DNA of 64,000 nucleotides, from positions 1-64,000 of the forward strand of contig JBEKFP010000003.1 of assembly GCA_050013255.1 (NCBI GenBank), given 5' to 3'. Under the pieces are notes generated by a model, which was not told the origin of the DNA, did not search any database, and saw nothing but the letters and a program-made list of their open reading frames with translations. A program made the position numbers and the translations under genes. Position 1 is the first letter of the stretch. Each line of letters opens with the position of its first letter. This DNA is from Candidatus Bathyarchaeia archaeon. Its GTDB lineage: Archaea; Thermoproteota; Bathyarchaeia; 40CM-2-53-6. Of the stretch, positions 1-64,000 are shown piece by piece.

Positions 1-126
1 GGCTACGGCTTAGTTCGCGGGACGGAGCCTGGTGAAAACATAGTCGCAGAAATGAGCGACGTCCCGAACCCGGACAGGGTAGCTGATTTGATCATGTCCA
101 GATTACGCGCCAGCAAAGTTACTTAG
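1..126 (+). CDS. 3' end of a CDS running in from the left edge (hypothetical)
   Basis: Frame 1 is open from base 1 (GYGLVRGTEPGENIVAEMSDVPNPDRVADLIMSRLRASKVT) to TAG at 124-126. Confidence 0.5.
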   Translation, partial: GYGLVRGTEPGENIVAEMSDVPNPDRVADLIMSRLRASKVT

Positions 127-324
127 CACCCGCGACCTTTCCGCTCCCGCTAATTCAATTTTCGACCGCGAAAATTCCATCGGTTCCGTTTCTCACATGG
201 ATCACGCCGAATTCGAATTTCCTCCGGACTACAACATTAATTATGGGCTGCTGTTCAACCAAAGGGGTTTTTCTATTGGGTCTGAATCATGTGGGTCCCG
301 CTTGGGAGGTAAGCAGCGACGTCT

Positions 325-1575
325 ATGAGTTTCGGAAGAATTATGGGGATTCCGATCAGGATTCACTACACGTTGTGGTTCGTTTTCATTCTTATCGCCT
401 GGTCACTCGCGGTTGGGTACATGCCTCATCAATACCCGGGCCTTAGCACGGTGACTTACTGGGCCATTGGTATTGCGTCCGCAATAATCCTCTTCGTTTC
501 CGTCCTTGTGCATGAGCTCTCTCATTCTTACATAGCGAAGAAGAATGGGCTGCCGATTGCGAGGATTACGCTTTTCTTCTTCGGCGGTGTCTCTGAGATG
601 ACTGAAGAACCTCAAGACCCGGGCTTAGAGGTTCGTATGGCTGCCGCGGGTCCCTTGATGAGTTTCCTAATCGCGTGTGTTTTGGGGGCACTTTGGTACC
701 TTGGAGGGTTTGCTCATGCACCGGTCGCGATAATTGCTACACTCGGCTATGCGGCACTGATCAATGGAATTCTGGGAGCATTCAACCTACTTCCCGCGTT
801 TCCGCTAGACGGTGGCAGGGTGTTCAGGGGAAGCATCTGGAAGCATTCGAACAATTTTGTCGGAGCCACCAGGACCGCTATAAGAGTTAGTGAGGGTATT
901 TCGTTGCTAATGATGTTCGGAGGGTTCGCGTTCATAATCTTCGGAGACTTCGTTGATGGAATTTGGGTAATTGTGCTAGGTTGGTTCATCAGGTCCGGGG
1001 CGCAGACCAGTCTCAAGCAAACGCTTGTTGGCGAAGCTCTCTTGGGGGTTTCGGTTGGCGACATCATGACTAGAGAAGTGTTGACCGTTCCGCCAGAGAT
1101 CACAGTTCAGCAGCTCGTCTCAGATTATCTCCTTGTGCACCGCCATGGAGGCTATCCTGTTGTGAAGAACGGTGAGGTTCTGGGCGTAGTCACATTGCAG
1201 TGCGCACGGGCTGTTCCTAAGGAAAAGAGGGATTCTGTGACTGTTCGGGAAGCGATGGTTCCATTCGAACGCACGATAATGGTGGGGGCTTCTGTAACCG
1301 CCTTGGATGCAATGCAGAAGATGGCTCGTAACAAAGTCGGACGTGTCTTGGTGATCGACGGGGGTCGACTGGTCGGCATAGCAACTCGTGAGGACATTGT
1401 TAGCACGATCCAGACGCGGCAAGAGCTCGAACTGGGCCCTGGTCTCGGTCCCTCGGGTTTGCCTTCTCCTCAGTATCCTCGCATTCAAGCAGAGCATTGC
1501 GTCCAGTGCGGTGCCCTTTTGCCCGCCGCCGTCAAATTCTGTTCCCAATGTGGCGCTAAACAAGACGTATCCTAA
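325..1575 (+). CDS. Site-2 (M50) membrane zinc metalloprotease with CBS pair and C-terminal zinc ribbon
   Basis: HELSH and NLLPAFPLDGG motifs, several TM helices, two CBS repeats, terminal CxxC-x10-CxxC. Confidence 0.93.
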   Translation: MSFGRIMGIPIRIHYTLWFVFILIAWSLAVGYMPHQYPGLSTVTYWAIGIASAIILFVSVLVHELSHSYIAKKNGLPIARITLFFFGGVSEMTEEPQDPGLEVRMAAAGPLMSFLIACVLGALWYLGGFAHAPVAIIATLGYAALINGILGAFNLLPAFPLDGGRVFRGSIWKHSNNFVGATRTAIRVSEGISLLMMFGGFAFIIFGDFVDGIWVIVLGWFIRSGAQTSLKQTLVGEALLGVSVGDIMTREVLTVPPEITVQQLVSDYLLVHRHGGYPVVKNGEVLGVVTLQCARAVPKEKRDSVTVREAMVPFERTIMVGASVTALDAMQKMARNKVGRVLVIDGGRLVGIATREDIVSTIQTRQELELGPGLGPSGLPSPQYPRIQAEHCVQCGALLPAAVKFCSQCGAKQDVS

Positions 1576-1736
1576 TGGGCACTTCCGGTCGAATTGATAT
1601 TTCTCGATTCAGTTGTTAGGGCAAACTTTGTCAGGGACCGAAGATACTCTCGCTCGGGAGTTTCCATTCTTGCCAATCGTGGAAAGCAGAAGCATGTGTA
1701 TTAAGGACAGTTTCTTTCCAAATCATAGAGAGTAAC

Positions 1737-2867
1737 ATGTCTAGCAAGAAAGCAGACTTGGCTGGTCCGGGCATTGGCAGTTACGATGAGCTTGAAAAGG
1801 TTCTTCCACAGGGGTACAACTCACTCCTATCACCGAAGGACACACAGAGGGCTATCTTTGCGGTCAAGAGCTACATCGAGGAGAACCTTTGCAAAGAACT
1901 CAACCTGATGATGGTTCAAGTCCCACTGATTGTCGATGTTGAGAGTGGTGTAAATGACCTGCTCGATCGGGACGGTTCACGCACCCCCGTTCAGTTTCAC
2001 ATCTCAAACGACTACAATAAGCACCCAATAGATGCGCAAGTGGTCCAGGCTGCAACTAAGTGGAAGCGCGTTGCGCTAAAGCAATTCGCGATGAAAGTCG
2101 GTGAGGGGATCTGCACTGACATGCGTGCGGTGCGCAAGGACTACTTCCTAGACCACGATCACAGTGCCTACGTGGACCAATGGGATTGGGAGAAGGTGAT
2201 AACTGAGGATCAACGGAATTTGGAATACCTTAAGGAGACAGTTCGCAAAATCTGGAAGGTTCTCAAGGGCGCTCAGAACCAAGCGGAAAAGCTCTTTCCT
2301 CAGCTTAAGACAGCAAAATACTCGAGCCTCCCTGATGAGATTACGTTCCTTCATGCTGAAGATATCCTTGAAAAGTACCCGGAAATGCCTCGGAAGGCGC
2401 GTGAGACCGCGATATTGCAAAAGTACCCCGCCATATTCATAATTGGAATTGGGTGGGTGTTGAAGGATGGTTATCCGCATGAGATGAGGGCTGCGGACTA
2501 TGATGATTGGATTACGGAAACAAGGTCTGAGGACGGGAGGCCTATGCACGGCCTCAACGGGGATATTCTTGTCTGGAACCCTGTGACAAAGCGCCGCCAC
2601 GAGCTAACGTCCATGGGAATCCGCGTTAACTCTAGCTCACTCAAGAAGCAATTGGAAATTACTGGGCAACTGGATTTCCTCAAATTCCCATACCATCAGG
2701 GCATCGTCAACAAAGAATTGCCGCTCAGTATCGGGGGCGGCATTGGTCAGTCACGGACGTACATGCTTCTGCTGAAGAAGGCACATCTAGGTGAGGTTAG
2801 CGTCACGGTTTGGCCAAAGATTCTGAAGGATCTGTGTGATAAGAAGAATATCCATGTATTACAGTGA
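1737..2867 (+). CDS. asnA: Aspartate--ammonia ligase (AsnA type)
   Basis: KWKR, HSAYVDQWDWEKVI, RAADYDDW, GLNGDILVWN, ELTSMGIRV and SIGGGIGQSR are AsnA motifs. Confidence 0.92.
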   Translation: MSSKKADLAGPGIGSYDELEKVLPQGYNSLLSPKDTQRAIFAVKSYIEENLCKELNLMMVQVPLIVDVESGVNDLLDRDGSRTPVQFHISNDYNKHPIDAQVVQAATKWKRVALKQFAMKVGEGICTDMRAVRKDYFLDHDHSAYVDQWDWEKVITEDQRNLEYLKETVRKIWKVLKGAQNQAEKLFPQLKTAKYSSLPDEITFLHAEDILEKYPEMPRKARETAILQKYPAIFIIGIGWVLKDGYPHEMRAADYDDWITETRSEDGRPMHGLNGDILVWNPVTKRRHELTSMGIRVNSSSLKKQLEITGQLDFLKFPYHQGIVNKELPLSIGGGIGQSRTYMLLLKKAHLGEVSVTVWPKILKDLCDKKNIHVLQ

Positions 2868-2874
2868 GCCTCTG

Positions 2875-5265
2875 CTACGAAGCGAAAGCTTGGAAGCGTT
2901 TAACGGTCTCCGCCATTTCGCGTAAGCGTTTGTCGACTCGGCCGTAAATGGAGTTCTCCTCGTAGTTCCCGTTCGGCAACCTCTTCCCTGCTGGGACGCC
3001 TGTGAGAAGTTCTATGCCTTCCTCGATGGTTTTCACGGGGTAAATGTGAAACTTTCCCGCCTTCACTGCGTTCACCACTTCATGTTTCAACATGAGGTTC
3101 TGAACGTTACTTTGCGGAATGATCACGCTATGCTGGCCGTTCAGGCCTCTCGCCTTGCAGATTTCGTAGTAGCCTTCAATTTTCTCGTTGGCGCCTCCGA
3201 TTGGTTGAACGTCGCCATTTTGGTTAACTGAGCCGGTTACCGCGAAGCTCTGCTTAATTGGAACGCCTGAAAGTGCCGAAAGCAGCGCGTACAGTTCCGT
3301 GCTTGACGCGCTGTCGCCTTCAACTCCTTCATAGTTCTGCTCAAAAACAATCCTCGCTGACAATGTCAATGGCTTGTCGTAGGCGAATTTTGAAGCTATG
3401 TAGCCCGCGATTATCATAACGCCTTTGCCGTGTATGGGGCCGCTCATGTTAACCTCTCTTTGGACGTCAATCAATCCCTCTTTTCCCAAGCCAACGGCAA
3501 TGGTAATTCGTGATGGGGCACCGAAGGAAAAGTCACCTACGCTCAGAACCGACAGCCCGTTAATCTGACCAACCGTTGCTCCATCCGTTGAAATGAAAAT
3601 TACATTCCGTTGAATGTATTCTCGGATTTTGTCTTGTATTAGGTTTGAACGATAGAGCTTAGCCTCGATTGCTTTCTCAACATGGGATGCCGTTATGTAT
3701 TTCGCATTTTCTTCCGTGGCATAGAAATGTGCTTCACGCACTACGTCCGCCACAATCCCAAACTGCGTTGAAAGCTTGTTTTGGTCTTCAGCAATTCTAG
3801 AACTATGTTCCAACAATCGAGCCACCGCTGAAGTGTCGAGGTGTTTCAGGTTTTCATTTACAACTAAAGTTGCGAAGAAGCCTGCATAACTCTTGAGACT
3901 GCTATCCGATTTCTCCATGGTGGAATCGAAATCCGCCTTTACCTTGAAGAGTTCGCGAAATTCGGGGTCGTACGCAAAGAGAAGTTGGTACGTGGAAGAG
4001 TCCCCGATTAGTACAACCTTTACCTCCAGAGGTATCGGCTGGGGAGAAAGGCTCCTTACATTCGCGTAACCTATTCGTTGGGGCAGTTCTTCAATAGTTA
4101 CCTCTCCCGCCTTCAAGGCGCGTTTCAAACCCTCGTAGACATTCAGATCGCGAAGTAGCTGCTCGGCGCGAATAATCAAAAACCCGCCATTTGCCTCATG
4201 TATAGATCCGCCCCGGATCAGGGTGAAATCGGTTGTTAAGGTTCCGAGTTGGCTCTCTTTTTCAATGCGGCCGAGCACGTTATCGTAGGTTGGGTTTTGT
4301 TCTACAATCATAGGGGCTCCTCGGACGCCTGAATTGTCAGCGATAACATTCACATCGTAGACTCGGAAGGCCAATTCATCAGCCAAGGCTTCCTGGGCAT
4401 CTTCTTTCTTGTCTCCATGCCGTGTCCTGAACCCTTCCAGATCCTCGACGATGTGTGTTTGAATCTCATGGAGGAAATTCGTGATTTCACTGTGCTGTTT
4501 ATACTTCGCGAGTAGATTCGACATCAAAGTTTCAATTGCGTACAATGTTACGTCCCGATCGAACTTGATCATCTCATCTCGCGCTTTCAACTCGACTTCG
4601 CGGAGTTCTCTAAGAAGAGGCTGAAGTTTTTCCTTGACCGTCTCGCGTTTTTCCGTGAATTTCTGTTGCGCGTCTTTGGGTAGCGAAAGGAAGTCCTGTT
4701 CCGACAATGCGTGACCTTTCACAACGGGAACTAAAGATATTCCGAGGGCTGTGAGCTGCATTATGAATCCCTCGCCTTCCGCGACCTTTCCCATGCGTGT
4801 GATCACATCCTGCCTCCGCTGGTTCATTTTTCGTGTCATCTCATCTCGTTTTGTGGCGTAATCATCCCCTTCGAATAATTGCGAGATCGCGATTCGCGCT
4901 GCTTGGACGAGTTCACGCATGTCCTGTTTGAGTTCCTTTCCCAACCCTGGGGGACAGCGAAGCGCTTTCGGCTGGTATTCGTCCTCGAAGTTGTGAACAT
5001 AGCACGAGTCTTGCGGGGTAGGCAATTTTCTGGCCATATCCTCGAGGAAATCGGTCGTTGTGGTTGTCTTTCCCGTAGCCGACGGGCCCGTCGCGAAAAT
5101 GTTGAATCCGGCTTCTTTGATGCTAAACCCAAACAACAATGCTTGATAAGCGCGCGGTTGGCCAACTAGTATGTCGAGAGGCTTCAATTCCTCTGTGGAC
5201 TTTACTCCGATGAGCTTTGGATCGCAGGTCCACCGTAGGCTTGTGGTTGGAAGTTCGGATGGCAA
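2875..5265 (-). CDS. Soluble Lon-like (S16, LonC/AAA_32-type) protease
   Basis: Walker A-like GPSATGKT, long coiled-coil insert, HEANGGFL, catalytic GDSAS Ser and EKIEG Lys; lacks the LonB TM segment. Confidence 0.88.
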   Translation of the reverse strand: MPSELPTTSLRWTCDPKLIGVKSTEELKPLDILVGQPRAYQALLFGFSIKEAGFNIFATGPSATGKTTTTTDFLEDMARKLPTPQDSCYVHNFEDEYQPKALRCPPGLGKELKQDMRELVQAARIAISQLFEGDDYATKRDEMTRKMNQRRQDVITRMGKVAEGEGFIMQLTALGISLVPVVKGHALSEQDFLSLPKDAQQKFTEKRETVKEKLQPLLRELREVELKARDEMIKFDRDVTLYAIETLMSNLLAKYKQHSEITNFLHEIQTHIVEDLEGFRTRHGDKKEDAQEALADELAFRVYDVNVIADNSGVRGAPMIVEQNPTYDNVLGRIEKESQLGTLTTDFTLIRGGSIHEANGGFLIIRAEQLLRDLNVYEGLKRALKAGEVTIEELPQRIGYANVRSLSPQPIPLEVKVVLIGDSSTYQLLFAYDPEFRELFKVKADFDSTMEKSDSSLKSYAGFFATLVVNENLKHLDTSAVARLLEHSSRIAEDQNKLSTQFGIVADVVREAHFYATEENAKYITASHVEKAIEAKLYRSNLIQDKIREYIQRNVIFISTDGATVGQINGLSVLSVGDFSFGAPSRITIAVGLGKEGLIDVQREVNMSGPIHGKGVMIIAGYIASKFAYDKPLTLSARIVFEQNYEGVEGDSASSTELYALLSALSGVPIKQSFAVTGSVNQNGDVQPIGGANEKIEGYYEICKARGLNGQHSVIIPQSNVQNLMLKHEVVNAVKAGKFHIYPVKTIEEGIELLTGVPAGKRLPNGNYEENSIYGRVDKRLREMAETVKRFQAFAS

Positions 5266-5427
5266 GAGAATTCAGCAGGTCTTCCAAAGAGCGTAGGCTA
5301 ATTACTTTACTGAGTTGCTGTAGCCTCCTGGTAGCTGACGGGGAGCTTCCGGGTTTCGTTCACCGCACCTTCTCTAGGGTTCTTTCCCCCAATTCTCCAG
5401 ACGATGAACTGGAGACAATGGAGTCTA

Positions 5428-5679
5428 CTAGGCCGGGGGTTTCACTTCGTCGAGCCTGACAGGGCTATGGGTCTTTGGGTCAATCCAAGTGAAGGGGTCG
5501 TCCCATCTGTCAGTGAGCTCGATCTTAACGAGGTGGTTGCACCGGGGGCATCTTGGTCCTCTTGTTTCGAAAATCGTGTCCGGGCATTTGCAGTTGCAGT
5601 CCACGGGTTCTAACAGAAGTCTTCGGCCCTCATACCTAGGGATTCTTGGTGGGCTGCATGCTTCGCAGAAGGCTTCCAC
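5428..5679 (-). CDS. Small Cys-rich putative zinc-finger protein
   Basis: CEAC, CNCKC and CPRC motifs; co-oriented directly downstream of the SNF2 gene. Confidence 0.55.
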   Translation of the reverse strand: MEAFCEACSPPRIPRYEGRRLLLEPVDCNCKCPDTIFETRGPRCPRCNHLVKIELTDRWDDPFTWIDPKTHSPVRLDEVKPPA

Positions 5680-5747
5680 TTCCTTTACGACGAAGTTAGA
5701 GTGTCGAGGCCTATTACGCTAGAGAGGTGAGTGAAACTTCTGCGTGA

Positions 5748-7871
5748 CTATTGCGGTTTGCCAGGAACTCGGAGGCCGCTTGAGCTTTCTACGAGGAGGC
5801 CGTAATGTTCCCGTATTTTTTCAGCCAGCTTCAACATATCAAAGCCGAAGACCTCTCTTAACTCGTCGAGCGACAGATCTTCGCTCTCCGCTATTTCACT
5901 GACCGTTACGTCTCTGAACAGCTTTCGTTTTCGCTCTAACACATCACGAACATGCTCCTCCACAGTGCCTTTGACGACAAAGTTTACCGCAAGAACCTTG
6001 TTGGCCTGGCCGATTCGGTGCAGACGAGCTATGCGCTGTTGCAATCGGGCTGGGTTCCAAGGTAAGTCGTAATTCACTACGACATCGGCAGCTTGGAGAT
6101 TCAATCCGAATTGTCCCGCGTCCGTGCTAGCGAGGACACGGTATTCGGTCTGCTCTATGAATTGTCTCAGATGCTTGGTTCGCTCGTCGCCGGAAAGCTG
6201 CCCGTGGTAAACGAGTGTTGGAATTCCTAGGCTCGACAGTTCTTCCTGGATCAGGTTAACGACTGGGACAAATTGTGAGAACACAACTATCTTGTGGCCT
6301 TGTTCGGTAAGCTCGTTTACCAATTCCTTCAACTCAACCAATTTCGCGTTTTCTGGTTCGAGATTTGCTAGTACGCGGATAAGTTTCTTGAAGATGGAAG
6401 ACTCCCGTAATGCCTGAGCGCCCTCTGTGTTTTCTCGTTGCTTGCGGCGAAGGTAGCCCGCTATCATGCTGATGTCTGCGCAGGCTTCGCGCAGGAGCGT
6501 GTAGAGCCTGAGGCGGTTTGCGGTGAAGGGGTTGGGTCCTTCCTGGTCGCTATTGCTGTAAGCATACTCTTCTAGAACGGTTTCGCCTAAGCTTTCTTGG
6601 AGTATGTCATAGATCATTTTCTGGTTCCTTGCCGGTTCGGTATACACGTATTGAGTCGTAAGTGTCGGCAGTTGCTTCAGGACTTGGGCCTTCGTTCGCC
6701 GAATAGAAACCACCCGTACCTCCCTTCTAAGTTCAGGTAGGTTTTCAGGGTTAACGATGGGGCGCGAACTCTGCCATCCTTCACCAGAAAGTTTCAGTGT
6801 GAACCTGGCAAGGAAGTCTTCGTTGTAGCGTCCAAAGAAACCGGGTTGGACAATGTTGACGATGTTGTAAAGCTCCCCAAGGTGATTTTCGAGTGGCGTG
6901 CCTGTCAAGGCGATAACGTTTCTGACGATAAGCTTCTTCGCTGCTTCACTTGTTTGCGTGTCCCAGTTCTTTACTCGGGTGACCTCGTCGAGGATTAACG
7001 TGTCGAAGTTTTTTTGAAGTATTAACTCCAAGTCAGTTCTAAGCAACTCATAGTTCATCACGATCAGCGGATCATTGTATAGTTCCATGCGTTCGCTTAG
7101 CGTGCGCCGGGATGAGACCAATGTTGGTTCGAGGTTGAATTTCTCAACCAATTCCCCATGCCATTGTTCAACTACCGCATTTGGGGTAACAATGATGGCC
7201 CTCGAGGCTTTCTTCTGCTTGATAAGTTCCAGCAATGCTGTGGTGGCGGTGATAGTTTTCCCGAGCCCCATCTCGTCGAAGAGGCAAGCTCGCCCGTTGT
7301 TTCTTAGGATAAACTCTACTGCTTTCCGTTGAAAGGGATAGAGTGTAACGTTGACTTTTCGCGGAAGCCTAATGACCGCCAGTCGAACTTCGGTTTCGGG
7401 GAAGTTCTGGAGTAGGACGCGCACACCCTCATTTTCGAAGGCCTGTTTGGCGAACATGACCGATCCGGCTTGCCGGAGTCTATATGCGTCGTAGTATGGA
7501 CTCCAGATGACATATGTTTTGAAGGTTCGGTCGTCGAGAATTTCCTTCAATGAGTCGTCCTTAAGCGGTTTGACCCAGACGACGCCGTCTCTGTCGTACT
7601 CAAGAATTACTGTTCGGTGTTCCCGGATTAATCTGAGGGCGCGGGGTGAGTACAGCAGTCTTAGGCCGGCTTGACGGTAAGTTTCCTTCGCGACTTCGGG
7701 GTTAAGGGTGAGGGGGTGGCGAAAGAATCCATCCTTGAAAGGCGTAATCTCAACCAGCGATCCGAAGCTAGGTTGAGGCACGTGAACTTCGGGTTGAATG
7801 GCCATTGAGGGCTGAACTAGGATCCGCTGTAAGCGTACTCGACCTGTTTTCTTTCCTGGCATTGCCCCCAA
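5748..7871 (-). CDS. SNF2/SWI2-family helicase-like ATPase
   Basis: DEMGLGKT, LILDEV, LTGTPLEN, STDAGQFGLNLQ, WNPARLQQRIARLHRIGQ. Confidence 0.93.
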   Translation of the reverse strand: MGAMPGKKTGRVRLQRILVQPSMAIQPEVHVPQPSFGSLVEITPFKDGFFRHPLTLNPEVAKETYRQAGLRLLYSPRALRLIREHRTVILEYDRDGVVWVKPLKDDSLKEILDDRTFKTYVIWSPYYDAYRLRQAGSVMFAKQAFENEGVRVLLQNFPETEVRLAVIRLPRKVNVTLYPFQRKAVEFILRNNGRACLFDEMGLGKTITATTALLELIKQKKASRAIIVTPNAVVEQWHGELVEKFNLEPTLVSSRRTLSERMELYNDPLIVMNYELLRTDLELILQKNFDTLILDEVTRVKNWDTQTSEAAKKLIVRNVIALTGTPLENHLGELYNIVNIVQPGFFGRYNEDFLARFTLKLSGEGWQSSRPIVNPENLPELRREVRVVSIRRTKAQVLKQLPTLTTQYVYTEPARNQKMIYDILQESLGETVLEEYAYSNSDQEGPNPFTANRLRLYTLLREACADISMIAGYLRRKQRENTEGAQALRESSIFKKLIRVLANLEPENAKLVELKELVNELTEQGHKIVVFSQFVPVVNLIQEELSSLGIPTLVYHGQLSGDERTKHLRQFIEQTEYRVLASTDAGQFGLNLQAADVVVNYDLPWNPARLQQRIARLHRIGQANKVLAVNFVVKGTVEEHVRDVLERKRKLFRDVTVSEIAESEDLSLDELREVFGFDMLKLAEKIREHYGLLVESSSGLRVPGKPQ

Positions 7872-7951
7872 TCCCTCTGGACGCCTCGTCTGAGTTCAAA
7901 ACCAACGACTACCGAGAAACCACAATATGAGTGTCTCGGAAACGTGGCCCA

Positions 7952-9175
7952 TTACGTGCAATGTGGCCTATTTTCCTCGGGGGGCTTGATCCTTCGGAAA
8001 TTTCTGTAGATTAACACGTCATAAGCCAACTTGAGTGTCCCCGCTGCAACGAAGATTGAACCGATCCAAAGGGTTGCGATGGCGTAGCCCGCAACCAATG
8101 GACTCACGGACTGCGCTACGCTGCGAGTGACGTTTGTGAAGCCAGCCGCAGGTGTCCTGTCATCCTCGTCGACAACGGCCATGACATACGATTGCCGTGT
8201 TGGCACGTCCATTTGTGAGAGGGATTGTCTGCACAGCAGCAGAAATATGGCCCCAAAAGCCGAAGGGGCGAATGGGACCGCGGTTAGGAAAACGTTGGAG
8301 GGGATATGGCTGAAAACCATTGTCCTCAACAACCCAATGCGTCTCGCTATTCTTTCCGCGGCTAGGAAGGACATGGCCGTCACGATTTGTGTCGCTGAAA
8401 AAATCAAACCTAGTGAAGTCAGTTGGAGTGCAAACCTCTCGTAGAAATAGTAAGACAAGATACTCGTGCCTATGAAACCTCCACCAAACGCATCTATCGC
8501 AAATAAGGCTGACAATTTCTGAACAATAGGTTTGGATTTTTCGGAGAGAATCGCACGCTTTACTGGGGTGGTCGTTCGTTGAATTTCTATGCCCTTCGAT
8601 AGTTTGCTATACAGGACGCTGCCAACAAGTCCCGACACTAGGTACGCCGCAAACAGCGGCCGGTAAGCGCTTGGCCCCGAACCGAAATATTGGGGTAAGC
8701 CTGCGATCAATGCCCCAACGGATGAGGATGCATAGCCGACCAAGTTATACCAACTGAAGGCGAGCGTCCTATGTTGAGAATCACATGTTCTTGGAATAAC
8801 CGCCTGCTCTAACGATAGGAAAGGCCCAACTTCGCCTGCGCCCACGGTCATGTTCCCGACAATCCCCGCAAGAACCGGGGCCCACCATGTTGTCGAAATG
8901 AATAGGAAACTTCCCGCGATGAAATCCATTAAGGCAAAGAACACAAGGGTCCGTTTTCTGCCAATTCGGTCCGCCACAAAACTCACACTGAACGTATACA
9001 GAGCACTCGAAAACACTGTGGCTGTTAGGACGACACCTATGAGCAACGAGCTAAACCCTAGTTGGGACAGGTAGACGGCGAACAATACCCCCAGAAAACC
9101 ATACGGTACTGTGCGTACTGCCTTCTCTACGAGAATCAGCTTTCCGTCAGAGTCCATCCAATTGGCTAAGCTCAA
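7952..9175 (-). CDS. MFS transporter
   Basis: About 12 TM helices, ADRIGRKR motif A, SQMDVPTRQSYVM. Confidence 0.9.
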   Translation of the reverse strand: MSLANWMDSDGKLILVEKAVRTVPYGFLGVLFAVYLSQLGFSSLLIGVVLTATVFSSALYTFSVSFVADRIGRKRTLVFFALMDFIAGSFLFISTTWWAPVLAGIVGNMTVGAGEVGPFLSLEQAVIPRTCDSQHRTLAFSWYNLVGYASSSVGALIAGLPQYFGSGPSAYRPLFAAYLVSGLVGSVLYSKLSKGIEIQRTTTPVKRAILSEKSKPIVQKLSALFAIDAFGGGFIGTSILSYYFYERFALQLTSLGLIFSATQIVTAMSFLAAERIARRIGLLRTMVFSHIPSNVFLTAVPFAPSAFGAIFLLLCRQSLSQMDVPTRQSYVMAVVDEDDRTPAAGFTNVTRSVAQSVSPLVAGYAIATLWIGSIFVAAGTLKLAYDVLIYRNFRRIKPPEENRPHCT

Positions 9176-9221
9176 AACCGTGCCACCGCTTCAGCCATCC
9201 CTAGTAGAAGATAGATGAAGC

Positions 9222-9698
9222 TTAGTCCCGTCGTGGGACGGAGTGTTGCAAACTTACACCCTGCTGAACTTTCAACTGGCAATACTTGTACAAAGCATCG
9301 TATAGGGGGAATTGAAGATTCATGTTCTCAAAGTCGTCCTTTGCAAGTGCCCTATAGCCAATCGCCGCAGCTTCAAGTCCCGCTGACTCTGGTGGTGCTT
9401 CGGGGATTCGTGCGTCGGCGCCTCGAACTATTTTTGCCATCTCTAGCAGCGCGTCGTCCCTGACATTGTACTTCTTAATGATCGCGTCGAAGCTGACAAA
9501 CTCATTTCCGTTCTCCGCATAATGCGTCAATTCCACGCCAGGGGCGTCGAAAGGAATTGCACCTTCCGTTTCCGCGACCTCTAGAATTCTTTCTTTCGGG
9601 ACGAAGAGAAACTTAGCATTCTTATCGACAAAATGCGTTATCAACCATGGGCAAGCTATCCTATCGACCTTTGCTTTTTCGCGGGTTACCCATTTCAT
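9222..9698 (-). CDS. ChrB-domain (chromate resistance) protein
   Basis: MKWVTRE..KVDRIACPWLI..FVD..A.FLFV, AIPFDAPG, ESAGLEA, YDALY. Confidence 0.88.
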   Translation of the reverse strand: MKWVTREKAKVDRIACPWLITHFVDKNAKFLFVPKERILEVAETEGAIPFDAPGVELTHYAENGNEFVSFDAIIKKYNVRDDALLEMAKIVRGADARIPEAPPESAGLEAAAIGYRALAKDDFENMNLQFPLYDALYKYCQLKVQQGVSLQHSVPRRD

Positions 9699-9801
9699 TC
9701 AGAGTGCCTCAACAAATCAGTTGGGATGTCATTGTACTGATTTAAGTACGAGGCTTCGCTACGATGCGTTGCAATCGAATTCGGATTCCGAGGAGTCAGC
9801 T

Positions 9802-10410
9802 ATGAGTTCGCCCTTGAAAACGTATTCTTACATTCTCGCAGTCATAGAACGCGGGCAGATAGCTGACGTTGTCAAGGCGGTTAAGGAAATTAGCCAGATT
9901 GAGGAAGGGGCACTTCTAATCGGCAGGTACGATTTGCTCGTGCGAGTGTCGCACTATGATCGCTCTGATTTGTACAAATCCGTTTCCCAAATCCGAGATA
10001 TGCCGGGAATTAGGGCCACAAGCACTCACATACCCTTCGAAGGTTTCACCAAAGATTACATTGTTGACGAGAATGACGCCCTAGCAATTTCGCTGTTACG
10101 GGCACAGGGTTCGCTCCCCGACGTTTTGTCTCAACTTAGAAAACTGGAACATGTTGTGGAAGGGCATATCATTCCAGGGGATTGGGACCTTCTCACGATC
10201 CTTCATAGCAAAAACGTTAGCCAGATTCTTGAAACAGCCGTAAACCAATTTGAGGGAGTACAGGGTATTTCTAAGAGCGAGACTCTGATCTCCAACCAAT
10301 ACTTCCGTAGGATCCACGACGAGACCGTGTCCGTCGGAACGTACGTACCACAGTATGCATTTGACCGGTTGAAAGATAGGACAGTCCTAGGAACGCAGAG
10401 CCTTTCGTGA
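9802..10410 (+). CDS. Tandem Lrp/AsnC ligand-binding (RAM) domain protein without HTH
   Basis: Two repeats with G.YDLLV / GDWDLL and T.T motifs; ATG 9802 preferred over TTG 9721. Confidence 0.75.
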   Translation: MSSPLKTYSYILAVIERGQIADVVKAVKEISQIEEGALLIGRYDLLVRVSHYDRSDLYKSVSQIRDMPGIRATSTHIPFEGFTKDYIVDENDALAISLLRAQGSLPDVLSQLRKLEHVVEGHIIPGDWDLLTILHSKNVSQILETAVNQFEGVQGISKSETLISNQYFRRIHDETVSVGTYVPQYAFDRLKDRTVLGTQSLS

Positions 10411-10475
10411 CTGAAGGAAAAAGCAAGTTTAAGAATTGCCTGTTGTGGTTTCAAACCCTTTGCAGTGGTCCCTAG

Positions 10476-11069
10476 TTGCCAACCGAACTGAGTAAAGAAT
10501 CACAGGCCAAGGCTGAGAAAAACCAATCTGTCCAACAGATGCGGAAGGAGCTGGAGCAAGTTACTGAGGAGAAGGAGCAGAGCGAAAAGAAGGCGGCTGA
10601 TTACTTGGAGCGGTTACAGCGTCTTCAGGCGGATATGGAGAACCTTCAGAAAATTACAAAGCGCCAGGTTGACACCGTAACTAAGCAGGCCTCTGAAAGG
10701 CTACTGGTCAACTTGCTGCCGGTTCTGGACGCTTTGGAACAGGCTGGAAAATTGACCCAATTTGGTGACTCGATGCCTACAGACGAGATTGGGGTAGGGC
10801 TAAAGATGCTACATCAGCAATTCGCAGAAGTCCTGTTCGCCGAAGGTTTAGAGGAAATTCCTGCCGTGGGGGGCCTACTCGATACCGAGCGACACGAAGT
10901 TGTCGGCTACTTGGAAACTGATGATAGGCCTGAGAACACAGTTGTTGAGGAAGTCCGTAAAGGGTTCTTTTTGAATGGGAAAGTGATTCGGCCGAGCCTT
11001 GTCATTGTTACTAAAGCAAAAAGACCTGAGGCTAGGCCAGAAGGAGAGACCGAGGGAGACTCGAACTGA
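10476..11069 (+). CDS. grpE: Nucleotide exchange factor GrpE
   Basis: RLQADMEN, LLPVLDALE, EEVRKGFFLNGKVIRPSLV; lies upstream of dnaK. Confidence 0.95.
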   Translation: MPTELSKESQAKAEKNQSVQQMRKELEQVTEEKEQSEKKAADYLERLQRLQADMENLQKITKRQVDTVTKQASERLLVNLLPVLDALEQAGKLTQFGDSMPTDEIGVGLKMLHQQFAEVLFAEGLEEIPAVGGLLDTERHEVVGYLETDDRPENTVVEEVRKGFFLNGKVIRPSLVIVTKAKRPEARPEGETEGDSN

Positions 11070-11138
11070 GCTCCCATAATGTTTTTGAACTCATAGTTAG
11101 TTCCTTGTTACGTCAAGTAACTATTAGGGGCGCAATAT

Positions 11139-13019
11139 ATGCCAAAGATCATAGGAATTGACCTTGGAACCAGCAACTCAGCGGCTGCAGCCGTAATCGC
11201 TGGACGACCAACCATTATCCCAAGCGCTGAAGGCACTTCGGTGGGCGGGAAGGCGTTTCCATCCTACGTGGCGTTCACCAAAGACGGGCAGTTGCTAGTA
11301 GGGGAACCTGCTAGGCGACAAGCCGTCTCAAACCCTGAGGGTACGGTTCAAGCAATCAAACGCAAGATGGGTACTGATTATAAGGTGCACATTTTCGGCA
11401 AAGATTACACGCCGCAGCAAATTTCCGCTTTCATCCTTCAGAAGATTAAGCGTGATGCGGAGGCTTTCTTGGGGGATAAGGTCGAGAAAGCTGTAATCAC
11501 TGTCCCAGCTTATTTCAATGACAACCAACGCCAGGCAACGAAGGACGCCGGCGCGATAGCGGGCCTTGAGGTTGTTAGAATAATCAACGAGCCAACTGCC
11601 GCATCGCTAGCTTATGGCCTTGACAGGTCCGAGAAGGAGCTCAAAATAATGATCTTCGACCTGGGAGGGGGAACCTTAGACGTTACGATGATGGAGGTGG
11701 GCCGGTCAGACTCCCAGGCAACGCCCGTCTTCGAGGTTCTATCAACTAACGGCGACACCCAACTCGGCGGAACTGACATGGACAATGCACTCATAGACTA
11801 CATAGCCGGCGACTTCAAAGCGAGCACCGGAATAGACCTGCGCAATGATAAGGTAGCCATTCAGAGAGTTCGCGAGGCCGCTGAAAAGGCCAAGATCGAA
11901 TTATCAACCGTGCTGACCACCGACATTAACTTACCATTCATTTCGGCAGACGCAGCGGGTCCAAAACACCTCACGATGAATTTGACCCGGGGTAAATTGG
12001 AGGAAATAGTGAGGCCAACGATCGACCGTTGCCGCGGCCCCACGGAAAAGGCTATTCAAGATGCCAAGCTCACCCCGAAAGATGTTGACAAAATCATTCT
12101 CGTTGGTGGACCGACGCGTATGCCCATTGTTCGAAAATTCGTCCAAGAATACATGGGCAAAGAAGCGGAGAGCGGAGTTGACCCGATGGAATGCGTCGCA
12201 ACGGGGGCATCAATACAGGCGGGCGTGATCGGGGGAGAAGTTCGCGACCTGTTGCTCCTCGATGTTACCCCTCTATCCCTAGGCGTTGAAACTCTCGGCG
12301 GCGTTTCTACGAAGATAATTGATAGGAACACAACGATTCCAACGAGGAGAAGCCAAATCTTCTCGACCGCGGCCGATTTCCAGACCACGGTAACGGTGCA
12401 TGTTCTTCAAGGTGAAAGGCCGATGTCAGCCGACAATGTTTCCTTGGGCATGTTCAATTTGACCGGCATTCCACCCGCACCGCGTGGAGTCCCACAAATC
12501 GAAGTGACATTCGACATAGATGCCAACGGCATACTGAACGTAACTGCAAAAGACTTGGCAACTAACAAAGAGCAGAAAATCACCATAACCGCTTCCACAA
12601 AGCTCTCGAAGGATAACATTGAGAAGATGGTCAAACAAGCGGAGCAATTCGGAACGGAAGACCAAAAACGCAAGGAAGAAGCGGAGCTTCGAAATTCAGC
12701 TGACAACCTCATCTACAGCGCAGAACGCCTAACAAAGGAACTCGCGGGCAAGATATCAAAGGAACAATCTGAGCAAATCATGAAGAGCGTTTCGGAGCTT
12801 CGACAAGCTCTGGCGGGCAAAGATGTCGGGGAGATTAAGCAAAAGCTCGAAGCACTCCAGAAGGTTATGCAGGACGTTGGAACCGCAGCTTACCAGCAAG
12901 TGGCTCAGAAGCAAGCCGGACCAGCCGGACCAGCTGGCCCATCCGCATCAGGCCCGCAAAGTGAAACCCCGGCCCAACCGGTTGATGTAGATTACAAAGT
13001 CGTAGACGACAAGAAGTAG
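11139..13019 (+). CDS. dnaK: Chaperone DnaK (Hsp70)
   Basis: [57 protein letters not shown]. Confidence 0.99.
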
Positions 13020-13043
13020 CAATGATACCGCGGCCGACCAGAA

Positions 13044-14129
13044 TTGTCGAAACGTGACTACTACGATATACTTGGTGTGCCGCGCAGTTCGAGCAAAGAC
13101 CAAATCAAAAACGAATACAGAAAACTTGCCCTCAAGTACCATCCCGACCGAAACAAAGAGCCCGGCGCTGAAGACAAATTCAAGGACATATCCGAGGCTT
13201 ACGCCATCCTCTCGGATGATGATAAGCGGGCACAATACGATAGCTATGGCCACGCGGGCATAGATTCACGGTACTCCACGGAGGACATTTTCCGAGGAGT
13301 AAACTTCGACGAGGTATTCAGAGATATCGGTTTCGGGTCCGGCGGATTCGAGTCAATCTTCGACATGTTCTTTGGCGGGCGCGAGCAGCCGCGGCGCCCG
13401 GCGAGGGGCGGCGACCTACGTTATGATCTCGAAATATCCTTGGAGCAAGCGTACTCCGGCCTTGCCACTGAAATAGAAGTCCCTAGACGGGAACGCTGCT
13501 CAGAATGTAACGGCACGGGGGCGAAGCCTGGGACTTCGCCAAAGAAGTGTCCGGAATGTGGAGGCACTGGCCAAATCCAACATGTCCAAACTCGGGGATT
13601 CATCCATTTCGCTCGAATTGAGCCCTGCCGTAAATGCCGTGGTAGAGGAACGATAATCGAGAAACCTTGCACCGCGTGCCGTGGGGTAGGAATCGTTGAA
13701 CGCCACAGGCGAATCAACATAAGGATTCCCCCTGGTGTCGATACTGGTTCTCAGTTAATCCTACGTGGCGAGGGGGACGCAGCTGATGGGGGCGGGCAGA
13801 GGGGGAACCTGTACGTCGTCGTTAACGTCAGGCCGCACGATGTATTCAGAAGAGAGGGAAACGACCTTCTCTCCAATATCGACGTAAACCTTTCCAAGGC
13901 CATTCTAGGCGGTGAGATCGAAGTTCCAACATTGGATGGGCCTGCGAAAATAGTGATCCCTCCCGGAACACAGAGTGCAGCGGTTTTCCGCCTAAGAAGG
14001 AAGGGAATGTCAAGCCTTCGCGAGAACGATAGAGGAGATGAACTTGTCGTAGTTCGTGTGAAGACCCCTTCGAAACTAACCTCCAAGCAACGCGAATTAG
14101 TCGAAGAGCTCTCGCGAGAGGGCCTCTGA
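13044..14129 (+). CDS. dnaJ: Chaperone DnaJ
   Basis: J domain with HPD, G/F region, four CxxCxGxG repeats. Confidence 0.98.
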   Translation: MSKRDYYDILGVPRSSSKDQIKNEYRKLALKYHPDRNKEPGAEDKFKDISEAYAILSDDDKRAQYDSYGHAGIDSRYSTEDIFRGVNFDEVFRDIGFGSGGFESIFDMFFGGREQPRRPARGGDLRYDLEISLEQAYSGLATEIEVPRRERCSECNGTGAKPGTSPKKCPECGGTGQIQHVQTRGFIHFARIEPCRKCRGRGTIIEKPCTACRGVGIVERHRRINIRIPPGVDTGSQLILRGEGDAADGGGQRGNLYVVVNVRPHDVFRREGNDLLSNIDVNLSKAILGGEIEVPTLDGPAKIVIPPGTQSAAVFRLRRKGMSSLRENDRGDELVVVRVKTPSKLTSKQRELVEELSREGL

Positions 14130-14140
14130 GCTAGTTACGA

Positions 14141-14953
14141 TTATAGTCTTCTAACGAGTGACAAGAGTTGCTCGTGTACTTTCGGCCCACCCGCCAAGAT
14201 TGAGCGCGTGAACTTCCTCCAGCTATTGCCCGACGAGTTTGTTACTCGGCCCTTCGCTTCCTCTAGGATCAGGCAACCGGCGGCCGTCTCGTAAATCGGT
14301 GATTTTTGAAAGACCGTTACGACTCCATCGAACCTACCGGAAGCTACGGAACACAAGTTTAACGCGACGCTTCCCGGAGACCGGAGCCTGCGCGTATAAT
14401 CATAGAGGCGCTCCTCAAGTCTCAACGGATTAGGGACCGAGGGTTCTTTATCCCACCATTCGAAAATTAGGGCCGAATTTCTTAGCGATCTCGTGTTGGA
14501 AACATGGATTAGCTTACCATTCAAATGCGAGCCCCTTCGTTGGCATCCAGTGTACATTTCATCCAAAACAGGGTTGTATATTGCGCCTGCCACGGGCTCT
14601 CCCTTTAGTAGCACGCCGATTGACACTGCAAAGTATGGTATCCTCTTTGCGTAATTCAATGTCCCATCAAGTGGATCCAGCGCCCAAACGATGTCGCGCG
14701 AACCACAGTTTATGATACCTGTTTCCTCAGAATTCACTGTTGATTTGATCCTACTTCGTTTTATGTTTCCCAAAATGATTCTTTCGGATTCTATGTCAGC
14801 GTTGGTGACGATGCTACCGGGGTAATCATACTTCCGCTTAATGGAGAGTTTTTTCGAGCTTTGAAACAACTTCAGAAGTTTCTTTCCCGCCTCCTCGGCG
14901 CTGGCGGCGGCTACCTCTAGCAGGTCCTCAGGGTCGGTGATCATGTCATTCAA
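14141..14953 (-). CDS. suhB: Inositol monophosphatase family protein
   Basis: SEE, WALDPLDGTLNY, GSVALNLCSVASGRFDG. Confidence 0.88.
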   Translation of the reverse strand: MNDMITDPEDLLEVAAASAEEAGKKLLKLFQSSKKLSIKRKYDYPGSIVTNADIESERIILGNIKRSRIKSTVNSEETGIINCGSRDIVWALDPLDGTLNYAKRIPYFAVSIGVLLKGEPVAGAIYNPVLDEMYTGCQRRGSHLNGKLIHVSNTRSLRNSALIFEWWDKEPSVPNPLRLEERLYDYTRRLRSPGSVALNLCSVASGRFDGVVTVFQKSPIYETAAGCLILEEAKGRVTNSSGNSWRKFTRSILAGGPKVHEQLLSLVRRL

Positions 14954-14975
14954 CTCGCTGCGATCGAGCCCTCGA

Positions 14976-15224
14976 CTACCCAGCCTGAAGGCCGTCGACC
15001 AACGCAGTCTGGCCCTTACTGAGCCAGTTCTCCGTAATTTCGGTTATCAAAAGTAGCAAGCCGATGATGAGCATAAGGGCTCCTGCAGTTGCTAAAATTG
15101 GAACGCTTGCGTAGGCCGCGTAGTGAGTTAGCATTGAACCGATTGCGAGGGCAATGAAGGAGATTCCCAGTGCCATCAAGATTATAGCGATAACACCACG
15201 CCTTCGCAATTGGAGTCTGGCCAA
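14976..15224 (-). CDS. Small 2-TM membrane protein
   Basis: Two clear hydrophobic helices; co-oriented with the IMPase gene. Confidence 0.6.
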   Translation of the reverse strand: MARLQLRRRGVIAIILMALGISFIALAIGSMLTHYAAYASVPILATAGALMLIIGLLLLITEITENWLSKGQTALVDGLQAG

Positions 15225-15283
15225 GCTCGCAAGTGGAATGCTTTAAACTTCCCCTATTCTAGGGACGCCTTCAGGCGGAGTAA

Positions 15284-15781
15284 ATGGATTGGTTTCCTGA
15301 ATTTGTTCTCAAGTACCTGAACTTCACTGGAAAATGCTACCGGCACTGCGATAAACCTACGGCGATGACAGTTGTTTCACAGAATTCAACCAGCCTAGTT
15401 GGTGCTTACCTTTGCCCCGAAGGGTTTGTTTCTCAAGTTGTATACTTTAGCACCCAACCTGACCCAGAATGGTTCGAACATTCGCTTCGCGAGCAGATCG
15501 GACAAGAAAACGTGAATCATAGAGATTTGCGAGTCGCTTCGCGCCATGGCTGGGAGCTTGGAGGAGATGCGCAAGAAATCCTAGACTCTAGGTTGGGGGA
15601 AGGCGCCGACGTCACTGAGATTTATTGGACTAGATATCCTAAAACTGAAGAGCAAAAGCAGCAGGCCGTTTCCCTTTGCGTGAGGGACGGGTCGAAGGTT
15701 GGTTGTATGAAGTTGTTCATGCACGATCGGAACTCAGTAGAGCGGCTCTGCCCTTCTTGCAGAGCGAAGACCAGAAAATGA
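15284..15781 (+). CDS. Hypothetical Cys-rich protein (possible zinc binding)
   Basis: ATG start, CYRHC...CPEG and C-terminal C..C...CPSC. Confidence 0.65.
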   Translation: MDWFPEFVLKYLNFTGKCYRHCDKPTAMTVVSQNSTSLVGAYLCPEGFVSQVVYFSTQPDPEWFEHSLREQIGQENVNHRDLRVASRHGWELGGDAQEILDSRLGEGADVTEIYWTRYPKTEEQKQQAVSLCVRDGSKVGCMKLFMHDRNSVERLCPSCRAKTRK

Positions 15782-15783
15782 AA

Positions 15784-16122
15784 CTACCCGGCCGACTTGA
15801 GCAAACCTGTATAGTACTTGCTCGTAAAGAAATTGTCCCATCTAGCGCTTGTAACCTGAACTCCTTCCGAGAACCCGGTGAAAATGTGCAGTATGCTCCC
15901 GTCGTCCTGCTCGATGAATACTTGTGGCACAAGGTAGTCCTCTGCAAAGTCACCGTGTTCCTTTACCAGCATGTCCGCCTCCTTCTCTTGGTCAGGTGGG
16001 TCTATGTCTAAGACTCGCAGCTCAACGTTCAATTCCCTCGCCATCCGCTGCGCCCTCTCGAGGGATAGCGGGACGCAGTGTGGGCACCACTGGGCAAGAA
16101 CAATCGTTATCCGACGCAACAC
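15784..16122 (-). CDS. Thioredoxin/glutaredoxin-like protein
   Basis: WCPHC active site, VPQVFI cis-Pro motif. Confidence 0.85.
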   Translation of the reverse strand: MLRRITIVLAQWCPHCVPLSLERAQRMARELNVELRVLDIDPPDQEKEADMLVKEHGDFAEDYLVPQVFIEQDDGSILHIFTGFSEGVQVTSARWDNFFTSKYYTGLLKSAG

Positions 16123-16197
16123 AAACCACTCCCGAAGGCGTTTACTACTCTTAGCTTTAATTCATTACGAAAGCTCCTCAAGAAACTAGGGATTCGC

Positions 16198-16854
16198 ATG
16201 CATTCTGGGAAGACGCTCATCATGTGCGATTTTGACGAGACCATCGTCAATGTCGACACCGCCGAATTTGCACTGGAGCGTTTTGCAGATCCAAGTTGGA
16301 GATGGATCGAAGAGCAATTTGAGAGCGGCAAGATTACCTTCGAAGAGTCTATACGAAATGAATTCGCCATGATCAAAGCTAACGAGCATCAGATACTGGA
16401 AGTGCTGGACAAAGTAGTAGTCTTCAGGCCAAACTTCGATAAGCTAGTCGAGTCTTGCAAGAAAAAGCGTCTGCCACTGACTATTGTGAGCGCCGGACTC
16501 GAGTTTTGTATACGTCATTTCCTAGGTCGGCAGGACTGGTTGGAGTTTATGGAGATATATGCCCCGAAAGCTACGTACACTCCCAACGGTTACGCACTGA
16601 CCTTCCCTAAATCGTTGGGAACCGGGGCAATCAACTTCAAGGATGACCTAGTCAGGTACCACAAAAAACAGGGCGACAGGGTGTTCTACATAGGTGATGG
16701 AATAGGGGACTTCCCGGCTGCGAGAGAAGCCGATTTTGCATTCGCAATCAAGGGCTCTAAATTAGCGGAGGCATGCCGCACTGGAAAGGTCACCCACAGG
16801 GAAATTAGCGACTTTCAAGAAGTTGTTGACGCAATCGACGAATTGAAGGGCTGA
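16198..16854 (+). CDS. MtnX-like HAD-IB phosphatase
   Basis: CDFDETI motif I, IVSAG, YIGDGIGD; ATG 16198 preferred. Confidence 0.85.
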   Translation: MHSGKTLIMCDFDETIVNVDTAEFALERFADPSWRWIEEQFESGKITFEESIRNEFAMIKANEHQILEVLDKVVVFRPNFDKLVESCKKKRLPLTIVSAGLEFCIRHFLGRQDWLEFMEIYAPKATYTPNGYALTFPKSLGTGAINFKDDLVRYHKKQGDRVFYIGDGIGDFPAAREADFAFAIKGSKLAEACRTGKVTHREISDFQEVVDAIDELKG

Positions 16855-16915
16855 GAACGCACTCAAACAAGTTTTATTCGAGCATAGAATACGGGTCTGT
16901 CCGGGGCTTCGTGTA

Positions 16916-17809
16916 TTGATTGTAATTGGAGGTTCATCGTCCGAAACCCTTGCATCGAAGGTTGCACAAGAACTTAATCTGAAATCAGGAACATTGGATG
17001 TTCGACGTTTTCCAGATGGGGAGAAGTATCTCCGTGTGGTCGATGATGTCAAGAACGAAAACGTTGCCGTGATTCAATCAATACATCATACACCTGATGA
17101 ATTACTCTTCGAATATCTACTGCTCGTTGACACACTGAAGGATTTGGGAGCCAGCAGGGTTACCGCGTTCATACCCTACTTCGCCTACGCGAGACAGGAT
17201 GAACGCTTCAAACCTGGCGAAGCGCTAAGCTTCAGGACTGTCACAAAACTCATGGAGAGCGTCGGGACCGATGAGATTTACACGATCGACATGCATCAGC
17301 ATCGCGTCCTGAAGTCTTCGGAGGTCTTCAAGATACCCTCGCATAATCTGTCTGCAATGCCTCTTCTCGCTGATTACGTTAAGAAAACGGGGGAAGTACA
17401 GAAGCCATTGGTGATTGGGCCAGATACAGAAGCTGAGCAGTGGGCGAAAATCGCCGCCGACAGGCTCGGGACTGACTACGATGTTTTCGAGAAAAAGCGG
17501 CTTGGAGATGACCATGTGGAAGTCCGCCCTAGGAGGTCGAACGCCAAGGGACGAGATGTGTTAATCGTTGATGACATAATCAGCACCGGAGGAACGATCG
17601 TCGAAGCCTCGAAAATACTCTTGTCACAAGGGGCGAATAAAGTCGCCGTTGCCTGCACTCACCCGATCCTAGCGCCCGGCGCACTTGAGAAAATACAGAA
17701 CGCAAGGGTAGTTAGCGTCGTCGGGACTGACACTGTTCCGAGTCCAATCAGTCGCGTAAGCGTGGCCCCATTGATTGCCAGTGAAATCAAAAAGGCAGGA
17801 ATGAAGTGA
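16916..17809 (+). CDS. prs: Ribose-phosphate pyrophosphokinase
   Basis: RFPDGE, PYFAYARQD, IVDDIISTGGT. Confidence 0.95.
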   Translation: MIVIGGSSSETLASKVAQELNLKSGTLDVRRFPDGEKYLRVVDDVKNENVAVIQSIHHTPDELLFEYLLLVDTLKDLGASRVTAFIPYFAYARQDERFKPGEALSFRTVTKLMESVGTDEIYTIDMHQHRVLKSSEVFKIPSHNLSAMPLLADYVKKTGEVQKPLVIGPDTEAEQWAKIAADRLGTDYDVFEKKRLGDDHVEVRPRRSNAKGRDVLIVDDIISTGGTIVEASKILLSQGANKVAVACTHPILAPGALEKIQNARVVSVVGTDTVPSPISRVSVAPLIASEIKKAGMK

Positions 17810-18615
17810 CAGGTTCCAAGAGAAACCTCTGGGTTACCTTCGACCTTTGGGGAACGCTCTTCATCGACCGCCCTGAGTTAGACGACGCTCGGAACGGAAT
17901 GAGATGCGAAAGGATGCGCCGGGTACTTTCGGAATCCGACACTAGAGTTTCAGAAGAAGACATGAAGAAGGGTTACGAGCAGAGCGCTACCCAATTCCAA
18001 GCAATTTGGCGGAGCAACAAAGAACTCCTCACAATGGAGCAAATTCGTCTAATCTTGAATGGCGCAGGCCTAAGCGATTTTGTCTCGGATTCTGGGACAG
18101 CTAGGAAACTTGAGAGTGCATATGTTGACCCAATTTTCGATTCTCCTCCAGAGCTTAATGGCGATGCCGTCACAACTCTGCAGGAAATGCGCAACCAAGT
18201 TCGCGGAATCGGACTAATCAGCAACACGGGCCGAAGCCCGGGTACAGCCTTACGCGAACTGCTTAGGAAGTATGGCGTGTTGGGGTTCTTCGATTCAACG
18301 GTTTTCTCCGACCAAGTGGGTTCAAGGAAACCGGATCGCCAGATATTTGAGAAGGCAGTAGCCGCGCTTGGGACGGAACCAGCCAAGGTTGTTCACATTG
18401 GTGATGACCCCGAGGCGGATGCTTGGGGTGCTAAGAACGCTGGCATGAAGGCTCTGCTGTTTGATTATCCCATACCAGAAGGATTCAAGAACCGACCAAG
18501 CTCGTTGTTCGCCCTGTCTAGGTTTGATAGGCGAGTTCCGGATTCTGAGATCAGACCGGATGGCAGGATTAGTTCGCTAAGAGAAGCCCTGGACTTTCTC
18601 GATGCCCAAAATTGA
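17806..18615 (+). CDS. HAD-superfamily hydrolase
   Basis: FDLWGTL, ISNT, KPD..IF, HIGDD...D..GA. Confidence 0.9.
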   Translation: MTGSKRNLWVTFDLWGTLFIDRPELDDARNGMRCERMRRVLSESDTRVSEEDMKKGYEQSATQFQAIWRSNKELLTMEQIRLILNGAGLSDFVSDSGTARKLESAYVDPIFDSPPELNGDAVTTLQEMRNQVRGIGLISNTGRSPGTALRELLRKYGVLGFFDSTVFSDQVGSRKPDRQIFEKAVAALGTEPAKVVHIGDDPEADAWGAKNAGMKALLFDYPIPEGFKNRPSSLFALSRFDRRVPDSEIRPDGRISSLREALDFLDAQN

Positions 18616-18617
18616 TG

Positions 18618-19568
18618 TCAACGGGGGCCGTCTGTTGAAACGAGGTATTTCAGTAGGGTTTCGCGGTTTGGGCTCCCGCGTGTTTCGGCTCGTGTTGCCT
18701 TTAGGCTTCCCGCCACGTTTCCCCAGTTCAACGCCTCAGGTTCACTTCGGCCTTCGGACAGCGCTGCCACAAAGGCGCCAATGAATGCGTCCCCGCAGCC
18801 CACGGTGTTCACGGCTTTCATGCCTAATGACTTCAGGTCAAGGGCTTGAGAGACTATTTGTTCCTTCATACTGTACATGATTGAACCCTTAGCCCCTAAC
18901 TTGGCCACAACTCTCAGCTCACGGTTGATCTTCATCAACTTGCGGACAGCTGCAACACGATTCTTTGTCCCAGTCAAGAAGGCTACTTCAGATTCGTTGG
19001 CTAACACGTAATCGACCTTCTGCAACATTTCCTCGGAATCCTTGAGGCCTCTTCTCGATTTTACGCCAGGGTCCCATACGATGACCTTGTCGAGTTTTCG
19101 TGCTTCACGGGCCAGCCTTAGAGCAGTTTCGAGAGGGGGATCCATTATTGTGATGACTGATGATTTTGTGATTAGTTCACGCCGTACGGGATCATCCAGG
19201 TGATCTGGGCTGATCTTGGCGTTAGCTCCAAAGTGCGTGTGTATGATGTTTTCTCCCTTTGCGTCGATAATGATGTATGCTTGCCCTGACTCCGTGTTCT
19301 TGACAAACTTGAGGCCTGATACGTCCACCCCTTCGTCTTTGAAAATCCTGACCTGGTCGGACGCTACCGCGTCATCCCCCAGCCCACCCATTATGGCGGC
19401 TTGGTTTGGCCCAAGTAACCTTGCGGCGGCAACCGCAGCGTTACCTGCTTTCCCGCCTGGGACACGTATGATCCGGCGAACAACTACTTCCTCGCCCCTT
19501 CGAGGAAACCTATCGATGAAGAGGTTGAGGTCCCAGTTTATAGCGCCAATGACGACTGTCTTTACCAA
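18618..19568 (-). CDS. rbsK: Ribokinase (PfkB family)
   Basis: GAINWDL, PGGKAGNAAVAAARL, NESE, NTVGCGDAF. Confidence 0.85.
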   Translation of the reverse strand: MVKTVVIGAINWDLNLFIDRFPRRGEEVVVRRIIRVPGGKAGNAAVAAARLLGPNQAAIMGGLGDDAVASDQVRIFKDEGVDVSGLKFVKNTESGQAYIIIDAKGENIIHTHFGANAKISPDHLDDPVRRELITKSSVITIMDPPLETALRLAREARKLDKVIVWDPGVKSRRGLKDSEEMLQKVDYVLANESEVAFLTGTKNRVAAVRKLMKINRELRVVAKLGAKGSIMYSMKEQIVSQALDLKSLGMKAVNTVGCGDAFIGAFVAALSEGRSEPEALNWGNVAGSLKATRAETRGSPNRETLLKYLVSTDGPR

Positions 19569-19664
19569 AGGAACCCACGAGCTAGTAGTCTTCGAATCTA
19601 GATTTGTTTTTATGTATAGTGCGGGTGCGTAAGCGTTTGGCCAACCTATACGGATTCGTTTGAG

Positions 19665-21203
19665 TTGACATCGTCTTCTAAGGTATTCCTCAGGGAAGCC
19701 ACTGGTCTAACAAAGAAAGTTTCGTTACTAGATGCAGTTGCCATCAACGTTAGTTACATGTCTGTCGGGGCAGCTCTCGCCCTGGTTGGGTTTACGATGC
19801 TGGCGCTTCCAACAGTGACAGGTGTCAACCTCGTCTTCGGTTCAGCAATTGCAGCATTACTGGCGGTCCCTCAAATGATCGTATACACTATGATGTCACG
19901 TCGCGTATCGAGGACTGGAGGGGATTATGTGTGGATGTCGCGGTCGCTTGGTGGTTTTCTCGGGAGCACTGTAACGTTAATGGGTATCACGCTCGAAACG
20001 ATGCCCTACCTCGCGCTCATCGCATTGTCAGCCGTGTTCGCTGTTGGTTCTGTCGGGCTATCCCTTGGTTACTCAAGCATGTTGGGTCTCGCGTTACCAG
20101 GCAACATAACGGGCTCCGATCCCTTCTCGCAGTTCCTGTTAGCCTCTATACTCGTCTTCACGCTAATCGTAATCAACATACTGAGGCCGAGGCTCGGATT
20201 CAAATTGATCTCAACGTTCTGGATTATCGGCATGGCTGCCGTAGCCCTTGCCGTTGCGACAATACTCACGGCTGGCACGGCGGGTGTAGAGAAATACGTT
20301 AACGGACTGAATATTCCGAATACGACCTACGCCTCTCTCGCCAGCTCATACTCCGGGCCCGCTTTCGATTTGAAATCAACTCTCTTAATGATGCCTTACT
20401 TTGCGCTCTTCACGTATCCATGGTTTAACGCCGCGCCCTCAGTGGGTTCCGAGTTGGCGGGCAAAGCATCGAAGTGGAACGTTCCAATCTCGCTCTTGCT
20501 AGCCTTCCTCGTCGTTACTATTCCATTTGGATCTATGTACTATGTTGGAGGGTTTCAGTTCATGACCGCAGCGTTCTCAAACCCAACTCTAGTGAACAAT
20601 TACTCCTTCAATTTCTGGACTTTGGCTATGGGCGTATCGTCGAATTATGTGCAGGCTTGGATAATAGGCATCGGCTGGATCGTGCTGACCATTGCAATCT
20701 TAGCTTTCGGCATAATCACCATCTCCAGGTACATGCTGGCACAAGCATTCGATCGGTACCTTCCGTCACAGCTTGCCTACGTAAGCCCGAAATACGGCTC
20801 GCCCGTCGTCGCGCATTTACTTGACCTTGGAGTAACCATAGTCCTGATCGGCCTAGCTGCCTTTCTCTACGGAACGCTTTCCTCGCTCTACGGTGCCGTG
20901 ATGGCTTCAATGATTTACTTCGCTTTCGTCGGAATTGCAGCCGTAATCTATGCTGTGAGGAAGGAGAGGGGAGGCTCCAAGGTTCTTCTTGCAACCGCGG
21001 GGATCCTACAATCCCTTGTCTTCGCCTATCTGACCTACGAGTTCCTAAGCTACCCAAGAGTTTGGGGAGGTAACCCGTTAGCGTACGGCTACATAGCCGC
21101 CACTTTCATCGTGGGCGCCCTACTGTACGTAATCACGAAGAACAAGCGTCGGAATGAGGGTTTGAACATATCACTAACGTTCAAAGAGATTCCCCCAGAA
21201 TAG
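19665..21203 (+). CDS. APC-family amino acid permease
   Basis: FLREATGL N-terminus, RTGGDYVWMSR, 12 or more TM helices, FKEIPPE C-terminus. Confidence 0.9.
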   Translation: MTSSSKVFLREATGLTKKVSLLDAVAINVSYMSVGAALALVGFTMLALPTVTGVNLVFGSAIAALLAVPQMIVYTMMSRRVSRTGGDYVWMSRSLGGFLGSTVTLMGITLETMPYLALIALSAVFAVGSVGLSLGYSSMLGLALPGNITGSDPFSQFLLASILVFTLIVINILRPRLGFKLISTFWIIGMAAVALAVATILTAGTAGVEKYVNGLNIPNTTYASLASSYSGPAFDLKSTLLMMPYFALFTYPWFNAAPSVGSELAGKASKWNVPISLLLAFLVVTIPFGSMYYVGGFQFMTAAFSNPTLVNNYSFNFWTLAMGVSSNYVQAWIIGIGWIVLTIAILAFGIITISRYMLAQAFDRYLPSQLAYVSPKYGSPVVAHLLDLGVTIVLIGLAAFLYGTLSSLYGAVMASMIYFAFVGIAAVIYAVRKERGGSKVLLATAGILQSLVFAYLTYEFLSYPRVWGGNPLAYGYIAATFIVGALLYVITKNKRRNEGLNISLTFKEIPPE

Positions 21204-21259
21204 CAATATCCGCTGCCTCAACCGGAGTAATCCTAAACTTAGAATCGCTGCTGGAGACT

Positions 21260-21994
21260 TTACTTTTTCTTGTTGGGGTACGGGCACAGATTCTCTACCG
21301 GACAGGCGGGGCAGAGTGGCCTCCGTGCTCTGCAAGTTTGTCTACCATGCGCCATCATGTACAGTGGGACAAAACGCGCATCCTCTTCACGAAACAGCTG
21401 CATTAAGAATGCTCTAACTTTTTCATACCCAGCTTTCCTTGGGGCGAAGCCGAGCCGTTTCGAAACGCGGTCTACGTGTGTATCGACAGAGATTGTGGGA
21501 CGGCCTAAAACACCAAGTAGGACGTCCGCTGTTTTTGGTCCCACTCTCGGCAATTCTTGGAGTGCGACACGCACTTCTTCAACTGAGCCGTTCAGTGCGG
21601 TCCCAACGTTACCGGAATATCGTTCAGCAATGACTTTGGCGAGCTGCTTTAGGCCTAGTGCCTTTTGCTTATGCAAACCTGCAACGTGGATAGCTTTCCC
21701 AATAGTACGCACGTTTGCTCGGCTTAGCCCACGTACGCTTACGCCTACTGTCCGGTCAAGATTTCTGAAGGCCCTGAGTGCAGCTACGTCGGTGCAGTTC
21801 TGTGTGAGAACGGTTGCGACAAGAATACGGAAAGGATCTGATGTTTCTTTTGTGACAGTCAGTGTGGCGAAGTCTTTCTCACGTATAACGAGCGTAGCGC
21901 GGAGGACCTTAAGAATTTTCTGCGCCCGTTCTCTTTCCGATTTGAGAATTCTGTTTTCCAATTGTGATTGTTCTTCAGGCGAGTGCGTTCGCAA
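21260..21994 (-). CDS. nth: Endonuclease III
   Basis: DPFRILVATVL, HhH LPRVGPKTA, VDTHV, Fe-S motif C-x6-C-x2-C-x5-C; true start may be slightly downstream. Confidence 0.93.
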   Translation of the reverse strand: MRTHSPEEQSQLENRILKSERERAQKILKVLRATLVIREKDFATLTVTKETSDPFRILVATVLTQNCTDVAALRAFRNLDRTVGVSVRGLSRANVRTIGKAIHVAGLHKQKALGLKQLAKVIAERYSGNVGTALNGSVEEVRVALQELPRVGPKTADVLLGVLGRPTISVDTHVDRVSKRLGFAPRKAGYEKVRAFLMQLFREEDARFVPLYMMAHGRQTCRARRPLCPACPVENLCPYPNKKK

Positions 21995-22331
21995 TCAGAA
22001 TTGTTCTCGTGCCGTAAACGAGCAGTAAGATTCCTGCAACCGCCAAAATCCATGAAACACCACGTTCCCATCTTTGGCCTTGATGGAATTCTATGAGAAT
22101 CACTCGAATTCCGTTCAAAGCGTGATAGTCGACGAAGATTAGGAGGAGTTCCAAGGTGAAGGCAAGAATCAAGTTTCGGTAGACCTCGATCACAGAGTAT
22201 GCGCCACCGCTGAATGCAAGGTTCTGAAGATATGGGCCGGTCAAAAAAACCGTAAAGAGGTGTAGGCCTCCAGCAATAACGATGCCCAGCCCCGTGATGT
22301 AGTGGAGAAGCATCTTAGTGGATTCCTTCAT
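21975..22331 (-). CDS. sdhD: Succinate dehydrogenase/fumarate reductase membrane anchor (SdhD-like)
   Basis: 3 TM helices, HYITG and YHALNGIRVILIE heme-ligand motif. Confidence 0.75.
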   Translation of the reverse strand: MKESTKMLLHYITGLGIVIAGGLHLFTVFLTGPYLQNLAFSGGAYSVIEVYRNLILAFTLELLLIFVDYHALNGIRVILIEFHQGQRWERGVSWILAVAGILLLVYGTRTILIANALA

Positions 22332-22334
22332 GCC

Positions 22335-22820
22335 TCAAACCCCGAAGAAAACGTTTAGGGCGTACACGGCTGTTGCCACCGCGAAGATTACGCTCAACCA
22401 GAATAGAGCTCTCTGCGATTTTGTGAAGGATTTTGGTTCGTAAGGGAAGTCTGGCCTAGTAGGCCGGCCCTGCAACAACCCGAACTCAGTCAGCGTGAGC
22501 CTGATTCCGTTTATTGTGTGGTATGCGAGCATGAAGCCGATGACAACAAGGCCAATGTCGAAGACCGGGTTCTCTAGGAATTGGAAGGTTGCTGTCCAAA
22601 CATCCTTCGCTGAATTGAATGAAGGTACGCTCCAAACGGCCATGCCGCCAACCACGTTCCCGGTTTCCACAATATGCGCCAAGAAGTAAACGGTGACGGC
22701 GATGCCGGATATCCGCTGCAAAGCATAGGCCCATCTCTCTAGGTTGTACCCTGCGGGGTACAACCAGCCGAGCAACGCTTTCTTCAATTCAGAGGTGAGA
22801 GGTTCGGCCACCCGAACCAC
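22335..22820 (-). CDS. sdhC: Succinate dehydrogenase cytochrome b subunit (SdhC-like)
   Basis: QRISG...YFLAH and YHTINGIRL motifs, 3 TM helices. Confidence 0.8.
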   Translation of the reverse strand: MVRVAEPLTSELKKALLGWLYPAGYNLERWAYALQRISGIAVTVYFLAHIVETGNVVGGMAVWSVPSFNSAKDVWTATFQFLENPVFDIGLVVIGFMLAYHTINGIRLTLTEFGLLQGRPTRPDFPYEPKSFTKSQRALFWLSVIFAVATAVYALNVFFGV

Positions 22821-23239
22821 TACTGCGCCTTAGTTTCCCAGAGGCCTACGATGTTCCCTTCACTGTCTTGAAAGTAAGCTGCGAAGCCCATGTCGCCTAC
22901 GGGCATTTTCTTCCGGATCATTTTTCCGCCGTTCTTCTGGATGCGCATTTCAGCTTCGTCGATACTGGCCACATTGATCGTGACGACCGTGTGTTTGACC
23001 GGATCTTCGCGTTCAAGCATACCGCCGTTTATAGCGCCAGGTTGAGTAGGGCGGCCATCTTCGCCTGAAGGAGTGGTCCCGAGGAGGGCGTAACCCATTT
23101 CAGGGATGGCGTTGATGGACCAACCGAACGTATCCTTGTAAAACTTCTGTGCCCTTCCCATGTTGTCCACTGGAATTTCGAAGTGCACAACGCTATCTGG
23201 CATGCGACTCATCTCGGGGCTGGAACCGGCGAGGTTCAT
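22820..23239 (-). CDS. VOC/glyoxalase family protein
   Basis: VVHFEIP, FYKDTFGW, AYFQDSEGNIVGLWE. Confidence 0.9.
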   Translation of the reverse strand: MNLAGSSPEMSRMPDSVVHFEIPVDNMGRAQKFYKDTFGWSINAIPEMGYALLGTTPSGEDGRPTQPGAINGGMLEREDPVKHTVVTINVASIDEAEMRIQKNGGKMIRKKMPVGDMGFAAYFQDSEGNIVGLWETKAQ

Positions 23240-23380
23240 AAAAGCGTTTGGGGAAACGACTCAAACCACATCGAGTCGGGCCTTTCATCCAAGCAACATC
23301 ATTCATCTCTCTGTGTCAACGCCTGCCCCTCGTTCGGATATTTTGTGCACGGCGTTTTAGTGCGTTGAGCGAAATCTGCA

Positions 23381-23965
23381 ATGCAAAATAGTGCACCTGC
23401 TGCCAAACCTCGTGCACGTAGGCGTTCTTTCAACATTACCCTTCGGCTGAGGCCGGCGGTGGCATATGCTCTTCTGGTTCTAGCAAAGTCGGAGGATAGA
23501 ACACGCACGCAGATCGTAAACCGCGCCATAAAACACTACTTGGAAAGCTACTACCCTGGTACCCAAAAACTGGAGAATCAGGTCCGGACGATTAATGTTA
23601 GTCTGAAAATGTGGGCCGCTGGAGTTCGATCCGAGGCGTTATGGGGAGACCAGGGTGTTCGCTTTGATTCATCTAACAAACTTGATCAGGCCTTCGAGGA
23701 GGCTCTCAAACTTGCCCTCTACGCCGGCAAGGGAATGAAGATTGAGATGAATCTCCACACGTGCATGCTGGCCTCCCACCTAGCAGAAGCGAGAGCCTTG
23801 ATGCTACAGGACGCGGAAAGAACAGCATTGCTGGAAATCGCGCTTAACGCGGAAAAGGAACTCGACTCTCTCGAAGGTATGGTAGCGAGCGGAAAAGGGG
23901 CCGCAGAGGATGAAGCCAAGACGCAACCTGACGAAGAGCGTGAGTCTCAGAGCTCAGAGTTCTGA
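23381..23965 (+). CDS. Protein with N-terminal ribbon-helix-helix (CopG-like) domain
   Basis: FNITLRL...L..LA..EDRTRTQIVNRAIKHYL pattern. Confidence 0.6.
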   Translation: MQNSAPAAKPRARRRSFNITLRLRPAVAYALLVLAKSEDRTRTQIVNRAIKHYLESYYPGTQKLENQVRTINVSLKMWAAGVRSEALWGDQGVRFDSSNKLDQAFEEALKLALYAGKGMKIEMNLHTCMLASHLAEARALMLQDAERTALLEIALNAEKELDSLEGMVASGKGAAEDEAKTQPDEERESQSSEF

Positions 23966-23989
23966 AGGCTTCAACACGTTTACTCTATG

Positions 23990-24598
23990 TTAGACTGGAA
24001 CGCTTCCCAATCCCTTGTGCCTAACGTGCTTCCCGCCTTGGCCTTTGAAACGTTCTTGGTCCCAAATGTTCCCTCGCTCATGGTATCCGAAATTTTCCCA
24101 ATACCCGTCCTCGTACTCGCGTAGGAATTCAACTCCCGTCAGCCACTTTGCGCTCTTCCACCCGTAAAGGTGTGGAATGAATGGGCGCGCGGGAAACCCT
24201 TGCTGAACCGGAATCGGCTTGCCATTCATCTTGAAAGCAATTAGAGAGTCTTCAACCATCGCGTCCTCAAGCGGCACAGGCGCAGTGTAACCATCCGCAC
24301 AGTGGAACATCACCCACTGCGCGTCAGCTTTAACGCCCGTTAGCTTCACGAGTGCGCGAAAAGGGACGCCTTCCCAGACAACGTCCCTTATGCTCCACGA
24401 AGTTACGCAATGAAAGTCCCTCTTGAGTTGAACTTGAGGTAGCTTCTGCAAATCATCGAAGCTGAGGCTCAATTCTTTCTCGACCAGGCCCTTTGTTGAC
24501 AAACGCCATGTGTCGAGTTTGATTTCAGGCACGCCAAGGGCCGCGTAGATTGCCCAACGTTTGGCAAAGGATTGGCCCGGTGGAGTCGAGGCTTGCAT
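23990..24598 (-). CDS. Sulfite oxidase-like molybdopterin oxidoreductase
   Basis: DFHCVTSWS, WEGV, GFPAR, YGWKSAKWL, GYWE..GYH. Confidence 0.92.
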   Translation of the reverse strand: MQASTPPGQSFAKRWAIYAALGVPEIKLDTWRLSTKGLVEKELSLSFDDLQKLPQVQLKRDFHCVTSWSIRDVVWEGVPFRALVKLTGVKADAQWVMFHCADGYTAPVPLEDAMVEDSLIAFKMNGKPIPVQQGFPARPFIPHLYGWKSAKWLTGVEFLREYEDGYWENFGYHERGNIWDQERFKGQGGKHVRHKGLGSVPV

Positions 24599-24769
24599 GG
24601 TTCCCTCTCCTAAACGATTCCTGTGAATCCAAAATGAGAGTAGTCTATGTCCGCTAAAAAAAGCGCTCTTTAATGATGCCTTGAAACAGTCTAAGTGGAG
24701 TAGAGAAGTGGAAAGGGCGTATTTCGCAGGCGAATAGGCTACATTTCAATCAGAGGGGCGATTTGATCG

Positions 24770-25342
24770 TTGAAGATACTAGATCTCACCGCCGATCTTT
24801 CTCTTGATCTCTTCGTTCGCGATACGCACGCCGGTACGCACATCGAGGCTCCCGCTTACCTTTTCAGTGGCGGAAAGCGGATTGACCAATTCGGGTTAGA
24901 ATCGTTCGTAGCAGATTCGGTTCTTCTCGATTTCACGGACAAGGAGCCTGGGCAGCCGATTGATGATGAGGATTTGGAGGGTGCTGAGGAACGTGCGGGG
25001 ATAGGATTGCGCGAAGGCGAGGTCGTTCTTCTCCACACACGTAGGGAGAATTCCAAACACGACGATAGCGTTCCAACGCCTCATGCCTACCTTAGCGAGA
25101 ACGGGGCGGAATACCTCGAATTTAAACGCCCGTTCATGGTTGGAACCGACGCGCCCAGCTTAGATTCGAAGGGCTGCAGGGAATTATCAGCGCATTCAAT
25201 CTTGATGAGAGCCGGAATTCTAGTGTTGGAGAGCCTTTGCAATTTGGAAAAGATTCAGCAATCGAGGTTTCGGCTCTTGGCGCTTCCGCTAAAGCTAAAC
25301 GGCTCGACTTCACCTGTACGCGCCGTCGCAATCCTAGAATAG
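24770..25342 (+). CDS. Cyclase/kynurenine formamidase-like metal hydrolase (short, divergent)
   Basis: HAGTHIEAP, GTDAPSLD, H...LE.L.NL, ALPLKL.G..SPVRAVA. Confidence 0.8.
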   Translation: MKILDLTADLSLDLFVRDTHAGTHIEAPAYLFSGGKRIDQFGLESFVADSVLLDFTDKEPGQPIDDEDLEGAEERAGIGLREGEVVLLHTRRENSKHDDSVPTPHAYLSENGAEYLEFKRPFMVGTDAPSLDSKGCRELSAHSILMRAGILVLESLCNLEKIQQSRFRLLALPLKLNGSTSPVRAVAILE

Positions 25343-25379
25343 ATCCAGCTGCGTCCGCTTTTCTTTCAGGCTTCTTCTT

Positions 25380-26270
25380 CTAGCGTGGGTAGTATCGGCC
25401 GGTTCCCATGGTTTCCGCGATGTGTTCTAAGCGGGCGATGCGTTTCTCGGTTGAAGGATGGGTTGAGAAGAGCTGTCCGATAAATGAACCGCGAAATGGG
25501 TTGATAATGTACATCGTGGAGAGCGCGGGGTTTGCGTTTGTGCGAGCGGGCCTTTGCTTTGCATAGGCGTCTATTTTTTCGAGTGCGCTTGCCAAGGCCA
25601 TTGGGTTCCTCGATAATTTTGCGCCTCCCTCATCAGCTGAGTATTCACGGGTTCTTGAGACTGCAAGTTGGACAAGCATTGCAGCAAGCGGGGCTAATAT
25701 CATCATTAAGAGGAGACCGATGATGTTCCCCTGCTGTCGGTCGCGGCCTCCGGATCCTCCACTATAGCCGAAAGCGCCTCCGAAAAGCCATCCCCATTGG
25801 GCTAAGTAGGTGATGGCACCCGCGACCGTAGCTACGATCGTGGTCGTCAGCGTATCCCAATTCCTAACATGTGTTAGTTCGTGCGCGAGAACTGCTTCCA
25901 GTTCTTCGTCGTTCACGATGTTCAGGAGGCTTGTGTGAACGGCAACGGTGGCGTTGTTGGGGCTGCGGCCGGTTGCGAAAGCGTTTGGAATTGGGCTGTT
26001 GACCAGGGCAACTTTCGGCATCGGGTTTCCAGTTTCCGCTGTTAGCTTCCTCAGGGCAGAGTAGACTCGAGGAGCCTCCTGTTCGGTGATCAGGTGGGCG
26101 CCGCCCATGCGTAAGACGAATTTGTCGCTGAACCAATAGACGATGAGGTTCATGAAGGCGGCGAAGCCGAGTGCAAGAAGTGGAGAGAGGCCTAACAAGT
26201 ATGCGATTACAAAGAGGATGCCCGTAAGAAACCCGATAAGGAGAGTCGTCTTGATGAACGTCCAAACCAT
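25380..26270 (-). CDS. htpX: Zinc metalloprotease HtpX (M48)
   Basis: PNAFATGR, AVLAHELTH, SRTREYSAD, LFSTHP. Confidence 0.95.
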   Translation of the reverse strand: MVWTFIKTTLLIGFLTGILFVIAYLLGLSPLLALGFAAFMNLIVYWFSDKFVLRMGGAHLITEQEAPRVYSALRKLTAETGNPMPKVALVNSPIPNAFATGRSPNNATVAVHTSLLNIVNDEELEAVLAHELTHVRNWDTLTTTIVATVAGAITYLAQWGWLFGGAFGYSGGSGGRDRQQGNIIGLLLMMILAPLAAMLVQLAVSRTREYSADEGGAKLSRNPMALASALEKIDAYAKQRPARTNANPALSTMYIINPFRGSFIGQLFSTHPSTEKRIARLEHIAETMGTGRYYPR

Positions 26271-26416
26271 GCCTTACACTTCCTATTTTGTTACCCCAAG
26301 TAACAACTGCTATAAATTCTTACCGCTAATTTTGCCAATAAGCAGTCGGGAAATTGACGTTACGCTTGTAAGCTGGCGGTTCGTGAATCCATGTTTCTGG
26401 AATGTTGATTTTCGGG

Positions 26417-27049
26417 TCATACTGGCAGGAGCGCGGTCGTGATTATCAAGGCGGAGCCGACGATCAGAAAAACGATGAGCGAGAAGAGCCTAATCCTTGC
26501 TAACGAGAACACCTTAGTTAACTGATTACCAATAGCAGTTTCAACCGCCGTTGCTGCCACCAGGCCCATTAAGGCTCCGACAAAAACGAGAAGAGCATTT
26601 CCGAAGCGGGCAACGAAGACGATTGTTAGAATTTCAGTCGCGTCACCAGCAAGGTCGAGAATAGCAAGCATAGAGACCATGCCAGCAAATGCCGAAAGTA
26701 AGTTTCTTCTGGAAGAATAAGCCAAGAGTTTGTTCCTATCCTTCGCAAGTTCCTTTTCCTCTTTCTCCTTGCTGACCTTGAAGAACTCCCATAATCCATA
26801 GCCAATCATGATTACTCCGCCTGCGATCTTGATCCAGAAGACTGGGAGGGCGCTTACCAGAAAGTGGCCTATTGTGACGATTATTGCGGTCGTGATCGTA
26901 AATGCGGTTACCCCAGCCGCGAACACCAACGATTGTTTGGTTCTCGTCGCTAGGGCAAGTAAGAGAAGAGCATCCTTGTCGGTCAGCTCTACAACGAAAA
27001 TTGCTGAAGCCATCAAAACTAGGGCTGAAGTTACTTCCAATCTCCACAC
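26417..27049 (-). CDS. TMEM165/GDT1 (UPF0016) family cation transporter
   Basis: ELTDKD and DLAGDATE half-motifs, two 3-TM repeats. Confidence 0.8.
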   Translation of the reverse strand: MWRLEVTSALVLMASAIFVVELTDKDALLLLALATRTKQSLVFAAGVTAFTITTAIIVTIGHFLVSALPVFWIKIAGGVIMIGYGLWEFFKVSKEKEEKELAKDRNKLLAYSSRRNLLSAFAGMVSMLAILDLAGDATEILTIVFVARFGNALLVFVGALMGLVAATAVETAIGNQLTKVFSLARIRLFSLIVFLIVGSALIITTALLPV

Positions 27050-27141
27050 TCAGGTTTTCATGACTTCGTATCAGCGAACTCATTGGAACCAGCGCTGAGA
27101 GGCGCCGGTGTCACGCAGGTTTATGATTTCCGCGGTTTGGA

Positions 27142-28071
27142 TTAATCCTGTCTGCGTGCCACGATTCGTTCGGTTTCTTGGTAGATTGGCAGGCCGTCCT
27201 TGGGGTCTGCTCGTACCTTTACGAATGCTTCCATAATCTTTCTTGTTATAGATCCTACTTTGCCGTCCGCGATTTCTATGCCCCTCACCTTCACGAGGGG
27301 AACTACTTCGGATAGCGTCCCGGTCAGGAAGGCTTCGTCGGCGTTGGTTACGTCGTATGGCGTAAGGCCTTTCTCGACCATCTTGTAATCTAGATCCCTT
27401 GCCAGCCTGATTATTCGCTTCCTCGTAACGCCCGGCAGAATGCCAGCAGTGGAGGGTGGCGTGAATATTTCGCCCTTTTTCACAATGAAGAGGTTCGTGG
27501 TCGTAGCCTCTGAGACGAATCCGTTCCGGTCCAGCATGAGTGCGTCGTCGGCACCAGCATCCACGGCCTCAAGTTTAGCGAGGACGCTGTTCAGATAATT
27601 CAAGGACTTTATCTCGTGCGTAGTTGCGTCGACGGCGTCGCGTCGAACCGAGGAGATAATGACAGAGATTCCCCGTTGTTTTGCGAGCGCGCCAAAGGCG
27701 GGGTCCGCATACTGGGTTATGATTATGACCGAAGCCCTGCGGCATTTTCTCGGGTCGACTCCTAAATCGCCAACCCCTCTTGTGACGACCAAGCGGATGT
27801 ATGCGTCCTTCAACCCATTCCGCTTGATAGTCTCAACAACCGCCCGCGTCATGTCTTCGGGGGAGAGCGGAATTTGGAGTCTGATGGATTTCGCGGAACT
27901 GTAAAGGCGTTCTAGGTGTTCTTTGAATTGAAAGATGACACCATTGTACGCCCGTATTCCTTCGAAGACTCCATCACCATAGAGCAATCCGTGGTCGAAG
28001 ACTGAGATCGAGGCACGGGATTTGGGGTTCCATTCCCCGTCTACGTACACAACGGGTTCCTTAACTACCAA
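27142..28071 (-). CDS. ilvE: Branched-chain amino acid aminotransferase
   Basis: DHGLLYGDGVFEGIRAY, KSLNYLN, ILPGVTR, ADEAFLTGT; TTG 28071 preferred over the ORF-track start. Confidence 0.95.
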   Translation of the reverse strand: MVVKEPVVYVDGEWNPKSRASISVFDHGLLYGDGVFEGIRAYNGVIFQFKEHLERLYSSAKSIRLQIPLSPEDMTRAVVETIKRNGLKDAYIRLVVTRGVGDLGVDPRKCRRASVIIITQYADPAFGALAKQRGISVIISSVRRDAVDATTHEIKSLNYLNSVLAKLEAVDAGADDALMLDRNGFVSEATTTNLFIVKKGEIFTPPSTAGILPGVTRKRIIRLARDLDYKMVEKGLTPYDVTNADEAFLTGTLSEVVPLVKVRGIEIADGKVGSITRKIMEAFVKVRADPKDGLPIYQETERIVARRQD

Positions 28072-28266
28072 GCAAGGTCCCAGCCGGCGTACCCACTGCA
28101 CCGTATAAAATGGTTCCTTCGACCGGTTTGAACGGCTTAGCTCTGAACTCATTTGCCGTCTGGCTAGGGGCTGGTTTAACTCGCATTCAACCTTCGGGCG
28201 GAATGCCGCGAAGAGAAGCTTCAATAAGGCAAATTATACGGGCCAAGGAACGTTCTCGGAACAAGT

Positions 28267-28364
28267 GGGCCGGTAGTTCAGCCTGGTTAGAAGACTAACG
28301 GTCTGACCTGAACGTTGCCCTTACACGGCAAAGGTCGCCGGTTCAAATCCGGTCCGGCCCACCA
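28267..28364 (+). tRNA. tRNA-Val(TAC) with a 20-nt intron at position 22/23 (28291-28310) and encoded CCA
   Basis: Acceptor stem GGGCCGG/CCGGCCC-ACCA, anticodon arm TTGCC-CTTACAC-GGCAA, T-arm GCCGG-TTCAAAT-CCGGT; the intron forms a BHB-like motif (GGTT/GACC helix, AGA and TGA bulges, AGAC/GTCT stem). Confidence 0.93.
28335..28364 (+). repeat. attL (tRNA-side copy): TCGCCGGTTCAAATCCGGTCCGGCCCACCA
   Basis: Identical to 41754-41783. Confidence 0.95.
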
Positions 28365-28376
28365 TTTGACGAACCC

Positions 28377-29360
28377 GTGACCATCTCTAATCCTGCAGAA
28401 CCGGCGAGTTCCACTCCGCCACTTACGTGGCTCCGTTTCACCAAGTCTCCACTAAGTTCCGACTTGCCTTTGCCGTGTAAGGGCGAGATATTATCGCATG
28501 CGTTGTGGATGCAGAAAGAAGGTTACCGAGCTAGTACAATTGAATCAGCTATTAGCAGTTTGAAGTCTGTTAGTAGAAGGGCTAACCTCCTAGACCCTGA
28601 GCAAGTTAAGTCCTACTTAGGCAGAGCCAATTTAGCGGAAGGCAGGAAGGAAGCATTAACTGTAAGGCTTGCGAGATTCTACAAATATCAGGGTGTAACG
28701 TGGTCGCCGCCACGCTACAAGCGAATAGAAAAGTTGCCTTTCATTCCTCTTGAATCAGAGGTTGACCAACTAATTTCAGGCATGGGGAAGAAGCAGGCTT
28801 GCTTCCTACGACTGCTAAAGGAAACAGGAATGAGACCTGGAGAAGCGTGGCAACTACAGTGGAAAGACGTTGATACTGAAAGAGGATTCGTTAACGTAAC
28901 ACCTGAGAAGAACAGCAGCCCTAGACAGCTCAAATTATCTAACCAGAATATTGCCATGATTAACAGCCTGCCAAGGTTCGGGACATACATATTCCATAAG
29001 CCTAATGCAGACCAGCTAACGAGCCTGAGATATTTCCGTAGGGTATTCATTCGAAGAAGGAAGCGACTGGCAGCTAAGTTACAGAATCCAAGATTAGAGC
29101 AAATCGCATTCAAGACGCTAAGACATTTCAAAGCCACGACAGAATATCACAAGACCAAAGATATTCTACACGTAATGCAACTGCTGGGCCACAAGAACAT
29201 TCGAAATACCTTAGTCTACACCCACCTAGTCAATTGGGAATCAGACGAGTTCGTATCGAAAGTTGGAGCAAGCCAGAAGGAAATAACGGAATTGATTAAG
29301 TCAGGGTTCGACTTCATTCTTCAGAAGGACGGGTTAGCCTACTTTAGGAAGCGAAAGTAG
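28377..29360 (+). CDS. int: Tyrosine recombinase/integrase, int(C) part; the frame stays open back through the att core
   Basis: ETGMRPGEA (Arg), KTLRH, LLGHKNIRNTLVYTH (His, Tyr); starts 12 bp after the tRNA 3' end. Confidence 0.95.
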   Translation: MTISNPAEPASSTPPLTWLRFTKSPLSSDLPLPCKGEILSHALWMQKEGYRASTIESAISSLKSVSRRANLLDPEQVKSYLGRANLAEGRKEALTVRLARFYKYQGVTWSPPRYKRIEKLPFIPLESEVDQLISGMGKKQACFLRLLKETGMRPGEAWQLQWKDVDTERGFVNVTPEKNSSPRQLKLSNQNIAMINSLPRFGTYIFHKPNADQLTSLRYFRRVFIRRRKRLAAKLQNPRLEQIAFKTLRHFKATTEYHKTKDILHVMQLLGHKNIRNTLVYTHLVNWESDEFVSKVGASQKEITELIKSGFDFILQKDGLAYFRKRK

Positions 29361-30155
29361 CTAAGGCTGTTTCGTTCCGCAATGACGGCAGAACTTCCAG
29401 TCGGTTGGCAGTTCCTTGCCACAGTTTATGCAGAACGCCTCGTCTGAGGTTGCTTTCTTTGTCGTTGAATCAACTGTCTTTGCTACTGTGGTCTTGAGCT
29501 TCTTTCCTCGCCGTAAGTACATGATTAGGGCCCCTAACACGGCTAACGCGGCTATGATAGCGAAGGCTAACCATAGTTGCGGCGTATCGTAAGCTGGTTG
29601 TGAGGTGGTTGATATTGGAATCTGTGGGTTTGTTATTGATGTAACAGGCGTTGAAGCTTGCGATGTCGATTGCACTGTAATTGAGAAATCTTGAAAGGTG
29701 CTTGCGCCTGAAATAAGTTGGGCGTTGGAGTAGTACAATTCTACGGCAGCCCTCAATCTGTAAGTTTTAACTGAAGAGAATTGCAAATGGAACGTGACTA
29801 CGTCGGAACCAGAAGCTGACTTAGGGATGTAGCCACAGAGCGCCTCATTTGGATATATGTGACACGTATTCTGCGAGGATTGTGCAGTACCGGCCGCCCA
29901 CCAAGCATCCCTGTCGAAGATACCTACTGACACGGCATAACCGTTAGACCCGAGGTTGTACGTTGCTGCCACCACAACTGTCACATCTGTTCCAACCATC
30001 GCAGTTGATGGGGCTTGTAGGTTTGTTATAGAGGTTGTTTGCGCCCTTACTACCGGAACGGCGATTGTAGAGAAAGCAATTGCTAGAACGAATAGCCAAG
30101 ATACCTTCCTGAGTAGAGACATGGACCCTCGCCAACGGAACAGTAGTTTATCCAC
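29361..30155 (-). CDS. Secreted/membrane-anchored protein: signal peptide, beta domain, S/T linker, TM, zinc ribbon
   Basis: Hydrophobic N-terminus ending VRA, C-terminal TM, FCINCG...FCRHCG; ATG near 30122 is a likely start. Confidence 0.8.
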   Translation of the reverse strand: MDKLLFRWRGSMSLLRKVSWLFVLAIAFSTIAVPVVRAQTTSITNLQAPSTAMVGTDVTVVVAATYNLGSNGYAVSVGIFDRDAWWAAGTAQSSQNTCHIYPNEALCGYIPKSASGSDVVTFHLQFSSVKTYRLRAAVELYYSNAQLISGASTFQDFSITVQSTSQASTPVTSITNPQIPISTTSQPAYDTPQLWLAFAIIAALAVLGALIMYLRRGKKLKTTVAKTVDSTTKKATSDEAFCINCGKELPTDWKFCRHCGTKQP

Positions 30156-30341
30156 TTGTTAGCAGAAAACACTTGCGATGCCATAAGGACTACAAGGACT
30201 TTATTCTACGAAAGATAAGAGTACTGCAACGTTGTTTGTTGTATTTCCTTCTGTCGCCAATGTGGGGCAGAAGTTCCGGATACTGCAAGCTAACCAAGAC
30301 CGACCTCAGTAATGATTTGTCAACAAACTTTACCTCTGTGA

Positions 30342-31025
30342 GTGTTCTTTGGTGGTATTATGCCAATTAATTGGCTTCAGCATAAAGTCGCCGTAGGGAC
30401 CGTTCTTGCTCTAATAGTCGCATTCGCTGCAGGTATTGGTGTTTGGTCTTATGTTGGTCAAATGCGGCTCACGGTCTCAATGACTTCAACTGTATCGACG
30501 ACCCTTCCCATCGTAAGCATGAGCGTAACCACCAGCTTGACTACCACTACAGTCCCAGTGGGTCAGTGGGGCGGGCTAGATTTTACGCTGCCAATAGTGG
30601 GGCCTAACGGTTTGACCGGCCAGTCTATCTCCCTATCATCATTCCGTGGGAAAGTGATTCTTCTAGAGTTCATGGAACCGTGGGCTCCACACTGCCAACA
30701 TATGGCTCCGACTCTGCAGGATTTATACACCAAGTATGAAAACAACCCTAATGTTGTTTTCATATCGGTTGCCGGGCCATGGAATGGTCCAGATGGGAAC
30801 CCGGCGTCGGCCAATGACGCTGCAAAATTCATTAGCACCTATGGGTCAGCGTGGACGTATGTCTACGATTCCTCGGGCACTGTGATGAATACTCTGTATG
30901 GAGTTAATTCGACTCCGACCTTCTTCATCATCGGCAAGAGCGGTGTAGTTTTCACAACTTTTCAGGGCGAACAGGCCGAAGACACCATAGCCGCCGCCAT
31001 CAACAACGCTAGCAACGCCAGCTGA
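30342..31025 (+). CDS. Membrane-anchored TlpA/ResA-like thioredoxin-fold protein (AxxC active site)
   Basis: DFTL...ISLSSFRGKVILLEFM, WAPHC, YGVNSTPTFFII. Confidence 0.85.
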   Translation: MFFGGIMPINWLQHKVAVGTVLALIVAFAAGIGVWSYVGQMRLTVSMTSTVSTTLPIVSMSVTTSLTTTTVPVGQWGGLDFTLPIVGPNGLTGQSISLSSFRGKVILLEFMEPWAPHCQHMAPTLQDLYTKYENNPNVVFISVAGPWNGPDGNPASANDAAKFISTYGSAWTYVYDSSGTVMNTLYGVNSTPTFFIIGKSGVVFTTFQGEQAEDTIAAAINNASNAS

Positions 31026-31047
31026 GCCACTCAATACGATAAGTATC

Positions 31048-31230
31048 TCGGGCAGTGTAATGAATAGCGAGTACGGAGTTACGGCGACACCAACCGTCTT
31101 TATCATCGACAAGGACGGCGCCATCCTCACTTCATACCAGGGCGAAGAACCCTACGAGACCTTAGCGGCCTATCTCAGCGGCCTAGAGAAGTGGCACCGA
31201 AGCCAACGCCAAGAGACCGGCGAACCCTGA
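31048..31230 (+). pseudogene. C-terminal remnant of a second TlpA-like gene
   Basis: SGSVMNSEYGVTATPTVFIIDKDGAILTSYQGEEPYETLAA aligns with SGTVMNTLYGVNSTPTFFIIGKSGVVFTTFQGEQAEDTIAA of the upstream gene. Confidence 0.8.
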
Positions 31231-31456
31231 AGGGGATGTAACCTCGCCGTGTACTATGCGGAAGTTAGTCTGACGTGGCAAGGAATGCAATAGGTCATTC
31301 TCATAGTTGGTGAATGATGCTTATTCCAAGCTCTATTGATCGAGGCATATCGTGGCAGGTGAGGGACGAGTTTCCCTAACCTAGTGTCGTAGTCACTATC
31401 ACTATTATTCCCGCTAAACCTAAGTCCCTGACTAAAGTTACTAGGACAAGAATGTC

Positions 31457-32083
31457 TTGTCAGCACGGAAACGCCATAAGATTTACCCTCTTCTCTCAGC
31501 CATAATTGCTGTCCTTTTCTTATTAGGCGCCCTCTACGAGACCTTCTCTCCCGCCGTTCAAACGATTCAGATCACGGAGACCACTCATACCTTTCATCAA
31601 AAAGTAGGTCAGTATAACTATCCTACAATCGAAACCCAAGTTTTCCAAGGAAACACAACGCTCGTCAGTAATCTTACCCTCTGCTGCCAGACTTCACCAC
31701 AGGCTAATCCCCCAATTGTTTTCATTTTCACTGAGAGTGAATTCCAAGTTCTGCAGAATAATCAGAACAACCCCAATACCTCATACCCGGGGAGTAACCC
31801 ACATGAGGCATCAACTAGCCTAAGTAATTATACTTGGAATGGACCGACCAATAGCGAGACGATTTTCATAAGCTTCCATGTCAAAGAGACTTCCGACTAC
31901 TATTTCGTAGTTACGAACACACATGGGGAAAACTCGTTTACTCTATATCTAACGAACGAGGGAACAGAACCTGTTCTGGTTCACCCATACCAGTACCTTT
32001 TCCAAATCCTGACTCTAATCGCAAGCCTCGCAACAGTATGCTTAAACGTATACAGTTACCGACATGATGAGACGTCATCCTAG
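31457..32083 (+). CDS. Membrane protein with N- and C-terminal TM and an extracellular beta domain (GOLD-like?)
   Basis: Two terminal hydrophobic helices, SFHV..SDYYFVV strands, several N-x-S/T sequons. Confidence 0.7.
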   Translation: MSARKRHKIYPLLSAIIAVLFLLGALYETFSPAVQTIQITETTHTFHQKVGQYNYPTIETQVFQGNTTLVSNLTLCCQTSPQANPPIVFIFTESEFQVLQNNQNNPNTSYPGSNPHEASTSLSNYTWNGPTNSETIFISFHVKETSDYYFVVTNTHGENSFTLYLTNEGTEPVLVHPYQYLFQILTLIASLATVCLNVYSYRHDETSS

Positions 32084-32226
32084 AATATCCAACCTTCTTG
32101 AACTGCCTTAATCCGCACTCCTCAAGACTTTACCTAACCCATGACCGCCTCTATAATTTTCGAAGAGTTTAACCTAGTCAGTTTTGGTTACGACAACTCG
32201 CCATTGACCGCAGAGGCCACTGACAG

Positions 32227-32895
32227 TTATCTTCTAACCTTACCGAATTTAATGTAAACCAATAATCCAGCAACCGCTGCCGCCAAAACAGCGGCAACAA
32301 CCCAACCACTATAACTTTCGTAGAATGGTACTTCCATTACTGTTGTCATCGTAATACTCGATTCTGGATAGGCAGAAACTGATGATGATGTGTAACCTTG
32401 CGTGGTGGGTTGACTTGACATTGTTGTCGAAGCGGTCGAAGTGGCCTCTATAACTGAGATGGTGAATTTAGCTGAAGCATACGCAGTTGGGGTGTTGCCA
32501 GCAAACATCCATACTCCCACATTGAAGTCGTGTCTTCCCGTAGAGTTCATGCTGAAAGTGAAGCCGATGGTTTGCGTTCCTTCGCTCCAACTTCCATTAG
32601 TCTCACCTTGAAAAACACAGAAAGTTCTTCCGGCAAAAGGCCAGTATGTTAAGCAGTTAGTCAGCGAACCAACAGGGGATGTATTGGTTTTTGCGTCCGC
32701 AATCCACACCTGAACGGTTCCGCCGATGAAATAGTCAAGTGTCAGCCACACCGTTACCGGACTATTCAGAAGGGCTGTTGATGGGTAGGACATGTTTGTT
32801 ATCTTAATTTGCGGGTTCTGTGCATGCACAGGAAGCGTCAAGCTGAGTATTCCAACGGAAAGGAGTAGAGCAAGTAAGAAGGAGGATGTTTGCAA
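32227..32895 (-). CDS. Secreted/membrane-anchored protein, paralog of 29361-30155
   Basis: Signal peptide ending VHA; ITNMSYPSTA..PVTV vs ITNLQAPSTA..DVTV; Cys pair, S/T linker, C-terminal TM. Confidence 0.75.
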   Translation of the reverse strand: MQTSSFLLALLLSVGILSLTLPVHAQNPQIKITNMSYPSTALLNSPVTVWLTLDYFIGGTVQVWIADAKTNTSPVGSLTNCLTYWPFAGRTFCVFQGETNGSWSEGTQTIGFTFSMNSTGRHDFNVGVWMFAGNTPTAYASAKFTISVIEATSTASTTMSSQPTTQGYTSSSVSAYPESSITMTTVMEVPFYESYSGWVVAAVLAAAVAGLLVYIKFGKVRR

Positions 32896-33401
32896 GCTAA
32901 TTAACGACTCGAAACAGGTCGTCGAGAGTCATCTATTAAGACTTAGCATGACGTAAACCATAACCGGCAACTAGTAAAGAAAACGATGAAACGTTTCTTT
33001 AATGGCCGGTTTTGGTATCACTGGATTTAACCAGCCAACTATAATGCAATCGAGACTGCGAGCGTTTGGAATTAATTCTTTTCTATATGTGCTAATCATG
33101 CATTACTTGCAACCAGCGGCAATTAGCTTCATTCTTCTCTCCCTTGCCTACGATTCTACTTTCACAATTCACTGACCGTTAGACTACACTATCATGTCTG
33201 GTTATCTGTTTGCATGGTTCACGGCAAGAACCGTGAAAGAAATTGAAGTGTCCGATTTGTGACCTGGAACTTCTCGGCCAAGATAACTACCTGTTGAAAC
33301 GTTGCGACCGATGCAGCTTATGGTTTGAGTTGCAAGAGGACGGCAAGCTCATTCCCCTACGAGTTGAAAATCTAGCAAAATATCTCTAGAGCTGCTCCAA
33401 A

Positions 33402-33635
33402 ATGCACTTCGAGAACCAGTCCACTAAATGCCCCAAATGCAAGAATGACCTAACCTGGAAAAGCCACGAGAAAATCTGGACGAAGGAAAGAGAAGTTCAT
33501 CAGTTCACTTTTCGATGCAGTTCATGCAACCTAGGATATTTGTTCAAAGACGATAAAACCTTCGAGAAAATACTTATTTCGAAAGCCCCTGAACCTTTGC
33601 CAACGAAAACGCTAAGGGAGTATGCTAATGCTTAG
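33402..33635 (+). CDS. Small zinc-ribbon protein
   Basis: CPKC...CSSC. Confidence 0.65.
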   Translation: MHFENQSTKCPKCKNDLTWKSHEKIWTKEREVHQFTFRCSSCNLGYLFKDDKTFEKILISKAPEPLPTKTLREYANA

Positions 33636-33667
33636 TCTAGTGCTCATCTTTTGAGGGAATTGGTCAA

Positions 33668-34240
33668 TTGGTCAAACCGAAGCGTAAGAATGGTAGAGGA
33701 CGTAAGACGCTCTGGTACCGGATTACAAGTAATAGAACCCTGGGCGCTTTGACTCTGATGTGCACGGTCGCTCTAGGAATCGGAAACGTGTATCTTGGCT
33801 ATCAAACAAGTCAACTTGACAATCAACTGCACAACTATCCGACCAGAGTGTTCGGATTCGCAAACGAGTGGTTAGTTCTGAACACTGGCAAGCCTCTTCC
33901 AAACGGACACGGTAATGTGACAGTAGTCATCGTCAGCCCTGACGAGGGCTATTTCTCTCTAACGCGAGCTGGTTTCTACCCTAGCGACGCTGCCTTCCTC
34001 GACCGTCGGTTATTACAAAACGACGATGTTGAACTAATGGGAACTTACGTCTTTCCCGTCAAGTCTGGGGTCACGAGCACATCTGTCAATCTAAGCGTCT
34101 TTGGACGTGCCGCCGTGAACTCTACGTTCGCCCCCATTGGACACTTAGGCACACTTGTGCTAGAAATCACATTCCATGATGTTCAGAGGGATAGAGATTA
34201 TTCGAATTCAACATCTGTGGAGGTGCTGCTTGTGGGCTGA
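33668..34240 (+). CDS. Single-TM membrane-anchored hypothetical protein
   Basis: Basic N-terminus, one TM, beta-rich domain with sequons. Confidence 0.65.
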   Translation: MVKPKRKNGRGRKTLWYRITSNRTLGALTLMCTVALGIGNVYLGYQTSQLDNQLHNYPTRVFGFANEWLVLNTGKPLPNGHGNVTVVIVSPDEGYFSLTRAGFYPSDAAFLDRRLLQNDDVELMGTYVFPVKSGVTSTSVNLSVFGRAAVNSTFAPIGHLGTLVLEITFHDVQRDRDYSNSTSVEVLLVG

Positions 34241-34285
34241 TTAGGTTCTCCTTTCCACATATCGCTTGGCAATTCATTCGGAAGC

Positions 34286-35200
34286 CTACAAACATCCTCC
34301 TTCTGCAAAATGTTTTATTGCAAGTTCAAGGCACTTTTTCTCAAATTCAGCTTTCTCTTTTCCCTCAATTAACTTGTGCAGGAGTTGAGACTCATCGTTT
34401 GTAATCATACCCAACTTTGTTTCCATGAGAGTTAACAATTTAGGAAGTGAGAATCGGGGAGTGGCCGGGTCATCGTGGGGCAAACCCATGTACCAAAAGA
34501 GCATACCAGCGATTCTGTGCCTCACATCAGGGCTATCTTGCATATCGAGTCTGATAATCATCCCGAGTTGAAGTGACAAGTCAGGTGAGCGATTCAAATC
34601 AACTGAGACCATGAAATAGTCAATCAGTAGCCAAAACACCAATTGTCTGACGTATTTCCCAAAAAGATTCCATGGTTCACTTAGCAACAGACTCGCCTTC
34701 GATTCGGACACTTCACTAGTCCCGTTCAATGGCAAGTTTAGGGATTGGCGCAACTGTTTGGAGCCGTAGAGTGTTACTCCTACCGGGCCCGGCGGCGGCA
34801 TATACTCAAACAATGGGTCAAGCTCATCGCCAACTTCACGATGAGTAAAAGCCTCTAGCTGTTTGTCGATGGGCGCGCGAATGTCTCTAGGCAGGGAATC
34901 GGCAAATCTTGGCTCGATTGTGGAACGCAATAGGACGTCCTTGTAAGCGACCAAATCGTTATCATGAATCTGGGTCATTACCAGGCGTCCCTTCGGAGTA
35001 ACTCGATATTGCCCGGTAGGAGTCTTCTTGACAAGGCCAGAATGCCTAAGCTTCCTAAGAAATTCACAGAGAGAAGGGTCAGAGAGGCTTTTTTCCTTGG
35101 GCTTTCTGGCTTTTTCTTTAAGTTGAGTATAACGTAACTCTGAGTTCTCTTCCAAAGCTTCTAAGATACGTCGCATCCCTCGACTGATTTTCAACTTCAT
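34286..35200 (-). CDS. Winged-HTH transcriptional regulator (candidate repressor of the element)
   Basis: ILEALEENSELRYTQLKE...SL..FLRKLRHSGLVKKTPTGQYRVTPKG wHTH; divergent from the 35289 operon. Confidence 0.8.
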   Translation of the reverse strand: MKLKISRGMRRILEALEENSELRYTQLKEKARKPKEKSLSDPSLCEFLRKLRHSGLVKKTPTGQYRVTPKGRLVMTQIHDNDLVAYKDVLLRSTIEPRFADSLPRDIRAPIDKQLEAFTHREVGDELDPLFEYMPPPGPVGVTLYGSKQLRQSLNLPLNGTSEVSESKASLLLSEPWNLFGKYVRQLVFWLLIDYFMVSVDLNRSPDLSLQLGMIIRLDMQDSPDVRHRIAGMLFWYMGLPHDDPATPRFSLPKLLTLMETKLGMITNDESQLLHKLIEGKEKAEFEKKCLELAIKHFAEGGCL

Positions 35201-35226
35201 GCTCTCAACGCAACTTGCTTAGGTTT

Positions 35227-35245
35227 ACTTAGGTAATGGCTAAGT
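35227..35245. promoter_or_regulatory. Palindromic operator candidate ACTTAG-N7-CTAAGT in a divergent promoter region
   Basis: Perfect 6-bp inverted repeat plus a CTTAGGT direct repeat (35218, 35228) within an 88-bp intergenic gap. Confidence 0.45.
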
Positions 35246-35288
35246 TAAATGGCTTCTATAATGGTATTTCTGGTAGGAGAGTAAACAT

Positions 35289-35549
35289 ATGAAGAATGAT
35301 AGGACACTGTTCTTGACTGTCAAAGCCAAAGGCCGACTAGAAGCTGTCGATAGGTTTCTGGATATTCTAGAGCAGCTTCCCAACGTAGAATTGCACGGCG
35401 ACTACAAGCGGATAAGAGCCGATGACACTAAGGGCGTGAATTACCACACTTTGGTTAACGTCCTCATCAGGGATGGGCGCTCTCCACCCTCTTCTTTGAC
35501 GATAACACGGCTGTTGCCAGAAACGAACCCGCATTATGGGAGTAGGTGA
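35289..35549 (+). CDS. Small hypothetical protein
   Basis: ATG preceded by AGGAGAG; first gene of the divergent operon. Confidence 0.6.
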   Translation: MKNDRTLFLTVKAKGRLEAVDRFLDILEQLPNVELHGDYKRIRADDTKGVNYHTLVNVLIRDGRSPPSSLTITRLLPETNPHYGSR

Positions 35550-35560
35550 CAAAATAGATT

Positions 35561-36331
35561 ATGACGACTGAAGAAGAAGCTAGAAAATATTCTACGGACA
35601 GGGACACGGAGAAAATTCTGGAATTAGCTAAGGCTCATGGCATTTCAGCCGCTGAATTCTTCCGTAGTTATGAGGCGCTTGTTGAGCGGGGGAACATACC
35701 TGCGGATGCAGGTGCTATGCCTCAACACATCGAAGAGTCAGAGTGGAAGCAAATTATCGATGAAGTCAGAAGAACCAGTAATGAGAACTTAATGAGTGCT
35801 ATCGATGATAGTGTGCACCAAAAACAGCTTACACAGGACCTTGAACCAAGAAGCGGTCAAACGAGGGCCGTAGGTAGAGCTGCAAGTGACGGCGACCGCT
35901 ATCCGGGATTAGCTAAACAATATCCTACCGGTGTCGGTTCAGGTTATCAAGCCGAAGAACCCGGAGCAGGAGGACAGAAAGTTCCACCGGGGCAAGAGGG
36001 AGGAACTTCACCTATGCCCGATGTGGACCGAAGCACCGGTGGCAGAACCGGATGCATGTATTTCAGTTTTGAATCAGAAGAAGACTTCAACAAATGGAAG
36101 TCCATGAACTCGAACCTCCCAATTCAAAGTCAATTTTGGGACACTCGGACGCACCGCTTGGTTGCTAAAGTTTCCATTAACGACTTGGATAACGGAGTCA
36201 TCAATAATTATCAAGGCTACATGGCAGACGTGCGTACCCCAATAGGCACTGAACCTGAAGACTTTCCATCAGACAAGTATACGGGTCGGAAAGCTGCCCG
36301 AACAGCAACAGAGAAGCACTTCAAAGACTGA
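35561..36331 (+). CDS. Hypothetical acidic protein with a disordered G/P-rich middle
   Basis: 256-aa ORF, AGGTGA RBS, operon spacing. Confidence 0.7.
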   Translation: MTTEEEARKYSTDRDTEKILELAKAHGISAAEFFRSYEALVERGNIPADAGAMPQHIEESEWKQIIDEVRRTSNENLMSAIDDSVHQKQLTQDLEPRSGQTRAVGRAASDGDRYPGLAKQYPTGVGSGYQAEEPGAGGQKVPPGQEGGTSPMPDVDRSTGGRTGCMYFSFESEEDFNKWKSMNSNLPIQSQFWDTRTHRLVAKVSINDLDNGVINNYQGYMADVRTPIGTEPEDFPSDKYTGRKAARTATEKHFKD

Positions 36332-36355
36332 GCAAGCTAACCTAGGCCAACATAG

Positions 36356-37534
36356 TTGGCTACGCCACCCCTTCCCTATCTCTTGTTTCCTGAACTAACG
36401 GACGCTAACGAACGAATTGGAAGTGAAAGAAGAATGACATACAAAGTAGGCATGAGTAATCTGGTTACGCAATGGTTCTGTAGACGTTGCGCCAAATCTC
36501 TCTTTGCCCCAGAGATTGTCACGACTCATGATGCTATTAGCGGAGTACGAAAATGGTGTGGGGTTTGCCATGCTGAATTGGTTAAGAACAAATACTATTC
36601 AGACGAATCGAAAACGCTTAGGCATTGGCAGCCGCAGGCAGCATCCGTTCCTGAGAGGTCGGATTCTGTCCCCATACAACATGTTGACCGAGTGAAGGGA
36701 TTCAGATGGGAAGACCATGAAGGAAAGACAGTTAATCGCATGCTTAACGGACTCAGTGAACAGCAACAAAGCAGGATTAGACGGGAATTAGGAATTCCGG
36801 AAGACATGCCTTTACTGAAACATAATCCTAGAACCCATTTCCACATCCCGGACTATGAAAGCGGATACTTCGCATGGGATAGTAAGGTTCGTTCAGGTCA
36901 ACTTTGGAGGCAGGACGCCCACCGCACAGCAACTAAATTCCAAAGCACCCACACGAAAAGAGCCGTCAGCTCACCCATACCGTTACAGTTACAGGAAGAA
37001 AGCATGGTTGAATGGACCAAATTGGGCATAGAAAACCTACCTTTACTCGGAATAATGAACGTCTACCGTGATAAAGCCGGAGTTCCCCCCATTACGTCTT
37101 GTGACTGTGTGGGTGTAGATGCTTCTTTCTGTGCTTCTACGTCTTACGGGGTACCTTACGGTAATAGCCCTAACGAGTTGAACTATCCTGTTAGGGAGGA
37201 TTATGACAGTATAGAATATTGTTTGCCGCCTAAGCCTCCAAGTGAGGAATTTTTACGGTCAATCCATGAGTATGATTTGAGATTGCAATTTGAGGAAGCT
37301 GTTTTAGAAGATTATGAGTATGCGGAAGGAAGAATTTGTTCATGCCTACGTTCAAGCTCTTTGCGGGTACGGGAACTTCCTACAGGTAGTTCCTTTACTA
37401 GTGCTGGGCTCCGGACCTGTCCGTGTTCGTCGCTGGGCACGGATAAGAAGAGAAAGCGTCCGGTTCCACGGAGAAATCCAACATCATTTGGATTCGGGAC
37501 GGTCAACCTTCCCAGCACTCCAAATTACTATTGA
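36356..37534 (+). CDS. Hypothetical protein with N-terminal CxxC...CxxC zinc finger
   Basis: FCRRC...WCGVC; long ORF in operon. Confidence 0.65.
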   Translation: MATPPLPYLLFPELTDANERIGSERRMTYKVGMSNLVTQWFCRRCAKSLFAPEIVTTHDAISGVRKWCGVCHAELVKNKYYSDESKTLRHWQPQAASVPERSDSVPIQHVDRVKGFRWEDHEGKTVNRMLNGLSEQQQSRIRRELGIPEDMPLLKHNPRTHFHIPDYESGYFAWDSKVRSGQLWRQDAHRTATKFQSTHTKRAVSSPIPLQLQEESMVEWTKLGIENLPLLGIMNVYRDKAGVPPITSCDCVGVDASFCASTSYGVPYGNSPNELNYPVREDYDSIEYCLPPKPPSEEFLRSIHEYDLRLQFEEAVLEDYEYAEGRICSCLRSSSLRVRELPTGSSFTSAGLRTCPCSSLGTDKKRKRPVPRRNPTSFGFGTVNLPSTPNYY

Positions 37535-37907
37535 TGGATGATTTTGATATTGTCGAATAATCGGAGACAATCAACGACGGTAGGATTTTGCTCTCTATCA
37601 TTCTATTCTAGTTGCAAGCTGTTTTTCTTTAGAGGGTTACGGCCTGCGGCTGGTTGGCCTGTCATGCTGCTTGTGGGTGAATCGTTACGTTGCTGAAGGT
37701 GTCGGTACGGCTGATTCGTTACGATTCAAGCACAACGCATCGGGCACTTGTTCATAAGGCAATTTTCGTTGCGATTCCCATTAGATGGTCACAAAGTGCA
37801 TGTTAGATGGTTTTCCCTGTTTCCTCTTTTCTTCCGTCCTCCATGCCTGCTAGTGGGGTTCATCATAACAGGTTAGTTTACTGGTTTGTAATGGGGGTGA
37901 ATTTGTT

Positions 37908-38456
37908 ATGAGTGAAAATAATAGCGCAGCTACTAGTGGTGAATGGCCTGAACTGTTAACGGCCTACATGCGGATTCAGGAACATTGCAGACGTGACCCT
38001 GAGAACTTCAAGCTAATTCGGGTTAACGTAACGTTACCGGACGGTGCCAGCAAGGAAGTGGAATTCATTGTGCCCGTTGACTATTATCCGGGTACTTCAA
38101 GTATTGACGTGGGTTTCTTTGGTCGAGCCGCAGCCGGGGCCGCATGCATGAACGAAGGCCGTTGGGACGTGTTCGCTCATGAGGTCCGAACCTACGTTCA
38201 AGTTAACAGACTTGACGATGACAATGAGGAACCATCTAAGAATTCCTCTAAATCGGTTAGTGCCTACGTTAAGCCTGCTAAACTCCTGAAGCGATTTGAG
38301 TCCAAGGCCAGTTTGAAGGGTGGTTCATATCGCATGCAACTGCCCCGGAAGCTTGTCCGATATCTACAGCTTAATCATGGCATGCCCATTAGTGAAGAGT
38401 ACAAGGTTACATTCACAGTTTACAGCAACAAAACAATCAAGGCCTCCGTTAGTTAG
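37908..38456 (+). CDS. Hypothetical protein with C-terminal AbrB/MazE-like swapped-hairpin domain
   Basis: KGGSYRMQLPRKLVRYLQL..G...YKVTF resembles AbrB; GGGGGTGA RBS. Confidence 0.55.
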   Translation: MSENNSAATSGEWPELLTAYMRIQEHCRRDPENFKLIRVNVTLPDGASKEVEFIVPVDYYPGTSSIDVGFFGRAAAGAACMNEGRWDVFAHEVRTYVQVNRLDDDNEEPSKNSSKSVSAYVKPAKLLKRFESKASLKGGSYRMQLPRKLVRYLQLNHGMPISEEYKVTFTVYSNKTIKASVS

Positions 38457-38530
38457 CTCGACTTTCCTAAGAAAGAGAGGGAAATGGGCGGCGATTCGCT
38501 ATTTGGTTAGCTTTCGCTACCCATCATATG

Positions 38531-39073
38531 TCATAGCGTCGTCTGCACTGTAAGTTTCTGTATTGCCCTCTTAGCTGCAGTACGTGATGTGGTTGTGAGC
38601 CACCAGTGGTAACTCCCACTTGCGATGTCGTAGATGGGCAACCCGTTGTGGCCCGCTCCGGCAAGAGCCTTAACAATTGAATTGAAAAAGTTGCGCTCCT
38701 CCATGTTCCTCTTCACATCGAGTTCACTTAGGTTCGTTCGTCCGAGTAGTGATTTTGCCTTGTCATCAGACTGTGCTAGTTCCTGGACAATTGCAGCGTC
38801 GTATAGATACTGGTCTTTCTTGTACGGAGTGCTTGGCTTTCCTGTAACCTTTCTGACTACCCAAATCGCTCTTCGGAGCGTCTGGGTAGTTCCGACTAGT
38901 CCTGCCTTTGCAAGACGCTTGAGCGTTTCTATGGCCGTCTTTGTATGTAGGTGGCTTTCATCGGCAACTAACTTAGTTGGCTTCTTACGCTTACGGTCAA
39001 AAGCTTGCAGAGAGAACAATGCCCGAACGACAGCTGAATAAGCTGCAATTGGTAACGTTTTGCTCACGCTCAT
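38531..39073 (-). CDS. HTH-containing DNA-binding protein
   Basis: PTKLVADESHLHTKTAIETLKRLAKAGLV HTH-like; GGAGGTGA RBS. Confidence 0.65.
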   Translation of the reverse strand: MSVSKTLPIAAYSAVVRALFSLQAFDRKRKKPTKLVADESHLHTKTAIETLKRLAKAGLVGTTQTLRRAIWVVRKVTGKPSTPYKKDQYLYDAAIVQELAQSDDKAKSLLGRTNLSELDVKRNMEERNFFNSIVKALAGAGHNGLPIYDIASGSYHWWLTTTSRTAAKRAIQKLTVQTTL

Positions 39074-39646
39074 ATCTCACCTCCATGATGGCCTCGGCCG
39101 GATGAAAGTCAAAGCGTTAAATAGACAGACATCATCAAAGGAAAAGATGTCAGTCCGAAGGGGAGCTCTCTTAGGGGCCGCTTAAACCACCTTCGAGAGT
39201 TCTCCTTCCACGACGCTTCTACTATCATTCGCCTAGAGTCTTAACCAATCACCTTGAAGTCCTCGCATTTCATCCTTTGCTCCTCTTAGAAAGTGGAAGC
39301 TCTTGTTAGTAGCCTTGATGCACTTTAATAGTTTTCGACAGAATTGTATAAAATATTATTCTTTATTGTGCCGAGATTCACCGCAGTTTCAAAGTTCTTT
39401 TACGAATTTCGACCAGAATTCGAGCGATGACTCGGCAGCCCATCAACGAAGTTTGATATCTTGATATACGAATTCCTTAGACGGGCTCGGTAGTTCGGTA
39501 GTCGCCACCGACAATTCTGCGAAGAAAAGCCGAAATGAAAGGTGAGTCGATATCTTCAGTTGATTGGTTTTGGTTTGAAAGCACATGCCGTGTTTTTATC
39601 GCAAAGGCGCACTAGATTGTACATTCTTTGTTGAGCGTGAAAGCGA

Positions 39647-40543
39647 TTGGCTCAGGAAGCAGTGACGATACTACAATTCTTGGCGTATCTTGCAATTGGC
39701 TTAATCTCAGTAACAATTCCTACTTACGCTATATCCATTACATATCTCGGACGAGAAACAGAAGGGACGCTAAAAGAGCTTGAACGAAGAAGAGGACGTT
39801 TTTCCGACAAGCTCGACGAGCTGAGAAACCGAATTCAACATGAAACAAGTACCACGGCCATTCAAGCGCTCAAAGAAGAGATATCACTATTCGAGAAAGA
39901 GGAGGAAAGGCTCAAGAACAGACTCTTTTTCCTTTCGGCTAAAGGAGCAGTATTCTTTCCAGTCGTATTTTACATCATGTCGCTGGGTGCGTCCTTGTAC
40001 GGAATTGTGTATGCGACTAATGAGCAGGTCTTTCCCACCTTACTCGGCGCAGCATTTTCTCTATTTGTGGGGTTAGCGCTGTTATGGGGCACTTTGCATG
40101 GGGTGGAGGAAGCTGCTCTTAGACCTGAGGATAAGTTGCTGCCAGCGTTCACGGTAACCTTCATTGACGGAACCACGACCTGCAGTTTTCCCGCCGATAC
40201 CCTTCAAATTTTTCAGATACTGGTAAGGAATAACGGCGAGGTTATGGCCAAGTGCGTAGAGGCTCTCATAGCCTTTCCTCCAGACTTTGAAGTTCCATCC
40301 GTTAGCCAACCTGAGGCCAGACTTAGCACTCAACCAGCTGATAGAGTCATTCACGGTATATCGACAAGGGGGTATGATACCCTTTGGGTAAAACTCAACG
40401 AAATCCATTCAACTATCATGAAATCAATCCCACTTTCGGATGTGAAAATTCCAGCGAGACAAGGAGCGTACAAAATACCAGTTCTCATTTTCTCAGAGCA
40501 GACAAAACCGTCAGAGCACGTATTGACAATCGAAGCAAATTGA
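39647..40543 (+). CDS. Membrane protein: TM, coiled coil, 2 TM, C-terminal Ig-like domain
   Basis: Hydropathy pattern; ILVRNNGEVMA strand motif. Confidence 0.7.
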   Translation: MAQEAVTILQFLAYLAIGLISVTIPTYAISITYLGRETEGTLKELERRRGRFSDKLDELRNRIQHETSTTAIQALKEEISLFEKEEERLKNRLFFLSAKGAVFFPVVFYIMSLGASLYGIVYATNEQVFPTLLGAAFSLFVGLALLWGTLHGVEEAALRPEDKLLPAFTVTFIDGTTTCSFPADTLQIFQILVRNNGEVMAKCVEALIAFPPDFEVPSVSQPEARLSTQPADRVIHGISTRGYDTLWVKLNEIHSTIMKSIPLSDVKIPARQGAYKIPVLIFSEQTKPSEHVLTIEAN

Positions 40544-40627
40544 GATGGAAGTCAATGGGTGGGATTTTCAGAAAATGAATGGGCCTATGATGAGTCTCGT
40601 TACTAGATTCCCCTAAGACGCCTGACG

Positions 40628-40688
40628 TGCTACAGGTGTAGCAAATCTTAATACGCAACTCTTAACTATATTCTGCTACAGGTGTAGC
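40628..40688. promoter_or_regulatory. Two copies of the palindrome TGCTACA-GG-TGTAGC(A) flanking a TATA-like promoter
   Basis: Copies at 40628-40643 and 40674-40688; AT-rich spacer containing TTAACTATA about 25 bp before TTG 40691. Confidence 0.75.
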
Positions 40689-40690
40689 GA

Positions 40691-40933
40691 TTGGGGTTAG
40701 CTAACGTGGTCTATGTAGTTGACTATGATATTCCTACATCTAATCCAACTAGGCGGGTTGACTTCTACCGTAAGGTTCACAGACTTCTAGGAGAACATTA
40801 TGGCAAAGAAGTGAAATTCTCCACTCAATCATGTTACTTTACAGAGGACGAGGCATTAGCCAAAAAATTCTTAGAGTTAGCAGGTCACTATAGTAAGAGA
40901 TGTAACCTCTACAAGGCGGTGAAGATGCAATGA
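40691..40933 (+). CDS. Stand-alone Cas2/VapD-like protein (80 aa)
   Basis: YVVDYDIP...RR..FYRKVHRLL...G...TQSCY matches the Cas2 pattern (hhhYDI, RR.K...L..G, Q.S.F); no cas1 or CRISPR array in the window. Confidence 0.7.
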   Translation: MGLANVVYVVDYDIPTSNPTRRVDFYRKVHRLLGEHYGKEVKFSTQSCYFTEDEALAKKFLELAGHYSKRCNLYKAVKMQ

Positions 40934-41595
40934 AGAATATTGGAATTCTCTTAATCATCGTATCTCTCGCGAGTCTTGGAGGCTTGGAGTATCCTACGGT
41001 TCCTATCAATCGAACGTCCACTTCGACCCAGTATCGGTTAACAAGCCTACTGGTTCAGAGCACTGAGACAGTTGATGTAATGCAGGGTTCCGTCACGTTG
41101 AAGCTTTGCTTCCTCGCCGTGACGAACTACTTCACGGCTAATGCAGGCGACATTTTCATTATTACTTCGCCTCCACCTGGTGTGACCGTCGGAGTTCTCG
41201 ACCTGGGTGTCGGAGAAGTAATTCATGAGGCATTCCTTATGGCAAAGACGTACGACGATTATCAACTCGAATGTGGTGTAGCTTATGGACTAAGAGGGGC
41301 CGTAGTGAACAATACGTGGACGGCTACATACAGTAGCGTTTACTACCTTGTTTTCTTTCAGCCCCCTGATTCGCCGTCGATGCCTAACATCGAGTTTATT
41401 CTATCAAAAATAACGGTATCTGCGAATTCGTTGGCGACCACTCTGCCTTACAGCACTACTGTGACTAATCCCACAAAAATTCCGTATGCGACCTCAGGAA
41501 TAAGCGGCATAATGAGCTTGCTCTTGGTTGCCGCATTGTTCCTAGCAGGAGTTGGCTTGTTATTTAGAGCAAGAAAGATATCTACAAAGTTGTGA
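40930..41595 (+). CDS. Repeat-bounded membrane protein (N- and C-terminal TM, extracellular beta domain)
   Basis: ATG lies in repeat 1 and TGA in repeat 2; hydropathy pattern. Confidence 0.75.
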   Translation: MKNIGILLIIVSLASLGGLEYPTVPINRTSTSTQYRLTSLLVQSTETVDVMQGSVTLKLCFLAVTNYFTANAGDIFIITSPPPGVTVGVLDLGVGEVIHEAFLMAKTYDDYQLECGVAYGLRGAVVNNTWTATYSSVYYLVFFQPPDSPSMPNIEFILSKITVSANSLATTLPYSTTVTNPTKIPYATSGISGIMSLLLVAALFLAGVGLLFRARKISTKL

Positions 41596-41602
41596 AGATG
41601 CA

Positions 41603-41722
41603 ATGACAGATGGCAAAAACGTCCCGCAGGGGCGTCCGAAGGACGTTTCAGTTAAGGGGGTTCAACTTACCCCTAGACCTCATTACATAGTCCACACTAT
41701 CTCCAAGATGGTTAGGCTGTGA
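41603..41722 (+). CDS. 39-aa repeat-bounded ORF (MTDGKNVPQGRPKDVSVKGVQLTPRPHYIVHTISKMVRL)
   Basis: ATG in repeat 2, TGA in repeat 3, no internal stop; below the ORF-track cut-off. Confidence 0.45.
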   Translation: MTDGKNVPQGRPKDVSVKGVQLTPRPHYIVHTISKMVRL

Positions 41723-41729
41723 AGGTGCA

Positions 41730-41783
41730 ATGACCGAAAATAATTCTGGAAAATCGCCGGTTCAAATCCGGTCCGGCCCACCA
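41730..41783 (+). other. int(N): 5' fragment of the integrase gene (MTENNSGK-SPVQIRSGPP) running into attR
   Basis: ATG 41730 is in frame with the 30-bp att core and, after circularisation, with TTTGACGAACCCGTG at 28365 (the integrase frame). Confidence 0.7.
41754..41783 (+). repeat. attR: copy of the tRNA-Val 3' 30 bp
   Basis: Identical to 28335-28364. Confidence 0.95.
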
Positions 41784-41788
41784 CTAAA

Positions 41789-43525
41789 CTACTCGGGCGG
41801 AATTTCTGAGAAAATCTGTGCATAGTCAACTTGTTTCTTTCGTGGTCCCCACTTGTAGTAGGTGTAGATCGCTGCTCCGATCAGGACGAATAGAAGATTG
41901 AATCCTAAGGCTAGCCAGTTGTAATAACCTGGAGCTAGCATATTGTCGTCAAAGATCGAGGTAAGGACCTCCCACCCGATGACCAAATTAGCCACGAGAC
42001 CCGCGAGGCCAATTGCTGCAACCCCAAGTTTCCCGCCTGGTTTGAAATATGCACTATCATAGAAGCGCCGTTGTCTGAACGGGAAGAGTAGGACTGCAAA
42101 CGAAAAGAGGCTGAGAAAAATCACAGTTAGAAGGTCTACGTAGGTGACGCCATACGAAAAGAAGGCGTCCATGATAGAACCTATGAGCCCGCCTGGGTTC
42201 CAACTGCCGCCAAGGGCAGCGACGCAAACTCCTCCACAACCTAACCCTGCTAATCCGCCAAGAATCGCGACGAGGACGACTGCGACAAAGGGAACGTGGA
42301 ATCTGTTAAGCTTGGCGAAAGTCTCAGGGAGGACTCTGTCGAATGACATGGCGAAAATCAGTCTTGAACCGGCCAACATCAATGCTGGAATTTCGTTAGC
42401 CGCCAACAGTAAGGGAAATAGGAACAAGATGACATTGAACGAGCCTAGTCCCAAGCCTTGAGCACTCATCATGGCCAATATTTGAACAAACATCCGGATT
42501 GGAGGAAGATGCGCCTGTGTGAGGCTCGTCGAAAATGTGAGGAAAGAGTAGGCTCCAAGGAAGCTCCACCTATCACCGTTGGGCAATATCGTTTGCCCTA
42601 CCGATGCAGCGGCGTCAGCTGAGATCCACGCCACGCCTACGAGAACCACGATAGCGACGAGCGCGCCGATTATTAGAACCTTAGGGAGATTCCTCTTAGG
42701 ATCCTTCACTTCTCCTAGAACAAATGTGGTTGAGGCGACTGCACCCCAGACAAGGAAAAAGCCAAAGTAAGACCAGACTGCCCAAATGAAACTGGCTGAA
42801 ACCGCTGTCCAATAGTCTCCGACGTTTGCTGAGTCAAGCCCCTGAGCGAGAGCAGCTTTTACGTATGTGTCTGCGGTCACTCCGGGTACTCCTTGTGTCT
42901 GCGCCCACATTGAAATTCCTCGCTCTAGCACGGCAGGGTTCATTATTGTGATGGCGAACAAACATAGAACGTAAGCAGTAATTATGACAGAAACCCAGAA
43001 GAGTACTTGCATCAAATACCCCGATACTCTCGTGCCAAACGCCGAGATCACTGCAAAAACGACTATGAGTATTAATCCGCCGACGGTTGGGTCGACGTCG
43101 TTAAGAATCGGACTTGCCGGGAAATAGAAATGCTGAGCGAGGCTCACGGCAATTGCGCCTAAATAGAAAGAAATCGTTAGGAATACAAGCCAACCCGCGA
43201 TGAAGCCCATGAATGGGTTGATAATCCTTGAAATCGCAAGATATCCTCCGCCAGATCGAGGCATTGCGCTACCTAAGATCGAATACCCAACCACCATTGA
43301 TAAGGCCAGAATTCCCACTATGATGAGGGCCATCACGGAAGGTGGAATTCCAGCGAACCATAAGTTCTCAGGCAAGGGGATGTTGCCCGTAGCAGAGAAG
43401 CCTCTCGCGAACGGCCAGAAGGCCCAACCCGTAACTGCGAGAATAATTACGACTGCAGTTAACGGACCAATTTCTCTAACTAGTCCCGTAGTTTCTCTTA
43501 CAAACGACTTCTTTCCATCAAGCAA
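41789..43525 (-). CDS. APC-family amino acid permease
   Basis: FVRETTGLVRE, AMPRSGGGY, GEVKDP, SRLIFAMSFDR, FSEIPPE. Confidence 0.9.
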   Translation of the reverse strand: MLDGKKSFVRETTGLVREIGPLTAVVIILAVTGWAFWPFARGFSATGNIPLPENLWFAGIPPSVMALIIVGILALSMVVGYSILGSAMPRSGGGYLAISRIINPFMGFIAGWLVFLTISFYLGAIAVSLAQHFYFPASPILNDVDPTVGGLILIVVFAVISAFGTRVSGYLMQVLFWVSVIITAYVLCLFAITIMNPAVLERGISMWAQTQGVPGVTADTYVKAALAQGLDSANVGDYWTAVSASFIWAVWSYFGFFLVWGAVASTTFVLGEVKDPKRNLPKVLIIGALVAIVVLVGVAWISADAAASVGQTILPNGDRWSFLGAYSFLTFSTSLTQAHLPPIRMFVQILAMMSAQGLGLGSFNVILFLFPLLLAANEIPALMLAGSRLIFAMSFDRVLPETFAKLNRFHVPFVAVVLVAILGGLAGLGCGGVCVAALGGSWNPGGLIGSIMDAFFSYGVTYVDLLTVIFLSLFSFAVLLFPFRQRRFYDSAYFKPGGKLGVAAIGLAGLVANLVIGWEVLTSIFDDNMLAPGYYNWLALGFNLLFVLIGAAIYTYYKWGPRKKQVDYAQIFSEIPPE

Positions 43526-43661
43526 AGCTTGTCACGCAAAAAAGGTGCTGACGGACGTCAAGGCTGTTTTCTAAATATCGTGGGTCCACATACTTAACAT
43601 ATGCTTACAGTGATATGTTTGCGCAGTCGCAAGAAACACTAATGCGCTCAGGAATTTCTCT

Positions 43662-44588
43662 GTGATGTCGAGACTGAACCGACGAAATAAGTGCACGTGT
43701 CTGATATTCCTCTTTGTCCTTAGCGTGTTGTTCGTTCCTACCCTGGTACACGGCACTAGGACTACACAGCCTTTCGAAGCGAGAGTCTTGGGCAATCCAA
43801 TGCACCAATCCGTCCCACAACAGGCAGACCCGGTTCAGGTACTCCATACCTTTGAAGTCCAACTCAACGCCCACAACGTCAATGCTGCTCTTGCACTTTT
43901 CACTGACAATGCGGTTGTTTACGATCCGACAACCATCTCCTGTTACGGCGGAACAGGGTCCTCTTGTGAACCCGGGAATATCATCATCTCCTATACTTCC
44001 AAGACGCAGATTCGAGGCTGGCTCCAATATCTCGCGCAGGTGGATATTGAAGTAAAAGAGGCCGGAGTCCCCCAAATCGCAGGAAGCAATGTGACTTGGA
44101 CTTGGCAGGTTTCCAACAACGGATACCGTACCCTGAACATCGCTCCGCTTGTGGGTGCCGGTGAAGCCATCCTTCAGGGTAACTTGATCAAGTACTTCAG
44201 CTTTCGACTTAGCGCAGATTCTATAGGAAAACTTACAGCCGCACTCGCGGCCTCCAGTCGGTCTCCATACTCCGTCGCTGGTGTGAGTATTGCGTTCAGT
44301 CTTGTTGCTCTCGGCATGGTTTTCCCCGGGGTAGCGGTGTATTATGTTTCGAGAGTCAAGCGACTCTTTGCTAGTGTGCCGAAGCTTGACAAACCTTGGA
44401 TATTGTTGGGCGCGGGCGTAGGGGTCTTATTTGTTTCAGTGCTGCTCGTGGCCTTGAGAGAAGTCGCCGCAATCTCGACAAGTGTTGCAGATCCACTCTT
44501 TGATGTGATATTGGCAGTCTGCGCTTTCTTTGTAATGTCGGCAATGATACTTATGAAACGGGTTATGATCAGTGAGCCCGATGAATAG
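43662..44588 (+). CDS. Membrane sensor candidate: signal peptide, SnoaL/NTF2-like domain, 3-TM domain
   Basis: DPVQVL.TF...LNAHNVNAALALFTDNAVV...K.QIRGWL SnoaL pattern; three C-terminal TM helices. Confidence 0.75.
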   Translation: MMSRLNRRNKCTCLIFLFVLSVLFVPTLVHGTRTTQPFEARVLGNPMHQSVPQQADPVQVLHTFEVQLNAHNVNAALALFTDNAVVYDPTTISCYGGTGSSCEPGNIIISYTSKTQIRGWLQYLAQVDIEVKEAGVPQIAGSNVTWTWQVSNNGYRTLNIAPLVGAGEAILQGNLIKYFSFRLSADSIGKLTAALAASSRSPYSVAGVSIAFSLVALGMVFPGVAVYYVSRVKRLFASVPKLDKPWILLGAGVGVLFVSVLLVALREVAAISTSVADPLFDVILAVCAFFVMSAMILMKRVMISEPDE

Positions 44589-44889
44589 CCCACTTCTATT
44601 CGCCATAGCTGCTATCGGGCTCGTCTGCTCGGCGGTCGCGACATATTATGTCATCCGCGTGAAAAGCGCCTTCGCTGGTCTCCCGCGCCTTGAAAGGCCT
44701 TGGCTCCTGCTTGGGCTTGGGGTCGCGTCTTTGTTTGTTGCGGCTTCGACGATTCCGATGGGCGAACTATCACTTTCTGTGGGAATCCTACATTTTATTC
44801 AGATCGCGGCTGTGGTTTCGGCTGCTTTCTTCATCTTGACTGCGATGGTGACGATGAAGCAGGCCTGGACAATTAGGGAGAGCGACTAG
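44581..44889 (+). CDS. 3-TM protein paralogous to the C-terminal domain of 43662-44588
   Basis: YYVIRVKSAFAGLPRLERPWLLLGLGV vs YYVSRVKRLFASVPKLDKPWILLGAGV. Confidence 0.8.
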   Translation: MNSPLLFAIAAIGLVCSAVATYYVIRVKSAFAGLPRLERPWLLLGLGVASLFVAASTIPMGELSLSVGILHFIQIAAVVSAAFFILTAMVTMKQAWTIRESD

Positions 44890-44890
44890 C

Positions 44891-46111
44891 ATGCAAGCTA
44901 CCGTCCCAGGTTTCAAGATGCAGATTCCAGGCTTAGAGGACCGCATCTTCCCGCCTGGAACTATCGTGCTACTGACGGCACGTCCTGGAACAGGAAAATC
45001 AGCCTTCGCCAAACAGTTCTGCCTAGAAGGATTGAAGAGGAGTGAGCGAGTAGTTGCAGCTTTGACTGACATTACAGCAGATAGCTTCCGCAAGAAGATC
45101 GGCGTCGAAACATCAAATCTAGACGTACTTGACTTCCTACTCGAGAAGCCAAACGGAGTTAATGAGATCTCAATCAAGATGCACCAACTAATATCGAAGA
45201 CGCCCGGCCGACAGGTTCGACTGATTTTCGATTCACTGTCAACACTCGGCACGATGTTCAACCCGGAGTTGCTCTCACCTTGGCTCCTAGATCAACGTGC
45301 AAAGTTGTCGAAGACCTCCGCCATGGTATTGGCGTTGGTCATTTACGCAACTGGCATCAACCCACCAGCTGTCACCCGAAGCCTCCACACATTCGCTGAT
45401 GTCGTCCTAGAGATGAAGACCGATGAGACGAAAGAGGAGCCCGAGAGGCAATTCAGGGTCCTCAAAGCTAGGGACATCAGCCACAGCTCTAGGTGGGTGC
45501 CTTTCAAGATTACTGATTCGGGAATCGAGTTTAACGCTGTGCCTGCCAACTTAGACCAGTTGCTGCTCAACGTAGACCAACGAATCTCTGAACGTGACCG
45601 AGTGTTGGCCACGGTTATGTTCGTAGACATTGTTGGATCAACAGAAAGGGCAACGCAGCTTGGTGATCGCCAATGGCAGGGCATTCTAAGAGGCTACTTT
45701 GGCTTGTTGCGCAAGGAGCTCAACCAATTTCGAGGTCGAGAGATCAGTACCACGGGGGATGGCATGCTCGCGATTTTCGATCGGCCTGAGAGTGCGGTTC
45801 GATGTGCCTGCGCAGCTAGAAACGCAGTTCGTTCCTTAGGCCTCGAAGTGCGCGTCGGCCTCCACACTGGAGAAGTGCAGCTTGCAGAAGGCAACATCGG
45901 AGGGATAGGCGTCCACATCGGCGCCAGGGTCGCCTCGCAGGCGAGTCCCGGCGAAGTATTAGTGTCCAGCACCGTCAAGGACTTAGTTTCAGGATCAGGC
46001 ATCGTATTCGATGATCGCGGTTTGCGAGCACTGAAGGGTGTTTCGGAGGAATGGCACTTATTCGCAGTTGTGTCCGATGAAACTCGGAAAGATGACACTG
46101 ACGCCCGCTGA
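44891..46111 (+). CDS. KaiC/RAD55-like ATPase fused to a class III adenylate/guanylate cyclase
   Basis: N-terminal: IPGLE, ARPGTGKS, LIFDSLS, ADVVLEM, RVLKAR, FKITDSGI. C-terminal: FVDIVGST, TGDG, RVGLHTGE, VHIGARV, LKGV. Confidence 0.9.
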   Translation: MQATVPGFKMQIPGLEDRIFPPGTIVLLTARPGTGKSAFAKQFCLEGLKRSERVVAALTDITADSFRKKIGVETSNLDVLDFLLEKPNGVNEISIKMHQLISKTPGRQVRLIFDSLSTLGTMFNPELLSPWLLDQRAKLSKTSAMVLALVIYATGINPPAVTRSLHTFADVVLEMKTDETKEEPERQFRVLKARDISHSSRWVPFKITDSGIEFNAVPANLDQLLLNVDQRISERDRVLATVMFVDIVGSTERATQLGDRQWQGILRGYFGLLRKELNQFRGREISTTGDGMLAIFDRPESAVRCACAARNAVRSLGLEVRVGLHTGEVQLAEGNIGGIGVHIGARVASQASPGEVLVSSTVKDLVSGSGIVFDDRGLRALKGVSEEWHLFAVVSDETRKDDTDAR

Positions 46112-46157
46112 TTAGAGTAGAGTCTAGACTGGCGTGATCAGGCTTTCAACCAGTTCG

Positions 46158-46712
46158 CTAAGTTTCTTTGGCATATCGTTCGGAGAATTTGATGAAGACT
46201 GAATTGTTGGTCACTTCAATTTTAGGCTCAGTTCCGAGAGCCGTGCGTATGCCTGCTTCGTAGACTCGTTTCAAATGATTCGAATATTTGGAGCCCAGCC
46301 CATGTTGCAAGGTTATGCTGTAGTTGCCACCGATTCTCTCGACCTCGCACTGGGTAGTGCCAACATATTTGGAGAGTCTTTCACAAAAGGCGCAGACAGT
46401 TTCTGCATCTATCCGTTTATGCCAGAACCTCACCATCTCAAGGAATGTCGACGGGGCCTCTTCTGTCGCGGCCAAATATGTTTGCTCATCCATCGCCTCT
46501 ATCATTCGCTCGTAGTTGTTTCGTGGTATCGTGACGAAACCAAACTTTCGTGTGAAACGATCCCATTCAGCGTATTTGGTTAAGATCGATACAACTAGTG
46601 CGCTCACCGTTCGGTTCTCAGCGTTCGCATCTCTTTGTAGGAGTGCGTTCAACTCTTTGGGAATACGTACGTTTCTCAGTACGGTCTGGGTTTTTCGGTC
46701 GGCCAAACTCAA
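46158..46712 (-). CDS. RHH transcription regulator with C-terminal V4R/HNOX-like ligand domain
   Basis: RNVRIPKEL..LL..DA..ENRTVSALVVSILTKYAEWD; C-terminal QHGLGSKYS, typical of this TACK family. Confidence 0.7.
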   Translation of the reverse strand: MSLADRKTQTVLRNVRIPKELNALLQRDANAENRTVSALVVSILTKYAEWDRFTRKFGFVTIPRNNYERMIEAMDEQTYLAATEEAPSTFLEMVRFWHKRIDAETVCAFCERLSKYVGTTQCEVERIGGNYSITLQHGLGSKYSNHLKRVYEAGIRTALGTEPKIEVTNNSVFIKFSERYAKET

Positions 46713-46718
46713 TCATTA

Positions 46719-46756
46719 TGTTTCACTCTGTTTTACTTTGTAACATTTGTGGTTAC
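46719..46756. promoter_or_regulatory. Operator candidates: TGTTT(C/T)ACT direct repeat and GTAAC-N7-GTTAC inverted repeat
   Basis: Located in the divergent gap between the RHH regulator and the pilin-like gene. Confidence 0.35.
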
Positions 46757-46810
46757 GTTGTGAGCCTATCACCTAAGTTCTCCCACTTAGAAATACGGGT
46801 TCGAAGACTC

Positions 46811-47263
46811 TTGAAAACTAAACTCGTCTTGGCCAGTATTCTTGTCGTTGTTATCGTAGTTGTCGCTGGTGTGTGGTTAATCTCTGGTCACTCCGGGGCA
46901 TCTACTAACGAGAAGATTCAGATTCCTTCTGGAGGGATAGTTGTCAATACCATAGCGGATCCGGCCGCTGGCGCAGGCATGGTGACTTGGACTACAGCCA
47001 CTCTAACTGTAGATAACATAGGATCGGTGCCTGTTACTATCTCAAGAATCTACGTGCAGGGCGCCGCTTACAGTTACAGTTCGACCGCGGCTCCCGGCAC
47101 ATTCTCCGCAGCCTCTAACCAAATTCAACCCGGACAAAGCCTAACCTTCACGATAACGGACTCCTCGCCAACTCCACTCACTATCGCCAACGAGAATGCG
47201 TGGAATTTCAAAGCAGTTACTTCCAACGGCACTGAAGCAAGCACCGCATATAGTTGGGGGTAA
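46811..47263 (+). CDS. Archaeal pilin-like secreted protein
   Basis: Hydrophobic N-terminus, LTVDNIGSVPVTISRIYV, IQPGQS, FKAVTSNG; TTG 46811 preferred. Confidence 0.6.
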   Translation: MKTKLVLASILVVVIVVVAGVWLISGHSGASTNEKIQIPSGGIVVNTIADPAAGAGMVTWTTATLTVDNIGSVPVTISRIYVQGAAYSYSSTAAPGTFSAASNQIQPGQSLTFTITDSSPTPLTIANENAWNFKAVTSNGTEASTAYSWG

Positions 47264-47592
47264 CTGAGGGATGCGAGACACTTTCGTGGCTCTCAGTTCA
47301 AAGCTGTGCAACAAATGCCACGTTCACTGTGACCCCCGCAACGACGGTATCCACGGAAGTCGAAGTCTTTCAGGCACCTCCTCTCCATTTCAACGCAGTA
47401 ACTGCGGGTGGTGCCGAAGCTAATGCAGACGTTAGTCAAATCTAAGCTTAAGCTCCAGCAAACAGGGCAAGATCGAAGATCCTAGAACGCAGTGAGTCAG
47501 TGGTCCAACACAGTTGAAAGTAGACGTTTTGACACACAAAGATGTTTGAATTATGAACCGCTGGGTTGGACGTAACAAAGCGCACGGGTGAG

Positions 47593-47609
47593 TCCGGTCC
47601 GGCTCACCA
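47593..47609 (+). repeat. Degenerate third att copy (16/17 match to the tRNA-Val 3' end)
   Basis: TCCGGTCCGGCTCACCA; similarity to the attR region continues downstream (CTGAACTAGTCGGGCGGAATTTC vs CTAAACTACTCGGGCGGAATTTC). Confidence 0.75.
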
Positions 47610-47614
47610 CTGAA

Positions 47615-47695
47615 CTAGTCGGGCGGAATTTCCGACGAGCTCCGTGTGTAGCTATTTTGTCTTCCCGAAGGACCTCATCTAGAATATACGTAGAT
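47615..47695 (-). pseudogene. 3' remnant of an APC permease
   Basis: IYVYSR*GPSGRQNSYTRSSEIPPD* vs IYTYYKWGPRKKQVDYAQIFSEIPPE* of 41789-43525; the Trp codon has become TGA. Confidence 0.75.
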
Positions 47696-47727
47696 CCAAT
47701 TATGACAAGTACGATTCTAGGGCGCAG

Positions 47728-49356
47728 TTAGGTTTGGATGTTCTGGAGTAAGAGCCTGATTTGGCTGTTCGCTAGCTTTGATGCTACAACGATTACTGCG
47801 AATGCGAATATGAAGCCAAGAATCGCTAGTTGTGGTAGAATCGTGCTGTATACCATAACCGAGATTATGATCGGCGCGGCGGTTAACATCGCTGAAACGA
47901 TCCCGACGAGCATTCCCGTGAGGGAACCCCAGACACTGACGTAACGGCTGCGTATCATTTCACGAAAGTCGGGAAACCTAGTCCCGAAACACATTCCAAT
48001 CGCTGACTCCTCAAACACAACTGCTACTCCCAGCGCAAGAACAAGCCAGAAGTAGGTTGCAAGGGATCTTAGCAGAAAACTCAGCACCGCCAGCATGCCC
48101 ACGCCAAACAATATGCCTAGGAGTATTGCAAACAGCATTTTCGCCATCAGAAGCCTACTTGGTTTTATCGGCGCGGCGTAAAGGTTCCACACGGCGTATC
48201 CCTCCTGCCCTATGCTTGTCATTGAGAGGAGTCCAACGAAAATCGCTATGGGGAGTAAGTACAGAGGGATGATGACCAACAATCCAGGCGCATCGGGCAT
48301 CGATTGGCCCCCCATGGGGAAGAATGAGATGCCCATCGAGATGGCTAGGACGAAGGGAATCGCCAAGAACCTAGCCATCTCCCTCCTCCTCGCGAGCGAA
48401 CGCAGGTCCTTCCGAAGAATTGCCGATTCAGCTACCCCAATCAAAGGTAACCGGAAACCTATGTCGCGATTGTGATAGGTCTGGGGAGAGAGCTTGATTG
48501 AGACGGGAATTGGAACCCAGAACTTCGCGCGCAATCTCGTTGCCACCGCGAATAACGCCAGCGTGAAGAGTGCTGAGAGGCTTGCAAATTCAAGAAATGT
48601 GAATATGTTGCCTTGGGAGACGCCGAGGACTGCAACTGAAGGCCACACTACGGGAACGAACCATGCAACCCTCACCGTTTGAACCACGCTCTGGAGAAGG
48701 TACCCGATTATTTGTCCGCTGAAGAGCAACTGAACGAAGACAAGCATGATTATCGTCAAGGCGAGGCGGAAGAATATTCCAGAGCGTCCGCTCTTCTTGT
48801 AGAAACTTGATGAGATACGGTTGGTTATTGTGTCCAGCACTTCAACGACGCAGGATCCAATTGCTAGGGCGATAGTCGCCATCAGGGCTGCAGCAAGCCA
48901 AGAAGGAGCCATCCCGAGGATTAGTGCCGGTCCAAGCAACAACCCCAGAAGGAGGCTGAGCATGAATGAGTAAATGTAGGATTCAGATAATGTGGAGGCC
49001 GCAACATACTCTGTGGGTGAGATTGGAAGCCAATTCACGATATCGGTATTCAGCGATTGGATTGGTTGGCTAATTTCGTACAGAACTCCGAAAAGGATGA
49101 CGGCGGAGGCAATACCCACGGGTACCCCTGCCAAAGCGCTTGCTTCGATACCGGCGATGGCTTCTAGAAAGAATGGGGGGCCCCTTGAGAGCAGTAAATA
49201 GCCGGCTAGGCCGAGACCAACAAGCAGTACCAAGTCTACTGCTAGGATGATTCGGGGTTCTCCGAATATTCGGGCCAAGATTTTGTTTCGTTGAGTTCCC
49301 CGAATTTGAGAGCGCGTCAAGACGACGGCAAGCTTGTACACCGTCTTGATTCTCAT
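47728..49356 (-). CDS. ABC-2-type exporter permease
   Basis: About 12-14 TM helices in two repeats, KDLRSLARR, coupled to an ABC ATPase. Confidence 0.85.
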   Translation of the reverse strand: MRIKTVYKLAVVLTRSQIRGTQRNKILARIFGEPRIILAVDLVLLVGLGLAGYLLLSRGPPFFLEAIAGIEASALAGVPVGIASAVILFGVLYEISQPIQSLNTDIVNWLPISPTEYVAASTLSESYIYSFMLSLLLGLLLGPALILGMAPSWLAAALMATIALAIGSCVVEVLDTITNRISSSFYKKSGRSGIFFRLALTIIMLVFVQLLFSGQIIGYLLQSVVQTVRVAWFVPVVWPSVAVLGVSQGNIFTFLEFASLSALFTLALFAVATRLRAKFWVPIPVSIKLSPQTYHNRDIGFRLPLIGVAESAILRKDLRSLARRREMARFLAIPFVLAISMGISFFPMGGQSMPDAPGLLVIIPLYLLPIAIFVGLLSMTSIGQEGYAVWNLYAAPIKPSRLLMAKMLFAILLGILFGVGMLAVLSFLLRSLATYFWLVLALGVAVVFEESAIGMCFGTRFPDFREMIRSRYVSVWGSLTGMLVGIVSAMLTAAPIIISVMVYSTILPQLAILGFIFAFAVIVVASKLANSQIRLLLQNIQT

Positions 49357-50198
49357 CGGGTAAGTGCCTCGACGATATCGCGGGTATCAGAGGTTCCTGT
49401 CAGCTTCAGGAATATTTCTTCAAGCGTTGAGCCAGATGCACCTCCTTTTGCCCTCAGTTCCTCCGAAGTCCCTTCGGCCAAGACCTTCCCGTCATACATG
49501 ATTACGATTCGGTCGCAAATAGCATCGGCTATTTCGAGAACATGCGTACTGAAGATGGTTGGAATGCCATCATCCCTCAGCTTATGGATCAAGTCCTTGA
49601 CTATACGTGCGCTGCGTGGGTCCAAGGCATTGAGGGGTTCATCCAGAACCAGAATTTGTGGGCGATGGAGTAGGCCCGCTATAATTGCCAGTTTCTGTTT
49701 CATCCCCTGTGAATATCCATGAATCAGCTCGTTTTCTCGGCCTTCCAAGTCTAAGGCCTTCAGGAACTCCGAGGTCCGCTCTTGCTTTACCTTGGCCTCA
49801 AGTCCGTGGACATCCGCAACGAAGTCAAGGTACTCTATCCCCGTCAAAAACTCGTACAGCCTAGGGCTTTCGGGAACGAAGCCAACAATTTTCTTGACCG
49901 CGATCGGGTCTTCAGCAACATTCACCCCTTGAACTAGAATGCTGCCAGCGTCAGGTTTCATGATCCCTACGATGATTTTCATTAACGTAGATTTGCCGGA
50001 GCCGTTTGGGCCTAACAACCCAAGAACTTGGCCGGTATCCACGGCGAAACTGACACCTTTGACGGCCCTTATCGTGCCGAAACTCTTGGCTACGCTGTCA
50101 ACCTGAAGTGCTTTCACTAATGCCACCAATCCTCCGCAACCATACGATCTATCCATTCCGGTGAAACCGAAAGAGCTTAGAAAAACCTCGCGTTCCAC
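49353..50198 (-). CDS. ABC transporter ATP-binding protein (true start probably near 50126)
   Basis: GPNGSGKST, YSQGMKQK, LVLDEP, STH. Confidence 0.95.
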   Translation of the reverse strand: MEREVFLSSFGFTGMDRSYGCGGLVALVKALQVDSVAKSFGTIRAVKGVSFAVDTGQVLGLLGPNGSGKSTLMKIIVGIMKPDAGSILVQGVNVAEDPIAVKKIVGFVPESPRLYEFLTGIEYLDFVADVHGLEAKVKQERTSEFLKALDLEGRENELIHGYSQGMKQKLAIIAGLLHRPQILVLDEPLNALDPRSARIVKDLIHKLRDDGIPTIFSTHVLEIADAICDRIVIMYDGKVLAEGTSEELRAKGGASGSTLEEIFLKLTGTSDTRDIVEALTR

Positions 50199-50213
50199 CC
50201 TCCCGACCCAACA

Positions 50214-50390
50214 ATGAGCACCGCAGCGGCGCAGAATTCGGAAACCAAACCATTATGCAACATACCGTTATGCGGCAGGGAAGCTGATTGGCAGGTCGAA
50301 ATGTTCGGTAAACTCGAATATTATTGTGAGAGGCACCGGCCAGGCGTCCCCGAGAAATTCATGAACCGCCTCAAAATCCAAAGTTCCTAA
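50214..50390 (+). CDS. 58-aa putative zinc-finger microprotein
   Basis: MSTAAAQNSETKPLCNIPLCGREADWQVEMFGKLEYYCERHRPG...; C-x4-C...C-x2-H; fills an intergenic gap. Confidence 0.6.
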   Translation: MSTAAAQNSETKPLCNIPLCGREADWQVEMFGKLEYYCERHRPGVPEKFMNRLKIQSS

Positions 50391-50402
50391 TCCGTTTCCT
50401 GG

Positions 50403-51557
50403 TCAAAGTTTTTCGAGAAACGTATCGACTTCGCGGTCGGTGTTGTAAAAGTGTGGTGAGACCCTTAACGTGTTCACTCTAGGCGCGACAACAACGTGCT
50501 CCTGTAGAAGCTTCCTCGAAACTTGGGCCGCATTTTCGACTTCGAATGTAACGATTCCACTTCTGCGGCCTGCTTCCAGCGGGGAAGTGATCTTCTTTCC
50601 CTTCTTTTCCAGCCCCTCAACGAGTCGTTTGTTCAAGTGTTCTACGAGGGGCTCACGTTCTTGTGGGGTATACTTGAGGGTGAATTCCAACGCGGCCTTC
50701 GCGCCGATGACAGCTATGACTGCCCATGTTCCCCATTCGAATCGGGTGGCATCCTCCGCTGGGGTGACGCTACTAATATCGAAGGGACGTTCGAAAGTTT
50801 CTTGTTTGGAAAGAACCCTGGCCACGACGGAGTCGGAGATCCCGTGCCATCCAACTATCCCAGGGAGAAGCCGTTGCAGGGCTTTGCGGCTTACGTAGAG
50901 AAACGCTGTCCCATGTGGGCCCATCAACCACTTGTATGTCCCACAGGTAAGCACATCGACGCCCAGCTTGCGGACATCTACTGGTATGACTCCAACGGCG
51001 TGAAACGCGTCCACCAGCATTAGGGCGTCGTGAGAATGCGCGATCTGAGTAACCGCCCGTATGTCTTCTTTGCAGCCGTTTATCCAAGAGACATAATCAA
51101 GTGAGACTGCGACCGTCTTGTCATCGATCGCTTTCTCAAAGTCTGAGGTGGGGACTTGACCGTTCTTCGCCTTTAGGACTCTTACCTCAGAAAGCAAGCC
51201 CTTCTGCTTCAAGGCGTGCCAAAGGTACACGTTGGTGGGGAAATTCAATTCGCTCACAACAACGTTCTGTCCAGGCTTCAGGGGAAGGGCGTTGCCGATC
51301 GCTGCTAGGCCGGATGAAACGTTCGGAACGCAGGCGACCTCATCCAAAGTGGCATTGATGAGGCGGCCGAAGAGTTCGCGTGTTTTCACGATCTCTAGAA
51401 GCCAAGCTTCCCATTTTTCCCCATAATCTCTCCACTCATCCAGAAACGACCGCATAGCCGCGTGTACGCTTACGGGTGGGGGGCCCGCTCCCGCATTATC
51501 AAGGTACACGTTGCCGGCGAGCAACGGAATCTGTTGCCTAACCTCTTCCACATTCAA
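50403..51557 (-). CDS. Class V PLP-dependent aminotransferase-fold enzyme
   Basis: YLDNAGAGP, LVDAFHAVG, TYKWLMGP (PLP Lys), LRVSPHFYNT. Confidence 0.9.
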   Translation of the reverse strand: MNVEEVRQQIPLLAGNVYLDNAGAGPPPVSVHAAMRSFLDEWRDYGEKWEAWLLEIVKTRELFGRLINATLDEVACVPNVSSGLAAIGNALPLKPGQNVVVSELNFPTNVYLWHALKQKGLLSEVRVLKAKNGQVPTSDFEKAIDDKTVAVSLDYVSWINGCKEDIRAVTQIAHSHDALMLVDAFHAVGVIPVDVRKLGVDVLTCGTYKWLMGPHGTAFLYVSRKALQRLLPGIVGWHGISDSVVARVLSKQETFERPFDISSVTPAEDATRFEWGTWAVIAVIGAKAALEFTLKYTPQEREPLVEHLNKRLVEGLEKKGKKITSPLEAGRRSGIVTFEVENAAQVSRKLLQEHVVVAPRVNTLRVSPHFYNTDREVDTFLEKL

Positions 51558-51638
51558 GACTAGGCCATCCCGCGGTCCACGTGGAGGTGGGGCCGGGTAT
51601 TAGAGCTTCCAGTAGGAAGTAGGCTGATGTGTTCAGCT

Positions 51639-52814
51639 TCAGTTCGAGTCAGTCTTTTTTGTTTCTTCTTCTGTTTTCTTCTTGGTGTGGTTGGGATGGG
51701 AAGTGTGGGTCTCTGAAGTTTTTGTCTTGGTCTCTGAAGTATGTTCTGCGCGGCCGCGGCCGACAACGGCGAAGGCGATGATTGCTGCAGCCACGAGTAT
51801 TGCGATTACTCCTGCAGCAATTGTCAGGTAGAGGACCGTGGAGTCTGTGCGCCACGAAGCAATAGCCGTCATAGGCCGATTCATTTGTACGCTGGTCGTT
51901 TGGCTGTTGGATTGAACGTCACCCTGCCAGCCATTGAAGACTATGCTGACGCCATAGGACGTGCTGATGGGTGTTGAAACGGAGATTTGGGCTGTGCTAC
52001 CTGCGTCGTACCAACCTTGCCCGTAGGGAACACCTTGGTCGCTCTGCACGGTGAGGTAGTACTGTTGCTTGTAATCCGCGGTCACACTGTGGGGCGCATT
52101 CATATTGACTGATAACGAAGAACCGGATTGGTTGCTTTGTCCGTCAACGCTCCATCCTTGGAATACGATTCTACTTGAACTGTCTCCGACGGGCTGGCTT
52201 GCGCTATTTAGCGTCGCGGTGTCGCCTGCGTTGTACCATCCTGCACCTTGAGGTACTGGTGCGCTTTGGGGTTGAGTTTGTACGCTGAGATAGTACTGCG
52301 ACTGGTAGACGGCGGTGACCTTCATCGCTCCATTCACAGTCACTGTCCCGCTGCTTCCGACACCGGAATAATCTCCGCCCCAATGGGAGAAGACATACCG
52401 CGTGTTCGCGGATGACTGAATGGTGGTTTGAGTAACTGAGAACGACGCTGAACTTCCTTGGTTGTATGTTCCGCCGCCAGTCACTGTTGCAAGATTGGCT
52501 GGATCAGTTGCGACGGTCAATGTGTACTGGGACGGGGTGTTATAGTAGCTGTAATAGTACGGGTAGCCATAGTCATAGCACCCGTAATTGCCATAGTAAT
52601 AATCATAGTACTGGCAGTTGTAGCTGTAAGAGTACGGGTAGTAGTAGTAGCTGTAAGAGTACGGGTACCAGGAATAGTCGTTGCAATGATGATGATGTGA
52701 CCCGCAATTAGGAGTATAAGCCGCTACTTGAGCTGCCTGCCCTGACAATAGAACAACAGCAGCAGCCAACACGAGAACCGCAAGGGCGAATTTAGGTAAG
52801 TAACTCGCTCGCAT
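51639..52814 (-). CDS. Cell-surface protein: signal peptide, His/Tyr-rich segment, three beta repeats, C-terminal TM
   Basis: Repeats YYL.V.S..G...G.GWY.AG..A...F.GW.GD; Tyr-rich low-complexity tract. Confidence 0.8.
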   Translation of the reverse strand: MRASYLPKFALAVLVLAAAVVLLSGQAAQVAAYTPNCGSHHHHCNDYSWYPYSYSYYYYPYSYSYNCQYYDYYYGNYGCYDYGYPYYYSYYNTPSQYTLTVATDPANLATVTGGGTYNQGSSASFSVTQTTIQSSANTRYVFSHWGGDYSGVGSSGTVTVNGAMKVTAVYQSQYYLSVQTQPQSAPVPQGAGWYNAGDTATLNSASQPVGDSSSRIVFQGWSVDGQSNQSGSSLSVNMNAPHSVTADYKQQYYLTVQSDQGVPYGQGWYDAGSTAQISVSTPISTSYGVSIVFNGWQGDVQSNSQTTSVQMNRPMTAIASWRTDSTVLYLTIAAGVIAILVAAAIIAFAVVGRGRAEHTSETKTKTSETHTSHPNHTKKKTEEETKKTDSN

Positions 52815-53007
52815 TCTAATCCCATAGGAGAAGCGGGCTATCCCTATTTGGGGTTTACTGATTTGCTGCCCAACTACGAACTGTAGTACGCGTAGCGAAA
52901 AACAGCGAAACCCCCCTAACTCAGAGGATCACTACACTCTCTAGGGGGTACCTCCGAGCGTACGCGCCGCTAAACAGCGACTGTCGATACTTCAACTCCT
53001 TTTAAGT

Positions 53008-53271
53008 ATGGGTAGTGGCCTCCTTGCTTTGGTGTTTTGCTTGGTTGTCAAGGCATACGTGTTGGTTCAAGCCCAGTTGGGGCGGGCTCGGTATGTTTCC
53101 AAAGCGGTAGCTAAGGTTCGGGGTGTGAAGATGGTTCATGCGGTAACCGGCATATATGACATCATCGCATACCTCGAAATGCGTGACATGAATACTCTCT
53201 CCGAATTAGTGATAAAGAAGATTCAATCCGTGAAGGGCGTTGAGCGTACTCACACGGCCATTGTCGTGTGA
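53008..53271 (+). CDS. Stand-alone Lrp/AsnC ligand-binding domain protein
   Basis: KAYVLV, HAVTGIYDII, IQSVKGVERTHTAIV. Confidence 0.85.
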   Translation: MGSGLLALVFCLVVKAYVLVQAQLGRARYVSKAVAKVRGVKMVHAVTGIYDIIAYLEMRDMNTLSELVIKKIQSVKGVERTHTAIVV

Positions 53272-53272
53272 G

Positions 53273-54085
53273 CTAATCACTACTTTCTTCAAATTCCTCG
53301 TATTCTCCGTTACTGTTCCAATTAGGCGAGGAATACTTCCGAGCGTATAAGCTCGTAAACCATCTCTCTTCATCAGCTCGCAGCCCATCTGGTTCCAGCT
53401 TTGCGCTTAGAATTTCTTGAGCAGATTCCGTGAGCTTTGACTGAACCTCTTCTACGCTTACCTTCCTTCCTACGGCTGCTTCCAGAGTGGTTACCGGATG
53501 CCATCGGCTGCGCACATAATGGGTCGTATGCTTCTGCCTGCTCGGAGCAAGAACCGATTCCAGAGTGTCAACATTAGTGGAAACCAAGAGTGAGCCATGC
53601 CAAAGTGCAAAACCTCTTCCAGAAGCAGCAGCTGCCCCCGAGATTTTTCTCTCTCCGAGCATAATTGAATTGGGCGCAAGAAAACTGCCTTTCAACCCGA
53701 AACTGCGAAGAGCATCGAGGACAATGGCGGATGCAGTTTCACTAAGCCTGGGTTGCGTGTGTCTTTCTCCTTGTTGAATAACGAGTGTGAGATTGAGGTT
53801 TCCTTCATCTTGGTAAACGGCGCCTCCGCCTGTAAATCGGCGAGCGATTTGGATGCCGCTTTGCTGGCAGAGAGAAGTGTCAACTTCTGTTGATGCCTTT
53901 TGAAATCGGCCGAGAATCACACTTTGTGGGTTAACCCACAGTCGTATCGTTGGTCTGAAGGTAGGAGAAAGCGCGCTGCGAGCCAATGCTTCCTCAATGG
54001 CTAAGTTCTGGAACACCGAGCCGTAGCTCTGTTCCAGCAGCCTCCAACGATCTGAAGCCGTTGGTCCACCTACCAGGGACGGCAT
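53273..54085 (-). CDS. lplA: Lipoate-protein ligase A family protein
   Basis: NLAIEEAL, RRFTGGGAVYQD, RKISGAA, HGSLL; start moved to ATG 54085 to limit overlap. Confidence 0.88.
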   Translation of the reverse strand: MPSLVGGPTASDRWRLLEQSYGSVFQNLAIEEALARSALSPTFRPTIRLWVNPQSVILGRFQKASTEVDTSLCQQSGIQIARRFTGGGAVYQDEGNLNLTLVIQQGERHTQPRLSETASAIVLDALRSFGLKGSFLAPNSIMLGERKISGAAAASGRGFALWHGSLLVSTNVDTLESVLAPSRQKHTTHYVRSRWHPVTTLEAAVGRKVSVEEVQSKLTESAQEILSAKLEPDGLRADEERWFTSLYARKYSSPNWNSNGEYEEFEESSD

Positions 54086-54837
54086 CGCGTTAGGATCCTT
54101 CTTGGAATGAAGGGGTCCAGCTTTCGGTTTCTTAGGATTTTTCCTAGCTTCGGAATCAGCCCTACTGCGTCGGTACCGAGCTTGCACACAATGGACTGCG
54201 TGATCAATGTCTCCGATTCTATAGTAACCGTGTCTCTCTCAATCCTCGATTTTTTCACGGCATTTTCAACTTCCTGGCGAAAACAGTCGGTAATTTGAAT
54301 GCGGTCTAAGCCGGTTGCAATCAAGGATGAAAACCGTTCGATTTGGGAGTCTGCAAGCCAACCCTCAACCGTTTGTGTGTTGGGTTCTAGTCTCGTGAGT
54401 CGAACCGTTGTTCGGCTGCCTGGGACAAGGCAATATTGGTGTATGATCTCGTCACTTCGTAGGGGTTGTCCGTCTCCGAGTTGTGCTCGGAGGGCGGCGA
54501 GTCCTATTTTGACGTTCATGGGCCTTGGTGTTTCAATGCCGATGTCGATCTCGAGGGAATTATCTGCCTCTCCGCTGACGATTCCTTGGTAAATTCCTTG
54601 CGCCTCTAGATTGGCGGCGTTTGTGTGGGCCTGGCCAAGGTCACGAGCTACTAGCTCCCTGAGAACGTCCGAATCTTCCCCTTCTAAGTCCAACCTTGCC
54701 CAACCCTTCCGCGTGAATCCATCAAGTTTGATGGAACCCCCCAGTTCACCCTTAACAGAACGGAGAGCTTTATCCAATTCCGACTGGAAATCTTTCGTGG
54801 TGAATTGGCCTGGTCTTTGCAGGATTATGAGTTTCAT
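54070..54837 (-). CDS. DUF2110-like conserved archaeal protein
   Basis: GED...L, C-terminal CKLGTDAVGLIPKLG; usual neighbour of tfe. Confidence 0.7.
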   Translation of the reverse strand: MKLIILQRPGQFTTKDFQSELDKALRSVKGELGGSIKLDGFTRKGWARLDLEGEDSDVLRELVARDLGQAHTNAANLEAQGIYQGIVSGEADNSLEIDIGIETPRPMNVKIGLAALRAQLGDGQPLRSDEIIHQYCLVPGSRTTVRLTRLEPNTQTVEGWLADSQIERFSSLIATGLDRIQITDCFRQEVENAVKKSRIERDTVTIESETLITQSIVCKLGTDAVGLIPKLGKILRNRKLDPFIPRRILTRCRPW

Positions 54838-54852
54838 TGGGGACAGCGTTTC

Positions 54853-55392
54853 TTATCTGCTGAGTTCAGCCTCCAGCCTTCCGATCTTCGATTCTAGGAC
54901 AATAACCATATCTGCGTTCTCGGAGCTTTCCAACTGGTTCCCGCATTTTGTGCACTTGAAAGAAGTCTCCATCGCATCTTCAAAGGTGACGCGGACGTCG
55001 CTGTCGGTCTTACATATGAAGAATGTGTGAGCTCGTTCGAAGTCAAGCCTTTGCTTTAACTTGTCCAACGCCCGTTTCTTCCGGCTTCGGATAAACGCAT
55101 CTAATTGGTCGGGCTGAAGCCTCCAATAGAAAATGAACCAACCAGTCTTCTCATCTCTCACGCGTGTGCATGAAACCAGGCCGTGGTCGTAAAGCTTGTA
55201 GAGAATTTTTCTAACCGTATTCAGCCTAACTTCTTTGTTGAAACGGGTCTTACAGTCATTGGTAATTATTTCATCAGTTCCCTCGCCGACTGCCTTTAGG
55301 CTGTTGACAACGGTAACAGCTTCCTCGCCTCCGAAGAGGTTTGCGACCTTAATGAGTTCCTCATCCAAGACTGACAATGACATGACCGCCAA
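54853..55392 (-). CDS. tfe: Transcription factor E (TFE alpha)
   Basis: TDE, LNTVRKILYKLY, RD..TGWFIFYW, F.C...F.DAME..FKC.KCG. Confidence 0.93.
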   Translation of the reverse strand: MAVMSLSVLDEELIKVANLFGGEEAVTVVNSLKAVGEGTDEIITNDCKTRFNKEVRLNTVRKILYKLYDHGLVSCTRVRDEKTGWFIFYWRLQPDQLDAFIRSRKKRALDKLKQRLDFERAHTFFICKTDSDVRVTFEDAMETSFKCTKCGNQLESSENADMVIVLESKIGRLEAELSR

Positions 55393-55508
55393 GTGAATGT
55401 TTATGTTTCTAACGTTTTACTTCGCATTAACTCTTTGTCGCGGGCGTCTGACGCGTGGGCAACTTTTTATACGAACCTACCTCGTCTAGCGTTCGCGGGC
55501 CGTTTAAG

Positions 55509-55697
55509 ATGAAGGAAACGGTTGCCACCTTGGGCTTCATTCTGTTTTTCGTAGGCTCAATGATGGATATCGCGGGCTCAACCTCAGTAACACAAGGTGG
55601 AACCCCTGCAGCGCTTTATTTTAGAGTAGGCATAATCGAACTATTCGGGTCGATTATTTTTCTAGCCGGAATCTACCTCATTATAAAGACTCGGTAA
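55509..55697 (+). CDS. Small 2-TM membrane protein
   Basis: Two hydrophobic helices; upstream of trm56. Confidence 0.55.
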   Translation: MKETVATLGFILFFVGSMMDIAGSTSVTQGGTPAALYFRVGIIELFGSIIFLAGIYLIIKTR

Positions 55698-55708
55698 GTC
55701 GGGTCGAA

Positions 55709-56263
55709 ATGGCCACGAAGAGGTCTCGACGGAAATTCCGTGTGATGGTCCTCCGACTTGGACATAGAATTCCAAGAGACGCCAGAGTGACCACCCACGT
55801 GTGTTTGACCGCCCGCGCCCTGGGCGCGGATGGCATCTACATCTCCGATGTTCATGATAGGGAGCTTGTTGAAGGAGTAAACAGAGTCGTCGAAGGTTTC
55901 GGAGGACGCTTCATCATCGAGGCTGGGAAGCCATGGCGGTCAACCGTTAACGAGTGGCGGCGCATGGGCGGGAGGATTATCCATTTAACCGCTTACGGTA
56001 TGCCGCTACCTAAAGTCGTGGCGAAGATCAGGCGTTCTAATGCGGACAAATTGGTCATAGTTGGGGCAGAAAAAGTGCCTGGCGAAATTTACGGTTTAGC
56101 AGACTGGAACGTCGCGGTGACAAATCAACCGATTAGCGAAGTCAGTGCCTTGGGCATTTTCCTGGACTGGTTGTTCGGGCACCGTCGGCTTGAGGATCGG
56201 TACACAGACGCAAGGATTCAGATAATTCCCACTGCACATGGAAAAACTGTCGTTGGGAATTAG
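55709..56263 (+). CDS. trm56: tRNA (cytidine(56)-2'-O)-methyltransferase aTrm56
   Basis: VLRLGHR..RD.RVTTHVCLTARALGA, HLTAYG, VGAEKVP, NVAVTNQP.SEV. Confidence 0.95.
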   Translation: MATKRSRRKFRVMVLRLGHRIPRDARVTTHVCLTARALGADGIYISDVHDRELVEGVNRVVEGFGGRFIIEAGKPWRSTVNEWRRMGGRIIHLTAYGMPLPKVVAKIRRSNADKLVIVGAEKVPGEIYGLADWNVAVTNQPISEVSALGIFLDWLFGHRRLEDRYTDARIQIIPTAHGKTVVGN

Positions 56264-56787
56264 GCGGCATCTGTAGGCTTCTGTTTTTCTTTCACCCTGA
56301 TTATGTCCCCAAGGGTGACCTCCGCGGGGGCAGCCATCTTCGGAGCAGGGATGGCTTTGCGTGGAACCAACAGCTTGATCCTAAGCTCATGCTCCAACTC
56401 TCTACACAACTTTGAGTCAGGGGCGATTTTGCCGGTCTCTATCTTCTGTATTACAGTCAGTCTTTCCTTAACTCGTTTGGCAAGTTCCTCTTGGGACAAT
56501 CCCATCTTCATGCGATGGCTCCTTACCAGGTTTGAGTAGTCCTCGGCAACGTCCGACTCTTCCATCCCCCTTGGCAATTCGGGTGCTCTTCGATGAATAG
56601 CCTTGGGCATTCGAAGCGTGCTGGGCGCGTATGGCCGCGTGGGAACGGATCGCTCTTCCTGGTATGGTTTGCCTAGATGCTGGCAACTTGAGCAAACAAG
56701 CATCTTTGCTCCTTCAACACGTACCCTGAAAGCAGGGCCAACAATCACCCTTCCGCAAATATCGCAGTTCAATAGGCCCGCTACCAC
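56260..56787 (-). CDS. mbf1: Archaeal multiprotein bridging factor aMBF1
   Basis: CDICG...VEGA...VC..C zinc ribbon, HTH GLSQEELA...KIETG, TLGD. Confidence 0.92.
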   Translation of the reverse strand: MVAGLLNCDICGRVIVGPAFRVRVEGAKMLVCSSCQHLGKPYQEERSVPTRPYAPSTLRMPKAIHRRAPELPRGMEESDVAEDYSNLVRSHRMKMGLSQEELAKRVKERLTVIQKIETGKIAPDSKLCRELEHELRIKLLVPRKAIPAPKMAAPAEVTLGDIIRVKEKQKPTDAA

Positions 56788-56848
56788 CGCCGGTTGCGCG
56801 AACTAGAAATTTAAATTGGCTTATTTATGTAACGTTAGACCAGAGAAC

Positions 56849-57364
56849 ATGGACCGTCCGACCTTAGCTGAGCTTCGCAAATTGGTGGGTGTAGCAAACT
56901 ACCAGTTCGGAGCGGGAGTAGGCTACGCCCTGTTCAATAATCAGGTTCGGATCGAACGCTCGAGGCGGACTGGAAGGATTCGACACATCTATCGAGATGC
57001 GCATTTGATCGCAACCCTGCGCCCTACGGACGGCTACCTCGCCTTAACCCCCAATGGCGCACACATCCTGTTATCAAAAATCAAGAACCTAAGAAACCTA
57101 GTCGTAGTCCAAACCGACGTCTCCGAGGTTGTTAGAGGTGGTGGGGACGTCTTTGCAAAACATGTTGCGCGTAGTGATTCGAGCATTAGACCAGCGGAAG
57201 AGGTTATCGTCACTGACGAGCAAGAAGCGTTGGTTGGAGTCGGAAGCGCTGTTCTGAGTGGGCATGAGATGATGAATCTTAGGAGGGGAGTTGCTGTGAA
57301 GCTGCGAAAAGGAGTTGACGAATCTTCCGAGAGCCAGGCGACCAAGGACTCAGGGTTCGACTAG
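56849..57364 (+). CDS. PUA-domain protein (archaeosine TGT C-terminal-like)
   Basis: ANYQFG.G.G, SRRTGRIR, VFAKHV, IRPAEEV, GVAVKLR. Confidence 0.85.
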   Translation: MDRPTLAELRKLVGVANYQFGAGVGYALFNNQVRIERSRRTGRIRHIYRDAHLIATLRPTDGYLALTPNGAHILLSKIKNLRNLVVVQTDVSEVVRGGGDVFAKHVARSDSSIRPAEEVIVTDEQEALVGVGSAVLSGHEMMNLRRGVAVKLRKGVDESSESQATKDSGFD

Positions 57365-60337
57365 CTTTCGCTTACGGGTATTGTACCGGACAATGAGGAC
57401 AACTGCAATCGAAAAAATTATCGCCAATAGAAATCCCGCAACGTTCGCAACATTGTAAGCTCCTTGCGTTGACCTCCACGTGGCAGTCATTTCCTTACTG
57501 GAATCCACCTTCACCTCAACAACTGGCGAGTTTGAGATCACATCGCCAATCCATCCCCGAAATTCATGCCCCGCTGTCTGGCTGGGAGTAACGCTCACTA
57601 TCACGGTTGAATTTGCATCATACCATCCTGTCCCGGTTGCGTAGCCATATGCGGAGGTCGCCTGTATGTGGAACTGTTGCGTGTAGTGGAATTGTTTTGA
57701 ACCCCCTGTTGAGAAAATCCAGGTTGGTTCCATCAATAAATATCGGCTTCCAGGTTGTGCCTGAATAAGGGAAGTTAGTTGGATAGTGTGGTTTCCGCCA
57801 CGCTGAAACTCATAGATTATAGTTCTCGCTTGATCCAGACTGACTTCTGAGGCCTCCTGCCCATCAAGTGATACATTTGTTTCCAGTGGTACACCAATGG
57901 AGTCTACCTCTACCCTAGCCGCGTAAACTTTCGCCGCATCAAGTGTCGAGTTCAATGCGTTCACCTTTCCCCATCCCCAGGTCGGCGAACCTGACTGACT
58001 GTTTATTTCCCCAGTAAACGCATCTTGCCTTGCGTCCTGAGTGAGAATATTTCTAATTTGATTGGGACTTAGGTAATGGTTCATTTGAAGCATGAGCGCA
58101 ATCACACCTGTTACATGCGCCGCCGAGAAACTTGTTCCTATAACTATCCGGTGATAGTCGTCGGGATCCGAGAAAAGTAGGCATGAGGTCCCACCACCAC
58201 ATTGCGGCTTGCTAGATGCTCTTGCTGCGGCTATGTTGGCGCTCGGTGCAACAATTTCAGGCTTTGTTCTGCCATCTCTTGTCGGGCCCATGGCGCTATC
58301 ATCAGTGATGCTACCAACGCTTGGAGCATATGAATCATGAATGATTCCGTGTACTAGGTAATTTTGTTGTTGGGAGTAGTCAACCCAGTGTTCGATGCAC
58401 ATAGTGCATCCCGACCACCAAAAGTACTTCGTCATGTAGCCTCCCACGGTTATGACACCTTTCGCCGTTCCTGGATAATCAATTGTGTCGGAAGGGTCGA
58501 GTTTGTATGGGCCGGTTAAGAGGGTAGGCGCTTCGAACACGCCGCTGTCACTTTCTCCCTCCGTCCATGCATCCCATTTTCCATCAATAGCACTTGACGC
58601 TGTTAGAGTGAAGTGCCAACGAAGTGAATTGACTGCTGCAACTGTGATAAACCATTCCTTGCCGCTGGAACGCTGGTCTGGGAGTATCGTGACGTTTCCA
58701 GATGGGGTGGTTACTCCGTATTCAGATGTTGGCCCTGAAACAACGGTGTCATCAGGTGTTGTCACTGTGATTTTGAGAACGTCACTGACTGGATACCAAA
58801 TGTCGATGTAATTCGGGCTGTTAATTGGGTTGTTTGTCCAAGTCACCACCGTTGATTCCCCGGCCGTAAGCGTCCCATCCACATGTTGGTTCGCGTTCCT
58901 CGAGTTTCCAGCCGAAACCACTATCGGTACTCCTTGTGATGCAAGGTCTGCAAATGCAGTCTCCAATGGTTCAGATCCGTCATGTGATCCCAGTGAATCA
59001 CCCAAGCTGAAATTCACCACAAATGGAAGGCCAAGCTCCCGAGCTTTTTTCATGATATAGTTGACACCGTCAAGTGCGGTCGCGTCTGTCCCTTCCGACA
59101 GACTCCCGCCTCGACCATTGGTCGGCGTCACTTTCACAGCTATAATCAGGGCCTCGGGGGCAACTCCCTTGTAGGGTGGGCTTGCTTGGATGCGCCGGAC
59201 CAATGCAGGTTTTCCCACATACGTGGCCTTAAGCCGAATCCAGTATTGGTCAGCGTTCCCGCCAACTGAATCTTTCGACCAATCCAATGGAGGGGTGAAG
59301 AAGATGGTTCCGCTTCGAGTGAGACGCAGCGTATCATTGTCGGAGAATCCCGGGCCAGTAAGTGCAAGGTCCCTGTTTTCGGGGAGTCGGGGAAGTGGCC
59401 CCCAGCTACCCATGCCCTGTGAATACTCCCATGTGAAACCCTCATACGCCCCCGCCGATTGTGTGTCGAAGAATAGTTGGTTGAATTTTTGCGAGTCTCC
59501 GAAGTAAAGGTAGTCAGAAGAGCTACTTAGGAGCGGGAATGGACCGCTAAGGCCTTGACATTGCGTGTGTTCGTCATGCCATCCTGATTCGTCATACAGT
59601 ATGCAGCTCTGAAGTTGCATCGCCGCTTGTCCAGTGCTGGCGGCCACTGCTGCCACAGCGGTCCCGTGGCCAGCAGGTAAGCTTTCAGAGCCGTCAAGTT
59701 CACCGCAAGTTTCCTGCTCAATCTGCTGCCTCGTGCATTCATTTCCGTAATCGAAACCGTCGGGAGGCTTACCTGCGCCAGTCTGGTCCCACAAGGACAT
59801 GATTTTGCTAGTTCCATTCGGAAAGAAGAAATCCTTGTGAGTGAGGTCTATCCCACTATCAACTATTCCAACTACGACCCCGGTTCCATTCACGAGGTTA
59901 CCGTTAGCATCTCGCACCGTGCTCCAAACCTGATCGGCAAGGATATCGGGAACGCTTTTGTCAAGGCTAGGGCTGAGCATTCGCGGGTATGAGATGTGGC
60001 TAACAAAATCAAGAGACGCAACTTGCGGAAGAACGCTCATGGGCAGACGCATGCTCGCCACATGGCCAGTGAACGTTTCCAATTTTCCGAACTCCGCTAG
60101 CTGTCTCATTTGCTCAGGCGAAGGGATATCGGAGAAAACAAGAAGAACACTAACGCGAGAATTCGTCTGGACCAAAGGTTCAGCGAGAAATACGCGCAGC
60201 CCAGGAGCGGCTTTGAGACGAAGTGATACCTGGGGGTCGAAAAAGTAGATCGCACCAACTGCTTGGATTAACGTGGAAATCGCCACGAGAATTAAGAGCG
60301 CAGCAACGGTTTTTCTCGCAACTCTCGCAGAAACCAC
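57350..60337 (-). CDS. Membrane-anchored S8 subtilisin-like serine protease (Csp-like) with inserted domains
   Basis: Triad IVDSG / GHGT / GTSFS, oxyanion SAGN, KPEIVAP, WGWGKVNA; signal peptide and C-terminal TM. Confidence 0.9.
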   Translation of the reverse strand: MVSARVARKTVAALLILVAISTLIQAVGAIYFFDPQVSLRLKAAPGLRVFLAEPLVQTNSRVSVLLVFSDIPSPEQMRQLAEFGKLETFTGHVASMRLPMSVLPQVASLDFVSHISYPRMLSPSLDKSVPDILADQVWSTVRDANGNLVNGTGVVVGIVDSGIDLTHKDFFFPNGTSKIMSLWDQTGAGKPPDGFDYGNECTRQQIEQETCGELDGSESLPAGHGTAVAAVAASTGQAAMQLQSCILYDESGWHDEHTQCQGLSGPFPLLSSSSDYLYFGDSQKFNQLFFDTQSAGAYEGFTWEYSQGMGSWGPLPRLPENRDLALTGPGFSDNDTLRLTRSGTIFFTPPLDWSKDSVGGNADQYWIRLKATYVGKPALVRRIQASPPYKGVAPEALIIAVKVTPTNGRGGSLSEGTDATALDGVNYIMKKARELGLPFVVNFSLGDSLGSHDGSEPLETAFADLASQGVPIVVSAGNSRNANQHVDGTLTAGESTVVTWTNNPINSPNYIDIWYPVSDVLKITVTTPDDTVVSGPTSEYGVTTPSGNVTILPDQRSSGKEWFITVAAVNSLRWHFTLTASSAIDGKWDAWTEGESDSGVFEAPTLLTGPYKLDPSDTIDYPGTAKGVITVGGYMTKYFWWSGCTMCIEHWVDYSQQQNYLVHGIIHDSYAPSVGSITDDSAMGPTRDGRTKPEIVAPSANIAAARASSKPQCGGGTSCLLFSDPDDYHRIVIGTSFSAAHVTGVIALMLQMNHYLSPNQIRNILTQDARQDAFTGEINSQSGSPTWGWGKVNALNSTLDAAKVYAARVEVDSIGVPLETNVSLDGQEASEVSLDQARTIIYEFQRGGNHTIQLTSLIQAQPGSRYLLMEPTWIFSTGGSKQFHYTQQFHIQATSAYGYATGTGWYDANSTVIVSVTPSQTAGHEFRGWIGDVISNSPVVEVKVDSSKEMTATWRSTQGAYNVANVAGFLLAIIFSIAVVLIVRYNTRKRKLVEP

Positions 60338-60692
60338 GTGCCATATCCTTCTATGAAGATGGAGTCGCCATTAATTTGGCACGTCCGAATTCCGTGCGGT
60401 TATGACTGCCGTTATATAAGTAATTTCACGAACGCGCTGAATGTCGCTCAGGAAATTCTTGGCCTCGTAAGGATATTTTTCCGCACACTAGGCCTTAACC
60501 CTCAATTCTATGTCGATTTAAGCGCTTAAACTGATACAGCTGATCTGTGGTCTTAGTGTTGCGCCTGAGGGTGATATGACCAGTATCCAAGAAAGGGTCG
60601 GTCGACGAACACAACATGTTCATCTTTGCTACCGCTGGCTTTAGAGCTATCAAGAGGGGATAGGGAGAGGCGGGACTCGAATTCACGTCGAA

Positions 60693-61853
60693 CTACTGAT
60701 GGAAGTGTTCTAGTCCTTCTTGGAGTCGTTTCAGACCTTCTCTGATCTCAGGCAAAGAAACGGAATAGGACAATCTAAGATGTCCTCCGCCCGCTCTGCC
60801 AAACCCTGATCCGGGAACTGTCGCCACGGAGAATTCTCGAATCAGAGTCTCCGCCACAGCTTCATCGTTCTTGCTGAATTTCGAGATGTTTGGGAAAACG
60901 TAGAAGGCACCTTTCGGCGGTACATAGGAGATTCCATCAATTTCTTTTAATGCCTGCAGGACAACCCCTCTTCTTCTGGCGTATTCTTGAAGCATCTCTC
61001 TGACGCAGTCTTGTGAGCCGTTCAGTGCAGCGTAAGCAGCTTTTTGTGCAATTGTGCTAGCGCAGAGAACTGTATAGTAGTGGAGTTTGCTCATCTGACT
61101 GATCAATCTCCTTTCTGCCGCGACATACCCAATGCGCCAACCAGTCATCGCGTAGCTCTTCGAGAAACCGTTAGCAGTAATGACTCGGTCCGCCATACCG
61201 GGAAGGGAGCCTATACTTGTGTGCTCAGCGCCATCGTAAACAAGTTTCTCGTAGATCTCGTCCGCAAAAACTAAGAGGTCGTTCCTTTCAGCGACCGCAG
61301 CTACTTCTTCCAAATCCTTCTTCGAAAAGAGATGACCCGTGGGATTGACGGGGGAGCCCAGCCACACCATTTTCGTTCTTGGCGTAACATACTGTTCAAG
61401 GTGTTTGGCCTCAATTCGATAGGAAGTTTCCTCGCTGAGAGGAACCGTCACTGGCTTTGCGCCCGCGATCAATGTTTCCTCGAAATAGGCCGGATAATAA
61501 GGATCCAAAACTAGGGCTTCGTCACCACTTCCAAGAAAGGCTAGAGCCGTCAAGAACATAGCCTCCTGTGTGCCTGACACTACCAGAATTCCTTCAGCTC
61601 CGTCGACGGGGAGTTTGTTTTCTCGTGCGAGTTTCTCCGATATTGCCTTCCTCAACTCAGGCAATCCTGGGGTGGGTCCGTAATGTGTGAATCCGTCCTT
61701 CATGGCCTTGCTAGCGGCTTCAACTATATGCTGAGGTGTTGGAAAGTCGGGTTCTCCATGTTCAAAATGCATGACATCTTTCGACTGGGATGCTAGCTCA
61801 ATGAATCTTCTTATCGCCGACTCCTTGACATACTTGAGTCTGCTAGATAGCAC
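60693..61853 (-). CDS. Class I/II PLP aminotransferase (aspartate aminotransferase-like)
   Basis: GEPDFPTP, SPVNPTG, ADEIYE, NGFSKSYAMTGWRIGY, GHLRLSY; GTG 61853 preferred. Confidence 0.93.
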   Translation of the reverse strand: MLSSRLKYVKESAIRRFIELASQSKDVMHFEHGEPDFPTPQHIVEAASKAMKDGFTHYGPTPGLPELRKAISEKLARENKLPVDGAEGILVVSGTQEAMFLTALAFLGSGDEALVLDPYYPAYFEETLIAGAKPVTVPLSEETSYRIEAKHLEQYVTPRTKMVWLGSPVNPTGHLFSKKDLEEVAAVAERNDLLVFADEIYEKLVYDGAEHTSIGSLPGMADRVITANGFSKSYAMTGWRIGYVAAERRLISQMSKLHYYTVLCASTIAQKAAYAALNGSQDCVREMLQEYARRRGVVLQALKEIDGISYVPPKGAFYVFPNISKFSKNDEAVAETLIREFSVATVPGSGFGRAGGGHLRLSYSVSLPEIREGLKRLQEGLEHFHQ

Positions 61854-61858
61854 ATCTC

Positions 61859-62158
61859 TCACGAATTGAGTCTCCCCATCATGAAGCCCCACGCTAAGGT
61901 AACACAACGTCGCGCCAGTGTCTCGGTGGGATCTATGATGCCTATACCCACGCCAAGCCCAACGGCAAATGGTAACTCTGCGCACGCCAGAACTACGGCT
62001 CGCGCTCCTCTCATCATCAAATTGCCTATCAATCCCTTCAGTCGCGCTCCAAGCTAAGATTCTGCTGGTGCTATCACCCCGATTCGTTTCTTTCTAAATT
62101 CTTCCTCGTAGACCCGCGTTTGGAATGTGGCTCTTGACCTGCTTAACCCAAGCAGATG
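61859..62158 (-). pseudogene. Aspartate/glutamate racemase remnant
   Basis: One frame reads LGLSRSRATFQTRVYEEEFRKKRIGVIAPAES*...LMMRGARAVVLACAELPF...IIDPTETLARRCV; internal TAG; N-terminal half missing. Confidence 0.7.
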
Positions 62159-62359
62159 CGACGCGGGAGCAAGAGCCGCCTACAGAAAAATCCGTGAGAA
62201 AGTCCCCATGGTAAAGGAAGACCGCTGCTGATGTTGTAGTCGCGACGATGATTTCTGATGGAAGTTTGCTAGAGGCCGTTGAGTCTTCAGTCGGCAAGCT
62301 CGACTGATTCGCGATACTCTTATTGTGTTGCGCTACCCAAGCTTTAGCGATGAGAAAAA

Positions 62360-62749
62360 TTGGCGTATAAAGCGCTGAAAGCAGCTCGCGGTGCCCCGAG
62401 CGGCCGTAATGCAATGCGTATGATGCAGAAAATGGGAATGAAAGTCGACGAGGTTCCAGCAGTCTCTAAAGTCATCATAAAGACAGCTGGGAAGGACATC
62501 GTAATCGAGGAGCCCAACGTAACCCTGGTTACCGTCCAGGGGCAAGCAATGTATCAGATAGCAGGTGGCCGAGTGTCAGAATCCTCGACCGAAACGCCCA
62601 TTCAAACTGCTCCCTTGGAGTCGGACGTTCAGCTAGTGGCACAGCAGACAGGGAGGTCTTTGGAAGAAGCGAGGAAGGCTTTAGCAGAAGCTAGCGGGGA
62701 CCTAGCGAAGGCAATATTGACTCTTAAGGGTCAGACATCTACGGGCTAG
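62360..62749 (+). CDS. nac: Nascent polypeptide-associated complex protein
   Basis: RMMQKMGM, VIIKT, YQI.G, DVQLVAQQTG...EEARKAL....GDLAKAI. Confidence 0.93.
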   Translation: MAYKALKAARGAPSGRNAMRMMQKMGMKVDEVPAVSKVIIKTAGKDIVIEEPNVTLVTVQGQAMYQIAGGRVSESSTETPIQTAPLESDVQLVAQQTGRSLEEARKALAEASGDLAKAILTLKGQTSTG

Positions 62750-63417
62750 GGCGCAAGTATTGGCGCTTCGATTACTTCGACTTTAGCCATTCTACTCTTA
62801 ATTCGTTTCAATCTGAAGAAGTCTTCGCGTTCCGCTTCTTCAAGGTGCATTTCAATATACCGTATCGTACCCAGCATTCGAGGGATTACAACGTATTCCA
62901 ATGAATTTACGCGTCTCTTAGTGGCCGCTATCGCTTCGGCTAGCTTCTTGACTGCGGCTTCGGCACTGGATAGTTCCGCTATTGCTTTGATAGCCTCAGC
63001 CATTCTCAGCGTTGCTTCATCAAGTTTAACTGATGTGTCATAGACATTGTACGGGAACCCGTTCAGGGGCTTTACATTCACTTGGATGTAGGGGATTGTA
63101 ACGCCAATCACATTTCTTGTCTTTGTCTCAATTGAAAACCTATCATCAACGCCAATTGAAGTCTGCTGAAGTCTCGTGTAACCCATTGCCATTTGGGCTC
63201 CAACGAAATCGTCGTAGGCCTCGGCCAACAAGTTTTGTGCTTTGCTTCTGAGGGCAGTTATCTCGCGGACGAATTGAAAGAATTCGATCATTAGCGCGTC
63301 GAGCTTCTCTCTAAGAAGGTCGCGTCCCCTTTCTGCAATTCTCCGTCTCTTCCGTAACGTGAGGAGTTCCATTCGGGTTGGGTGGACGCCAGCAATCAGT
63401 TCGGGGATCACTTTCAC
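62746..63417 (-). CDS. atpD: A/V-type ATP synthase subunit D
   Basis: [40 protein letters not shown]. Confidence 0.95.
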
Positions 63418-64000
63418 GCCCCAGTCCGGTATTTGGGATGATACTGTTTGATTGTTGCTGGGTCTACGCGTTTAAGCTCATTTTCAGGAAGCGCGGCTAG
63501 AAGGTTCCATCCTATCTCTAGCGTTTTCTCAATGTCGCGGTTCTCGTATTCACCTTGCCCAATAAAGCGCCGCTCGAAATCGTCAGCAAACTTCAGGTAT
63601 ATCTTATCCCTAGCTGAGAGTGCTTCTTCTCCCACTACGGCCACTAGGTCTCTGAAGGCTCTGCCCTCGGCGTATGCGTAGTAGAGCTGGTCGGAAACTT
63701 CCCTGTGGTCCTGCCGTGTCCTTTCCTTACCAATGCCTTCGCGCATAAGCCGGGAGAGGGACGGAGATACGTCGATTGGTGGGTAGATACCTTTTCTGTG
63801 TAAGCCCCTGTCCACGATCAATTGGCCTTCGGTGATATAGCCCGTGAGGTTGGGGATGGGATGCGTGATGTCGTCGTGGGGCATTGTCAGAATGGGCATT
63901 TGAGTTATTGATCCCTTCGCACCCCGGATTCTTCCGGCGCGTTCGTATATCGTGGATAGGTCAGTGTAAAGGTAGCCTGGGTAACCTCTTCGTCCGGGGA
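63414..64000 (-). CDS. atpB: A/V-type ATP synthase subunit B, 3' part (continues beyond the window)
   Basis: [56 protein letters not shown]. Confidence 0.97.

Follow-up and report, generated by a model that had tools for sequence, protein, structure and literature searches.

The window, the whole 64,000-nucleotide stretch that was analysed, contains a 13.4-kb element (28365–41783) inserted in a tRNA gene. The intron-bearing tRNA gene (28267–28364, + strand) was identified by ARAGORN and Rfam (tRNA, 61 bits). Its last 30 nt (28335–28364) form the attL core, which recurs as an exact direct repeat at 41754–41783 (attR). The frame beyond attL is open from its first base and encodes int(C) (28365–29360, + strand; internal Met codon at 28509), which comprises the 331 C-terminal codons of a split tyrosine integrase of the SSV type (Pfam Phage_integrase, 6.4e-20). 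At the right end, int(N) (41730–41783, + strand) supplies 18 codons that include the attR core, and in the integrated state this ORF extends to 41825. Reading from ATG 41730 through attR into 28365 and onward gave a single open integrase frame of 349 aa, which confirmed the initial annotation in placing the integrase start in the third copy of the repeat described below. The PF00589 match covers residues 131–288, and the catalytic residues R, H, R, H, and Y do not vary among 32 homologs. The integrase family comprises 2286 clusters. Joined ORFs of 325–337 aa were also obtained for the related elements L004, L034, L053/54, and L088/89, giving, with the window, five distinct elements (325–349 aa). 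The window element is an SSV-type split integrase element with the att core inside the int ORF and in frame across att. No replication or virion genes were recognisable in the remainder of the element with Pfam and PHROGs. The contigs of four public runs on 27800–42300 contained one 28354-to-41764 joint, a possible empty site of which the shorter side is only 20 nt.

The operon begins with a Cas2-like gene of 80 aa (40691–40933, + strand; 82 homolog clusters) with a TTG start, which is ATG in relatives. Repeat analysis of the region ahead of it (40628–40688, + strand), the predicted promoter, revealed two identical 15-nt palindromes (40628–40642 and 40674–40688) on either side of a TATA-like, A/T-rich stretch. 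The second palindrome and the cas2-like start are separated by 2 nt. Almost all relatives have kept this layout, with co-variation of the half-sites.

A Cas2/ferredoxin fold had been expected for the product. The secondary-structure order of the model (beta-alpha-beta-alpha-beta, pLDDT 87) agrees with this, and Cas2/VapD entries predominate at the top of the Foldseek list; the E values (at least 0.04) and TM scores (0.4–0.5) do not secure the assignment. A wide VIA-align search with the model gave generic ferredoxin-like folds only (Z up to 6.4). Residue D13 is nearly invariant among relatives. The protein had no Pfam or NCBIfam match, and PF09827 matched 2 of the 82 relatives below threshold. 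PADLOC matched residues 7–55 to Cas2b (E 3.9e-4) and Cas2d (E 1e-3). The PDB profile match of the family was the Cas2 protein TT1823 (E 0.054), which disappeared with the broader profile A3, and hhalign of the family against 12 Bathyarchaeial Cas2 gave a P value of 0.005 and a probability of 7%. Searches of the ESM Atlas by feature and by shape returned named rows at TM 0.55–0.64 (AsnC-type regulator, PaaX_M, SPOR, SatD, DUF3303, and ChrB) and otherwise only unnamed clusters; the Cas2 Pfam family occurs in 26% of the cluster members of the PaaX_M row. Matches to Cas2 are recurrent, and they suggest kinship weakly. No relative of the gene was found in IMG/VR viral contigs, and PHROGs returned nothing for the protein. 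A search of the genome revealed no Cas1, no CRISPR array, and no canonical (PF09827) Cas2, and the scanned ORFs of the window element included no Cas1-like ORF; a Cas1-Cas2-like partnership, which had been suggested, is not supported by these results. Complex prediction for Int(C) and the Cas2-like protein gave no answer (score 0.00) and is uninformative on whether the two bind.

The 3′ end of the Cas2-like gene recurs twice downstream, as had been noticed. The 15-nt word GTGAAGATGCAATGA occurs exactly at 40919–40933 and 41592–41606 and with one mismatch at 41719–41733, and three matches were found in none of 100 dinucleotide shuffles (mean 0.19). The similarity reaches further 5′, over 29 nt (24/29) in copy 2 and 20 nt (18/20) in copy 3. 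Copy 1 of this junction repeat, J (J-left; 40908–40933, + strand), comprises the last cas2-like codons and an ATGA stop/start overlap. Copy 2 (41578–41606, + strand) is a 29-nt remnant of a cas2-like 3′ end with an internal TGA that stops the cargo ORF, and copy 3 (41714–41733, + strand) follows an 8-nt insertion in a cas2-tail remnant that is also present in L094. The reported limits of the Cas2-like gene, of a 221-aa ORF (40930–41595), and of a 39-aa ORF (41603–41722) were reproduced. Each copy had been said to provide the TGA of the upstream ORF and the ATG of the next, and this holds with one correction: copy 1 uses its terminal TGA, whereas in copies 2 and 3 the preceding ORF (221 aa and 39 aa, respectively) is stopped by the TGA within the opening GTGA, 8 nt upstream of the next ATG.

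The degenerate J word has no further occurrence in the 2,459,603-base assembly, and J is therefore not a genome-wide RBS motif. In a position-weight scan of 273 kb, all extra J copies were located at most 1.3 kb downstream of a cas2-like gene, and the reverse-strand control gave 1 match. The GGTGA of J is predicted to match the anti-SD, as that of archaea is known in general. Neither the 16S rRNA gene nor the 16S 3′ end was found in the assembly; SD-like motifs precede only 39 of 1410 long ORFs of the genome and are thus rare. Read directly in 11 elements, J consists of 8–33 nt of ordinary coding sequence with no dyad symmetry, hairpin, or inverted-repeat partner. No J-to-J skip or circle was present in the contigs of the four runs over 27800–42300, which is weak evidence because contigs lose rare forms.

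In a comparison of 62 related, non-redundant junctions, 55 had an ATGA overlap between the 80-aa Cas2-like gene and the ORF that follows it. The following ORF is usually int(N) (17–100 codons in the family), which runs into a tRNA fragment. A strict T-arm follows 24–101 nt further on in 30 of these junctions; this pattern was used to call att-side tRNAs in relatives because ARAGORN with introns is unreliable for them. These results indicate that promoter, cas2-like gene, ATGA, and int constitute the dominant layout, in agreement with the ancestral arrangement and the cas2-like/int(N) linkage that had been postulated. The conservation of the stop/start across relatives is best read as a sign that the operon may be translationally coupled at ATGA. 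The tRNA target varies among the integrases and J remains constant, which, together with the lack of dyad symmetry, argues against J as the core site of the integrases. L107, in which a CcdA-like ORF lies behind the cas2-like gene, turned out to be a truncated remnant and was set aside.

The joint is occupied by cargo in ten elements (eleven with L110), approximately 1 in 6, each with one or two small membrane-protein ORFs. In 12 of 12 cases the cargo ORF begins with the overlap ATG, its 3′ end is an 8–33-nt remnant of a cas2-like 3′ end, and all cargo and int(N) starts sit inside J copies. The slot is gapless, with stop/start overlaps or 8-nt spacing, a layout that fits promoterless units behind one promoter. 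The cargo ORFs encode 63–316 aa with 2–5 hydrophobic segments and follow a common plan, with a hydrophobic segment at the N terminus and, usually, a basic-tailed anchor at the C terminus. The cargo families have no detectable similarity to one another, except for one family shared by the window, L111, and L110. Its window member, the 221-aa ORF (40930–41595, + strand), has a signal/TM segment at its N terminus and a TM anchor at its C terminus, with a variable ectodomain between them; the termini are homologous to the same-slot cargo of L111 and L110, and the middle has been replaced. Two-unit arrays occur (L004), and more than two units were never observed. In L004 and L060, lineage-specific J variants are repeated within the element. 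Cargo-bearing elements are interspersed with empty ones over cas2 identities of 96% to 53%. The cargo probably has a surface or exclusion function. The divergence of L109 from the window falls at a contig end, within the 3′ end of the 221-aa ORF; as a possible assembly artefact, it was left unused.

The 39-aa ORF (41603–41722, + strand) is not cargo. The region aligns with the J, int(N), and tRNA of L050 and L031, with 37 of 42 nt identical to L050 (score 54; shuffles 14.5 ± 2.2). It is a decayed remnant of an int(N′) start and the 3′ half of a different tRNA, an old attP′. In L094, which has backbone genes in common with the window element, a decayed int(N) of the window type occupies the corresponding position. 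The earlier proposal that variable ORFs are bracketed by J holds in 10–11 independent elements, the closest relatives included, and fails for the 39-aa ORF.

The slot and its surroundings are mosaic. L060 and L061 are 90% identical in both cas2 and int(N) and carry unrelated cargo, whereas L113 and L064 share 95% in int(N) and only 71% in cas2. The nearest cas2 relatives of the window (96, 94, and 91% identity) each differ in cargo and tRNA target. The downstream copy, J-right, spans 8–33 nt, and in L111, L061, L028, L094, and L113 the J-left of most other elements matches it equally well or better than the J-left of the same element; that of L111 is identical (18/18) to the J-left of another element. 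These similarities to foreign cas2 tails argue that elements recombined with one another and that the target was not duplicated locally, and an insertion that duplicated the junction, as had been supposed, does not suit a J-right of such variable length and frequently foreign type. These results establish the anatomy and conservation of the slot and its variability and mosaicism.

We consider it rather likely that the conserved joint of a translationally coupled operon serves as a recombination-prone cargo slot. One predicted operator-controlled promoter would drive the Cas2-like gene in the whole family, and the last ~7 cas2-like codons would hold a ribosome-binding or re-initiation signal and the ATGA overlap for the integrase. 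These coding and coupling constraints would conserve J and thereby make it the sole homology stretch common to otherwise diverse elements. Co-resident relatives may recombine at or near J by homologous or microhomology-mediated exchange, or through cointegrates followed by deletion, and such exchange would swap integrase/att modules and import small membrane-protein ORFs. The survivors would be products with a J-like tail upstream of each next start, because int and cargo would otherwise not be translated, and the outcome would resemble a cassette train. Integration splits the integrase and leaves promoter, cas2-like gene, and cargo whole, so that the slot could serve cargo expression by the resident element. 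We infer the recombination route, translational coupling in the cell, and what the cargo does. Several observations stand against this model. The 12 exact ATG starts exceed the precision of random deletion or illegitimate joining and call for strong selection or a defined crossover point. The swapped unit of L060/L061 is bounded by little beyond the last 6–8 nt of J on each side, a length at which RadA-type homologous recombination would have little to work with. The rarity of SD-like motifs before long ORFs of the genome also counts against the model. The contig-level data, from which rare forms are dropped, contained no intermediate in the form of a cointegrate, a J-J deletion, or a circle.

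The same exactness at ATGA is what would be expected if J were a true recombination site and cassettes of an ORF plus a 3′ J were captured and excised by the integrase, the Cas2-like protein, or both. The slot adjoins a tyrosine recombinase gene behind a single promoter, L060 and L061 are close relatives that differ by the cassette only, L004 has a two-unit array, and the 3′ J of a cassette is not always of the same type as the resident J-left (L111, L061, and L028). We nevertheless consider site-specific capture unlikely: J is plain coding sequence and stays unchanged while the att specificity of the integrases changes, and one of the window ‘cassettes’ is the int(N′)/att′ fossil, which inter-element recombination explains and capture does not. 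The contigs, weak as this evidence is, lack a J-to-J joint. The integrase scored far under the integron-integrase cut-off (64.5 versus 265 bits) and no attC-like site was found, and the integron-like capture that had been proposed was not sustained.

The shared architecture of the cargo ORFs could also be explained by a single ancient origin, in which one joint duplication bracketed one membrane-protein gene that has since diverged fast and undergone internal replacement; the retention of only the termini in the family of the window, L111, and L110 is in line with this. Empty elements would then be losses by J × J deletion, which direct repeats make easy, and two-unit arrays would come from unequal crossing-over. 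This history appears improbable in view of the range of cargo (size, number of hydrophobic segments, and families lacking detectable similarity), its dispersal among empty elements across the whole range of cas2 identity, and J-right types that are often foreign to the resident cas2. Compact archaeal operons commonly use ATGA overlaps and SD-like GGTGA, and J copies might accordingly be chance or convergent RBS or stop-start motifs without shared descent. We regard this as extremely improbable, since the 15/15 identity with flanking similarity, the shuffles, the uniqueness of J in the genome, the confinement of extra copies to the region downstream of cas2-like genes in 273 kb, and the lineage-specific variants repeated inside L004 and L060 refute it. 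Recombination between relatives at the coupled joint is the reading we retain.

The elements constitute a widespread, undescribed family of 5–13 kb that integrates in tRNA genes of Bathyarchaeia from peat and wetland sediments, and its hallmark is the coupling of an SSV-type integrase with a Cas2-like gene, downstream of a conserved, predicted operator pair. A single conserved stop/start joint would be the place where compact archaeal elements of this type gain or swap accessory membrane proteins and the specificities of their integrases. As the slot survives the integrase split, it lends itself to genes that the resident element expresses, for example for exclusion or surface changes. The family offers a testable case of short coding junctions as recombination ‘linkers’ and of a role for a Cas2-fold protein outside CRISPR. 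If site-specific capture were true, it would be an integron-like gene-acquisition platform of Bathyarchaeial integrative elements, built from unrelated parts.

Among known systems, the archaeal tyrosine integrases of the SSV type (type I, ‘suicidal’), such as those of SSV1 and pT26-2, have attP within the int ORF, and integration in a tRNA gene cuts int into int(N) and int(C) (PMC7253208, PMC8371274). The split int verified in frame in five elements here is of this kind. The differences are that int(N), with 17–100 codons, is coupled to a conserved Cas2-like gene and that the joint can hold cargo; neither an upstream Cas2-like partner nor a cargo slot is described in the papers covered (PMC7253208, PMC8371274). 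The SNJ2 integrase operon reportedly includes the small helper proteins Orf2 and Orf3 (Wang et al. 2018, via PMC8371274). The likeness is an archaeal integrase co-transcribed with small accessory proteins, here predicted from layout. The two differ in the order and folds of their genes and proteins and in the family of the integrase, and any helper function of the Cas2-like protein is putative. The Cas2-like protein shares its secondary-structure order with Cas2, VapD, and PaaX_M ferredoxin-like proteins, and it aligns with Cas2 in the N-terminal Y-D-I-P strand with its Asp, the R-R helix start, and the S-x-(V/C)-(F/Y) strand. Unlike Cas2, it is encoded in an integrase operon behind a predicted palindromic operator pair, with no CRISPR array or Cas1, and unlike CRISPR adaptation by Cas1-Cas2, there is no Cas1 partner and J varies over 8–33 nt instead of being a fixed repeat duplication.

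Integrons (IntI, attI, attC cassettes, and a Pc promoter) are reported in Archaea as well (bioRxiv 10.1101/2022.02.06.479319). The family resembles them in having ORFs in series behind one promoter (predicted from layout only), an adjoining tyrosine recombinase gene, a repeat at the 3′ end of each unit, and content that varies among close relatives. In contrast to integrons, IntI is absent (TIGR02249, 64.5 bits, cut-off 265; NF011946, 43 bits, cut-off 435), the repeat is a coding 3′-end fragment and not an attC, a 57–141-bp imperfect inverted repeat at cassette 3′ ends, int is not divergent but closes the operon in the direction of the other genes, and at most two units were observed.

Phage ‘morons’ are accessory genes between two conserved genes, with their own promoter and terminator, and conserved boundary or linker sequences have been put forward as points at which lambdoid phages and fuselloviruses exchange modules (reportedly, Redder et al. 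2009). The slot is similar to these in that inserts lie between two conserved genes, short boundary sequences coincide with mosaic breakpoints, and the cargo is, as with morons, probably expressed from the resident element. It differs from morons in that expression must come from upstream through stop/start coupling and in that the boundary sequence is duplicated around the inserts.

The repeat feature is real and recurrent. A 15-nt word at the 3' end of the 80-aa cas2-like gene (40691-40933) occupied positions 40919-40933 (copy 1) and recurred exactly at 41592-41606 (copy 2) and with one mismatch at 41719-41733 (copy 3); towards the 5' side, copy 2 stayed similar to copy 1 over 29 nt in all and copy 3 over 20 nt. 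A degenerate form of the word gave no further site in the whole assembly (2.46 Mb, three contigs). Three matches were obtained in 0 of 100 dinucleotide shuffles, and we regard a chance origin of the repeats as extremely improbable. The initial annotation was right overall about the anatomy, and ORF reading confirmed the positions that it gave for the 221-aa ORF (40930-41595) and the 39-aa ORF (41603-41722). Its statement that each copy supplies the TGA stop of the upstream ORF holds for all three copies, with the nuance that the terminal TGA lies within an ATGA overlap in copy 1 only. In copies 2 and 3, which open with GTGA, the stop of the 221-aa and the 39-aa ORF, respectively, is the TGA of that GTGA, and the next ATG follows 8 nt on.

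The 13.4-kb insert was bounded by attL (28335-28364), a 30-nt direct repeat forming the 3' terminus of a tRNA gene with an intron (Rfam 61 bits), and by its exact copy attR (41754-41783). The frame was open from the first base past attL into a tyrosine recombinase (PF00589, 6.4e-20), reading from the ATG at 41730 passed through attR in the same frame, and the in-silico circle junction gave a 349-aa integrase. The same junction test on four further distinct elements (5.4-6.2 kb) gave open integrases of 325-337 aa. Because the joined frame is open across att, the window integrase belongs to the split integrases of SSV type, with the repeat train at its N-terminal end, int(N). Most database homologs are called as 283 aa from the equivalent of an internal Met at 28509, a form that would remain intact after integration; this Met is not conserved in the related element L004. 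The window genome held two more integrases of the same family (C3:131106-132083 and C2:259100-259975; 38% and 48% identity), the second adjoining tRNA-Arg, and a single cas2-like gene; thus the cas2-like gene goes with only part of the integrase family. At 47593-47660, 5826 bp downstream from attR, lay a decayed copy of the 3' part of att and host flank (78% over 68 nt), which suggests that this tRNA hotspot had already undergone an earlier event. One contig of run X21 linked the tRNA to the right flank (28354 to 41764), skipping 13,409 bp, with a shorter side of just 20 nt, and could represent an empty site. A contig of run X8 (depth 20.7) omitted 1029 bp (39547-40577), with 14 other letters between the sides; the skip removes a 298-aa ORF upstream of the promoter, and the contig represents either a variant in the population or a relative without this gene.

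The 80-aa protein had 82 homolog clusters, nearly always from metagenomes of peat, wetland or sediment and from Bathyarchaeia MAGs, and was present in 11 of the 22 other species genomes searched in the same genus. More than 90 loci were fetched, and 62 non-redundant junctions were counted. The cas2-like gene ended in ATGA in 55 of these, and the next ORF typically opened with M-T-E/D and extended over 17-100 codons into part of a tRNA; these fragments came from many different tRNAs and lay on either strand. For 30 of the 62 junctions, a strict T-arm followed 24-101 nt further on. Therefore, the ancestral layout inferred in the initial annotation (promoter, cas2-like, ATGA overlap, int) is the family norm. 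Every sampled copy was integrated, and none was found in an IMG/VR search. Right-end remnants beside tRNA genes (L005, 5001-5350; L112, 10001-10930) comprised promoter, cas2-like gene, cargo or none, int(N) and att, with host genes directly upstream and the rest of the element gone. In one subclade (L106, 159-740; L057, 1601-2095; L022; L058), the ORF overlapping the cas2-like stop had a CcdA-like RHH domain at its start (PF07362 at 30 bits, cut-off 22.4 bits), in place of the usual int(N).

The AlphaFold model of the 80-aa protein (pLDDT 87) showed a beta-alpha-beta-alpha-beta order. The Foldseek top list was mostly Cas2 and VapD, all with E values of at least 0.04, and an exhaustive structural search returned generic ferredoxin-like folds only (Z ≤ 6.4). 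The PADLOC Cas2b (E 3.9e-4) and Cas2d (E 1e-3) profiles covered residues 7-55, and the best PDB match of the family profile was Cas2 TT1823 (E 0.054), in an alignment that paired the strand-1 Asp motif. Comparison with 12 canonical Bathyarchaeial Cas2 proteins by hhalign gave P 0.005 in the same register, with a probability of only 7%. Pfam and NCBIfam searches of the protein gave no match, and 2 of 82 distant relatives touched PF09827 below threshold. No canonical Cas2 was found in the window genome, and no Cas1 in the element. The protein is probably a remote member of the Cas2/VapD superfamily. Upstream, a pair of 14-15-nt palindromes surrounded a TATA-like stretch (40628-40688), the second ending 2 nt short of the start codon. 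Nearly all relatives kept this layout (130 nt upstream of the cas2-like gene, about 60 loci), and the half-sites co-varied with cas2-like clades (GCTACA.., GTTACA.., CTTACA.., GTACA..). Since only the cas2-like gene and int are shared across the elements, and since the palindromes are intact in the L005 and L112 remnants, which lack int(C), the Cas2-like protein is a candidate autoregulator that may bind them.

One or two ORFs lay between the cas2-like gene and int(N) in 10 of the 62 junctions, or 11 with L110, counted separately because its contig ends within the upstream gene. These cargo ORFs encoded 221 aa (window and L109), 316 and 91 aa (L004), 99 aa (L113 and L114), 160 aa (L112), 164 aa (L111), 166 aa (L110), 129 aa (L060), 96 aa (L061), 63 aa (L072), 68 aa (L028) and 163 aa (L094). 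All 12 started at the ATG of the overlap, and all 12 had at least two hydrophobic segments. Each was followed by an 8-33-nt remnant of a cas2-like 3' end, and in L004, L111, L113, L112 and L061 the final 4-6 residues of a Cas2-like protein were joined in frame to the cargo. A position-weight scan over 273 kb of loci placed all extra copies of the joint (J; the cas2-like 3' end with the next start) within 1.3 kb downstream of the cas2-like gene, and the reverse-strand control gave one hit. Homologs of the L112 cargo protein (35-38% identity) occurred just past int(N)/attR at L065 (4041-4493) and L008 (5579-5872, minus strand), and may be what is left of older elements at these hotspots.

The three nearest cas2-like relatives (96, 94 and 91% identity) differed in cargo and in int(N)/tRNA targets. 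L060 and L061 shared 90% identity in both cas2-like gene and int(N) with unrelated cargo, and L113 and L064 shared 95% in int(N) but just 71% in the cas2-like gene. Judged from these differences among near relatives, the joint is a mosaic breakpoint for cargo and integrase modules. In L111, L061, L028, L094 and L113, the resident joints (J-left) of most other elements fitted the downstream copy (J-right) at least as well as the element's own did (5 of 10 elements; 6 of 13 J-right copies tested), and the L111 J-right was identical at 18 of 18 positions to another element's J-left. Such foreign copies, with the variable remnant length, argue against a fixed target duplication, and hence against the earlier proposal that local cargo insertion duplicated the junction; they argue for J-right being pieces of cas2-like genes imported by recombination between elements.

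The 39-aa ORF, previously taken for a cassette, was rejected as cargo: positions 41621-41663 matched a J, int(N) and tRNA segment of L050 at 37 of 42 positions (score 54 against 14.5 ± 2.2 for shuffles), L031 was similar, and the T-arm and acceptor that follow were decayed. By this comparison, the ORF is the fossil of an earlier integrase module, int(N') and tRNA', that was specific for a different tRNA. L094, which has backbone genes in common with the window's element, carries a decayed window-type int(N) at the corresponding position, and the cas2-tail remnant ahead of its last J contains the same 8-nt insertion.

With moderate confidence, we consider a coupled operon with a recombination-prone joint and selection the most likely working. 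A single regulated transcript, probably leaderless, would carry the cas2-like gene, 0-2 cargo ORFs and int, joined by stop/start overlaps, with J providing GGTGA and ATG for the following ORF. Integration cuts int and leaves the promoter, cas2-like and cargo part intact, reading outward to attR. Modules would be shuffled as elements recombine at the conserved joint, and the need for coupled translation would select for a J ahead of every start. A route that fits the fossils would begin with recombination between two relatives in the homologous cas2-like region, giving a cointegrate that has both integrases. Its integration would proceed via one of these, and a deletion starting just beyond the attP left unused and extending as far as the second cas2-like gene's tail would leave J, the int(N') fossil, the cas2 tail, J and int(N), in that order.

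The placement of cargo exactly at the ATG is unexplained by random deletion, and requires strong coupling selection or a defined crossover. Site-specific capture at the joint would also place cargo there; we judge it unlikely. A single origin of the cargo followed by fast divergence and loss would suit the family formed by the window, L111 and L110 ORFs, which have their N- and C-termini alone in common; the cargo ORFs are otherwise mutually unrelated, and this explanation also seems improbable to us.

SSV-type integrases are described as 'suicidal', and the window integrase behaves alike (PMC7253208, PMC8371274). In SNJ2, as described in section 13 of PMC8371274, the archaeal integrase and small helper proteins share one operon. 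A Cas2 homolog has been reported in a Bathyarchaeia filamentous virus with mini-CRISPR arrays, a setting different from that of the cas2-like gene here (PMC10848311). The likeness to integrons lies in the cassette-like layout, in function only: neither of the hallmarks IntI and attC was found in the element, and the integron-like cassette capture initially proposed was an over-reading. Phage morons and boundary sequences also resemble this arrangement, but the inserts here are without promoters of their own. No description of the cas2-like/int element family or of its cargo slot was found in the literature searched; the slot is an accessory-gene hotspot of a new type, within a family of archaeal integrative elements that is itself new.

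Follow-up and report, generated by a model that had tools for sequence, protein, structure and literature searches.

Four adjacent genes in the genome of an uncultured peat archaeon look like a complete and undescribed signaling route, in which a catalytically plausible class III cyclase, the sole one in a complete genome, lies between a membrane sensor and a DNA-binding protein. We put at about even the chance that these genes form a lineage-restricted module leading from membrane to DNA, consisting of a receptor, an ATP switch, a cyclase, and a transcription factor. They were found in a stretch of 64,000 nucleotides from Candidatus Bathyarchaeia archaeon (contig JBEKFP010000003.1), called the window here. 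The host genome is archaeal, judged by the presence of TBP genes, as the assembly yielded no SSU rRNA; in a control search, TBP was found in archaea only. The features of the locus are as follows:

41767..41834, no strand: left copy of a 68-nt direct repeat, in which a tRNA-end-like sequence is combined with the 3' end of the permease
41789..43525, minus strand: APC-family amino-acid permease, 578 aa (PF13520 AA_permease_2, E 3.6e-21), divergent from g1
43662..44588, plus strand: g1, membrane sensor protein, 308 aa
43830-44210, plus strand: modeled NTF2/SnoaL-fold ectodomain of g1 (residues 57-183)
44265-44570, plus strand: 3-TM anchor of g1 (residues 202-303)
44581..44889, plus strand: g2, stand-alone 3-TM protein, 102 aa counted from ATG
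44891..46111, plus strand: g3, KaiC-like/cyclase fusion, 406 aa
44891..45544, plus strand: N-terminal KaiC/RecA-like P-loop ATPase domain of g3 (residues 1-218)
45593..46084, plus strand: C-terminal class III cyclase homology domain (CHD) of g3, Rv1900c/LipJ type (residues 235-398)
46158..46712, minus strand: RHH-185, ribbon-helix-helix (RHH) protein, 184 aa, convergent with g3
46729..46770, minus strand: non-coding element conserved immediately upstream of RHH-185, GATAGGCTCACAASGTA ... GTTACAAAGTAAARCA
47593..47660, no strand: right, decayed copy of the same 68-nt repeat

As an earlier, sequence-only reading of the window had proposed, g1, g2, and g3 are tightly coupled: g1 and g2 overlap by 8 bp, g2 and g3 are separated by 1 bp, and the open reading frames lie at the positions that reading assigned to them. 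The same reading took the system to end with g3 and thereby left out RHH-185 (46158-46712), which converges with g3 across a 46-bp gap and is the best-supported downstream partner. Both downstream members of the trio have conserved N termini, with the MNSP start of g2 kept in 30 homologs and the motif MQxxVxGFKxQIPGLE kept in homologs of g3.

The sequence-only reading had staked itself on the trio being conserved together elsewhere, and since g1-g2-g3 recurs in ∼20 metagenomic loci, it stands on that count. Gene order together with a convergent RHH-185 was preserved at 58 to 82% g3 identity in loci L001, L002, L032/33, and L034 and on the P0023 contig. The KaiC-like gene directly followed a 3-TM gene in all 12 loci examined, including the most distant members (L111 and L112). 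The unit that is conserved is nevertheless smaller than the trio, with relatives that dispense with the ectodomain, with the second 3-TM gene, or with the cyclase; the invariant core is a 3-TM protein plus a KaiC-like ATPase. The 3-TM family is rare, forming only 21 clusters among 1.84 billion protein representatives, and was detected in 3 of the 401 genomes of the class, all from one genus and the very three that hold the KaiC-like ortholog. An additional open reading frame of 221 aa (46598-47263) was considered as a module part and rejected, as its homolog occurred in just one other locus and was non-adjacent there.

Could these genes be neighbors by common ancestry, or because a mobile islet carries them, without cooperating at all? 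All module loci come from one narrow clade, so inheritance rather than selection may account for part of the synteny, and only 3 of the 23 species in the genus have the module, a patchy distribution. Moreover, the two copies of the 68-nt repeat, 78% identical and 5826 bp apart, bracket a block comprising the permease, g1, g2, g3, RHH-185, and the 221-aa frame, and this block adjoins an integrated element. Against such an account, every locus has start and stop codons that overlap or almost touch, co-occurrence of the 3-TM and KaiC-like genes is perfect, and the block is kept down to 58% identity in g3 and 38 to 40% in g1 while the flanking genes vary. RHH-185 orthologs are also tied to cyclic-nucleotide genes in two unrelated contexts. 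We consider it very improbable that adjacency is all that these genes share.

The sensor end of the proposed module is formed by g1 and g2. By sequence profile, g1 matched SnoaL_2 (PF12680) only below threshold (16 bits against a cut-off of 27; E 0.018), and its 72 homologs belong to no Pfam family, a precomputed NTF2-like/SnoaL_2 match existing for only 2 of them. The AlphaFold2 model has pLDDT of 88 to 96 across most of residues 57-183, with a dip in the loop in the 90s-100s. Foldseek matched this model to NTF2-like, ketosteroid-isomerase, and SnoaL structures with probability 1.0, at TM scores (by target) of 0.84 for 3f40, 0.85 for 5tgn, and 0.76 to 0.80 for ketosteroid isomerases. The ectodomain is thus modeled as a cone-shaped alpha+beta NTF2 fold. 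Flanking it in the model are an N-terminal hydrophobic helix (residues 8-28), which serves there as a signal/anchor helix, and three C-terminal helices (202-235, 243-269, and 273-303). The K/R-rich TM1-TM2 loop and tail predict that the NTF2 domain is extracellular. These results bear out the earlier description of g1 as an exported SnoaL/NTF2-like domain on a 3-TM anchor. Residues invariant among the g1 homologs include D88, W120, and W146, the loop YYVSRVK..F...P....PW, and the MKR tail.

The product of g2 was likewise correctly recognized as a paralog of this anchor, aligning with g1 residues 212-307 at 44% identity over 99 residues (E 2e-20); g1 and g2 hold the only copies of the 3-TM domain in the genome. 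Across 62 g2 homologs, the invariant residues fall in the predicted cytoplasmic loop (F31, R36, L37, P40, and W41) and tail (M92, K93, W96, and T97), and those of the g1 anchor lie on the same predicted cytoplasmic face. Together, g1 and g2 may constitute a heteromeric receptor, and its putative ligand would be small and hydrophobic.

The permease is a conserved neighbor of the module, and a functional tie between them is putative. A homolog of 45 to 90% identity stands beside g1 in L001, L032, L102, L114, L123, L130, L137, L150, and L154 and on the P0023/P0027 contigs, and a rearranged one occurs in L034. Upstream regions of g1 align poorly among loci save for a TATA-like box. The permease enters into a non-signaling interpretation that we regard as improbable, namely, that g1 and g2 (six TM segments in total) combine with the RecA-fold ATPase into a small membrane machine driven by ATP. 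In this machine, the NTF2 domain would serve as a substrate-binding lid, and the cyclase would be a later regulatory appendage. Such a machine might act in transport, in lipid or envelope handling, or in control of the adjacent permease, a conserved divergent neighbor in most loci. NTF2-fold proteins often bind lipids and other hydrophobic compounds, and there are loci in which the core pair is kept although cyclase domain and RHH-185 are missing; both points would suit a machine of this kind. However, no permease adjoins the genes in the two outgroup loci (L013 and L014), and L014 encodes only a 111-aa 3-TM protein without ectodomain, which leaves scant room for a substrate path. Fusion to a signaling enzyme and linkage to a DNA-binding protein point instead to signaling, and we know of no KaiC-family ATPase that drives transport.

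Profile searches upheld the description of g3 as a single KaiC-like ATPase fused to a class III cyclase (PF06745 KaiC, 63.8 bits against a cut-off of 26.6; PF00211 Guanylate_cyc, 43.4 bits against a cut-off of 21.9). In the N-terminal domain, Walker A (GTGKS, residues 33-37) and Walker B (LIFD, residues 111-114) are present, and neither motif is disrupted in any of the 31 family members with a KaiC-like domain. Among solved structures, the closest chains are those of two archaeal single-domain proteins, PH0284 and PH0186, with KaiC next. Where KaiC has its catalytic Glu-Glu pair, g3 has an invariant T59-D60, and the domain may bind ATP without hydrolyzing it. Scores were far under every NCBIfam KaiC/ArlH equivalog cut-off. 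Circadian KaiC proper was rejected as an identity (NF006799, 47.7 bits against 408; TIGR02655, 13.3 bits against 546) given the single domain and T59-D60 of g3, as was the archaellum protein ArlH/FlaH (NF052589, 28.5 bits against a cut-off of 215), archaellum genes being absent nearby. Complex prediction for g3 residues 1-222 with g2 gave no answer, its score of 0.00 against a mark of 0.32 being uninformative either way.

Within the 2.46-Mb genome, PF00211 matched nothing but the C-terminal domain of g3, which aligned over 164 residues with the CHD of Rv1900c (1YBT; 155 bits, E 1.9e-44), including the motifs FxDIVGST, GDG, and VHIGAR. Its key residues are D246, S286, D290, N335, H342, and R346. 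The metal-binding aspartates D246 (in FVDIVGST) and D290 (in GDG) align with FTDIVGST and GDG of 1YBT. Of the transition-state Asn-Arg pair, R346 is present and the Asn position is occupied by H342, aligning with H402 of Rv1900c. Sinha and colleagues reportedly found in 2005 that a His at this position is dispensable in Rv1900c. The substrate-specifying pair, S286/N335, is neither the Lys/Asp of adenylyl cyclases nor of the Glu/Cys type of guanylyl cyclases, and therefore the product of g3 is not assignable from sequence. The bifunctional lipase/adenylate cyclase LipJ (NF058673) was rejected as an identity: g3 reached 192.7 bits against a cut-off of 800, matched profile positions 289-448 only, and has no alpha/beta-hydrolase domain.

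Catalysis has not been kept uniformly in this family. One or both metal-binding aspartates were lost in 12 of the 24 fusion proteins, in at least four separate events, and the cyclase domain is wholly absent in at least two nested lineages; in one of these (L102), a search downstream of the KaiC-only gene found no remnant of it. The family is therefore held together by something other than cyclase catalysis, and the cyclase is an add-on to the 3-TM/KaiC-like core. All 10 sequences in the clade of the window retain both aspartates, the Arg, and the His seen in Rv1900c, and the g3 cyclase domain there is catalytically plausible. The earlier proposal that the system controls cyclic-nucleotide synthesis consequently survives as possible only for the subclade of the window, which retains the Asp and Arg residues, and fails for the degenerate fusions. 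H342, R346, and ∼25 other CHD positions are invariant across the family. CHD identity was 0.66 among degenerate and 0.76 among active forms, with similar ratios of divergence relative to the KaiC domain (1.48 and 1.39, respectively).

The case for RHH-185 as the downstream partner rests on conservation and genomic context. This protein is 71 to 88% identical in all fusion loci and is better conserved than the trio. Its orthologs were beside cyclic-nucleotide genes in 44 of 49 loci, compared with 0 of 31 for paralog loci. Among the 49, 11 abut the fusion and 33 lie in a cluster of a 441-aa protein, a cNMP-binding protein, RHH-185, and a metallo-beta-lactamase, in which the gene for the stand-alone cNMP-binding protein is directly upstream of the RHH-185 ortholog and a cyclase gene is within reach in 15 of the 33. 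Six of the 11 metagenomic fusion loci, all found independently via RHH-185, extend through g2/g1 to the permease; the other 5 end within the cyclase domain. No RHH-185 was found within 680 bp downstream in L102, the nested relative without a cyclase domain. The cNMP-binding domain PF00027 is absent from the whole host genome (estimated 100% complete), as measured by a search that in a control found it in 10 of 14 reference genomes. Since this genome has one class III cyclase and no PF00027, the neighboring RHH-185 is the obvious candidate receiver.

Structure comparison placed the N terminus of RHH-185 in the RHH fold as modeled, with the RHH domain of PutA matched over 41 residues (Z 5.4, rmsd 1.0 Å) and TacA1, CopA, and MazE also among the matches; sequence profiles were only sub-threshold (RHH_5, E 0.024; NikA, E 0.0075; AvtR, E 0.032). 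The C-terminal alpha/beta domain matched VirS (Z 7.9), Bet3 (7.6), DmpR (7.4), and PoxR (6.9), then H-NOX (5.6 to 6.3) and the V4R protein MJ1460 (5.3), each over ∼115 to 130 residues, Z values below 8 being common for models without clear relatives. Resemblance to the V4R, H-NOX, and TRAPP-Bet3 sensor folds is accordingly offered as a lead from the model. Structure comparison recognized no known cNMP-binding fold in RHH-185, which has no PF00027 domain; Foldseek matches in the PDB were limited to designed proteins, BcsD, and DesK, the last poorly aligned, and a protein atlas held only unnamed archaeal clusters. Upstream of the gene, the non-coding element has 28 invariant columns across six loci, including L047 from another genus. 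Each of its halves occurs once only in the window, and a search elsewhere in the window, including the g1 promoter, did not find it. This conserved element is probably the promoter together with an operator.

RHH-185 was also retained beside degenerate cyclase domains (L002, L032, L034, L130, and L154), a pattern easier to reconcile with direct contact between the proteins than with a diffusible messenger. A messenger-free partner switch, in which a membrane-tethered g3 scaffold holds or releases RHH-185, the CHD acts as a nucleotide-binding or dimerization module, and any cyclase activity in the clade of the window is residual or secondary, is in our estimate rather unlikely. It would account for the repeated loss of metal-binding aspartates while the CHD stays well conserved, for this retention of RHH-185, and for a genome that lacks a cNMP-binding domain and an ortholog of the 441-aa cluster protein and has the cluster metallo-beta-lactamase only as a 33% paralog. 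It does not readily explain why the Asp pair, Arg, and His are all kept in the clade of the window, which points to catalytic selection there. Furthermore, elsewhere RHH-185 orthologs accompany a genuine cNMP-binding protein and catalytic-looking cyclases, and so the family is tied to the messenger itself; its members may be candidate new cyclic-nucleotide-linked regulators.

In the membrane-to-DNA module that we favor, the NTF2-fold pocket domain of g1 would be exposed outside the cell, and the 3-TM anchor of g1 and the paralogous g2 would make up the membrane part. Their cytoplasmic loop (F..LPRLERPW) and tail (MK(Q/R)(A/V)W/M..E.D) would hold the KaiC-like domain of g3, such that ligand-driven changes in the membrane part could alter its ATP binding, hydrolysis, or oligomerization. 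Class III cyclases must dimerize to be active, so that pairing of the fused Rv1900c-type domains, and with it the synthesis of cAMP or another 3',5'-cNMP, would be decided by the state of the KaiC-like domain. RHH-185 would then read the output, with its C-terminal sensor-like domain as the nucleotide-binding site or through direct contact with the cyclase domain, and change transcription. The fuller version of this proposal, a self-contained archaeal cyclic-nucleotide pathway from extracellular ligand to DNA with an ATP-gated KaiC-like switch that couples a split membrane receptor to the cyclase, and with an RHH plus V4R/H-NOX-like reader, a novel type of transcription factor without a classical cNMP-binding domain, is possible and is put forward tentatively.

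cAMP has been reported in few archaea, and the CYTH proteins, the usual annotated archaeal cyclases, were found not to make it (PMC8233210). If the pathway reading is true, the module would reveal an archaeal enzyme that makes cyclic nucleotides as well as an archaeal protein that receives them, neither of which has been established so far (PMC8233210). The module is small, each link is testable, and it could reveal how KaiC-like "hub" ATPases relay signals. Repeated decay of catalytic residues in a domain that is kept provides natural mutants with which enzymatic and scaffolding roles could be told apart. The module has a narrow direct biological reach, since it is confined to one genus-level clade of uncultured peat/soil Bathyarchaeia.

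It has been proposed that single-domain archaeal KaiC-like ATPases, including ArlH/FlaH and PH0284/PH0186, act as hubs of signal transduction (Makarova, Galperin and Koonin 2017, as presented in PMC5847659). Like these, g3 carries Walker A and B in one RecA/KaiC-fold domain and is beside or fused to signaling parts; unlike KaiC itself, it carries Thr-Asp in place of Glu-Glu. Narrow, lineage-specific fusions are typical of such ATPases, KaiC-REC and KaiC-HalOD1 among them (PMC5847659). In the literature covered, which took in Makarova 2017 by way of PMC5847659, we found no description of a cyclase as the output of a KaiC-like fusion, nor of the 3-TM family. The domain order of g3 is also seen in L050 from a sister genus, an inactive KaiC domain followed by a class III cyclase domain; it differs from g3 in lacking Walker A, in having a canonical Lys/Asp/Asn/Arg cyclase domain (34.5% identical to that of g3), and in having no 3-TM neighbors.

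With Rv1900c (LipJ) of M. tuberculosis (PDB 1YBT and 1YBU), g3 shares both aspartates, the Arg, and the His replacing the usual catalytic Asn, and in each protein an unrelated regulatory domain precedes the cyclase domain. The Rv1900c CHD has been solved as a functional dimer, and homodimers are required for activity (PMC4174876). The regulatory domain is a KaiC-like P-loop domain in g3 and an alpha/beta-hydrolase in Rv1900c, the specificity pair is Ser/Asn in g3 whereas the first position is Asn in Rv1900c, and g3 is archaeal and in an operon with membrane-protein genes. Like CRP/FNR-type factors, RHH-185 is proposed to turn a cyclic-nucleotide signal into transcription, but it would do so with an RHH domain and putative ligand binding instead of PF00027. 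The likeness to receptor/G-protein/cyclase signaling is an analogy only; the sequence-only reading had drawn a loose parallel to receptor/NTPase/cyclase signaling. As in Rv1625c/Cya and the CHASE- and HAMP-linked bacterial class III cyclases, an extracytoplasmic or membrane sensor is proposed here to control dimerization of a cytoplasmic cyclase. However, sensor and enzyme are separate polypeptides in this module, a KaiC-like ATP-binding domain would take the place of the HAMP or helical transducer, and the receptor would be split into two paralogous 3-TM chains.

The window's three coupled genes, g1, g2 and g3 (the trio), lie on the forward strand where the sequence-only reading had placed three same-strand ORFs. 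They sit between a permease gene and a convergent gene for a ribbon-helix-helix (RHH) protein, RHH-185:

41767-41834: 68-nt direct repeat, first copy
41789-43525, - strand: APC-family permease
43662-44588, + strand: g1, 308-aa ORF, sensor with three-transmembrane (3-TM) anchor
44581-44889, + strand: g2, 102 aa counted from ATG, 3-TM paralog; 8 bp shared with g1
44891-46111, + strand: g3, 406 aa, KaiC-like/cyclase fusion; 1-bp gap after g2
46158-46712, - strand: RHH-185, 184 aa
46729-46770: 42-nt non-coding element upstream of RHH-185
47593-47660: 68-nt direct repeat, second copy

The starts chosen for g2 and g3 are supported by homolog alignments, which keep MNSP and MQxxVxGFKxQIPGLE there, respectively. 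The host genome (2.46 Mb in three contigs, estimated 100% complete) is archaeal, since it contains TBP genes, which a control search detected in archaea only.

A Pfam profile gave only a sub-threshold SnoaL_2 match for g1. In an AlphaFold2 model built with 33 homologs as input, a confident core (residues 57-183) matched NTF2-like, ketosteroid-isomerase and SnoaL structures (TM score up to 0.85, probability 1.0 in structure comparison). The model places an N-terminal hydrophobic helix before this core and three membrane helices after it, and the fold match bears out the proposed SnoaL/NTF2-like domain on a 3-TM anchor. The K/R-rich TM1-TM2 loop and tail would put the NTF2 domain on the extracellular side. 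Of the g1 cysteines, C102 is nearly invariant in the homolog alignment and a second is kept in most rows, which would fit an extracellular disulfide. The stand-alone paralogy of g2 to the g1 anchor, also proposed earlier, held at 44% identity (E 2e-20). Invariant residues of both proteins are concentrated in a loop predicted to be cytoplasmic (F..LPRLERPW) and in the tail at the C terminus (MK(Q/R)(A/V)W/M...E.D).

As the sequence-only reading had it, g3 joins a single KaiC-like domain (PF06745, 63.8 bits; motifs GTGKS and LIFD) to a class III cyclase domain (PF00211, 43.4 bits). The catalytic Glu-Glu pair of KaiC aligns with an invariant T59-D60 in g3, and by sequence the KaiC-like domain may work more as a switch that binds ATP than as an ATPase. 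For the cyclase domain, the closest match is Rv1900c/LipJ, a class III adenylyl cyclase of Mycobacterium tuberculosis (155 bits to 1YBT, the structure of its cyclase domain); the two have in common the pair of metal-binding Asp residues, the Arg and an unusual His at the Asn position. The specificity pair of g3 is Ser286/Asn335, and the cyclase product therefore cannot be named from sequence.

The fusion architecture was found in ∼24 metagenomic proteins at 58 to 82% identity. The sequence-only reading depended on the trio being kept together elsewhere, and it does recur, with g1-g2-g3 in identical order on every contig long enough to judge. Among fusion loci reached via the RHH gene, this order was observed in 6 of 11, the remaining five stopping inside the cyclase domain; genes flanking the block vary from locus to locus. 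Two genomes of the same genus hold simpler versions of the module: at L013, a stand-alone KaiC-like gene comes right after the gene for a g1-like protein, and at L014 one follows the gene for a 111-aa 3-TM protein. A profile search detected the 3-TM domain in 3 of the 401 genomes of the class, and the same three genomes also hold the KaiC-like ortholog. Searched exhaustively, 1.84 billion protein representatives yielded only 21 clusters of the 3-TM family. Its most distant members (L111 and L112) are directly followed by a KaiC-like ortholog (59 to 65% identity), and linkage of the two genes was seen in 12 of 12 loci. The conserved core is thus smaller than the trio, consisting of the 3-TM gene and the KaiC-like gene.

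Two loci showed further arrangements. After the ATPase gene of L013, a 151-aa ORF that matches no Pfam family (2167-2622) stands at the place of the cyclase domain in fusion loci. Metagenomic locus L034 (1430-6328) carries, in order, the full trio, a permease, a shortened second g3 copy (280 aa, without the Walker A region and with a degenerate cyclase domain) and RHH-185, an arrangement that is a local duplication or rearrangement.

The key-residue table showed Walker A and B intact in all family sequences that extend over the KaiC-like domain. Of the cyclase Asp residues, both are present in the window's clade and four other sequences, and at least one is gone in 12 of 24 fusions. In a tree of the KaiC-like domain, KaiC-only forms (lacking the cyclase domain) fall outside the fusion clade, and four others are nested within the window's clade; therefore, the cyclase domain was lost at least twice. 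Degenerate cyclase forms require at least four separate changes on the same tree. At one nested KaiC-only locus, no cyclase remnant was found in 680 bp downstream. The core carries the cyclase domain as an unstable addition. Among reference genomes, the nearest relatives of this domain are LipJ-like proteins of bacteria, and acquisition from bacteria would fit this affinity. Degenerate cyclase domains are still well conserved overall, which suggests that the domain may have a second, non-catalytic role.

RHH-185 is 71 to 88% identical across fusion loci, exceeding the conservation of the trio. Its gene context differs for close orthologs in a sister genus (L047, 5828-11653; L048, 3433-16972; L049, 688-6851), where the cluster comprises:

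a 441-aa protein with no assigned function
a stand-alone cNMP-binding protein of 145 aa (PF00027, E 1e-22; at 7388-7825 in L047)
the RHH-185 ortholog
a metallo-beta-lactamase-fold protein (weak Apyc1-like match)
nearby, cyclase-TPR and cyclase-AAA(STAND)-TPR genes, in many cases alongside another cNMP-binding gene

The same cluster occurs in many peat and sediment metagenomes (L115-L161). The window's genome lacks a PF00027 domain and an ortholog of the 441-aa protein, and the metallo-beta-lactamase has only a 33% paralog there. We surveyed 80 metagenome loci via RHH-185, comprising orthologs at ≥70% identity (n = 49) and paralogs at 33 to 39% (n = 31). Eleven of the 49 orthologs adjoin a KaiC-like/cyclase fusion, 33 lie within a cNMP-binding cluster (15 of these with a cyclase gene in reach), and five showed no such gene, three of them on contigs of <3 kb. 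Fusion or cNMP-cluster genes accompanied 0 of 31 paralogs.

The RHH-185 model (pLDDT 81) has an RHH fold at its N terminus, and residues 56-183 gave Z scores of 5.3 to 7.9 against the V4R/DmpR, VirS, TRAPP-Bet3 and H-NOX sensor folds; the model thus offers a lead, not proof, that the C-terminal domain may be of sensor type. The upstream element at 46729-46770, with TTACA-type repeats flanking a AAAGTAAA box, is nearly invariant between genera, the sister-genus locus included, whereas the proteins are only ∼75% identical. RHH-185 belongs to a large paralogous family, in which ∼20 paralogs over ∼18 genomes have exactly one in-frame TAG within the match (e.g., G000:C2:238241-238768); these could reflect a split gene, read-through or recoding.

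Our preferred reading of the window's module, to which we give about an even chance, is a pathway from receptor through ATP switch and cyclase to transcription factor. Retention of RHH-185 at loci with a degenerate cyclase domain is better accounted for by the main rival, a partner switch without a messenger: here the cyclase-fold domain would hold RHH-185 directly, a possibility we consider rather doubtful. The messenger pathway better accounts for all catalytic residues being kept in the window's clade, and for a true cNMP-binding protein accompanying RHH-185 orthologs elsewhere. A transport-type role for the module is unlikely and mere synteny of its genes highly improbable, both ranking below the pathway and the partner switch.

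The two copies of the 68-nt repeat (78% identical, 5826 bp apart) combine tRNA-3'-end-like sequence with the permease gene's 3' end. They enclose the trio and RHH-185 along with the permease and a 221-aa ORF, and adjoin an element integrated at a tRNA. These features and the module's patchy distribution within the genus fit accessory, exchangeable DNA, and the repeats beside the element suggest that recombination brought in or exchanged the block they bracket. ARAGORN detected a tRNA-like gene of 98 nt, its anticodon unassignable, at the left end of the element (28267-28364); it is probably an intron-containing or integration-disrupted tRNA.

Each part of the module can be assigned to an established superfamily (class III cyclases, KaiC-like ATPases, the NTF2 fold and RHH proteins). 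A literature search found no published description of the KaiC-like/cyclase fusion, the 3-TM partner family or RHH-185 with its cyclic-nucleotide context. In a sister genus, L050 (4369-5682, - strand) encodes a 437-aa protein joining a KaiC-like domain to a canonical class III cyclase in which the Lys, Asp, Asn and Arg are all present. Unlike g3, its KaiC-like domain lacks Walker A (inactive), and it has no 3-TM neighbors. This is a second, probably independent fusion in Bathyarchaeia, and KaiC-like/cyclase fusion therefore recurs in archaea.
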